Below are positions 1 through 64,000 of a stretch of 64,000 nt of DNA, piece after piece (position 1 is the stretch's first letter; every line of letters starts with the position of its first letter). The position numbers and the translations under genes were made by a program. The notes beneath the pieces were generated by a model, which was not told the DNA's origin, ran no database searches, and worked only from the letters and a program-made list of their open reading frames with translations. Origin of the DNA: Mizuhopecten yessoensis (lineage: Eukaryota); contig NW_018408633.1 in the NCBI RefSeq assembly GCF_002113885.1, positions 71,249 through 135,248 on the forward strand, in the 5' to 3' direction.

Positions 1-14697: not shown

Positions 14698-17268
14698 TGG
14701 TAAAAGACACTGTCAGAGTAGAATAGTTTATCTGGTAGACGACGCTGTCTGCGTAGATTGATCCCTCTGGTAGACGACTCTGTCAGAGTAGATTCATCCC
14801 TCTGGTATAGGAATCTGTCAGCGAAGATTGATCCCTCTGGTAGACGACTCTGTCAGCGTGGATTGATATATTTGATAGATGACACTGTCAGAGTAGATTG
14901 ATCCCTCTAGAAGACGACACTGTTAGAGTAGATTGATCCTTCTGGTAGACGACACTGTCAGCGTGGATTGATCCCTCTGGTAGACGACTCTGTCAGCGAA
15001 AATTGATATATTTGGTAGACGACGCTGTCAGCGTAGATTGATCTCTCTGGTAGACGTCACTGTTAGAGTAGATTGATCCTTCTGGTAGACGACACTGTCA
15101 GCGTGGATTGATCTCTCTGGTAGAAGACACTGTCGACGAACATTGATATATCTGGTAGACGACACTGTCAGTGTAGATTGATCCCTCTGGTAGACGACAC
15201 TGTCAGCGTAGATTGATATATCTGGTAAACGACACCGTCAGCGTAGATTGATATATCTGGTAGACGAAGCTGTAAGCGTAGATTGATCTCTCCGGTAGAC
15301 GACTCTGTCAGCGAAAATTGATATATTTGGTAGACGACGCTGTCAGCGTAGATTGATCTCTCTGGTAGACGACACTGTCAGCGTAGAATGATCCTTCTGG
15401 CAGACGACACTGTCAGCGTTGATTGATTCCTCTGGTAGAAGACACTGTCAGCGTAGAATGATCCTTCTGGCAGACGACACTGTCAGCGTAGATTCATCCC
15501 TCTGGTAGACGACACTGTCAGCGTAGATTGATCCTTCTGGCAGACGACACTGTCAGCGTAGATTGATTCCTCTGGTAGAAGACACTGTCGACGAACATTG
15601 ATATATCTGGCAGGCGACACTGTCAGTGTAGATTGATCCCTCTGGTAAACGACACTGTCAGTGTAGATTGATCCCTCTGGTAGACGACACTGTCAGTGTA
15701 GATTGATCCCTCTGGTAAACGACACTGTCAGCGTAGATTGATATATCTGGTAGACGACACTGTCAGCGTAGATTGTTATATTTGGTAGATGACACTGTCA
15801 GAGTAGATTGGTCCCTCTGGTAGATGACACTGTCAGAGTAGATTGGTCCCTCTGGTAGATGACACTGTCAGTGTAGATTGGTCCCTCTGGTAGTTGACAC
15901 TGTCAGTGTAGATTGATCCCTCTGGTAAACGACACTGTCAGTGTAGATTGATCCCTCTGGTAGACGACACTGTCAGTGTAGATTGATCCCTCTGGTAAAC
16001 GACACTGTCAGCGTAGATTGATATATCTGGTAGACGACACTGTCAGCGTAGATTGTTATATTTGGTAGATGACACTGTCAGAGTAGATTGGTCCCTCTGG
16101 TAGATGACACTGTCAGTGTAGATTGGTCCATCTGGTAGTTGACACTGTCAGTGTAGATTGGTCCCTCTGGTAGATGACACTGTCAGAGTAGATTGGTCCC
16201 TCTGGTAGATGACACTGTCAGTGTAGATTGGTCCCTCTGGTAGTTGACACTGTCAGTGTAGATTGGTCCCTCTGGTAGATGACACTGTCAGAGTAGATTG
16301 GTCCCTCTGGTAGATGACACTGTCAGTGTAGATTGGTCCCTCTGGTAGTTGACACTGTCAGTGTAGATTGATCCCTCTGGTAAACGACACTGTCAGTGTA
16401 GATTGATCCCTCTGGTAGACGACACTGTCAGCGTAGATTGATATATCTGGTAGATGACACTGTTAGAGTAGATTTATCCCTCTGGTAGATGACACTGTCA
16501 GAGTAGATTGGTTCCTCTGGTAGATGACACTGTCAGAGTAGATTAGTCCCTCTGGTAGATGACACTGTCAGTGTAGATTGGTCCCTCTGGTAGTTGACAC
16601 TGTCAGTGTAGATTGATCCCTCTGGTAAACGACACTGTCAGTGTAGATTGATCCCTCTGGTAGACGACACTGTCAGCGTAGATTGATATATCTGGTAGAT
16701 GACACTGTTAGAGTAGATTTATCCCTCTGGTAGATGACACTGTCAGAGTAGATTGGTTCCTCTGGTAGATGACACTGTCAGAGTAGATTAGTCCCTCTGG
16801 TAGATGACACTGTCAGTGTAGATTGGTCCCTCTGGTAGTTGACACTGTCAGTGTAGATTGATCCCTCTGGTAAACGACACTGTCAGTGTAGATTGATCCC
16901 TCTGGTAGACGACACTGTCAGCGTAGATTGATATATCTGGTAGATGACACTGTTAGAGTAGATTTATCCCTCTGGTAGATGACACTGTCAGAGTAGATTG
17001 GTTCCTCTGGTAGATGACACTGTCAGAGTAGATTGGTCCCTCTGGTAGATGACACTGTCAGAGTAGATTGATCCCTCTGGTAGATGACACTGTCAGCGAA
17101 CATTAACATCTGTTGTAGACGACGCTGTTAGCGTGGAGTGATCTCTCTGCTAGACGACACTGTCAGAGTAGATTGGTCCCTCTGCTAGACGACACTGTCA
17201 GAGTAGATTGATATATCTTGTAGACGACACTGTCAGAGTAGATTGATATCTCTAGTAGATGACACTGA
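14698..17268. repeat. 35-bp minisatellite, ~73 copies
   Basis: Unit gtagattgatccctctggtagacgacactgtcagN; period 35 (tgtcag at 15901 and 15936). Confidence 0.97.
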
Positions 17269-18569
17269 TTGCATCGTTCTGCTGGACGGATTTAAAGAAC
17301 GTTTAATGCCTCATTTTAAGTTCAAATATGACCGATTCTGCTCTTTGTTACATCATTGTATATACTGCAAACACAGTTGCAGCTTTTTTGTTCTGTTTAG
17401 GCAAAATGGCTTCCATAAACTAGGACTCTGGTTAGTCGAAATTGAGATATTGGCTAATTTCGCTTAAAGAATGTATAAATGTGTCTACAGGTTATAAAAC
17501 AGTATAACAACTTCTAGTAGCATCATTTTGACATCGGACGTTGTATTGCGGACTTTTGATAATGGTGTCCATTACAATAAGCACTCATTCCTTATAATAT
17601 GTATGTTTGTTTTTGTTTATATTTTCATGTAGGATAACCTAAGGATCATTGCCCTATTGAACACCGAAACAATCTCTTATACTGTATACCTTTATATAGG
17701 TGCAAACGTTACTTCAACAACGTACGTGATTATCTATAAACATGTATAATGAATTCCTATCGTCGGAATGCAATGATAATACATTTTAGAATATGGTCGG
17801 TCCTCTTTTATTGTTAAATATAACTGTATATTAGAGCCTAAAATATTTCTGTTGTGATATGAAATCTGATCTTTTCATCTTTCCCGTCAAATTGGTCTAC
17901 CGTGTAGGACCCATGGGACCCCGGGATCGCCGGTCGATTGTCCAAGCTGACAAACGGTCCAGCCGTGTCGATAAATCGTACGGGCAGGTACTTCAACAGG
18001 GCAAGGAGGTGGTCAGCATCTACATTCGTAACGTATTTCATGATATCCAATCATCACAAAATACAAATACAGCACGAATAAAGTACAGGATATACAAGAG
18101 TAGTGTGTATCATAACCGTCTGGTACGCGTGTGAACAACGTCGTGTCAAATGTACTGTATATATCCAGAACAGTTATTTATGGTTATTCCCTACGATGTT
18201 ACAATGTACATGTTCCATGCGTTTTGTGTATTGAAAGAAGTAAGGTGTAAAGCTGGTACGTTGGAGTGTTATCAAACCAGTGCACAATATGGACATTGAA
18301 ACAGTATATATCATTCAGATTGCAAACTGCTGATATATGAACACGGTGATAAGCACACGGGATTTCATAACATGACTTACAGCAACGCCTTCGCTATTTC
18401 CAGTTTCTTGTAAATTTGGAGATTTTAAAGTAAATAGCCTTCGGCGATCGATTGTTTAACAGTAAAGGAGGAAATAATTCCAAACATCTGCAAAATCGAA
18501 TGTTTTCTTCGGTGACCTTTAAATTATCAGCTGCATATATTGCAGTCTTCCGGACCTCTATGATTTAAT

Positions 18570-18933
18570 TATTATTCTAATAATAATAATTCCAGGTTCT
18601 TATATACAGCTTTATCACAACCCAGCTCGTAGGTCGTCTCAAAGCGGTTCACAAATTATTATCCGTGGTTATATGGCCTTTGCTACCAGCCAATACTTTT
18701 CCCAACTCTTTTGGGAGCATGCAGCCGGAGCTGCCATTTCGGCGCTAACAGCTAACATTCAACAATTCTAGCACTGCCCAACCATGTACTCATTTACAGC
18801 TGAGTAGTCTGGAACAAGCGGAGTAGAATATCTTGTAATTGCTCAAAGATACAACACAGTGCCGTGCCGTGACTCGAACACGCAACCCTTCGGTCACGAG
18901 CCCGGCGTTCTACCACTAGACTACCGCGCTTCC
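18570..18933 (-). mobile_element. tRNA-derived SINE
   Basis: Minus strand begins ggaagcgcggtagtctagtggtagaacg...gttcgagtc (Pol III A and B boxes), followed by a ctcagctgtaaatgagtac core and a simple-repeat tail. A second copy lies at 23023-23243. Confidence 0.8.
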
Positions 18934-20039
18934 TTGTCTCTTGTCTTTCGTCGCTGCTTTTTCCCTGGGCACATCGTCTGTGAACAAAGTGTTCATATAA
19001 ATTTATGACGAAAGATGTTGCGAATACGTCGAATTGTAAATAAAACAATAAACAATCATCAGTTAAAAGCATGACGTCAGGTATGGTAATCGTACTGTAA
19101 CATAATCCAACAGGATTCCAAAATCACAAAATGAAGTTGTATCTGTGACGTCAAATGAAAACACACTGTAATCTCGGCTTTATTAATGTAACAACAATTC
19201 TCATTGGTCAATTAAACCGCATGTGACTTTTCTTTGCGGAATTATTTAACTGAGTTTTGTCGAACTTCGAAACTGTTTCAGGCAATCAAAGAGAATACAC
19301 GACAATCCTGAAGGTGAGTCAGCACAAGAAGCCAATGGGTCAACAGCCGGAACGTGTGTTATGTTGATATATTTTGAAATATCAAGAAAAAGGTCAAACA
19401 TGTTTCCAAAATATGTGCCTAATCTCTATCAACAAATACCACAGCAAAATGCGTATTAAGCCGGCGTATCTACAGAAAATCCCAAGGATCACCCACGCAT
19501 GTAAAAAATATATCTGGATCAATACAACAGACATCTAAATGATTTTATTGGATCTCAGATAAAGTGGATAAAATAATAACACTTGATCAAGGTCACACCA
19601 GCCATAACTGGTGCTTAGTATAACAAATCGAATTGGTAGAATATCAAAAGCGAGCTGCTAGTCACTTTAATTAACAGCACAGTCTGAACATTGACATCCC
19701 ACAAGTCCAAATGGAGCACAACAATATTTTGCTGAGGATTTTTTTCTCCATAAATCACTTAAACACGTCCTCAATAATCATATATGCATTTAACCAATGC
19801 TTAGTCAATATTGGGTTTACCCGATGTTGGGCCAATTGTAAAGCTTGTCCATTGGAGAAACTATTCATACTCTATTTAGAACATGGATACACTGTATATC
19901 TGTATGAAATCCATGCTAATCTGGTTTCACCGTGTTTCTAGTTTTCTCGGTGGAAGCAGTTTTTGCAGATGACTTTCAGAATTAATCATCTCGAATTTTA
20001 AAGCCTTTACAGCAATATGCCAAGAAAGATAACTCGCAT

Positions 20040-21010
20040 TCGTTTAGCTGGTAATCGCACAATCTCAAACCTATCCTGTTTTTTGAAATTGGTCCAAAAA
20101 TAAGGATTTTGGAAACTGCTGCATTTTGCTCTTTGTTACTAGTTCAAATGAGCAAAGGTACCAAATGCGTCGTTCTGGGAAGGTGCACACACTGAGTATG
20201 CGCACGCAGCATTTTTCTGACTAAGTATGGATACCATTTAAGATGATACAAAACAATTTCCATTTCTCTACCAGAATAGGTGTAAAACGCGGAAGCTACA
20301 CGGTCCTTCTTTGTTCTTACTAAAAACATCATATTTCAACGCGATATTCACAAGGCATTTATTTACCGATTTCTGCGCAATTGGTCTCATCTGAAATCTG
20401 GTAGTCTAACAATCTCAAAAATATCTTGTTGTTTTAAATTTGTCTAAAAGATAAGGATTTGGGAAACTGCTGAAATGCTCTTTGTTACTAGGAAAAACGA
20501 GCAAAGGTACCAAGTGCGTCGTTCTGGGAAGGTGTACAGACGAAGCATGCGCTCGCAGCATTTTTCTGGAGTAGTTGATCTTATCGCTAAGCAGGTAAAA
20601 TAACGATTTAAAAAATATCTTGTTTTACGAAATTGGTCCAAAAATAAGGAATTTGGAAACCGTTGAAATTTGCTCTTTGTTACTAGTTTAAATGGGCAAA
20701 GGTACCGTCGTTCTGGGAAGTTGTACACACGGAGCATGCGCCCGCAGCATTTTTCTGAAGTAGTTTGGATACCAATTAAGATAAAAAAAAATCGAGTTAC
20801 AAATGTATCTATCTAGAATATGAGAAAAACGAGTAAGCGACACAGTCCTTCATTGTTCTTACTAAAAAAATCAAACTTCAACGCGATATTCCCGCGGCAT
20901 TCATCAACCGATTCCTGGTCCTATATTAAAGCTGTTAAAATAACGATTTTAAAAAATATCCTGTTTTGCGAAATTGGTCAAACAATAAGGATTTTGGAAA
21001 CTGTTGAAAT
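20040..21010. repeat. Degenerate long-period direct repeats (190-350 bp spacing), probably transposon-internal
   Basis: A block like aaattggtccaaaaataaggattttggaaactg recurs near 20085, 20435, 20630 and 20970. Confidence 0.6.
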
Positions 21011-23022
21011 GTTGTGCTGTTCGATCTGTCTCTGGTAAAACCATTTATAATAAATACATTTTAAATTGGTGTTTGATAGCTGAAGCAGAATGAGAAAAAA
21101 AATTGAATATATTCAGCAAATATGATCTGTAGGTAAATACTTGGTAAGCTTTTTACCAACTTTTGGATGAATAATTAACATATATGTATGATATTTCATA
21201 ATAAAGATCACATAATGTTGTTTTAAACATAATGAACAATACCTATCAGATACCAAAAACAACACATGAATGCCGGGGTATCAACATAATCATATTTCGA
21301 ACTCAAAATCGATAAAATTATAAATGTAGGGCAAAACGCTAACAAATGAAAATTTTACATGAAAATCACTGAAAAATACAAGCAGTGTACGAGTTGGTGT
21401 TCCACAATTGGACACGTCTTTTACTACATCGACGTCACGTCATTTAAGTCAGGGCCCGAGTAATGTCATATCACCATAGTGAGAAACGGGATAATAACAA
21501 CAAAATAGCAAGATACAGTAATAAGCATTATGAAAAACTCCCTTTTCCAACCTGATATAATAGCTTCAGGGTTAAACATTTTTGACAAGACAAGATTTGC
21601 ACAAGCATTTCAAATTAATAAAGATTTTGTCTCGGGTGTTATGCTAGGGCAAATATGATACTCAGTGACATTTTACAACGTAAATACAGTGCAAACGACT
21701 TCAGTTCAGCAACAGTCCCTAAGTTATCCTTCTTTTTTCAACAATTTCCAGCATCACTGAAAAGTGTTATCGAACAAAATATCAATGACCAATACGTTCA
21801 TTTTGTTTTTATTGACGCCCTACTGACGAAAAGTGTTGCCTCCGTTTCTGACGCAATAACAACGCTTCAGGAAGATTTATTTTTAACCGTCCATTTAGTT
21901 TCCTATGGAAACATTAATATTAAGTACTAAAATTCACGATCAGATTTAATGATGTATGGTAATTATTTAGTGAAAATGCACATAATACATATAAATCTTC
22001 AATTACGTTTTGATTATGCTCATAACAAGTAGTTTGCCTTGTGGTTTTGTTGCCGAGTTCTCGATGTTAGGACGTGACATAACTTGGATTTGACCTAGAT
22101 TTATATGGCGGGTACCGTCGATTATACAGAATACACTTACTCTTCCGGAACACTTGGTCCTGTACTCTTTCAGATTCTTCATGTAAGTCTTCTTTTTCCC
22201 TTTTTTGCCTGATTTTTATTTGTTTTAAGTTTGAACTTTGGTTTTGATGACACTACAGAATTCGTTTTTTTATCTGATAAAGTTGGCGTTGTTACCGCCT
22301 GTAACGAATTACATTGTATGACAGGTATTTTAAGGAATAACCGGACAAAAATATTCGCAGCTCTGACCTAACAACCTGCCCAAAATGGAGATATGGGGAG
22401 TTGCAATGGTTTCTGAGTATTTTCATAAGAACAAATCACCTATCGATGAAACGAGAACTTGGATCGCAATGTATAAATTATTGTAGATATATATATATGA
22501 TATATTAGCCGATATTCACTTACTACAGGTAATTCGTAAGCCGAAACTTCCGATTCAACATACACTAGTGTGTATGATACATTTTGCTTGCAATGGAAAT
22601 GAAATCCAGAAACTCAACTTTCGACGGAAGATAATTTTGTATCATAAACCGAATGAATCTACCAATACGGATTAAATAAAATCTGCTTTGTTGTTTGAGC
22701 GTTAATTTAAAGATAGAAACTCACCTTTTACACCTTTATGATGGTATATATGCAACACAGTATTCAGTGATGCGGTAGGCCATCTTAGATGCTTGGCCTT
22801 CAATGTTAACTTTACATATTGTAAGATACTTTTTTTTCCGTCGAAAGTCATATTTGATATTGATTAATTTGCAGTAATTTGTTCTCTCCAAGGGCAACAT
22901 TCGCATTTTACTTTTTGTATGTGTTGATTATGAAATAGTTATTTGGTCTTTCAGGACTTCATGATTACATATCAAATATGATACAATAATTCATTTTCAC
23001 CAATTATCATCAATGTTTTTAT

Positions 23023-23243
23023 CAAATTATCATCTGTGGTTATAGGGCCTTTGCAACCAGCCAATATCTTTCTCAACTCCCTGGCTAGCACAGCTAGCAT
23101 TCTAGAATTCTAGCACTGCCTAACCACGTACTCATTTACAGCTGAGTAGACTGGAAAAGTACAACACAGTGCCGTGCCAGGAATTGAACCCGTAACCCTT
23201 CAGTCACGAGCCCGTCGTCCTACCACTAGACTACCGTGCCTCC
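23023..23243 (-). mobile_element. tRNA-derived SINE, second copy (internally deleted)
   Basis: Shares catttacagctgagtag and cacgagcccg...taccactagactaccg with the 18570-18933 copy. Confidence 0.75.
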
Positions 23244-24770
23244 TTAAAAATGACATATTGAATACGATGTAATAGTTTGTCTTTGGCAATGATAAATTGA
23301 TGTATTGACAGGAATTTTAGTTGACGGACAGTTAAACTGTTGTCCAAATACAATTACATTTTGCAATTCAAAAGCAACAACAACAAAACAACAACAAAAC
23401 AACACTTTTTTATTTTAAATTTTCATTTTATTTTATTTTGATTTGAGATTCTTGATTTGAGACTCGAGCTGTGTTTTACCTGGTAAACAATAACATATAC
23501 TCTTTATCCGTGTTTTACAGTATTTTTGTTATTGGTATATTAGTATGAATGAAATAATAATTATGCAAAGAAAAATACGTTGTGTTTGCGTTTGTCGCAT
23601 GCAAGACATATGCATTAGAGGTGAGTCAAGGACGAAATAAGGGCTTACTCCCTGTAAACAAACGAAATTTATTATCTTTATCTTGGTATAATTTCATCCT
23701 CATGGTTTCATTCAAGTCAGGACCACGCTACCCATGCGCTCCTTTGGTTCGGAGTTAATCCAGAGTATAGAAACAAATAACACATATCTGTTATTTTAGC
23801 CTGTGAAATATCAAGTACATCGTAGATAAAACTTCATTTTAAATATAAGTTCTTAAAACTAAGTATTACACCGGCATTTCTTTATCATCAGTAATGCATA
23901 TCTTAAATTACACACGATTCGGTTAGGATGGACAAAGCTTGATTTCCATAAACATTGTATATATAGTCTAAAATGGGTAAATGAATGTTTAAAGCGCTGT
24001 ATTGTAGACAAACACAACAGCCGACATAACGTTTAGACAATTATATATATATATGGGTTGCTGCTAGACAGATAGAAGACAGGAAATCGAAAATAGATGC
24101 ATAGTAGTTTGTGCGACCACAAAAATCGAACTTCCGCTTTTGGGTCACACATTCAAAGAAATTGAGCAGGGTGCTTCGTCCTAAAATAAAGTGGAACAGG
24201 GAAATCCAAACATCCACACCAATGTATCATGACACATATGTTCAAAGAAAGACAACTCGTCAGCGTACTCTCCGGGATAACTGTCTGGGTGCAGGCCAGC
24301 GGTCCATTTGTTTAAGCACATGTATCCTCATATATATATATTAGAAACCTACATTTCACAAACCCATACGCAGTGAAAGATATTACAGTAAATTATGATG
24401 ATTGGTGTTAATGTATAATCAAAAGACGTCACCAACATAAACGCACGTGCGTAATAAGATTAACAACCATTTGTCTTGAGGACACTACCAGCATGGTGAT
24501 AGATTGTGTATAATATTTATAATGGTGAACCAAACGTGTAACACACTGATAAATGACGGAATCATTTTTAGGACACATTATGGTTTCCGTTCGTTACTTT
24601 TTTACATGCAGTTACATGTATACACTCACACAATGCTCCAGTGTACAGAACACACACAACGCAGGAGTCCGACTACTGAGTAGTCAATAACGCCCATCTG
24701 TCCAGTACACTGAATCAAGGCACTTTACAGCTTTGCACTCGCAAGTCCATACTTCCGGAAGCAGCATATG

Positions 24771-24984
24771 TCACTTCCGTTGATCGCGTTGACACCCCTT
24801 CAAAAAGTCTTCAAGAGAGAGCGCGCCGTCACAGTCGAAATCGTATTTGAGGATCATTCGTTGGATAGTGTCATCAAGTTTGAACTTGTTTTGTCGTTCT
24901 AATGACGTCGCGATATCCTTATTTGTAATCAGGCCATCATTGTCCACATCAAGGAGATGAAAAATGTCCTCTATGTCTTTTTGA
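24771..24984 (-). CDS. Calmodulin-like EF-hand protein, exon 3 (EF3 and EF4, stop codon)
   Basis: Acceptor ttttccag; phase 2 matches exon 2 (AC|T). Encodes QKDIEDIFHLLDVDNDGLITNKD...ILKYDFDCDGALSLEDFLKGCQRDQRK* with two clear EF-hand loops. Confidence 0.9.
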
Positions 24985-25534
24985 CTGGAAAAAACCCCGA
25001 TTACATGTATGTAGTGTAGATATAAGCATTTAATCTCTGGTACGGATTTAATTTTATACATGATTATACGGTAAACATCACATTGTTTTTAATGTTGTGC
25101 TGGTTTAAGAACACTCCTTTACTAAACCATATAAGAATGTCTACATCATCGAGAATATAAAACTAGTGATCAAACAGTTTTAGAGTTGATGATGAATTTA
25201 TTTGTTTGCCTTTTTAACTAGTCATGTATATATTTTTGTTTATCTATCAATCTGTTATTTTATTTTTTTATTGTTTTTCTGAAATCAGCGTGTTTGTTGT
25301 TTAGAGTGCGTGCTCTTGTTTAATTTTTAAAGTGCATGCTTTTTTTTTTGGTGTTTGATGTGCGTGTTCCTTGTTGGATGTTTACCATGCGTGTTTGGTG
25401 TTTACAGAGTGCATTCACGGTTTGGTGTTGATAGTGCTGGTTCACCTTTTGATGTTTAACCTGCATGTTTGTTGTTTGGTTTTGGCAGTGCGTGTTCACT
25501 ATATTGTGTTTATAGCGTGTGATGTTTGTTAGAT

Positions 25535-28500
25535 ATTTACTGAATGACGGACAGTATAGACATTGAAATGATAGGTCTATTCCGTGATACTTACGTCCTC
25601 TTCCTACTGTCTGATATTTACTGAATGACGAACAATAGAGACAATGAAATGATGTGTTTATTCAGTGAAACTTTCGTCCTCTTCCTACTGTCTGATATCT
25701 ACTGAATGACGAACAAGATAGACAATGAAATGATAGGTCAATTCAGTGAAACTTACGGCCTCTTCCTACTGTCCGATATTTACTGAATGACAGACAATAT
25801 AGACAATGATATGATAGGTCTATTCACTGAAACTTACGTCCTCTCCCTACTGTCTGATATCTACTGAATGACGAACAAGATAGACAATGAAATGATTGGT
25901 CTATTCAGTGAATCTTACGTCCTCTTCCTACTGTCAGATATTTACTGAATGAGGGACAATATAGTCAATGAAATGATAGGGATATTCAGTGAAACTTTCG
26001 TCCTCTTCCTACTCTCTGATATTTACTGAATGACGGACAATATGGACAATGAAATGATAAGTCTATTCAGTGAAACTCACGTCCTCTTCCTACTGCCTGA
26101 TATTTACTGAATGACGGTCAATATAGACATTGAAATGATAGGTCTGTTCAGTGATACTTACGTCATCTTCCTACTGTCTGTTGCGTCCTCTTCCTACTGC
26201 CTGATATTTACTGAATGACGAGAAATATAAACAATGAAATGATAGGACTATTCGGTGAAACTTACGTCCCCTTCCTACTGTCTGATATTTACTGAGTGAC
26301 GGACAATATAGACATTGAAATGATAGGTCTATTCGGTGATACTTACGTCCTCTTCCTACTGTCTGATATTTACTGAATGACGGACAATATAGACAGTGAA
26401 ATGATAGGTCTATTCAGTGAAACTTACGTACTCTTCCTACTGTCTGATATTTACTGAATGACGGACAATATAGACATTGAAATGATAGGTCTATTCGGTG
26501 ATACTTATGTCCTCTTCCTACTGTCTGATATTTACTGAATGGTGGACAATATAGACAGTGAAATGATAGGTCTATTCAGTGATACTTACGTCCTCTTCCT
26601 ACTGTCTGATAATTACTGAATGACGGACAATATAGACAGTGAAATGATAGGTCTATTAAGTGATACTTACGACCTCGTCCTACTGTCTGATAATTACTGA
26701 ATGACGGACAATATAGACAGTGAAATGATAGGTCTATTCAGTGATACTTACGTCCTCTTCCTTCTGTCTGATATTTACTGAATGACGGACAATATAGACA
26801 ATGAAATGCTAGGTCTATTCAGTGAAACTTACGTCCTCTTCCTACTGCCTGATATTTACTGAATGGTGGACAATGTAGACAGTAAAATGAAAGGTCTATT
26901 CAGTGATACTTACGTCCTCGTCCTACTGTCTGATATTTACTGAATGGGGGACAATGTAGACAGTAAAATGATAGGTCTATTCAGTGATGCTTACGTCCTC
27001 TTCCTACTGTCTGATATTTACTGAATGGTGGACAATGTAGACAGTAAAATGATAGGTCTATTCAGTGATACTTACGTCCTCTTCCTACTGTCTGATATTT
27101 ACAGAATGACGAACACTATAGACAGTGAAATGATAGGTCTATTCAGTGATACTCACGTCCTCTTTCTACTGTTTGATATTTACTGAATGACGGACAATAT
27201 AGACAGTGAAATGATAGGTCTATTCAGTGATACTTACGTCCTCTTCCTACTGTCTGATATTTACTGAATGACGGACAATATAGACAGTGAAATGATAGGT
27301 CTATTCAGTGATACTTACGTCCTCTTCCTACTGTCTGATATTTACTGAATGACGGACAATATAGACAGTGAAATGATAGGTCTATTCAGTGATACTTACG
27401 TCCTCTTCCTACTGTCTGATATTTACTGAATGACGGACAATATAGACAGTGAAATGATAGGTCTATTCAGTGATACTTACGTCCTCTTCCTACTGTCTGA
27501 TATTTACTGAATGACGGACAATATAGACAGTGAAATGATAGGTCTATTCAGTGATACTTACGTCCTCTTCCTACTGTCTGATATTTACTGAATGACGGAC
27601 AATATAGACAGTGAAATGATAGGTCTATTCAGTGATACTTACGTCCTCTTCCTACTGTCTGATATTTACTGAATGACGGACAATATAGACAGTGAAATGA
27701 TAGGTCTATTCAGTGATACTTACGTCCTCTTCCTACTGTCTGATATTTACTGAATGACGGACAATATAGACAGTGAAATGATAGGTCTATTCAGTGATAC
27801 TTACGTCCTCTTCCTACTGTCTGATATTTACTGAATGACGGACAATATAGACAGTGAAATGATAGGTCTATTCAGTGATACTTACGTCCTCTTCCTACTG
27901 TCTGATATTTACTGAATGACGGACAATATAGACAGTGAAATGATAGGTCTATTCAGTGATACTTACGTCCTCTTCCTACTGTCTGATATTTACTGAATGA
28001 CGGACAATATAGACAGTGAAATGATAGGTCTATTCAGTGATACTTACGTCCTCTTCCTACTGTCTGATATTTACTGAATGACGGACAATATAGACAGTGA
28101 AATGATAGGTCTATTCAGTGATACTTACGTCCTCTTCCTACTGTCTGATATTTACTGAATGACGGACAATATAGACAGTGAAATGATAGGTCTATTCAGT
28201 GATACTTACGTCCTCTTCCTACTGTCTGATATTTACTGAATGACGGACAATATAGACAGTGAAATGATAGGTCTATTCAGTGATACTTACGTCCTCTTCC
28301 TACTGTCTGATATTTACTGAATGACGGACAATATAGACAGTGAAATGATAGGTCTATTCAGTGATACTTACGTCCTCTGCCTACTCTCTGATATTTACTG
28401 AATGGTGGACAATATAGACAGTGAAATGATAGGTCTATTCAGTGATACTTACGTCCTCTTCCTACTGTCTGATATTTACTGAATGACGGACAATATAGAC

Positions 28501-28637
28501 CATGAAATGATAGGTCTATTCAGTGATACTTACGTCCTCGTCCTACTGTCTGATATTTACTGAATGGTGGCCTTTATAGACAGTGAAATGATAGGTATAT
28601 TCGAATTCAGTGATACTTACGTCCTCTTTCTACTGTC
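25535..28637. repeat. 81-bp intronic tandem repeat, ~38 copies, each carrying a copy of the exon-2 3' end and splice donor
   Basis: Period 81 (tactgaatg at 27181 and 27262). On the minus strand each unit contains ACAGTAGGAAGAGGAC|gtaagtatcac, like the real junction ACAGTAGAAAGAGGAC|gtaagtatcac at 28621/28620. Confidence 0.95.
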
Positions 28638-28715
28638 CACTTTACACATCTCCGTCATGAACGCCTCCAACGTAACGATAAGGTCATCGTTCGGGTTCAG
28701 ATCTGCAAACATCCC
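28621..28715 (-). CDS. Calmodulin-like EF-hand protein, exon 2 (degenerate EF2)
   Basis: gttacag|GGG ATG TTT... encodes GMFADLNPNDDLIVTLEAFMTEMCKVDSRKR(T) then gtaagt. Phase 0 in and phase 2 out, matching the neighbouring exons. Confidence 0.88.
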
Positions 28716-29164
28716 CTGTAACACATGTATGGTGAGCCAATTACGATAGAAGACAACGAACTATACAATGTATTTATTTTAATTTAAAATCGGTTCAGCA
28801 TCGAGCTAGGACCGACTTGAAAATATTTGATATTTGAATTAACAAGACAGCTGAGTGATTGATGATTTATCAGCAGATGACCTGTTTTAAGACTCGTTAT
28901 TGTGTGTTATTGTGTTTACAAAAGTAATTCGATTCTGTTTTTAGACTAATTTGTCCTTGTCATAAAAACACCTTAAATTTTACAGTTATTCATGTATATA
29001 TTGAACATGAAGCTATAATGTACACGTGGATCTATATAAATGGGCTATAGATGTGGGTAGTATATCACCACGCCTCTATGGCTAGTACATGCAAGTGTAT
29101 ACTGAATGGTTAATACTTGACTTTACTCTGTGTTTTACTTGCATTAAACGAGTCAAAAACAAAG

Positions 29165-30480
29165 AGATATATCGGTCAATAGGCATGTTACATTAAGTAC
29201 ACCAGTCAATAGGCATGGTTACACTCTGTACATCGGTCAACAGACCTTGTTACAGTGTGTACATCGGTCAACAGACCTGGTTACAGTGTGTACATCGGTC
29301 AACAGACCTTGTTACAGTGTGTGCATCGGTCAACAGACCTTGTTACAGTATGTACATCGGTCAACAGACCTGGTTACAGTGTGTACATCGGTTAACAGAC
29401 CTTGTTACAGTGTGTACATCGGTCAACAGACCTGGTTACAGTGTGTACATCGGTCAACAGACATTGTTACAGTGTGTGCATCGGTCAACAGACCTGGTTA
29501 CAGTGTGTACATCGGTCAACAGACCTTGTTACAGTGTGTACATCGATCAACAGACCTTGTTACAGTGTGTATATCGGTCAACAGACCTTGTTACAGTGTG
29601 TGCATCGGTCAACAGACCTTGTTACAGTATGTACATCGGCCAACAGACCTGGCTAAAGTGTGTACATCGGTCAACAGACCTTGTTACAGTATGTACATCG
29701 GTCAACAGACCTGGTCACAGTGTGTACATCGGTTAACAGACCTTGTTACAGTGTGTACATCGATCAACAGACCTTGTTACAGTGTGTATATCGGTCAACA
29801 GACCTTGTTACAGTGTGTGCATCGGTCAACAGACCTTGTTACAGTGTGTACATCGGTCAATAAGCATGTTACAGTATGTACATCGGCCAACAGACCTGGT
29901 TAAAGAGTGTACATCGGTCAACAGACCTTGTTACAGAGTGTACATCGGTCAACAGACCTTGTTACAGTATGTACATCGGCCAACAGACCTGGCTAAAGTG
30001 TGTACATCGGTCAACAGACCTTGTTACAGTGTGTGCATCGGTCAACAGACCTTGTTACAGTGTGTACATCTGTCAATAGGCATGTTACAGTGTGTACATC
30101 GGTCAACATACCTTGTTACAGTGGGTACATCGGTTAACAGACCTTGTTACAGTGTGTACATCGGTCAATAAGCATGTTACAGTATGTACATCGGCCAACA
30201 GACCTGGTTAAAGTGTGTACATCGGTCAACAGACCTTGTTACAGTGTGTACGTCGGTCAACAGACCTTGTTACTGAGTGTACATCGGTCAACAGACCTTG
30301 TTACAGAGTGTACATCGGTCAACAGACCTTGTTACAGAGTGTACATCGGTCAACAGACCTTGTTACAGTGTGTACATCGGTCAATAAGCATGTTACAGTA
30401 TGTACATCGGCCAACAGACCTTGTTACAGTGTGTACATCGGTTAACATACCTTGTTACAAATTGATCGGTTAACAGACAT
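29165..30480. repeat. 31-bp minisatellite, ~42 copies, in intron 1 of the EF-hand gene
   Basis: Unit acatcggtcaacagaccttgttacagtgtgt; period 31. Confidence 0.95.
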
Positions 30481-33144
30481 TCGTTACATGCACTTTCATG
30501 TACAGTCTGTACCATATTCTCTGGAGACCAAGTTTCATTACATTGTTTATTAGCTTCGTGGTATTTAATTACATTTCACAAGTAGGATCATATCTTATTT
30601 GACGATAGTATTTCTGATAATTTAAACACGATACTTCTAAAGTAACAGTGCTTGGAGCAACGTCGTCGGCAATAAAAGGACAATCTTAAAGCTAATTATC
30701 ATTTGCTATTACATTTGTATACTATATATATATATATATATAAAATACTTTCACGATTATTTACCGACATTTTGTATCGGATCAGTTAAATAAAATTAAT
30801 ATGGAACACATCAAAGAAGGCATGTATCTAAGAAAGGTGGGAATGGTAGTAAAATACGACCATCACGTTAGGTGTGTTGGTGCAGTTCTGTGCACGTAAA
30901 AGACCGATGATTCAGCAATATACCTGTTATTTTGGATACACAATTTTGGAGAATGTGCCATAAGTAACAAACAGTTTGGCGGTGTTTCAAAGTCTTCAGG
31001 TGAGTGCGTTTGATTTTTGATATCGGTTACCGATCAGGGTGCGTATATATATGCGCGCACAATGAATAGCAAAACGGCCAGTTGTAGAATGAGAACCGGA
31101 TTGGCAGGTAATGCGCTTTTTATACCCAGCGAGACACATACTCGCTTCCAAGCAAGGACAAACTAAAATGTCGGCACTTCCTTGGAAACTATAGTCGGAA
31201 GAGACGGGGAAGATTTCAAAACCAGATTTTTAAATTTATTTTTTAATCTCAATTGAAAGCTTTTTAACTTGCACTGTCAGCTTTAAGTGGCATGGATTTA
31301 AAGATATTTGAATTATTAATTTGATTATTCATTTATATATTTAATGGTATCTATCGCCTATACGTTTAAACTGACATGGACTGTACAAATCCTGATTACT
31401 TTTATTCTGAGATCGTGTGCTGAGGATTTATATTTATTTTAAACTTCGGTTATTAGTTTTAACTTTATTTATTGCCATTATATTGTAGTAATGCAAATAA
31501 CATACATAATACAAGGATTGGAAAGCTTTTTCGGTTACAGTGTATGTACACTGTACATATAATGGTCCACCCTTTATAATGTATATGGTACATTATGTTC
31601 TCGGCCGTAGTAGAGACATTTCCAAAGCATTCTAAGTAAGTAATCTGTTAGGGTTACTGACTTAAGTGAAATATGCATATTGGAAAATCCAGATATACAT
31701 GTAAGTTGGCACTTTCAAACATATGCCACTATACGCCTCAATACAATGACCCAGTGAGTTCATAAGTTCAAAAGTTTATTGGCCTTTAGCCTTTCGGCTA
31801 ATCAGCATAAACATTACAGCACATTTTACAAAATTGAATGAGTGATACACAGCAATACAGACATATTATGGAGGATGGACAACATACTTGTAATTATTCA
31901 TTTGATCTCAGTTGTGAAGCAGCAATTAAAAATTTGGAAAGATTATTCAATTTCTTCTTATTTTTGACAGAAAGTAAGTTAATGAATTTAAACATAGACG
32001 GTCTAATTCTGTAATATCTATCAATGTATTGTGTTCTTACTTGGACAAACAAGAATAAAATGCAATATGACTATATTACTGTTTTACACAGTGTATATAT
32101 ATGTATATTACACAGAGGTATACATAGTGCCCGTGTTAATAGATCAGGCGACGGCTTACCTAATTGACAGTATATATACATACATAAATGTACATAAATA
32201 CCTCACATGGCTACCGAGCAAGCCTTTAATACGCGTCACGTTCTGTTTAAAATTCCATTATTTAATAAGTGGTTCTCACTGATCAGGGAACACAATGCGC
32301 CTTGCTGGTTTACATACTGTGTCTGGACATGTACACGGCGACATAATTACCTGTCTTCATATGTAAATATAAAGTCTATTATATCGTATAGTATAAATAT
32401 GTAATCAGTAGAGGTATGACAGGTCCTAATTGAAGCACCGTTCAATATCGGACGTGGAGTAGGAAACGTCATCCACGGCTCAGGCCAAGGGGGTATTTCT
32501 TACCACATAAAAACATTCCTGGACACAACTGTAGAATCAAGCTAACCAGTCTACGTATCAGCAAGTTTTTCAAGCTGTGAAGTTATTTATGTTCGTGTTA
32601 ATCAGTAGACTATTTCAATTAGACTGTTCAGGGTTTGACTTTAACATTATTTTTCTAATAATTAACGACCTAGTTTGTACTCAAATGTACATGTATATTG
32701 CCGTTGATAATCCTCGTCCGTGTCTCAATCTTGCTAAGGCCAACATCCACTCCCCTCCATTTATTTTCGTCTACACTACTGTACATTGTACCGACGTGGC
32801 CCATCTCTCTACTCCCAAGCCCGACCCCACCCCTACATATTCCCACCCCTACATATCCCCACCCTCACTGGTCCCACCCCGACCCCTCCTTATTTTTTAA
32901 ATCCACTAGTCCCAGCCCGTCCTTCCCGCTCTCATCTGCCTCCTACCCTCCTCAATGTCCCCGGCCTCTGTGGCCAGCTACACCACTACTTCTCCTCCTA
33001 CACTAGAACACCTGTATATGACCAAACACAATGTATATTGTTATTGATAACTTGTCACCTTCCATATCTTAAATATGTCCAGTTCCTCTCGTTTCCCTCG
33101 TCAGCATTCACAAACAATCCGGCATATATACAGTATATACTTAC

Positions 33145-33519
33145 GGCAACTTGGAAAGATGTCCCCTTAAATCCAACCTTGACCACTGCGTCTCTGAACT
33201 GGTGGACAGTTATCTGACCAATACCGGACGTGTCAGCTTCCTTAAAGAAATTTAAATAGGATTGTCTGAGTTTAGGAGAGACTGGATTGGAAGTGTCTAC
33301 GTCTGCCCGCTGTGTATCCTTTAGACGTGTTCCTACGTCTTCTGTTCTAACTGGGTCCATATCTTCAGTTGACTGTTTTAATTTCTTTTCCGAGTCCATG
33401 ACTACATCAGGAGGTTGAGCACTGTCTTGCCCGGGGGTTATGTTCTCCTCCCCCGGGGGTTTACGGGTACTCCCTATTGATATTTGGCATGTGTATCTCT
33501 GCTGACGTGAAGTCGGCAT
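33145..33519 (-). CDS. Calmodulin-like EF-hand protein, exon 1 (long N-terminal extension plus EF1); spliced product 227 aa
   Basis: ATG at 33519; 125 codons ending ...LRQSYLNFFKEADTSGIGQITVHQFRDAVVKVGFKGTSFQVA, then donor gtaagt at 33144. Confidence 0.88.
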
Positions 33520-34214
33520 GTTACGTCCCCGAATAAGTGAAATAATTAGCGTCTACCCAAACCGGTAGTAACAAACACAGGTAGCCTGGCCATGGGTAGA
33601 TATCTGTATAACAACATCACACAATTAAATACCCACCGAGTTCCAGCGGAGCTTACACCAGGAAAAGACATTACTTTAAATTCCCCAAGGATAATACTAC
33701 GCTAGGTCCGGATCTATACAACACGCGAGGACCATTCAAACAAGGACAAAGAAACCTTATCGATTTCACATATAATGTAAAGGTGTTGACTCAAAAAATT
33801 AGTAGTCTCGTTATTTACATTTCTATTTAGTTAAGTTGTCATCGGCGGCTATTTAACTATTTCCATATATGTTTATTATTGGCATACACGTACATCTAGT
33901 TATTCAAATACTTTCATTGTATCCTTGTGAAAAAAATGCTAAATAAATTCAATACATATTTAGTTACGAATACACGTGTACTCTGTATGCATTAAGATAC
34001 ATGTTAAATAGCATACGTTTAAAATATAAACATAATGTAATCATTATATATCAGTAAATATTTGAGCTTGTCATCACTTAGTAAGACACTATTAGGTTAT
34101 AACAATGCAGGACAGATCTCGTCAGTTTTGGGCGAATTTCGTTTTAAGGTAAACGGTACCACACGTACAGCATCATTTATAATTGCGAGAAAAGCTCCAC
34201 TCAGAAAGAACTTG

Positions 34215-34720
34215 GGGCGTTATGGGTCATTTTTGGCCTCATAAAAAGTAAAAAAATCAAATTGAATCTATTTACCAATTCCCGTTCTAAAAATCAAAAT
34301 TGCGTTGCTATGCATAAGTAGCCAAAATAGGGTGTTTTGGACAGTTGGCATGCAGAAATGAAAGACTCCGCATGTGACAAACAAAAAATCCTTTTTACGA
34401 ATGAACTATGGTATGAGAATGTTTAAGCATTTCAAATATTTATTTGCTTGTTGCATGCAGAGGCTTTCAAAAATTAAAGAGTGTTTAGTTAAATTCCTTC
34501 AAAATGGCCAAGTTTCCACCAAATACCGCAAAACGGACGATGTTCACGCTTTTTATTACGAAAATGCGGTGTTTTGTCTCTCTTTGTAATGTCATATCTC
34601 CAAAACCAGTTTGTCGAATGAATTTAAAATTTCATGTTTGCGTACTTCATTTATTCCAGATTACGAATATATGTACTAATTCAAAAGCCCTGATGAGGCC
34701 AGAAAGGACCCTTAACGCCC
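34215..34720. mobile_element. MITE with 28-bp TIRs (GGG...CCC termini, possibly PIF/Harbinger-like) between the divergent genes
   Basis: gggcgttatgggtcatttttggcctcat versus right-end reverse complement gggcgttaagggtcctttctggcctcat. Confidence 0.65.
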
Positions 34721-35719
34721 TTAGTCCTTTTTGATTTGGAGTAATCAACCAAAAGGAGTTATCTACCTTAGAGTAACTTCTCCTTTCAAGCTTTTCATGG
34801 GCTATGAACAGATCCAGATGGCGAGTGGTAGCAGACTATCAGACGCCTTAACCATTTGACCACCGCGCGCCGCCATACACATTTAGAATATAGATCTCAA
34901 TAAAAATACAATATAAGGAATCGCCTATTTAAACATTTAAACATTCAATGCAGAAAACTTTACAAAGTAAACATATTGAACCCTATCATATATTTGTCAT
35001 TTGAATAGTAGTAAAGATCAAAAGAATGATAATCTATCTTCTGAAACATACTTTCCACATTTTATCAAATTACGTTTAAAATTTCCCGTCATTCATTATT
35101 ACACGAGATACGCCACAAGCGTTTAGCATTGCTTACTATGCTCATAACTATTAACCGGGTTTTGAAAAAAGAAAATACGACTACACTGTCTGTTTAAAAG
35201 CTCAATTACATCTCGTAAATTACAAATATGGATAGGCAATGTAAGTTTTAAAGTATAGAGTTTTTATTAGAGTTATTCTATTCGGAAACGAATTTAAATT
35301 GTGTTATCTAGAAAACAAAATGTATGAGAAAAAACAGGTGTTGAGTATAGAGTTCAAAGATACGGGTTGGAAGATCTTCTTATTGGAATTGGCAGACATT
35401 AGCAAAATCTGAAGTACACATTGTGAAAAATTACATGTAAAATCCATATACATATTAGATATAAGTTGTGTACATATACACATTTATAATAAAACCTGTT
35501 AAATTAGTAAACATATCACATATATATTGTAAGATTTGTACATGTATATTTACAACTCGTATACATATTATAGATATTAGATGTGTCGGCCGCTCTAGGC
35601 TTGGTTTGGTTTTCATTGTTTAACATCCTAATAACAGCTGAGGTCATGTAAATACGACTGCTGTTGATCATTGTAGAACAATGCCTTACTGAACAAGGTC
35701 ACCCGATAGCAGATTTCAA

Positions 35720-35762
35720 CCAATCGTTATGATGCGATAATGCCAGCTAATAATTATAAATA
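35720..35762 (+). promoter_or_regulatory. Putative core promoter (CCAAT and TATA box) of the repeat/HExxH gene
   Basis: CCAAT at 35720-35724 and TATAAATA at 35755-35762, about 40 nt upstream of the signal-peptide ATG at 35796. Confidence 0.5.
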
Positions 35763-35795
35763 AGTAGGTTTTTGAATGACCACAAACACTCCAGG

Positions 35796-35859
35796 ATGGC
35801 TAGAATTATTGTAATAATCATTATCCTGACAACTTATCTCTCATGCGTCCAATCTCAAG
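35796..35859 (+). CDS. Exon 1 of the repeat/aKG-HExxH gene: secretory signal peptide
   Basis: MARIIVIIIILTTYLSCVQSQ-G|gtaagt: basic N-terminus, hydrophobic core, V-Q-S cleavage motif. The phase-1 donor joins in frame to the acceptor at 37513. Confidence 0.85.
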
Positions 35860-37513
35860 GTAAGTGTACAGTTTGTAGTAATTTAACCTGTTATCACCGT
35901 AATTGTGTTGTAGCAAACGCAACACTAATGTTTTTAAGGCAGTATGCGAATGACAAAAACAAAACAAAACCGATTGAAGACATTTATATCAAATATTTTT
36001 AGCATGTATATTTTAAAGCAAATGTATTTTTGATAAGCGTAAATGAAGAAGTGTCTAAGATTCAAATCGTGTTTTAATAATTTTTGTAATAAGCATTGTC
36101 ATTTAGTTACATGTAGATCGCTCTGTCGCATTGTTATACCAAACTTTCCAATTATATTACGTTGTCTTTATGCATAGCTTCTTGTCTACATAACACTAGC
36201 CGATTTGTTTCTTTGGTAGATAACACTGTCACTTGGGACGAGCTTCGGTTAGTAATTCGGGAAAAAGAACTACAACGAATTGATTACAATTTCAAATATT
36301 TATTAACAATTATATAAAATCCTAAATATTTAGGGCGCACTCACTCACTTTCTCACTCTAGTCTATCCATTATATAGTACATAAGTCTGTAGCACACATC
36401 CACTAAACTGGCCTCCAGTGAACAATTTCACAAAAAATCCTACGATAAATTTTACTCGTAAGAGAAATTTTTGTTCCGTTTCACAAAAAATTATCGTAAC
36501 TTTACGATAGCTTTACCCCTCTCTTAAGTGGTAATTTGTATCGTAAATGTAAATAAATCTAAAGATTTTAATCGTAATTTCAAATAAACAAGGCTGCTAC
36601 GATTGGTTTGAAAACGAATTAAAGAGCGATGTATCGTGAAAAGGTTTTTCGAGACAGATTTAACCACTGCACCTAAGCCATGCCCTATTTCTAACAAAAC
36701 CATATAGATGTTCCATAAGGGGCCGTGTTAGTTTTAAGCACACAACGACAATTTGAATTGCATTTTTAATAGATGAATAGTAAGTATGTTTGGTTTGACC
36801 GTCCTTGATGTTTAAATCTGATCAGTATGTTGCGAAAATCACACACGAACTATTCCTCAATCAGGAAATCTCAGTATCATATACTTAGTACACGTACTTA
36901 AAACTTACACAGCATATAGCCTCACGTTAGTAGGCCTACAGGCAAATTCGTCATATGTGCTAATCATAATATGTATGAGTAAAAAAATAGCATGTGTTAC
37001 AAAATAATTCATGTGGTACAATGTAGTAACAGCGTAGACTACGTACTTATTAATACAGCATGTCTATTCTTTCCCCGCACGTGAACAGACAACGTATTAT
37101 GTAAGGTAAAACATTGAATAAAACACGTGAATCCGTTACGACGTAAGACTTATTTCTGTATACTAAGCACTTTGAGAAGTTGAGAATAATACGTATTTGA
37201 ACAAGACATAGTTCGTGACAGTTTTACCTTAAAAACATTTCATGCACACATGGGTGAGAGCCGAGAGGGCGCCGCTTGTCTATAAAATTCGTGACTTCGG
37301 TTAAGTTCTGTATTTTCAATTTCGTATAGAAAAAACTGAAATACTTAGTTTTGAGTATTGTCCAGGCACAAGTAATAACTGTATCAACGTAATCTCTGTG
37401 AAATATTTGCTGCCTTTTCCGAAATCGTAACGATGCTGTCTGTAAAATCTCCAAACGAAAGTTATATCCATCTCGGGGTACTAATATGTTATCATTTATT
37501 TGTTATTTTTCAG

Positions 37514-40500
37514 GTAGTTTCAAAAACGTTCAGAGGTTAAGTAAACTTATCAAAGTTGCAAGAAGCTACATAGGAGTAAACTGGCCCAGTAATGATCTGC
37601 ATGTAAAAGTGAGTAACTTGCAAACGCATGACACCTTTGGAGCTGATTTAACTAACAACTTAAATGCTGAAGCAAACAGTTTGCAGACTCGGGACGCAGA
37701 TGATGCTGATTTTAGTGAAGATCCGAAGGTTAGAGTAACCAGGTTGCAGACTCGGGATGCAGATGATGCTGATTTCAGTGAAGATCCAAAGGTCAGAGTA
37801 ACCAGGTTGCAGTCTCGGGACGCTGATGATGCTGATTTCAGTGAAGATCCGAAGGTTAAAGTTACCAGGTTGCAGACTCGGGATGCAGATGATGCTGATT
37901 TCAGTGAAGATCCTAAGGTTAGAGTAACCAGGTTGCAGACTCGGGACACTGATGATGCTGATTTCAGTGAAAATCCGAAGGTTAAAGTTACCAGGTTGCA
38001 GACTCGGGACGCAGATGATGCTGATTTTAGCGAAGATCCGAAGGTTAGAGGAACCAGGTTGCAGACTCGGGACGCTGATGATGCTGATTTCAGTGAATAT
38101 CCTAAGGTTAGAGTAACCAGGTTGCAGACTCGGGACACTGATGATGTTGCAGACTCGGGATGCAGATGATGCTGATTTTAGCGAAGATCCGAAGGTTAGA
38201 GTAACCAGGTTGCAGACTCGGGAGGCAGTTGCTGCTGATTTCAGTAAAGATCCGAAGGTTAGAGTAACCAGGTAGATGATGCTGATTTTAGCGAAGATCC
38301 GAAGGTTAGAGGAACCAGGTTGCAGACTCGGGACGCTGATGATGCTGATTTCAGTGAAGATCCTAAGGTTAGAGTAACCAGGTTGCAGACTCGGGACACT
38401 GATGATGCTGATTTCAGTGAAAATCCGAAGGTTAGAGTAACCAGGTTGCAGACTCGGGAGGCAGATGCTGCTGATTTCAGTAAAGATCCGAAGGTTAGAG
38501 TAACCAGGTAGATGATGCTGATTTTAGCGAAGATCCGAAGGTTAGAGTAACCAGGTTGCAGACTCGGGACACTGATGATGCTGATTTCAGTGAAAATCCG
38601 AAGGTTACAGTAACCAGGTTGCAGTCTCGGGACGCTGATGATGCTGATTTCAGTGAATATCCTGAGGTTAGAGTAACCAGGTTGCAGACTCGGGACGCTG
38701 ATGATGCTGATTTCAGTGAAAATCCGAAGGTTAGAGGAACCAGGTTGCAGACTCGGGACGCTGATGATGCTGATTTCAGTGAAAATCCGAAGGTTAGAGT
38801 ACCAGGTTGCAGACTCGGGACGCAGATGATGCTGATTTCAGTGAAGATAAGAAGGTTAGAGTAACTAGGATGCAGACCCGGGAGGCAAATGATGCTGATT
38901 TTAGCGAAGATATGATGATGATTTCAGTGAAGATCCTAAGGTTAGGGTAACCAGGTTGCAGACTCGGGTTGCAGATGATGCTGATTTCAGTGAAGATCCT
39001 AAGGTTAGGGTAACCAGGTTGCAGACTCGGGTTGCAGATGATGCTGATTTCAGTGAAAATCCGAAGGTTAGAGTAACCAGGTTGCAGACTCGGGACGCAG
39101 ATGATGCTGATTTCAGTGAAAATCCGAAGGTTAGAGTACCAGGTTGCAGACTCGGGACGCAGATGATGCTGATTTTAGCGAAGATCCGAAGGTTAGAGTA
39201 ACCAGGTTGCAGACTCGGGATGCCGATGATGCTGATTTCAGTGAAAATCCGAAGGTTAGAGTAACTAGGTTGCAGACTCGGGAGGCAGATGATTCTGATT
39301 TCAGTGAAGAACCGAACGTTAGAGTAACCAGGTTGCAGACTCGGGACGCAGATGCTGCTGATTTCAGTGAAGATCCGATGGTTAGAGTAACCAGGTTGCA
39401 GACTCGGGACGCAGATGATGCTGATTTCAGTGAAGATCCGAACGTTCGAGTCACCAGGTTGCAGACTCGGGACGCAGATGATGATGCTGATTTCAGTGAA
39501 GATCCGAACGTTAGAGTAACCAGGTTGCAGACTCGGGACACTGATGATGCTGATTTCAGTGAAGATCCTAAGGTTAGAGTAACCAGGTTGCAGACTCGGA
39601 ACGCTGATGATGCTGATTTCAGTGAAGATCCGAAGGTTAGAGTGACCAGGTTGCAGACCCGGGAGGCAGATGATGCTGATTTTAGCGAAGATCCGTATGT
39701 TAGAGTAACCAGGTCGCAGACTCGGGACGCAAATGATGCTGATTTTAGCGAAGATCCGTATGTTAGAGTAACCAGGTCGCAGACTCGGGACGCAAATGAT
39801 GCTGATTTCAGTGTAGATCCTAAGGTTAGAGTAACCAGGTTGCAGACTCGGGACGCAGATGAAGCTGATTTCAGTGAAGATCCGAAGGTAAGAGTAACCA
39901 GGTTGCAGACTCGGGATGCGGATGATGCTGATTTCAGTGAAGATCCTAAGGTTAGAGTAACCAGGTTGCAGACTCGGGACACTGATGATGCTGATTTCAG
40001 TGAAAATCCGAAGGTTAGAGTAACCAGGTTGCAGACTCGGGAGGCAGATGCTGCTGATTTCAGTAAAGATCCGAAGGTTAGAGTAACCAGGTTGGTAACC
40101 AGGTTGCAGTCTCGGGACGCTGATGATGCTGATTTCAGTGAAGATCCTAAGGTTAGAGTAACCAGGTTGCAGACTCGGGACACTGATGATGCTGATTTCA
40201 GTGAAAATCCGAAGGTTAGAGTAACCAGGTTGCAGACTCGGGATGCCGATGATGCTATTTTCAGTGAAGATCCGAAGGTTAGAGTAACCAGGTTGCAGAC
40301 TCGGGAGGCAGATGCTGCTGATTTCAGTAAAGATCCGAAGGTTAGAGTAACCAGGTTGCAGTTTCGGGACGCAGATGATGCTGATTTCAGTGAAGATCCG
40401 AACGTTCGAGTCACCAGGTTGCAGACTCGGGACGCAGATGATGCTGATTTCATTGAAGATCCGAACGTTGGAGTAACCAGGTTGCAGACTCGGGACACTG

Positions 40501-43095
40501 ATGATACTGATTTCAGTGAAGATCCGAAGGTTAGAGTAACCAGGTTGCAGACTCGGGACGCAGATGATGCTGATTTCATTGAAGATCCGAACGTTGGAGT
40601 AACCAGGTTGCAGACTCGGGACACTGGTGATACTGATTTCAGTGAAGATCCGAAGGTTAGAGTAACCAGGTTGCAGACTCGGGACGCAGAGGATACTGAT
40701 TTCAGTGAAGATCCAAAGGTTAGAGTAACCATGTTGCAGACTCGGGATGCAGGTGATGCTGATTTCAGTGAAGATCCTAAGGTTAGAGTAACCAGGTTGC
40801 AGACTCCGGACGCAGATGAAGCTGATTTCAGTGAAGATCCGAAGGTTAGAGTAACCAGGTTGCAGACTCCGGACGCAGATGATGCTGATTTCAGTGAAGA
40901 TCCGAAGGTTAGAGTACCCAGGTTGCAGACTCGGGACGCAGATGATGCTGATTTCAGTGAAGATAAGAAGGTTAGAGTAACTAGGTTGCAGACCCGGGAG
41001 GCAAATGATGCTGATTTTAGCGAAGATCCGAAGGTTAGAGTAACCAGGTTGCAGACTCGGGACGCAAATGATACTGATTTCAGTGAAGATCCGAAGGTAA
41101 GAGTAACCAGGTTGCAGACTCGGGATGCAGATGATGCTGATTTCAGTGAAGATCCGAACGTTCGAGTCACCAGGTTGCAGACTCGGGACGCAGATGAAGC
41201 TGATTTAACTGAAGATCCTAAGGTTAGAGTAACCAGGTTGCAGACTCGGGACGCTGATGATGCTGATTTCAGTGAAGATCCGAACGTTAGAGTCACCAGG
41301 TTGCAGACTCGGGATGCAGATGAAACTGATTTCAGTGAGGATCCGAAGGTTAGAGTAACCAGGTTGCAGACTCGGGACGCAGATCATGCTGATTTCAGTG
41401 AAGATCCGAAGGTTAGAGTCACCAGGTTGCAGTCTCGGGACGCAGATGATGCTGATTTCAGTGAAGATAAGAAGGTTAGAGTAACCAGGTTGCAGACTCG
41501 GGACGCAGATGATGCTGATTTCAGTGAAGATCCGAAGGTTAGAGTCACCAGGTTGCAGTCTCGGGACGCAGATGATGCTGATTTCAGTGAAGATCCGAAC
41601 GTTAGAGTAACCAGGTTGCAGACCCGGGAGGCAGATGATGCTGATTTTAGCGAAGATGCGAAGGTTGTAGTAACCAGGTTGCAAACTCGGGACGTAGATG
41701 TAGCTGATTTCAGTGAAGATTCGAAGGGTAGAGTAACCAGGTTTCAGATTCGGGACGCTGATGACTTTGTTTATGATAGAGATCCAAATGTTGAAGCAAA
41801 CAGGTTACAGATTCGAGACGCTGACTATGTTGATATTAGTAAAGATCCCAATAACAAAACAACAAAGAAAACAATAAAAGCTGCTCATAAAGCTGGATTT
41901 AGTGACCTTTCAAACCGAAATATCTCTGAAAAACTTTTTATGACGGCCATGAACGCCGAGCAGTCAAGAGAAAATGGAAATCATCAAGATGTAAAAGAAG
42001 CTTCTTACAACGGGATGTGTTTATTCCAAAGGAAATCGTTTTATGATGACTTTCAAGATACTGTAGGCTGGTTGTCCGAAGTGAAAGCGGTTTCAAGGCG
42101 TCATATACCAGAAAATGCGATGACATTCTTGGACTAATGGAACGAATTCTTGCCTCTGATATCGCATGTGGACAGATCAATGTCCCCTACTATGAAAACG
42201 CTCTCAATCAAATCTTCCCTTCATGGTATGAGCTTAACAAACGCGTTTGTAAATGCATTTTGGCCATTTAATCATAAGATCTCAAGATTTAACCAACTGT
42301 TAGGGTTAACGGTGTTCTCTTCTACGTCTAAAGAAGAAGCGACGAAGGTAGCGTTCTTTAAGCATTTATCACATTACCAGATGATTGAAATTCCAGTCGA
42401 GGAACACAAGGTAGTCTACAGTTTCGATGACCCTGCGCTTGTTGACGGTCTCAATAGGTCAACGTTAGTTGACTTTAGTGAAGAATACGTCACAGCTGGC
42501 AACCACACCTTCAGTGGGGAAGAACAGGAACAAATTATAAAAAATGTGGATGAAGCATTTGGATTGATTCAACAAGTATCACCTGGTTTACACAAGGCCA
42601 TAGTACAGTTAGTCGGCTGCATTGCGTTTTACAAGGCAGAGACACGATATTATGCGGGTGGAACAGTCAGTTCTGCTCTTGGCGTCATATGGATGGATCC
42701 CAGTGCTAGAAAAAGAATGGGTTGTTCCCTTTTACGCAGAACAAATAGTTCATGAATTCATACACACGTCTCTCTTCTACGCTGAACTTGTTCATGGAAC
42801 GTACACGGACCATGCTAACCTGAAAAAGGCTCAGGTGAAATCCTCAATTCGACGACAGCTAAGGGATTATGACAAAGCCTTCCATGCCGCCTACGTCTCA
42901 ACTGGTCTGGTGACCTTCCACACAAGGGCGGGATATATGAAGCGCGCTACACAACTAGCTATGAACTTACGTTCCAGCATTGACGATTTGGAGAAAGTTG
43001 GCATGGAAACACGAATCCTAAACGAGTCTGGAGTGGCAATGTTGCAATCTTTAGTTGATATGTTGGAAATGACTCGAATTGAACGCATGGAATAA
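37514..43095 (+). CDS. Exon 2: ~60-65 tandem 21-aa acidic repeats fused to a C-terminal aKG-HExxH-type peptide-modifying (beta-hydroxylase-like) domain; frame disrupted in this copy
   Basis: Acceptor ttatttttcag|GT AGT TTC continues the exon-1 frame. ORFs 37486, 38320, 38556, 38956 and 39144 encode the same repeat. ORF 42150 is in frame with ORF 39144 behind one TAA (42135), and ORF 42622 joins it via a one-base shift in an A5 run (42710-42714). Stop at 43093; AATAAA at 43137. Confidence 0.8.
37681..41760 (+). repeat. 63-bp coding tandem repeat (LQTRDADDADFSEDPKVRVTR), ~60-65 copies
   Basis: Unit ttgcagactcgggacgcagatgatgctgatttcagtgaagatccgaaggttagagtaaccagg. Diverged in-frame copies occur at both edges. 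Confidence 0.97.
42272..43095 (+). CDS. aKG-HExxH family domain (HEXXH-motif peptide modification protein, putative Fe/2-oxoglutarate beta-hydroxylase)
   Basis: ...AFGLIQQVSPGLHKAIVQLV...GGTVSSALGVIWMDP...EWVVPFYAEQIVHEFIHTSLF (HEFIH at 42751-42765)...VKSSIRRQLRDYDKAFHAAYV (third His at 42883). Motif order and spacing match bacterial HExxH RiPP-modifying proteins. Recognised by eye, not by database search. Confidence 0.78.
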
Positions 43096-43450
43096 ACGGA
43101 TTTAAAGTTGTGTGCATTTTTAACTCGGTTCCTGTCAATAAAATACACAGAAGGGTTGTAGTATGACGAAACTGTGTTATTTGAGAAAAGGTATTAACTT
43201 CATCTTATACGTATCAATCGTATATTTTTGCTGAGGTAAATATGAGGTTATGTTGACCTGATTAAGCGATTATGACCTCCAATTTGTCACGGTCAATATT
43301 ACTGTTCAGATGCACGTAACCACATATTCAACAGAACAACATCCTTGATTCAAACATCAGATGGAATATATTATTAAAATAAAATTCATTATACTGAATG
43401 TACATCTGTAGCAGAGTGCACTGTAAAGTTACAATTATAAATGTGCCTTA

Positions 43451-44539
43451 GGTTCCACAGGTCCCCTAAAAGATGTAATAGTCACCCTAAATTTCAGCCC
43501 CCCGGCAAGTCATATTAAAAAAACGGAATATATATATATGTAATTTAATATATTGAACTTGTACATGATATATCAAAAAGGTACTTAACCAAGTTAACGA
43601 AGTCAAAATACGGCATTAAGGCTGATATAATGATAAACGTTGCTAACAAGATTTATAAAATGTCAATCTCTTAAGCGACCCAACTGAATGTTACGAAGTG
43701 ACTTGTTATTTGAAGATCATTTATAAACCTAGGTCATGCGGGGCTGTATCTCTCTTTAACCATGGGGGAGATGTATAGCGGCCTCACAAGAAAATGATTG
43801 TTGCTATAGGAAAGTACAAAAATCATAGTAAAACGTCCGCGTAACAAATTTTACCGGTATAAACGTGTAAAACCATAGACCTTTGACCATAAACACTACT
43901 TAAACTTCATATAAATGCCCTTTGTTAACATTCAATGTTTTTATAAAAGAGCTAGAAGTGTTACATGTATAAGCATTATTGTACTTTTCAGCTTCAACTT
44001 TTAAACATGTCTAGCGCATTCCTATAATCAAAGAATATTATCAAATGGCAGATCATTTAAAGTTCATTTATCTATCAATGTTATTTAGCCTTTGTTTTCT
44101 TATTTATAAATTGCTAGAAAGCATTACCAGGCGATTTTACTATGATTCTATTGGTTTCGTATTGCAACATCAATCTTTATTTGAGGTCGGAATTCCTCTA
44201 AACAGCTAGTAGAAGAGAAATAGAGCTCCACATGACCTGGAATATAAATAAACTTTAAATTATGGGTCATTTCTCAGCACTGAGTTGAATCGTAAAAGAA
44301 ATTGACATGTTTTTTAAGTCCAGTGATATATTTTTATGAAGACATAAGCCTTAATGCCTTATTTTTGACTACGTTAACCTGGCTATGTATTTTGTGTATA
44401 GCCAATGTACAAGTTTAATATATACAAATAAAAGTGTTACATATATAAGTTCCGATTTTTAATTGAGGTCTTTGAACACTTTTTATCAGAGGGTTGACAT
44501 TTTAGGTGACTACAGAATCTTTTAGGGGCTTGTTGAACC
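43451..44539. mobile_element. MITE with long (~200 bp) imperfect TIRs and TTAA-like flanks (Kolobok-like)
   Basis: ggttccacaggtcccctaaaaga...aacttgtaca...ggcattaaggct is mirrored by agccttaatgcc...tgtacaagtt...tcttttaggggcttgttgaacc|ttaa. Confidence 0.65.
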
Positions 44540-44769
44540 TTAATAAAGATGCGTCTAAATAAATAACATCGAGACAACATCAAAAATCGACAACCTTCAC
44601 GTGATCTTATTCTGACCAATCAGAATGTAGATCATTCTATATGGAAAGCAGATCAATACAAACAAGATCAACACATCAATGTGCAAGAAAGAGTAGGTAG
44701 TTATATAGATTATTTTCAGTTTATCAGTATACAAGTCTGATACATGATTTTCAGTTTTAGAGTCTTCAT

Positions 44770-46637
44770 GGTCAGTGCTTGTCAATATACAGACATACGG
44801 TCCTTGTCAATGTGTATCAATATATAGACATACGGTCCTTGTCAGTGTTTATCAATATATAGAAATACGGTCCTGGTCAGTGTTTATCAATGTATAGACA
44901 CACGGTCCTTGTCAGTGTTTATCAATATATAGACATACGGTCCTGGTCAGTGTGTATCAATATATAGACATACGGACCTTGTCAGTGTGTATAAATATAT
45001 AGACATACGGTCCTGGGCAGTGTTTATTAATATATAGACATACGGTCCTGGTCAGTGTGTATCAATATATAGACATACGGTCCTGGGCAGTGTTTATTAA
45101 TATCTAGACATACGGTCCTGGTCAGTGTTTATCAATATATAGACATACGGTCCTGGGCAGTGTTTATTAATATATAGACATACGGTCCTGGTCAGTGTTT
45201 ATCAATATATAGACATACGGTCCTGGTCAGTGTTTATCAATATATAGACATACGGTCCTGGTCAATGTTTATAAATATATAGACATACGGTCCTGGTCAG
45301 TGTTTATTAGTATATAGACATACAGTCCTTGTCAGTGTTTATCAATATATAGACATACGGTCCTGGTCAGTGTTTATCAATATAAAGACATACGGTCCTG
45401 GTCAGTGTTTACCAATATATAGACATAAGGTCCTGGTCAATGTTTATAAATATCTAGACATACGGTCCTGGTCAGTGTTCACCTGTATCAATATATAGAC
45501 ATACGGTTCTGGTCAGTGTTTACCTGTATCAATATATAGACATACGGCCCTGGTCAGTGTTTATCAATATATAGTCATACGGTCCTCGTAAGTGTTTATC
45601 AATATATAGACATAAGGTCCTGGTCAATGTTTATAAATATCTAGACATACGGTCCTGGTCAGTGTTTATGAATATATAGACATACGGTCCTGGTCAGTGT
45701 TTATCAATATATAGACAGCCGGTCCTTGTCAGTGTTTTTCAATATATAGACATACGGTCCTGGTCAGTGTTTATCAATATATAGACTGGTCAGTGTTTAT
45801 CAACATATAGACATACGGTCCCTGTCAGTGTTTATCAATATCTAGACATACGGTCCTGGGCAGTGTTTATCAATATATAGTCAGCCGGTCCTTGTCAGTG
45901 TTTTTCAATATATAGACATACGGGGGGGGTCAGTGTTTATCAATGTATAGACATACGGTCCTCGTCAATTGATATACGGTCCTGGTCAGTTTTTATCAAT
46001 ATATAGATATACGTTCCTGGTCAGTGTTTATAAATATATAGACATACGGTCCTGGTCAGTGTTTATCAATATATAGATATACGGTCCTGGTCAGTGTTTA
46101 TCAATATATAGACACACGGTCCTGGTCAGTGTTTATCAATATATAGACATACGGTCCTTGTCTAGACACACGGTCCTGGTCAGTGTTTATCAATATAGAG
46201 ACATATGGTCCTGGTCAGTGTTTATGAATATAAAGACATGCGGTCCTTGTCAGTGTTTATGAATACTGGTCAGTGTTTATCAATATATAGACATAAGGTA
46301 CTTGTCAGTGTTTATCTATAGACATACGGTACTTGTCAATGTGTATCAATATATAGACATACGTTCCTTGTCAGTGTTTATCAATATATAGGCATACGGT
46401 CCTGGTCAGTGTTTATCAATATATAGACATAAGGTCCTTGTCAGTGTTTATCTATAGACATACGGTCCTTGTCAATGTGTATCAATATATAGACATACGG
46501 TCCTTGTCAGTGTTTATCAATATATAGACATACGGTCCTGGTTAATGTTCACATGTATCAATATATAGACAGAGGGACCTGGTCAGTGTTTATCAATTTA
46601 TAGACATACGGTCCTGGGCAGTGTTTATCAATATATA
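44770..46637. repeat. 35-bp minisatellite (family B), left block
   Basis: Unit gtcagtgtttatcaatatatagacatacggtcctg. Confidence 0.95.
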
Positions 46638-47304
46638 TTTACATTTGGTGTGGCAAAGCCCTTCTTTATTACTACTAAAGTACTGCCAATAGCAGCTTCA
46701 TCTTATGAGACTATAACTGAAGTTGGTCTTTGCACCTCCGAGCGACTTAACAGTGTCACTACCGAACTTATCGGTATCTCCTGCTTTGATCCCTAACACC
46801 AGCTGCCTGTCTCAAGTGTCTGTGTGATCAACAAACAATTTTACGCCTGGATTTTTCACCAATTCAACCTTCTCCGGTTGCACGATCAACATCAACAACA
46901 TGCCGGACCGCAAATAGTACTCTGACCTGATTACTGCGGGCTTCCGTTGAGTGCGTGCGCCGGATATAGGTCGCAATAAAATCGGAAAATGTTTTACGAC
47001 ACTTGATTAGTTACTTACAAAATGTCATTTGTTACTATTTATGAATCGAGAATATGATATATATATAAATCAAAATCAAATGAATTATTAACGAAAGTTG
47101 CGGAGTATTTTCAATTTTGTATGGGAAATAGCGCATGACGTCAGCTGTTTTCTTTGTGCCGTTCTAGATACTGACCTGACCTGACAGTAATAAGAGGGAA
47201 ATTTGAAATTTGGAAAAGACATATTTTTTTTGGGCGAATTCTCATTATGGAAATATAAATATAAGCAATAAACTGCATAGATGTGGCAGTTATACCAGTA
47301 TGCC

Positions 47305-48255
47305 TGTATCAATATATAGACATATGGTCCTGGCCAGTGTTTATCAATATATAGACATAAGGTCCTGGTCAGTGTTTATCCATATATAGACATACGGTCC
47401 TGGTCAGTGTTTACTTGTATCAATGTCTCGACATACGGTCCTGGTCAGTGTTTACTTGTATCAATGTCTCGACATACGGTCCTGGTCAGTGTTTACCTGT
47501 ATCAGTATATAGACATACGGTCCTGGTCAGTGTTTATCACTATAATTACATAAGGTCCTGGTCAGTGTTTATCCATATATAGACATACGGTCCTGGTCAA
47601 TGTTTATCAATATATAGACATATTGTCCTGGTTAGTTTTTATCAATATATAGACATACGGTCCTGGTCAGTGTTTATCAATATATAGACATATTGTCCTG
47701 GTTAGTTTTTATCAATATATAGATATACGGTCCTGGTCAGTGTTTATCAATATATAGACATACGGTCCTTGTCAGTGTTTATGAATATATAGACATATGG
47801 TCCTGGTCAGTGTTTATCAATATATAGACATACGGTCTGGTCAGTGTTTATCAATATATAGACATATGGTTCTGGTTAGTTTTTATCAATATATTGTCCT
47901 GGTCAGTGTTTATCAATATATAGACATATGGTCCTGGTCAGTGTTTATGAATATATAGACATACGGTCCTTGTCAGTGTTTATGAATATATAGACATACG
48001 GTCCTCGTCAGTGTTTATGAATATATAGACATATTGTCCTGGTCAGTGTTTATCAATATATTGTCCTGGTCAGTGTTTATCAATATATAGACATATGGTC
48101 CTGGTCAGTGTTTATGAATATAAAGACATGCGGTCCTTGTCAGTGTTTATGAATATATAGACATATGGTCCTGGTCAGTGTTTATCAATATATAGACAGA
48201 GGGACCTGGTCAGTTTTTATGAATATATAGACATATGGTCCTGGTCAGTGTTTTT
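47305..48255. repeat. 35-bp minisatellite (family B), right block
   Basis: The same unit resumes after a ~670-bp unique insertion. Confidence 0.95.
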
Positions 48256-48289
48256 TTGCACTAAACACACATGATAAAAAATAAAACGA

Positions 48290-48590
48290 TTCACATCGAC
48301 TCCCTACGTTGCTACAGAAAGTTAGGTAATTCGTTCCAAATTTGGCTGCCTGATACAACAAAACTATTTGCATAAAATTTGGTACGGTGTTTTGGTATCT
48401 GTAAAAGATGGTTTTGGCTTGATCTTGTACGTCTGGTATGAACATCAGACAATAATTCAAAAACATTGCACAGAAATCCCCGGACAAGATGATTTAAACA
48501 ATTGTACACCACTGTACCTCTCCCAAGTAGATACGAACCACCTATTACAACTTTTACAAAAATTGTAACGGGATGAGCGATTTGCTGATT
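48290..48590 (-). mobile_element. L2/CR1-like LINE ORF2 C-terminal fragment
   Basis: VYNCLNHLV...HTRRTRSSQNHLLQIPKHRTKFYANSFVVSGSQIWNELP. Confidence 0.75.
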
Positions 48591-49329
48591 AAGATAAGAA
48601 ATAAAACAAATTGAATTACACTATATACAACTTTATATAAAAACATATAACACCATTGTTTACATAAACATAGCACTCTCTCTCGCTCACTTGCACACTT
48701 TTCATAAATACATAATAATCACATCGGGTACCAATATTGCACCAATTACTACATTGTAAAACCTAAACAATAACAGCATAGGCAGTATTCTACTCAATGT
48801 AGTCAAGTATTGCACGGCTGGCTATAATCGAGTAGGCTGTAATCTACCCCGATCAACACACAATGCTGTACAGTGTTCAAGTTACAAGTGGTCTGCAATC
48901 CACTGAACCATTTGCCACCACTAAACACAAAGTCATCAGGCACCAACAACAAACTCCGTTTCTGTTACATCTGTCCACTGTGTTCACCACTCAGACCTTT
49001 CCTCCGTCACCGGACCGACCAACATCTGTCCGTGAGAGACGTCCGTCGTCAGACGTGCTTCTGTCTTGAACACAGGACCGGCATCCGTCCGTGATAGGGG
49101 TTCAAATGAAATTTTCTGTGCTTGTTTATAATACTACATTGATTGCAGTATTATTGAAATAATTACTATTTCACTTAAAATTAATATTGTATATACATTT
49201 GAAAATGGTGTTTTGTTCCAATTTTTTCAAGTACACGGGCCTCCCTTCCATTTAGTGGCCATTCATAGAAAAAAAAAGTTTTTGTTTTAGTTTTTGTTTT
49301 AGCGACTTCATTGTCAACTGTTTAAAAAC

Positions 49330-50620
49330 TTTATGCTCACATATATATGCCTCTGTTGAAAACGAAGGTCTTTTCTCCACTCTTTTCCAAGTAACACGCA
49401 CAGTACGACAGGGTGATCCTTTGTTTCCATATCGTTTTGTTATTTGTATTGAATTACTAAGTGCAACAATAAAATATTACCCTGATGTCAAGGGCACAAT
49501 TTTAAATAATTCTGAATATCTTATAAGCCAGTACGCAGATGACTCAATATTGATGTTTGATGATGATGCAAGGTCCTTAACTAAAGCATTATATGTGATC
49601 GAGAACTGTGGAGAATGTTCTGGTCTAAAAACCAATTTTGATAAGTCATACGCTGTATGGATTGGGATAAAACGGGGCTGCGGGGAAGATATTGAAACGG
49701 AGCATATTTTATCCTGGAATTATTAAGGGAAATTTAAGCTTTTAGGGGTAAGATATGATTTATCTAAAGATGATATTTATAAATATAATTTTATAGAAAC
49801 ATTTAAGTCACTAGAGTCACTTCTCTCAGATTGGTGTTTTAGGAATATTTCTATCATTGGGAGAGTGAATTTTATCAAAACATTAGTATTTCCTATTATT
49901 GTACAAATACTAACTGTCATTCTTAGTCCACATGTTAAGATCCTAAAATTCAATTTTTTTTTTTTTTTTTTTCATTTTTTGTGGAATAGTAAAGTTGATA
50001 AACTCAAAAGGAATCTTTAAATTGGTGATATTAAAGATGGAGGTTTGAAAGTTCCGGATATTTTTTCTTATAGTAAATCATTAAAACTAATATGAATAAA
50101 GAAATGTTTGGATCCAAGTTATCATGCTGATTGGAAAAAACTTAAGTGATGATATAAAGCATGTAAGAGGAGATTAAATATGGAGCTTAACAAAAACATG
50201 GACTAGAGGAAATAGTTAAAAAGGTATAATTTTAGGAAATTTTGGAAGGAAATTATGTCTATTTGGGGAATCTTTACGCACTTTTCCCAACAGCCCCAGA
50301 AAACGTTCTCTCTTGGCCTCTATGGTTTAATAAAGAAATAAAAGTTAATAAAAAAAACTATCTTCTACAAAAATCTGTGTAATGAAGGCATCTTTTATGT
50401 TAAAGACGTGGTAGATGATCACGGAGATAGTATGTCTTTGAATAGCCTTATTAAGAAATACCGAGTAAATATCAATTTCATGAACTATAATGGTATTATT
50501 AGTGCCATACCAAGAGGCTGGAAGAGAATGAACACCAATTATGGGGAAAATATTGAAAATTTTCTACATAATAATTTGAGGTAACTGAAAAATATTGAAA
50601 ACCGTCTAAGTATTTCTATC
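49330..50620 (+). mobile_element. Degenerate L1/Tx1-clade LINE reverse transcriptase fragment
   Basis: VRQGDPLFPYRFVICIELL...ISQYADDS...SGLKTNFDKS, followed by stop-containing downstream ORF2 sequence. Confidence 0.85.
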
Positions 50621-51639
50621 ATACAGATTGTATGATACTGTTCCTGGTGTATATGGTGCCTTCACTACCGTCACACACTTCCTGTTAAAATGTATCAAAA
50701 GAGAGTTGACTGCCAACCATTCGCTATAAGATGATACTGATCAGTTGGTATCTCATCCTATTTAATGTCGTCCTGTATATCGTCGTACCTGTCCGATCGG
50801 AGTTACGCAAGGCCACGTTCTCCTTACGGACCGACTGTAGAAACAGGATCCTTCTCCCACAGAACACAGCAGCGGTAATAGATATCACGTCCAAAACTGG
50901 AGTGTTTTGTTTCTTTTCTAGACGACAACTCCTGTTTAAACGTCGAATTTCTCAAATCCTCACATTTAACGTGTAACCATGGTAACGTGACTCTGTCCGA
51001 AAGTTGTGAACCAAGCAGGGCATAAACCGAGCTGACGTTAATACTGGGCAATGTAGGTGACGGAATTGTAAAAGGATGAGTGTCTATAAGGCCCTTTTTG
51101 GGGCCCCGGTACATTCAGATTTTCACCTCCTTAATTTGTTCAAAGATGACCTACTGTATTACATGTGCAAAAACTAAGGTAAATGTTTTACCGAAAGTGG
51201 GTGTTTGGGGGTACCAAAAGGGGTAGGGTAAATCACAAATATAATTTGCTGTTTTTAAAACGATCTTAAAATCCCAAATCGTAGCATTTCTGTGATTTAA
51301 AACATGTCTAAATTGAACAGGCATATCTAAAAGAATGAAAAATAATAGAAATTAAATTGTCAATTAAAGATTGATTATATAAAACGGAGAATTAAGTCAG
51401 GGGGTAATTTTAGGTAATTTTTCTAATGAAAATTATTTTGTTTTCTCAATAATTTCCTTTCTAATTTATATTTTGGGTTGAAATTTACAACTTTACTCAT
51501 TTGAGTACACTTACATAAAATGCATATTCACTTCACACTTTCCTTTTGTTTTATACTGAGATATGGCTTCTGGACCCATCTCAAACTTGGCAGTTTCAAA
51601 TAACTCTCAATCTATAGTGAATTAAAAGGTGAAGGACAC

Positions 51640-52241
51640 CCTGCAGCATGAATCTGGATTTCCTCTTCAATACCGAGTTCCGTCTTGATGAATTCCTCGG
51701 TGTCTTCATCACGGTCAACATCTGGGATTCCTCCAAATAACAGGTTGTCCTTCATCGATCGTGTTTGGATCTCGAGTATCTGATCTTTCAGTAAGTGATT
51801 TTCTTCTCGTACCTCATCCCGTTCCAGTTCCACTTTGCTGACTCTCTCTTCCAGAATGGCATGGTCGAAATCCGCACCCATAAGCTGTTCACTGTGTGTT
51901 TTAAGTTCACGTTTAACTTCTGATAACGAGCTCTCGATACTACTAAACTTGGCCTCCATGACACTGAGTCTAGACATAATTTGATCCCGTGTATCCAGCT
52001 TAGTTAACCTTGGAAATATTTCTCGGAGAATTTGATCGCTGAAGTGTGAGGAAATGGTGTCAGGAGTGGGTGAGGTTGCCTGAGGGAACATCAACTTAGG
52101 ATTCGCAGGGGCACTAGGGAATATACACCTCTGCATAGGGTACTGCATGGCAGGTTGAAAAAAGGGTTGCGTGACGGCCACATTACCATGTGGGGTACCA
52201 TAGAGCTCGTTATACGTCCCAAGGCAAACACAACACAACAC
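51640..52241 (-). mobile_element. LINE ORF1-like fragment (coiled coil plus start of L1-type RRM)
   Basis: Coiled coil RLSVMEAKFSSIESSLSEVKRELK...LEERVSKVELE, followed by QTRSMKDNLLFGGIP and EEFIKTELGI. Truncated. Confidence 0.75.
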
Positions 52242-55200
52242 CTAAATAGCAAAAAGCTTCTCGACCGATAGTACGGACGGAGTCGGCCTTTATTCATAAA
52301 TATGATATGAATATAACGAATACGCATTAACAAAATAACTACTCTGACATCATTTACCGTACACACAAACAATCCTCCCACATATACCCTCACATGGTTC
52401 ATCACCCTACATCTCCTCACGTAAAACCAAGCGCGCCACCCAACCTGAAAACCTTATTAGGTGCGACAGGAGATGTACCAGCCCGACAATGCTTAAGTTT
52501 TTTTTACAAAATTGATGCTGGGATTTCCTAAATATGACGATGCCCACACATACATCTGTTACATAAACATAAAATTCTGCTATGATTTTATTTCAAGCTG
52601 TACTACGCCTTGCGAGATGCGAAGCTAGAATGAACATACACGTACCCGTAAACTACCCTTAGCATGTGCCTCAATCTGATTGGTCAAAACCTCTGCACGA
52701 GACAGGCAACTGCTCTCGTATACTCCGTGTATACAGGACAAATATTTCCCGCTATTCTCCGAAACAGGGGAAAGTAATAATCTATATGTGCCATAGCCAT
52801 TACTGTAGTCGTGTCCGTATGAGATCTATTGCGTTTCTTACCCCTGTGCTACATGTACACACTGTTCAAGGTCATACTGGTCAGGTTACCGTTCTTACAC
52901 AGTAAACACACATCATAATCCAGATTATATAAAAAGATGTACATGTATGAATAATCGTTTACAAATAAACCACAGAATTCCAGGGTGTAACTCCAGTACT
53001 AGCATACAAGTCACATAGGTGACTGTATAATAGTCTGTTCGTCGTTCAGGTACATGTATGTAGCTCAGCTATACAGGTAACGAGTACTATTATGGCCCGC
53101 AAAGGGGATATTTCAAAACATTTTTACCATGTTACCATTTTGTTAGAAATCATCTCACCGTCACACAGTCCAGTATTGGGGACTTTCCGGGGTTACTCAT
53201 ATCAAATGATATCACAAATTCCAATTTATTATATCATGAAAAAATCACGTAGAACAAGCAATTTTCATGTTTTAAATACAAAAAATATAAACCGCGATTT
53301 TTCAATTTTATCGTTATGTTGCAGGTGTGGGCTTCAATAGGTTTTTGTCTCTGTCGAATTGCCGTTCAATGTACAGGCAAATATTTTGTCTAATATGTAA
53401 AACAAAACACTTTCTAGAAATTCAGGTGAACACTGCAAAGATTCAAATACCAAACGATTCTTACACTGGTCTGATATATTTATGAATATGACTGTATACT
53501 GTCGAGCAATGACTTGACGTAGCAGACGACGGACATGTAAATTCGTAACGGATCAAAATTTTCATGTTTTGATCATACAAAGGCATCTATACATGATCAT
53601 GATATATCTATTAGTTCACTTAACATTAGTAGTGAAACAATCCACGGAAAAGGTGAACGCTGAAAATACCGGCGTTCTTCTCATTCCACCATAGTTCGTG
53701 TATTACCTCCCCTTAGGAACTCTTTCGTGTGACGATGACCCGTACATGCCAAACATTCGTTTGCTAATTTAACAATTTTTTATCACAAAATTTGAATATT
53801 TCCCATCGTTAGAATTTTCTAGATTTCGTATATGTTGTTTAAACACGTCTCTTATATATTCTCAACTAAAAATATTTTCTGTTGCAGTTTGTTTGAGGTG
53901 AAACCATAGATTAACTAGACTATAAACAGGCATTCTCAGGAAAATATACCGGAGCTCCTTCATACGCTTCTTAACCCAACGCCGCCCTCTTGATCTTCCA
54001 GAAGTACTCATAGATATTAACTGATTAAACATTAATTTCTGTAAATAACATGATCGATGTTAGAGTCGGAGCATTCTGTTGTATCTGTAAGAAGACAAAC
54101 TGACACTACAAAGGGTTTAGAATATCGATACTACAAGATGATGATTTTTACTTGTTTGTTAGTTGTTATTCTGTCGGGAAACTCTCCTTCGTACAGAATG
54201 TATAGGGTTCGTGTCAGTGCCTCGAAATGGCCAACACATATATTGATGATTTATTGTTCTCGCAAGAAAATATATAAGCTTACCGAACTACGCATCATTA
54301 TGTGTCTGGAATTCGGAATATGACACTAATGATATTTGTTTAATATGCAATATTTGTATATTATTTTACAGTACCGAACAAGGCATGTGGGCATTCTTAT
54401 AGAGTATTCAATTGATCGTTGTATTCGTATAGTGCCATAGATAAAAATGAAGAGGTATACATTAAGTGGGCTTAAAGAGATGAAATGTAAACAATGTGTA
54501 ACAAATAACACAAAAGATATATAAACATGTAACTATGACATTGTATTTGGGAGGCTGACTGCCTTTATATTTATATTAATATAAATAATGGACTTTTCAT
54601 TACAATAATCAAATATTTGACAGAGGTACTGTATACGTTTGATGGAGAATTTCTAACCAATACACGTATAGTGAAAAACAAATATTTTAGAATCTGTAAA
54701 AGTGATACATGTGTATTGCCATTAATTGATTTAGAAACAAGTTAATGGGTATTCAATTAGGACCAAATGTTGACTTCTATTTTTCTGTCTTCTCTTGTAT
54801 TCTGATGGAAATCAAATATGTTTCGCGCAGTCGTACCTCCACTTTACTTTACCAGCAACAGCTGAGGAAAAGCTTATTCTCTTATACCATTTTTAGATGA
54901 AAGCTAACTCTTATCGAAATTCCCAAGATCGGGATTCCACTTATGTAACAAGAATAACGTAAGAAAGATAACGATATCAACATTGGCATATAATTGGTTG
55001 TATAGGGTTTAACGTCCTATCAACAGCTAGGGTCATTTAAGGACGTACCTACATGTGTGTTGCGCATGCGTGCATGCGTGCATGTATGTACTTAAGTTTG
55101 TGTGCCGAAGGCAAGGTATGCTGGTGTATTTGCCTCCTTATAATATTTCGGATCTGATGCCGACTGCATAGCGCTATCTCATCGCAATACGATGCCGAAG

Positions 55201-58200
55201 GCGCCCAACACAGCATTTTGCCTGTTCTCATTATACAAATGTACTGGCAACGGGTCAACAAATTGTTGCCATTTCCCTGAATTTGACGAACTATATTTTT
55301 TTTTGTAAAAGATGCTTTCTACCGATGAGATTTGCCATTGACTGCACACATTAATAACCCCAAAAAACTAAGAGTTTTGTCAGCAGAAGCATGAAACCTG
55401 ATTTTATGATAAACTTAAATCAAGATAGCTTCCATTGTGTACTGAACTGAGATAAGTTATGCTTGTGTAATTTACAAGAAAAATTGTGCGAATAACTAAA
55501 GAACACTTACTGTATTGTAATTAACCAAAAGTTAGATGATGATTACCTGTTCTGTTTTTGTTAACTACAACATATAACTCACAGCTGTGCGCCTGACTGA
55601 TGGTTGTCTAATGAAAATATTATATATGTTACGGTTGTTTTATTAAAAAAAAAGGTATCGGACGGTTTTGTTTTTAATTAAAAAAAATGCGGTTTTCTGA
55701 CTTAATACAGATATTGCGGTTTTGGCGTAGGTTGTATCATTAATTGAAAAGACAACTGACTTAAGGTTTTATGATTCTCTGACATGCCACGTACGGCTGT
55801 AAACTTATTAAAGATTTTATAAATTAAAGAAATAATATCTACGGTTGTGTGATTAACAATGAGACGATTTAAAGTTGAACCACTAACTAAAGGATAGCTA
55901 ATGGTTGTGTGCTTAACATAAAACTACCTTGAGTTTTATGATTCACAAATATGCTACTTGCAGCTGTGTGATGAACATGAACGCTAATTCTTTCCATGAT
56001 TAACTAAATGTGTTTAATGGTTCTGTGATAAACATAAAACTAACTTGAAAAAATATGGCTGTGTGATTAAGGGATAAGATACCTCGTTACCATTTGTTTC
56101 ATAGTACGTAATACGGCCCCTCATGTGTGCATGTAAGTAATTTTTTCCCCGTTCTACTTGCATGAACATTGGAAAAATCCAGATTCAATACCTATATGAT
56201 TGTGATTAAAATAACGATTTAGAAGAGCGACTCTACTCGCTAAATAATCGACAATAAAGAAAAGAACGTTAGATAATGCCAAAAAGAGTAAATTAAATAG
56301 CATTTAGAAGGATATCACCAATAGTATTGATGATATAGTATAGGAAGGTAATAATGTTAAAATAGTCAGCAAGCCATCATGTAAACTATCATGTTTTCAT
56401 TAGACTGCGGACTGCTATTCCAGTTGTTTTAAACGGATTCGATACTATCTACTTTTTTGTGTGGCAATTATGGTGTAAGCCTAAACATGATTTCATGTAC
56501 CATTATAAATTCGTGATAATTTCGTCTAATGCAAGCGGTTCCTGATCAAGGTTTTGATTGAACAAAGGGAGAAAACCCTTGCTTAGTTCAAAATTTCAGA
56601 GCTTTTCTAATCATATTGGTACATGTATTAAATGTATCATTTGGTGGATGTGGTATATAGTTGTTGTGTAAATAACCAATGAAATAGAGTTTTTAATTAT
56701 TGATTATTTTCCCGGAGGGTTGTAATTTAAAATGATGGTGGTCTTTTTAAGCATTCATCTGTTTTTTATGAATAAAAAGAATCATGACGAATACTCCTGT
56801 ATTTTTTAGTCATATGTATAGCTATTTCTACGATCTTATTTGTGTTATTTGTTCTTCTTTCTTTAGCCTAACAGTATGCCTTTGCCATTATTCATCCACA
56901 GTCTGGCCTCTGGTCCATGGATTATGAAACGATTGTGTGAATCTGCTCTTATGAAAAGTCAAAAATTTCTACTGACCAATATTTCTGAGCCATACTTAAT
57001 AAAAGATGCAAAGAAAATAATATGTCGTGGTGTTTTTTTCAAAGGTCGGTTACAATGTAAGCATACACAGTTTACCTAATATGTAGGTTTGGTGAAATCT
57101 AACAACCACACATTCAAACAACATATCCAAAGTGTGAAATGAGAAAGCCATAAAAGTTTGCACAATTAATTAAAGAAGTATTTTCTTCTTAATTATGGAA
57201 GTAAAACGTCTTCAAATTATATTTTAATCTCAGAAAAGCAGTTAAGGTTACCCCTTCCACATATCTTAAAATGACAAAATCCTCATTTTTCGGTAAATTC
57301 AAATTGATATAAAGATCCTGCTGGATAAATACCGAGATTGTTTGGTGATCCCGGTTCTCGGTCTTTATGTTATGTTTTGTACGAAGCATGAATGTATATG
57401 CAAGTAATTGATTATCAATACATGGCTTAGGTAAGGATAAACAGCACCGCTTTAACGTAAGTGAACGAATATAATAAACAAAGTGTAACAGTGAAGCATC
57501 TTGTTTTCGGTTAGTTATAATGAGTAACGATAACATTAGGAATAAACATAACAATATAATCAAGATATTCAGGATCCATTCTCACAATTCACACATGTTT
57601 AAGGTAGACAAAGGCAAACAATGTCAAAACAAGTTAAAAATTACTTAGTAAACGGTACAGCAAAAGCAAAAGAACTATGTACATGTACATGTACACAGCG
57701 CGTCTACTACATGTCGTTACAGGTACCGTGCCGATACCCTTTGCTCTTTTTTTCTGCAGGGTGAAACTGGCATTTTTTTTTTCGAACTTATACCACCCTC
57801 TGTATATGAAACTTGCCAAAAATATAAAAAAATATATATATATATAAAAAAATCGATGATTTGCATAATGTCACACATAATGTCACACATGCTGCCCCAT
57901 TGGCCCTTTTAAAATGACGATATTTCTAGTCACATTTTGGCACGCTTTACCATCATTTCCTTTTTGAATACTACATCATAAGTGAATGTTAAATTCGTGT
58001 ATTGTGTAAACATTACCTCTGACCCAGTTGATCACATACTTGTCGTTCGTTGGATTCTGCTCTCACGACATCTCGTGAGTTCGCATGTACATGATAATGA
58101 CATGAGCACGGCTTCAACCCTGCGCCTTGTGTGAAAACTAATATTCGGGCAAACGCTTCGCACGATTATACTTAACACTAATTTGAGAGGGACGGTTACT

Positions 58201-58377
58201 TTAAAGCCAGTGCACATTTAATACGTGAGTAAACAGCTATCGGTATCAATAAATAGACTCCTCCTATGTTTCTGGTAATTAATAGCACTTTTCTGGTGGT
58301 TGTCTAAAAGTGTTTCCTATCATTGGATAGATTGATATTTGAAAACAATTTTTCTGTATCCACGGAAGTATACTCTC

Positions 58378-58535
58378 AAAAAACACACATGAGATATTTC
58401 GAACGGACGGAATAGTCTCAATTAACACACATAAGACACATCGGACGGACGGGCTATTCTCAATTAACACATATGAGACACTTCAAACGGACTAGTATTC
58501 CCAATAAACACACATGGGACACTTCAGACGGACGG
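58378..58535. repeat. Short ~42-bp tandem repeat, 4 degenerate copies
   Basis: aacacacatgagacacttc..acggacgg..tattctcaatt recurs four times. Confidence 0.7.
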
Positions 58536-59693
58536 AAAAAGGGATAACGTGTCTATGTAAGGAAAATACGGGAGGAAAGAAAATCGAGAATGCGTACAAT
58601 GTTTTCACTCCAATCAACAATGTGAGTTTCACTTCGATAACATTTAACTGGGGTCGACTCATTGGCACTGACAGGTTTCCACTCTAGGTGTATGTACTAT
58701 CATCGGGGTTGGCATTGTAACATGGAATTGATCTAAACTATTGGTGCACACTGTGACAGCCAGACTAGTTCAAAACATACCCAACATACCTAGGCATCTA
58801 CTATTTTACAAGTTCGTAGTCCCTGTGTCAACGCCCTGACCACACATATATTGGAAATGAATAAATGCGTAATAAATATACACGGGGGCGAATGTTTTAA
58901 AGTGATACTTAAGACATTCACTGAGAGCTGGGTGTGGGAGTCGTCGAATCGCTTTCCTTACAGATCTAGAGGGCGGCTATCACAGTACATCCGTAACGTT
59001 TATCGCATCCTGCCGTTTATGTATGTTGCGCAAATTCCAGTATTGTTAACGCACGCTTTCCAGCTACAGCATCCAAACTATCAATCTTTTAAGTCAACAT
59101 TAATCAGTAACCATAGTGACACATTGGGAATCTACCGATATAGATAGTATCGATATCTTATCTGGTTAACAATATCGGCGGTAGAACCGGAATGTAGCAT
59201 ACAGGATTATATCACTCTAGTCCGTGTACTCTCGGAAAGCGACTGTTCATGTACTGTAAGTAGCCCTTAAAAACTTATTATCATCATTCCTATAAGTATT
59301 GTAAATACAGCGTAATGTATTTTTAAACATTCCTTAGTATTATCAAATTATATATATTGACAGTCCGTATCTATTTTTCTGACATTCTATACACATGTTT
59401 TGCCAAGTTAAGTGTATGTACTCCTGACACAGAGCTTGGCAATCGAAAGTGTATTTGGTCGTTTTCCTTCAGAAAACACAGACTTATTCACGGGCGTGGT
59501 TATATTACATACAGCCCCCACACATGTTCACTACTGTTTTCCGCACTAATACAAACTGGAGTATACTTACACATTGCACGTTCGGTTCATGTACATATCG
59601 TAAATAAGGCTAAAGATTGTGACACACGAAGCTATCTCGTTTTCTTTTAAAAAGAAAATAGCCTTTTTGATAATATGTGTGGATGCAGGACAC

Positions 59694-59736
59694 TATAAAA
59701 ACAGGAAAAGGCGAAGTTCTATTCTGTAACGCAAGG
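59694..59736 (+). promoter_or_regulatory. Putative TATA box and short non-coding first exon of the CUB gene
   Basis: TATAAAA at 59694-59700, donor-like gtatgt at 59737, and acceptor ctgttttttag at 59931 upstream of the ATG. Confidence 0.4.
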
Positions 59737-59960
59737 GTATGTGTATCATCTATGTTTACTGTTCACGTTTTATAACAGTGCTGTATACATGTACACACAC
59801 GGCGCGGTGACAGGGTTAGTATTAAACAGATTCGCACAATCTAATTGCCACAAACTATTTCTTACTTTAAACAATTTTGAATATCTTAGGTATGCCCGAA
59901 CATGTACGTAAGTCTGCGTTCTGTTTTTTAGATAAGCTGTCGGACCGAGCGTAAATCATC

Positions 59961-60012
59961 ATGACAACCCGACGGTACGCTCTGTCTCTTGTCATCGGTG
60001 CTCTGGTACAAG
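59961..60012 (+). CDS. Secreted CUB-domain protein, first coding exon (signal peptide)
   Basis: MTTRRYALSLVIGALVQ plus one base, then gtaagg. Phase 1 joins in frame to 61817. Confidence 0.75.
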
Positions 60013-60514
60013 GTAAGGTATCTTTATGATCACATACAGAGTTACAACATTTATGGTATAGCTCTGTTGTAATATTGATAGGATTGGATATTACTTGTTT
60101 TTAGTAATTTTGTCCAAAAAAAAAAAAAAAAAGCATTGAAATAATATTTAGCTCGATACATGGAACTAGCGATATCATCATATTTTCTTTAATAGTCATC
60201 CCACAACGAGAAGACTTTTATATCACTTCTTATTATATATATATATATACTTATTCAGTGCAATGCTGTTACGTGTATATCTATTTTACTTCGTTATTAG
60301 TGTAATGTGAGAATAACAGCAGTTAAGATAACAGTTGTATTTTTTCTGTATCTATAATATACGTTTTTAAGTCTGTTTTTGTTTTGTTAGTGGTTGGTTC
60401 TGTGTGTGTTATATAAGTATTTCTCCCTATTAAACAATGTTAGTTTTACTTCAGTTGTTTACTTTTTTTATTCTATATTTGTAATATAATTTGTTTTCCA
60501 TGTATAACTGATTA

Positions 60515-61892
60515 CTGCAGTTGTTCGTGTGAGTTGTCAGTGTGATAACTCGCCCGCTGTCACCGATGTACCACTGTACTACACAGCCTGTAACCCATGC
60601 CAATATCTCTGTTGACTGTATGCTGTAGTTGTTCGTGTGAGTTGTCAGTGTGATAACTCGCCCGTTGTCTCCCGTGTACCACTGTACTACACAGCCAGTA
60701 TCCCCTGCCAATGCCTCTGTTGTCTGTATGTTGTAGTTGTTCGTATGAGGTGTCAGTGTGATAACTCGCCCGTTGTCACCCCTGTACCACTGTACTACAC
60801 ACCCAGTATCACCTGACACTGCCTCTGTTGACTGTATGTTGTAGTTGTTCGTGTGAGTTGTCAGTGTGATAACTCGCCCGCTATCACCGATGTACCACTG
60901 TACTACACAGCCTGTAACCCATGCCAATATCTCTATTGACTGTATGCTGTAGTTGTTCGTGTGAGTTGTCAGTGTGATACCTCGCCCGTTGTCACCCCTG
61001 TACCACTGTACTACAAAGCCAGTATCACCTGACACTGCCTCTGTTGTCTGTATGTTGTAGTTGTTCGTATGAGTTGTCAGTGTGATAACTCGCCCGTTGT
61101 CACCCGTGTACCACTGTACTACACAGCCAGTATCACCTGACACTGCCTCTGTTGTTTGTATGTTGTAGTTGTTCGTGTGAGTTGTAAGTATGATAACTCG
61201 CCCGTTGTCACCCGTGTACCACTGTACTTTACAGCCAGTATCACCTGACACTGCCTCTGTTGTCTGTATGTTGTAGTTGTTCATGTGAGTTGTCATTGTG
61301 ATAACTCTCCCGTTGTTACCGATGTACCACTGGACTACACAGCCAGTAACCCATGCCAATATCTCTGTTGACTGTATGCTTTAGTTGTTCGTGTGAGGTG
61401 TAAGTATGATAACTCGCCCGTTGTCACCGATGTACCACTGTACTACACAGCCAGTAACCCATGCCAATATCCATGTTGTCTGTATGTTGTAGTTGTTCAT
61501 GTGAGTTGTCATTGTGATAACTCTCCCGTTGTTACCGATGTACCACTGTACTACACAGCCAGTATCACCTGACACTGCCTCTGTTGTCTGTATGTTGTAG
61601 TTGTTCGTGTGAGTTGTAAGTGTGATAACTCGCCCGTTATCACCGATGTACCACTGTACTTCACAGCCAGTATCATCTGTATCTGCCTCTGTTGTCTGTA
61701 TGTTGTAGTTGTTCGTGTGAGTTGTAAGTGTGATAACTCGCCCGTTGTCACCCGTGTACCACTGTACTTTACAGCCAGTATCACCTGACACTGCCTCTGT
61801 TGTCCGTATGTTGTAGTTGTTCGTGTGAGTTGTCAGTGTGATAACTCGCCCTTTGTCATCCCTGTACCACTGTACGACACAGCCAGTATCAC
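60515..61892. repeat. 108-bp tandem repeat, 13 copies, each a duplicated splice acceptor plus the 5' part of the CUB exon
   Basis: ag|TTGTTC recurs every 108 bp from 60521 to 61817. Only the last copy continues into TSPGYPRNY and a donor. Confidence 0.95.
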
Positions 61893-61922
61893 TAGTCCCG
61901 GCTACCCCAGAAACTACGCTAT
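61817..61922 (+). CDS. CUB-domain protein exon (end of signal peptide, start of CUB domain)
   Basis: gttgtag|(V)VRVSCQCDNSPFVIPVPLYDTASITSPGYPRNYA-AT|gtaagt. ITSPGYPxNY is the CUB N-terminal motif. Confidence 0.85.
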
Positions 61923-62895
61923 GTAAGTACACCAACAACTGTCTCATTCTTTAAAATAATACAGAGTGATATGGAAGAAGTTTCAAACCACGGCACTAAG
62001 CAATTATCACAACACGTTAAGAAGTTAAAAGAAAACTGAACATAAAGCGTTATTGTTCTTTTAAGCTTTTTACGCGATATCTCATCATTGACCTTTTGGC
62101 TTTCTTTCCGTTGTCTAGCGATAGACCTTCCACACTAACACTGTACACATGTAGCGCTAACGTAGGCAAGACTCCAGGTTTTTTGTTGCTAGTTCTCAAA
62201 CAACGTCTTTGTTTTATTTGGTATGTATTTCACTGAGATATCGTGACGTAGAGAAAGATTTTCCAACACGGCCACGTTTGTGCCCCAGTCTGTTGGTACA
62301 CAATTGAAGCTGCGAGATGATTTAATCCCATGAGTGGGACATAGTCTTAAATTGTGGTATATTGATAATATTATTTCGGTGCCGCCCTTGGCATCCGTGT
62401 CGATTAGATTTATATACGAATGTGAAATAAAATAAAATAGCGTACGGTTAAAATGAAGCGTCTGTATTTTGAACACAACCAGCTTTGATATTACACAAAT
62501 GCACGCATATACAAAACACGTGTACATGTATATGGCCATACACACACATTACTAGCCCATTTAATCATTATAACTCTTGTTTCATTAGTTAAACATATAA
62601 TCTGAAGGTTAAGGCGTTTGTGGTTCATTATCTGTACTGTATATGCTATGATATCATATCTATTGTCATATAGATACAATCTCATTATGATATTTATTGT
62701 TGCAAAAACATACGTGTATTAATTACATAACATATTAGTTGAGTGATACACACAACCTTCCCCGGATACACTTAAAGTAAAATATTATCATTGCACAAAA
62801 ATGAAAATGATATAGTTAACTGTGCTTTGCTAGAACAGTATCAATAACTTTCAAGCAGAGCCTATTGAATCCTTTATGAAAATTGATATTTTCAG

Positions 62896-63008
62896 TAATT
62901 TGAACTGCTCCTGGATTTTCGAATTCGAGCATGAAACGGACTACTTCTTTGTGCGGATGGACGACGTCTATGTTGATTGTAAGGGGGACGTAATCCGGTT
63001 AATAAATT
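62896..63008 (+). CDS. CUB-domain protein exon
   Basis: attttcag|T AAT TTG AAC TGC TCC TGG: (I)NLNCSWIFEFEHETDYFFVRMDDVYVDCKGDVIRLIN, then gtaagt. Phase matches; contains the CUB N-x-x-C-x-W and C-x-x-D motifs. Confidence 0.85.
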
Positions 63009-63976
63009 GTAAGTATACAAAGTCCCATTTCAAACACAGCTATATGATAGTTTGTGTGTCTAATCACTAAGATATGTTAAATACGAATTGCGTTTAATTC
63101 AAACTAACGAGTGTGGGTTGGGACACATTATATGCTTGATATAGTATGAAGCACTCTTGTAATCTGGAGTGCCTCTTTTGTCCTTGCCATGAGTGACGGA
63201 GTCTGTATCCGAAGTTATGAACGTGGATTTATATTACACATCATGTCGGTCTGTAGCCTAGCCAGCATAGGCGTTACAGAAGAAATGTAGCTGGTTTTGT
63301 AGCGTTTTCAAATTTGAGCACTCATTATCGCTGAATAAATGTTTGTGTGAAATAAAGACCTCTTACTGACTATCCATCGGCACCAATCCGTAACGTGAAG
63401 CACCCAGTGGAATAGACTATTACCAACACGTGTAGGACATATAGCAGTATGTTACAGTTTACTACAATTTATCAGAAGGAGGTGGGCTTTTTAGTGATCG
63501 CTTTTTTTGTCCCAGCAAGAGATAACGTTATAAAAAAACGATTTCTAAATATGATGGCAACACTTATAGGTACTAAATGAAGTGACGGGTCAATCTCACT
63601 GACATTATCTTAGTCAAATAATTATTGGACTAAACAAAGATACAGTACTCAGGAACAATAGAAAGGATAGGTAAGGGACATACAGTTACCAGGGTCCAGT
63701 TGTTTAAAAGATGATTAGCTTAATAAGTGATTAGCGCAAATTTTGAATTGTTGCGTATCTTTAAATCACAACCAGTGAATTAGTTACAATTTTTTCCAGA
63801 TCTCAAATATTTTGTAGAGTAAAGTTACACGCATATTTGTGAGATTTTACCTTGGAGTAAAACAAATGGGCCCAGAATGAAAACTACGTATAACAGTGCA
63901 TGATTGTAGCCCTCGATTTGTTGACTATATGTGTACTATTAACAAGTACATGATAACCAATATTTCCTTGTTACAG

Positions 63977-64000
63977 TACACACAAATACCGACATAGTTT
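63977..64000 (+). CDS. Probable next CUB exon, truncated by the window end
   Basis: tttccttgttacag|TA CAC ACA AAT ACC GAC ATA GTT is open in the phase-1 frame ((L)HTNTDIV). Confidence 0.55.

Follow-up and report, generated by a model that had tools for sequence, protein, structure and literature searches.

Precursor peptides fused to the enzymes that modify them have been described from fungi and plants, the plant BURP-domain fusions carrying repeated cores; RiPP-like peptides are also known from animals, where the tailoring enzymes are mostly housekeeping or unknown. The closest described enzymes to those considered here are the aKG-HExxH peptide β-hydroxylases (TIGR04267, IPR026337; ChlBH (8S5F), BpmH/BipH, PesO, PflC/PosC), a family of Fe/2-oxoglutarate enzymes that hydroxylate His, Asp, Phe, Gln or Pro residues of RiPP precursors, the HExxH motif binding the iron (PMC13060819); PflC and PosC cleave the peptide backbone oxidatively, or hydrolytically without a leader (PMC12636437). 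Animal multicore precursors that come without an enzyme have likewise been reported (PMC10945851).

The animal gene family described here shares with the aKG-HExxH enzymes their profile, HExxH motif and fold, and its bacterial relatives are likewise encoded beside a precursor peptide; the animal proteins differ in having a signal peptide and in being fused to a presumed multicore precursor, and neither a radical SAM nor an MNIO partner is encoded in the gene. Precursor and enzyme also share one polypeptide in fungal borosins and in the fused BURP-domain peptide cyclases of plants, but the enzymes and chemistry there are unrelated, whereas in the animal family a bacterial origin can be traced for both parts. 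The precursors of proline-rich macrocyclic peptides in sponges (PMC10945851) and those of neuropeptides resemble it in being animal-encoded, with a signal peptide and repeated cores; they have no fused enzyme, however, and the cores here are near-identical rather than hypervariable. Whilst the enzyme family, and precursor–enzyme fusion as a kind, are already known, the literature searched (aKG-HExxH, animal RiPP and gene identifiers; subscription journals poorly covered) contained no secreted multicore precursor–enzyme fusion from an animal whose two parts trace to a bacterial gene pair; the first-pass annotation of this DNA likewise knew of no animal example of the architecture.

The locus lies in a 64,000-nucleotide stretch of the Mizuhopecten yessoensis genome (GCF_002113885.1 NW_018408633.1:71249-135248; ‘the window’), from whose first letter all positions are counted; the gene is on the plus strand. 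An ATG at 35796 starts a 21-codon hydrophobic peptide (maximum eight-residue Kyte-Doolittle mean of 4.4), the predicted signal peptide, and exon 1 (35796–35859; 21 codons plus one base) ends at a GTAAGT donor. As the GT at 35860 follows one extra base, arithmetic on the window sequence gives a phase-1 intron (putatively 35860–37513; GT…TTTCAG), closed by a pyrimidine-rich acceptor ending at 37513 whose frame is that of the first repeats. The proposed phase-1 joining of a signal-peptide exon to a repeat exon is thus consistent with start codon, donor, acceptor and frame, and we infer such a splice for the window copy; the signal peptide of the Mercenaria orthologue is likewise interrupted by its first intron. 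The large exon described at first pass is not open throughout, the window copy having no continuous reading frame. Exons and pieces were searched separately; solely for aligning sequences and building the tree, the enzyme part was read with an X where the frame breaks.

Downstream of the acceptor, a degenerate leader-like helix (37546–37596) can be aligned to the leader found in homologues and in bacterial precursors (N-I-x-x-Y-x-x-x-H-F), its match to a bacterial leader profile (p 0.28) not being significant alone. It is followed by a first degenerate repeat unit with the core LQTHD (37615–37676; p 0.05 against a bacterial core profile) and then by the array itself (37677–41764), for which the estimate of some 60–65 tandem peptide repeats proved accurate: TRF reports 64.4 copies of 63 bp, i.e. 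∼64 repeats of 21 amino acids. In each, the core LQTRD is accompanied by an acidic stretch and by a site of the form R-x-x-R, with RVTR occurring 35 times in ∼41 units. Written as L-Q-T-[HR]-D, the window core has Leu in place of the otherwise conserved Met, and the array units match the bacterial core profile (p 0.02) through the segment VTRLQTRD. The units bear the sequence signature of past constraint: 80 of 181 changes among them (44%) are synonymous against 22% expected, these counts not being independent, and the 52 full units contain no stops. A linker with two further degenerate units, core QIRD (41765–42053), leads into the enzyme.

The animal enzyme domain begins near 42054 and spans ∼345 codons rather than the ∼270 residues first suggested, homology continuing through both the stop and the frameshift described below. 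Its N-terminal part (42054–42709) is 35–43% identical to intact animal homologues and its C-terminal part (42712–43095) 50–71% identical to ∼24 homologues; the latter scores 51 bits against TIGR04267 (E 1.6e-13; cut-off 40), a cut-off exceeded by 10/10 relatives tested, with seven animal homologues at 54–67 bits. HEFIH (42751–42765) and S-x-x-R-x-x-x-R-x-x-D-x-x-x-H (42841–42885) precede the enzyme stop codon (43093–43095) and a possible AATAAA polyadenylation signal (43137–43142), seen in the sequence only. Across the family there is almost no variation in the HExxH motif, one Ser, two Arg, one Asp and the distal His, and all are kept in the window, where the four motifs listed at first pass, GGTVSSALGVIW, HEFIH, SSIRRQLR and FHAAYV, are all present. 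Fold comparison was run on the domain of an intact Mercenaria homologue (P0002), not the broken window copy: the predicted model (pLDDT 96) superposes on ChlBH (8S5F; Foldseek E 5e-8, Z 21.4, rmsd 3.2 over 252 residues) and on SjiH (22OB; Z 18.7), but on zincins with a Z of 5.5 or less. Sequence search of the PDB with the domain returned no match, structures being reached by fold search only, and a Pfam search found none either, including no peptidase, BURP or methyltransferase domain. Although zincin metalloproteases share the HExxH motif and a distant likeness of fold, a zinc protease identity is ruled out by the Z-scores (5.5 versus 21.4 for ChlBH) and by the lack of a Pfam peptidase match; the earlier assignment to aKG-HExxH enzymes rather than zincins agrees with both the TIGR04267 score and the ChlBH-like fold predicted for the homologue.

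The window copy is a pseudogene. An in-frame TAA (42135–42137), a substitution, sits inside the conserved domain with homology on both sides, and the frame of GGTVSSALGVIW is not that of HEFIH, the break falling at a run of A between GGTVSS and HExxH (42710–42714). Within the array there are six frame-shifting lesions (38130–39140); a 16-base deletion and a 1-base deletion there are each present in two near-identical copies, as expected if the array went on turning over after the frame was lost. A frameshift in a homopolymer, the poor assembly of tandem arrays in general and a related ENA contig (L006) also frameshifted in its array could be taken as signs that assembly errors have broken a gene which the animal itself has intact, but the reads speak against this. 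In an independent sample (X12) a single gapless contig covers 41770–43490, with the same letters at the stop, the linker and its degenerate units unchanged and one difference, at 43192 in the 3′ flank; contigs of a second run (X15, presumed RNA, its type guessed) cross the frameshift without a gap, are identical there and match part of the linker. These reads refute assembly error for the two enzyme breaks. Furthermore, 14 runs from nine samples contain 148/148 sampled words, eleven of these runs possibly being the source of the assembly; the read comparison was confined to sequence outside the repeat array, where the stop is a substitution, while the array lesions themselves exist as duplicated copies. 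Bacterial contamination as the source of the stretch is ruled out by introns, chromosomes and retroelement flanks, leaving an intact gene misassembled, or a bacterial contaminant, as a very improbable account. Programmed frameshifting was also rejected: no slippery site was seen, a stop lies upstream and the array carries lesions of its own.

No read from either of two RNA runs (1.9 Gb covered per run) fell on the coding part of the window copy, and two short, low-depth contigs fall on it in X15, a run only guessed to be RNA. The loss looks recent, given the past constraint on the repeat units and an enzyme branch that is not long (0.44). At most, the copy could yield a secreted stub of ∼7 repeats without enzyme; the locus had been taken for a working gene but, with a real stop and frameshift, is instead a marker of its gene family and no working example of it.

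Around the gene, an open reading frame with an EF-hand-like segment (33055–33519, minus strand) lies head to head with it, ∼2.3 kb upstream, with no Pfam match at E 0.01. A high-copy dispersed repeat (43385–44600; X12 depth in the hundreds) starts ∼300 bases past the stop, and a reverse-transcriptase fragment (49421–49726) and a coiled-coil ORF (51612–52241) are likely LINE remnants. Satellite arrays occupy 14695–17267 (period 35), 25532–28637 (period 81), 29171–30459 (period 31) and 44769–48253 (period 35), and a 108-bp tandem repeat at 60451–61947 (minus strand) has long minus-strand open frames (36-aa unit) with only spurious-looking Pfam matches. A second copy of the gene was found neither in the window nor in the flanks of homologues.

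Beyond the window we find ∼40 animal-clade proteins, the named members coming from Mercenaria (three), Mactra, Mya (two), Pinctada, Haliotis (three), the coral Paramuricea and the rotifer Adineta, with the remainder coming from ENA, JGI or Logan; three of the latter were read on contigs that are large and poor in genes. A search of representatives returned ∼24 proteins at 50–71% identity, followed by bacterial-type proteins at 30–41%. The order signal peptide, short helix, tandem repeats, enzyme is present in four intact proteins (P0157, P0010, P0011 and P0013)—the orthologues with N-terminal repeats that the first-pass annotation had called for—and repeats and enzyme occupy one open reading frame in these and in P0165. 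Mercenaria LOC123540929 and Haliotis LOC124148694 are among the intact members. Repeat period (15–53 aa), copy number (0–64) and sequence are lineage-specific, several members having no repeats, and per-unit dibasic KR/RR sites occur in 6/14 repeat-bearing homologues; a length-limited search found no close orthologue with the window’s own repeat and linker. The Mercenaria genes have one intron in the signal peptide and another after HAAYVSTG, and the Adineta gene also has an intron, which excludes contamination as their source. Three paralogues lie on one Mercenaria chromosome, and in one paralogue (P0001, LOC128549660) Tyr replaces the conserved distal His.

In the enzyme tree, rooted at its midpoint only, all 25 of 25 animal-type rows form one clade (support 100/100, stem 0.87) nested in bacterial enzymes, with the window copy among the bivalves; the animals and the nearest bacterial rows are joined at 99/95. 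An AlkB-like 2OG-Fe(II) oxygenase (Pfam PF13532, above cut-off) is found in Adineta and in contigs grouping with Paramuricea, which follows the signal peptide and precedes the repeats or enzyme; none lies within 5 kb upstream on the Paramuricea contig itself. Contigs with this oxygenase in the same secreted protein include L001:10001-13903, L006:8196-11395 and L033:8001-10101, and such relatives are possibly two-enzyme, self-tailoring polyproteins.

Most of the nearest bacterial rows are extended at the N-terminus, where the leader helix recurs, one of them (P0025) with four repeats; precursor and enzyme share one open reading frame in P0025 and P0044, and P0044 and P0093 are further bacterial precursor–enzyme fusions. 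Fusions with four core repeats are seen at L002:1058-2308 and L003:6001-7206. Where the enzyme stands alone, a precursor gene of 36–91 aa lies directly upstream at 13 genome loci, including those of Ectobacillus, Cohnella, Laceyella, Cytobacillus, Exiguobacterium, Anoxybacillus, Priestia, Neolewinella and Blastococcus; in its product, a leader of the form N-I-x-x-[YF]-x-x-x-H-[FLY] is combined with 1–3 cores of the form P-L-x-M-[QK]-[IL]-H-[DE]. A ribosome site is seen at the precursor gene and an MFS transporter is often found downstream of the enzyme. Units of leader/core gene, aKG-HExxH enzyme and MFS transporter occur at L007:5648-8313 and L009-L030, and in the versions from Bacteroidota and Acidobacteriota the core is M-[AV]-A-R. 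This RiPP-like unit is apparently undescribed: the literature searched, in which subscription journals are poorly covered, contained no description of this leader/core type. ESM Atlas clusters of at least 50 members were bacterial only, without animal members.

A leader profile built from the bacterial precursors only matches 13/23 animal N-termini tested (p<0.05), 12 of the 13 matches being the N-I-x-x-Y helix at residues 22–70; most of the misses are proteins that are missing their N-terminus. The corresponding core profile matches PVRMKISD, AFSMKLSD, PLLMRVED, AWLMRVQD and VTRLQTRD in units from Mercenaria, from Paramuricea, from ENA proteins and from the window, with a combined p of 7e-6 over 11 units that are not fully independent. 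Repeats from Haliotis, from Mya and from two ENA proteins, a third of repeat types, are not matched. The core His is kept in most bacterial precursors and lost from most animal repeats. Our main reason for regarding the repeats as substrate is this correspondence: the small peptide encoded beside the bacterial enzyme is the unit repeated in the animal protein, which, with the repeat-bearing orthologues, lends sequence support to the self-modifying precursor–enzyme reading of the first-pass annotation. The likelier target is the core, M/L-[KQR]-[ILVT]-x-D, since it is conserved across the family and the acidic stretch is not; the Asp-rich stretch, originally proposed as target, is at best weakly supported. 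In a full-length model the core NMKIS forms a strand at raised confidence and the HIGGTV strand lengthens, a hint only of how a core might dock.

Were the enzyme instead domesticated for other secreted proteins (of shell, mucus, adhesive or defence), the repeats would be a drifting spacer or acidic matrix segment; the wide variation in their sequence, length (15–53 aa) and number (0–64), the repeat-free members and the third of repeat types without a detected core would all fit, but leader and core would not be expected to match separately encoded bacterial precursors, nor the multiplied unit to be the core-bearing one in distant lineages, and we regard this as an unlikely explanation.

We consider it probable that the locus derives from a horizontally acquired, fused RiPP precursor and enzyme that modified its own repeats, the window copy having recently been broken. 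In bacteria the small precursor is encoded ahead of the aKG-HExxH enzyme, an MFS exporter frequently comes next, and some versions are fused; a fused form would have entered animals, acquired a signal peptide and introns, and had its core multiplied into tandem repeats. Intact members would pass into the secretory pathway and ER, where animal Fe/2-oxoglutarate hydroxylases already work; there, the Fe(II)/2-oxoglutarate domain would bind each core of its own repeats with help from the leader and oxidise a core residue, most likely by β-hydroxylation. Furin-like cleavage at R-x-x-R or KR, where present, may then release many copies of the modified peptide, or the protein may be retained as a modified repeat protein.

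From the same origin, the main reaction could alternatively be backbone cleavage at the core, whether oxidative (leaving amides) or hydrolytic, the protein cutting its own repeats without a convertase. Docking of the core as a strand, at which the full-length model hints, would fit such a reaction, as zincin substrates dock in this way, and 8/14 repeat-bearing homologues have no per-unit dibasic sites. Saying this, convertase-like sites are found in the window and several homologues, and the ARMD motif of known cleavage differs from the core here; although PflC and PosC provide precedent, cleaving backbones oxidatively, and hydrolytically without leader (PMC12636437), the majority of characterised members are hydroxylases acting on His, Asp, Phe, Gln or Pro (PMC13060819), and there is perhaps one chance in several that cleavage prevails.

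Across the family, our reading of self-modification through oxidation is that molluscs, corals and rotifers hold a horizontally transferred bacterial leader/core/aKG-HExxH module, its parent pathway undescribed, which has been remade into a secreted multicore polyprotein that modifies itself and in some cases includes an AlkB-like oxygenase, making a new class of oxidised animal peptides; we judge this on balance to be so. A single animal gene encodes enzyme and presumed substrate, and both can be traced back to a pair of bacterial genes, which makes the product predictable. If true, this would be a new class of invertebrate peptide natural products and an example of an entire biosynthetic logic passing between kingdoms, and the range of an enzyme family discovered only recently would widen to include the eukaryotic secretory pathway.

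Follow-up and report, generated by a model that had tools for sequence, protein, structure and literature searches.

The locus described here raises the question of whether a scallop gene carries a peptide-modifying enzyme of bacterial type, and whether that enzyme is still encoded intact. A preliminary description of the window, by which we mean the whole 64,000-nucleotide stretch of Mizuhopecten yessoensis contig NW_018408633.1 (positions 71,249 to 135,248) that was analysed, had proposed that an intronless bacterial HExxH domain lies within an intron-containing animal gene, possibly as a result of horizontal transfer and domestication. With a probability of about 0.75, we interpret positions 35796-43095 as an animal gene that is present once in this genome, was disabled recently, and belongs to a family going back to a bacterial RiPP hydroxylase transferred long ago. 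This mollusc and coral gene family is previously undescribed, and in the literature searched we found no paper tying aKG-HExxH enzymes to animals.

Results

Domain assignment

The scallop domain is a member of the bacterial aKG-HExxH peptide hydroxylase family. The open reading frame 42622-43095 matched TIGR04267 (mod_HExxH) over the piece 42622-43092 with an E-value of 1.6e-13 and 51 bits, the curated cut-off of this HMM being 40 bits. Seven relatives also passed the cut-off, with 56-71 bits. The HExxH domain reported in the preliminary description is real, and its three quoted motifs are all present: GGTVSSALGVIW at 42660-42692 (motif 1), WVVPFYAEQIVHEFIH at 42718-42765, which includes HEFIH at 42751-42765 (motif 2), and SSIRRQLRDYDKAFH, located downstream of the HEFIH module, with the pattern S-x-x-R-x-x-x-R-x-x-D-x-x-x-H (motif 3). 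Among 112 sequences of the family, the columns H, E, H and R are invariant and the columns S, D and H are nearly so; the scallop copy retains all of the conserved HExxH, S, R, D and H columns. From conservation we infer the metal ligands of the domain.

The family profile built from these 112 sequences matched ChlH (PDB code 8S5F) with an E-value of 6e-7. An AF2 model was obtained for residues 233-518 of Mercenaria protein P0001, the closest intact relative and not the scallop sequence, with a pLDDT of 95.8. A Foldseek search with this model retrieved 8S5F with an E-value of 2e-8, a probability of 1.0 and a TM of 0.57. The only significant matches were 8S5F and SjiH, the next unrelated match having an E-value of 0.09. 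The fold of the ChlB-HExxH domain is thereby shown, as a prediction, on an intact relative and not on the broken scallop copy. The HMM cut-off, the profile-to-PDB match and the predicted fold all bear out the bacterial type that had been assigned to the domain. A Pfam search returned no family for either domain piece, a word search with the N-terminal piece 42150-42752, restricted to candidate proteins of 110-350 residues, gave no match, and a single-sequence PDB search using one relative gave none either.

Gene structure

The features of the gene, all on the plus strand, are the following:

35756-35765, plus strand: TATA-like box, about 30 bases 5' of the ATG, read from the sequence
35796-35859, plus strand: exon 1, starting with the ATG at 35796, encoding the hydrophobic signal peptide MARIIVIIIILTTYLSCVQSQ and ending in phase 1 (sequence and open reading frame)
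35860-37513, plus strand: putative GT-AG intron, caag/gtaagt ... ttttcag/gt, with GT at 35860 and AG at 37512-37513 (splice-site reading)
37514-37676, plus strand: start of exon 2 with the leader-like segment KLIKVARSYIGVNW, motif at 37555-37581 (alignment)
37677-41764, plus strand: tandem array of 63-base units, each coding for 21 residues (RLQTRDADDADFSEDPKVRVT), about 65 units (TRF)
41765-42134, plus strand: non-repetitive linker in frame 0, conserved from about 42060 on (alignment with 19 relatives)
42135-42137, plus strand: in-frame TAA, in the conserved linker column FLD-x-W (sequence and alignment)
42138-42707, plus strand: C-terminal module part 1 in frame 0, with FWPF and motif 1 (profile positions 2-158)
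42705-42711, plus strand: frameshift site with one surplus base, DPSA / EKEW (alignment and genome profile search)
42709-43095, plus strand: C-terminal module part 2 in frame 1, with HEFIH, motif 3 and C-terminal helices (profile positions 156-279), closed by the stop codon at 43093-43095
43137-43142, plus strand: AATAAA, 42 bases past the stop (sequence)

The predicted splice puts exon 1 in frame with the open reading frame 37486-38169. The eukaryotic signals reported previously, namely the TATA-like box at about 35756, the GT-AG splice after the signal-peptide exon and the AATAAA at 43137, were all recovered. The domain start, which had been placed at 42272, has to be moved upstream, to about 42228 for the profile match and to about 42060 for the conserved linker. 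Module part 2 shares 48-68% identity with mollusc proteins. The leader-like motif at 37555-37581 aligns with an animal block, L-x-x-N-[IVM]-x-x-Y-x-x-x-[HNY], of which the asparagine is substituted in the scallop copy.

In the reference assembly, the array shows 56 spacings of 63 bases and falls into seven frame runs, with frame-breaking junctions at 38119, 38207, 38443, 38742, 38867 and 39079. These breaks could be artefacts of short-read assembly. Differences between units number 57, 40 and 109 at the first, second and third codon positions, so that third positions vary most, and 41% of the codon differences among units are synonymous, compared with 22% expected at random. The repeat peptide was thus shown to have been under past selection.

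Lesions in the scallop copy

The preliminary description treated the domain as a single open region and overlooked two lesions. Motif 1 is read in frame 0 (open reading frame 42150-42755), and motifs 2 and 3 are read in frame 1 (open reading frame 42622-43095). Relative to intact relatives, the frame switches between DPSA, which ends at 42707, and EKEW, which starts at 42709, with one extra base near 42708. In a whole-genome profile search the domain likewise came out split, with profile positions 2-158 in one frame and 156-279 in another. Further upstream, the TAA at 42135-42137 severs the enzyme module from the repeat array. With this stop codon and the surplus base, an uninterrupted enzyme-coding sequence is absent; the gene is present as a single copy in the 988-Mb assembly, and no second copy was found.

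Neither lesion is an assembly slip, because contigs of two other DNA studies, X5 (2025) and X9 (2022), cover the 1631 bases of 41770-43400 in full and match the reference without a single difference or gap. This also bears on the alternative of an intact, functional scallop gene, in which the lesions would reflect either mistakes in the reference assembly or a rare null allele. The domain is indeed well preserved apart from the lesions, with 37 of the 38 animal-invariant columns retained, and a flag on X5 and X9 marks them as data from which the reference assembly may have been built; should a single individual or line lie behind them, the lesions could represent one null allele that is not fixed. 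Nevertheless, besides these contigs, 14 runs from four studies contained 97-100% of the sampled words, a contig of X15 (a run that may be RNA) is identical across the frameshift site, and the assembly holds no other copy, which makes an intact gene improbable. It is even harder to accept that the enzyme is still made by stop-codon readthrough and programmed frameshifting, or from an internal start. Nothing beyond the good preservation of the domain speaks for such recoding, whereas two independent recoding events would be needed, plus six in the array, and the frame that starts at the first in-frame ATG past the TAA (42180) runs to 42755 and reads the HExxH codons out of frame.

The scallop copy is a pseudogene, decaying rather than domesticated. 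The domestication proposed for this copy does not survive a premature stop and a frameshift in the only copy in the genome; domestication holds for the relatives. Of the 32 columns with a conservation of at least 90%, six are altered in the scallop copy. The invariant columns kept and the codon pattern of the repeats suggest that the gene started to decay recently. As a pseudogene, the scallop copy therefore dates a loss, not an active enzyme. Small runs guessed to be RNA contained 10-32% of the sampled words, and the raw reads of RNA run X23 included none on 41770-43400, which is uninformative on expression either way.

Animal relatives

Intact relatives with 48-68% identity were found in Mercenaria, Mactra, Mya, Pinctada and Haliotis, and probably on anthozoan contigs. 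All the relatives that bear organism names are molluscs, on chromosome-scale records of 35-115 Mb, and the database names of the animal relatives are all "uncharacterized" or "hypothetical". The assignment of the non-mollusc contigs as anthozoan (hexacoral) is probable and is based on one neighbouring gene: in one subclade, a P450 is located at a distance of 6 kb, and its best named matches are anthozoan, the top one being Oculina with 69%.

The relatives share a common architecture, with a signal peptide, one to many short peptide repeats and a C-terminal aKG-HExxH domain. In intact animal members, this domain comprises about 285 residues and aligns end to end with stand-alone bacterial enzymes. 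The absence of introns from the domain, emphasized previously, is correct for the scallop copy and does not extend to the family, given that the Mercenaria gene has a canonical GT-AG intron within the domain.

Origin of the animal family

The family search gave 252 matches among 1.84 billion representatives. Among the 150 matches listed, the top 25 or so are of animal type, and the rest are mostly proteins of about 280 residues with 24-45% identity. The 18 bacterial-type matches that were located in named genomes are all in bacterial ones, and Bacteria make up 96-100% of the nearest large Atlas clusters. At least six phyla are represented among the bacterial members, which are far more divergent than the animal ones. 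The phylogeny with bacterial homologues that had been suggested thus places the animal members in an otherwise bacterial family. All 38 of the 38 animal rows fall in one clade (SH-aLRT 100), which lies inside a bacterial group with a support of 84-91 in a tree that is unrooted and has moderate backbone support, so that nesting in bacteria is a matter of parsimony. The first split of the animal clade separates the probable coral branch from the mollusc branch. Identity is 46% from coral to mollusc and 41-45% from abalone to clam.

Orthologues of the same architecture occur in Haliotis, in at least five genera of bivalves and on probable anthozoan contigs. Broad occurrence in animals had been named as an argument against horizontal transfer, and this distribution goes part of the way in that direction. 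It rules out a recent transfer specific to the scallop. Of the horizontal transfer that had been proposed, the bacterial ancestry stands, with one animal clade among bacteria, and an event at the level of the scallop or of recent date does not.

Vertical descent would be the main alternative to transfer, with an old eukaryotic or metazoan gene lost in most lineages. The first split between corals and molluscs is what a cnidarian-bilaterian ancestor would predict, and the tree is unrooted. Even so, no animal-type relative beyond molluscs and probable anthozoans was found among the 1.84 billion representatives, the bacterial members are much more diverse, the animal clade groups within a bacterial subgroup, and the coral-to-mollusc identity is not below that from abalone to clam; we therefore regard vertical descent as unlikely. 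A bacterial contaminant or a chimeric assembly, which the otherwise bacterial family and the intronless scallop domain could suggest, has a negligible probability. The contig is longer than 135 kb and carries animal-type repeats on both sides of the gene, the G+C content of 42001-44000 (38%) is similar to that of the flanks, chromosomal mollusc genes are closer in sequence (48-68% identity) than the bacterial-type matches (24-45%), and the same junctions occur in independent DNA runs. Contamination was ruled out on these grounds, and the residence of the gene in animal DNA, already argued in the preliminary description, is reinforced by the identical X5 and X9 DNA contigs.

An ancient transfer from bacteria is supported, its direction and age being presumptive. 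The animal genes have acquired eukaryotic features, including signal peptides, a putative, phase-consistent GT-AG intron in the scallop and the intra-domain intron in Mercenaria.

Discussion

Precursor and leader

The preliminary description held that the enzyme would work outside its usual cluster. This has to be revised, as the nearest bacterial enzymes are stand-alone and are paired only with a small upstream precursor gene. A precursor open reading frame was found upstream at 13 of 18 bacterial loci, and no radical SAM family was detected among the Pfam-scanned flanking open reading frames of two sister-group loci. The animal gene seems to carry its substrate within the same polypeptide. 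A leader motif of the bacterial precursors, NIxxY..H, appears to recur directly after the animal signal peptide (hhalign P = 0.0012; second test P = 0.0067). Precursor and enzyme may therefore have been transferred together and then fused.

The animal sequence MKISDA / MKLSDA also appears to resemble the bacterial VMKIADE / VMKLADD. This likeness is a lead only, because the HMMER and core-motif tests were not significant: a HMMER profile of bacterial precursors scored about 6 bits against animal N-termini, unseparated from reversed and shuffled decoys, and for most animal N-termini a core-motif matrix made from 15 bacterial core instances performed no better than shuffles. The only clear exceptions were P0002, for which 15 of 2000 shuffles were as good, and P0011 (50 of 2000).

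A more complete scenario can be put forward tentatively, at somewhat under even odds. A bacterial RiPP mini-cassette, made up of a precursor with an NIxxY..H leader and a Met-containing core and of an adjacent stand-alone aKG-HExxH hydroxylase, would have entered an early marine animal and been fused as one secreted polyprotein. Amplification of the core would then have given rise to arrays, different from one lineage to another and with as many as about 65 units, so that molluscs and corals would make hydroxylated secreted peptides, and the scallop copy would be a recent loss.

Proposed mode of action

Intact members would be produced as one secreted polyprotein, consisting of a signal peptide, a leader-like helix, one to dozens of core peptides, a conserved linker and the aKG-HExxH domain. 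This polyprotein would go into the secretory pathway, where the Fe(II)/2-oxoglutarate domain would hydroxylate one residue per core unit, on its own or a neighbouring chain, before the peptides are freed by proteases acting at basic sites. Both the chemistry and the cis-modification are thus what we infer for intact members. In the scallop, the TAA and the one-base frameshift would eliminate the enzyme and the array lies in seven frame runs, leaving as product at most the signal peptide, the leader and eight repeats.

Comparison with known systems

The aKG-HExxH enzymes were recognised only in 2024. All characterised members in the literature covered are bacterial. The bacterial peptide beta-hydroxylases (TIGR04267 / IPR026337), which include ChlH of the ChlB-HExxH structure 8S5F, BpmH, PflC/PosC and PesO, belong to the same family as the animal proteins by HMM, profile and predicted fold, and the HExxH and downstream S/R/D/H columns are conserved in both. 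In contrast to the bacterial enzymes, the animal members are chromosomal, stand behind a signal peptide, sometimes have an intron in the domain, and are fused to their presumed substrate, which has been amplified into arrays. They have no fusion to a radical SAM domain. The scallop copy, unlike the bacterial enzymes, is broken.

Borosins, the autocatalytic RiPPs of the fungal OphMA type, also combine the modifying enzyme and the core peptide in one polypeptide. However, they use an N-methyltransferase, have a single C-terminal core and are cytosolic, whereas the animal family would combine an oxygenase with repeated N-terminal cores and be secreted. The animal aspartyl/asparaginyl beta-hydroxylase ASPH carries out 2-oxoglutarate-dependent beta-hydroxylation in the secretory pathway, and may therefore share its reaction type and compartment with the animal aKG-HExxH family. 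It differs in its unrelated double-stranded beta-helix fold, its vertical inheritance and its substrates, which are EGF domains and not repeats of its own polypeptide.

In ribosomal peptides, the residues that published aKG-HExxH members hydroxylate are His, Asp, Phe, Gln or Pro; PflC/PosC additionally cleave the backbone oxidatively (PMC12636437, PMC13060819). Two kinds of secreted precursor resemble the animal family in that many recognition-plus-core repeats come after a signal peptide, namely those of sponge proline-rich macrocyclic peptides, in which as many as 25 copies occur (PMC10945851), and the KEX2-processed ones of fungi, for example ustiloxin UstA. In these systems, the tailoring enzymes are encoded by separate genes and the precursor has no bacterial-type tailoring domain. 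If the family works as proposed above, animals would encode a RiPP-like pathway built on a tailoring enzyme transferred from bacteria, in which enzyme and substrate are fused and the core can amplify and diverge freely. The intact relatives may also hint at hydroxylated acidic peptides, so far unknown, in two groups of marine calcifiers.

A disrupted HExxH domain in the window

The interval 42272-43095, regarded in a preliminary description as an intronless HExxH domain of bacterial type, was found to contain a genuine but broken domain. The ORF at 42622-43095 matches the NCBIfam model TIGR04267 (aKG-HExxH-type peptide beta-hydroxylase) with E = 1.6e-13 and 51 bits, the cut-off being 40 bits, and matches no Pfam model. 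The three motifs previously noted are all present in the sequence, but they are split over two reading frames. Exons and frame pieces of the gene were searched separately.

Features of the gene in the window
about 35756, plus strand: TATA-like box upstream of the ATG
35796, plus strand: ATG, start of putative exon 1, with a 21-residue signal peptide
GT at 35860 to AG at 37512-37513, plus strand: putative intron; exon 1 joins the ORF 37486-38169 in phase
37677-41764, plus strand: tandem array with a 63-base unit, equal to 21 residues
42150-42755, plus strand: ORF 1, frame 0, carrying GGTVSSALGVIW
42622-43095, plus strand: ORF 2, frame 1, carrying WVVPFYAEQIVHEFIH and SSIRRQLRDYDKAFH and overlapping ORF 1

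The array comprises 65 units, with 56 spacings of exactly 63 bases. Six frame-breaking junctions between 38119 and 39141 divide it into frame runs of 8, 2, 3, 4, 2, 3 and 43 units. These junctions could be assembly artefacts; if they are real, only eight repeats would be translated from the ATG. Differences between units fall at codon positions 1, 2 and 3 in the ratio 57/40/109, and 41% of the changed codons are synonymous, versus 22% expected at random. This skew and this excess show that the repeat peptide was under purifying selection in the past, while the array diversified.

To locate the lesions, the read-through of the window copy, with an X at each break, was aligned with 19 intact relatives. 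The frame switch was placed between 'DPSA', which ends at 42707, and 'EKEW', which starts at 42709, and therefore corresponds to one surplus base. In addition, a TAA at 42135-42137 occupies a conserved column ('FLD-x-W') of the linker upstream of the enzyme. Whether or not the array breaks are real, translation ends at 42135, and the catalytic half lies in another frame. A family-profile search of the whole 988-Mb assembly recovered the window copy as the sole locus, split between two frames into pieces that cover profile positions 2-158 and 156-279, and a single-sequence search also found one copy.

Contigs from runs of two other DNA studies, X5 (2025) and X9 (2022), cover 41770-43400 with 0 differences and 0 gaps, and 97-100% of sampled words are present in 14 runs from 4 studies. 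These runs are flagged as possible sources of the assembly, the likelier source being four runs of one 2016 sample. We take the TAA and the surplus base as real features of the DNA of the species. The frameshift is unchanged in a spanning contig of run X15, whose RNA status is a guess, and one true RNA run gave no reads at the locus. Of 38 columns without variation in 20 animal proteins, the enzyme module keeps 37; of 32 columns conserved at 90% or more, it differs at 6. Together with the synonymous bias among the repeat units, these counts point to a recent loss of function.

An animal family with intact members

When 1.84 billion representatives were searched exhaustively with HMMER, 252 matches were obtained. 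Among the matches listed, about 25 show 48-68% identity, are mostly 370-1300 residues long except for some fragments, and carry the domain at the C-terminus; the others are mostly proteins of about 280 residues with 24-45% identity. All named members of the 48-68% group are mollusc proteins titled 'uncharacterized' or 'hypothetical' (Mercenaria mercenaria, Mactra antiquata, Mya arenaria, Pinctada imbricata, Haliotis rufescens, H. rubra and H. cracherodii). Their common layout is a signal peptide, short repeats (single or many, varying by lineage), a conserved linker and the enzyme. The finding matters chiefly because this animal gene family seems not to have been described before. The literature found on the HExxH/TIGR04267/IPR026337 family is bacterial, with nothing tying it to molluscs, corals, bivalves or horizontal transfer. 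Two animal-type members are single uninterrupted ORFs, signal peptide included. The absence of introns is not a family trait, because a canonical GT-AG intron interrupts the domain in the Mercenaria gene (YVSAG|LVAFH). A giant protein, P0089 (3151 aa), resembles the C-terminal helices of the query in 24 separate stretches (24% identity); it may consist of repeats of this sub-domain or represent a low-complexity artefact.

The proposed likeness to stand-alone bacterial HExxH proteins was borne out, both by the 51-bit TIGR04267 match and by the end-to-end alignment of the animal module (about 285 residues) with whole bacterial proteins (about 280 residues). Seven relatives score 56-71 bits on TIGR04267, above its cut-off, and a 112-sequence profile matches ChlH of Chlorogloeopsis (PDB 8S5F) with E = 6e-7. 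The domain alignment shows H, E, H and one R to be invariant, and Q, G, W, P, S, D and H nearly so. We modelled residues 233-518 of Mercenaria P0001, the closest intact relative of the window copy (68% identity over the C-terminal piece), with AlphaFold2 (pLDDT 95.8, pTM 0.94). The only significant Foldseek matches of this model were 8S5F (E = 2e-8, probability 1.0) and SjiH, followed by zinc peptidases at E >= 0.09.

Probable origin by horizontal transfer

In a quick, unrooted IQ-TREE analysis of 156 domain sequences (LG+C20+F+G4), the 38 animal rows form one clade (SH-aLRT 100, stem 1.12), placed within a bacterial group with support of 84-91. Its nearest neighbours are Chitinophagaceae, Acidobacteriota and metagenomic sequences, with weak sister relations. 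Bacterial members in named genomes belong to Cyanobacteriota, Bacteroidota, Ignavibacteriota, Planctomycetota, Actinomycetota, Acidobacteriota and Melainabacteria, and bacteria make up 96-100% of the nearest large Atlas clusters. We infer a single bacterium-to-animal transfer, older than the split of bivalves and gastropods; its direction rests on parsimony, since the tree is unrooted. The first split of the animal clade separates a probable coral branch from the mollusc branch, and the identity between coral and clam (46%) is not below that between abalone and clam (41-45%). For the coral members, this leaves a still earlier origin followed by many losses, or a later move from animal to animal. 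The suggested horizontal transfer is supported as an old event of the family, whereas the suggested domestication applies to the relatives and fails for the window copy with its TAA and frameshift.

In the intact relatives, the protein would be imported into the ER, where the Fe(II)/2-oxoglutarate domain would hydroxylate every core unit, either of its own chain or of another, and peptides would be released at basic sites, such as the R-V-T-R of the scallop unit. None of these steps can take place in this genome because of the stop at 42135 and the out-of-frame catalytic half. Published members from bacteria act on His, Asp, Phe, Gln or Pro, which they hydroxylate at the beta carbon; for some of them, backbone cleavage is described as well (PMC12636437, PMC13060819). 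The nearest animal parallel found is the repeat-type precursors of sponges, for which the enzymes are separate and unknown (PMC10945851).

A probable coral subclade with two oxygenases

A deep subclade (proteins P0011, P0013, P0151, P0155 and others) has an additional N-terminal 2OG-Fe(II) oxygenase domain, PF13532, so that two different oxygenases lie on one repeat protein.

Probable coral members, with PF13532 ahead of about 45 repeats of LMRVEDKPSTDPDNRW
L003:6001-9903
L023:10001-13948
L024:8196-11395, its pieces called as three adjacent genes

An intronless P450 lies 6 kb from the gene of this subclade. Its top named matches are anthozoan (Oculina patagonica at 69%, then Desmophyllum, Montipora, Actinostola and Nematostella), with no mollusc among 120 listed matches. 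On the basis of this one neighbouring gene, the subclade is read as hexacoral. The HExxH gene is flanked by the P450 (498 residues, L023:20215-21708) and an intronless 7TM receptor (L023:3389-4372); the P450 of L023 has many close relatives in ENA host-associated assemblies.

A candidate precursor family

Of 18 bacterial loci, 13 have a small co-directional ORF of 51-105 residues just ahead of the enzyme gene.

Upstream small ORFs of stand-alone aKG-HExxH genes (bacterial loci L005-L019, several phyla), examples
L017:3473-3691
L007:5726-5992
L010:5480-5794
L013:5140-5295

These ORFs share an invariant N-I-x-x-[YF]-[LIV]-x-x-H block and, 10-20 residues past it, a short core with an invariant Met (VMKIADE, VMKLADD, NMHIHEDEDD, NMAARP), present in two copies in two loci. 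They match no Pfam or NCBIfam family and look like an uncurated RiPP precursor family. No radical SAM family was detected among the Pfam-scanned flanking ORFs of two sister-group loci.

Animal proteins of all subclades carry N-[IVM]-x-x-Y-x-x-x-[HNY] 10-40 residues past the signal peptide (DNIKRYIEAN, ENIHRYADQH, DNIENYKRIH), the window having the derived form KVARSYIGVN. When bacterial precursors and animal N-termini were compared with hhalign, exactly this leader block was aligned (P = 0.0012), and sister-group subsets aligned over 40 columns (P = 0.0067). In the AF2 model of full-length P0159, a single-core relative, the block is a helix (pLDDT 70-81), an island in a low-confidence N-terminus. 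Neither a bacterial-core matrix nor an HMMER profile separated the animal sequences from shuffles, and we therefore give about even odds to a joint transfer of precursor and enzyme followed by fusion.

Other repeats in the window

A 31-base satellite, GTGTACATCGGTCAACAGACCTTGTTACAGT, at 29215-30459 is open in several frames. Shortly downstream of the gene, a 35-base satellite, TGGTCAGTGTTTATCAATATATAGACATACGGTCC, forms two arrays, at 44769-46637 and 47307-48253. On the minus strand, the long ORFs at 60451-61947 are made up of a unit of about 36 residues (...SGDTGCVVQWYTGDNGRVITLTTHTNNYNIQTTEAV...); they probably represent a further tandem DNA repeat, open by chance.
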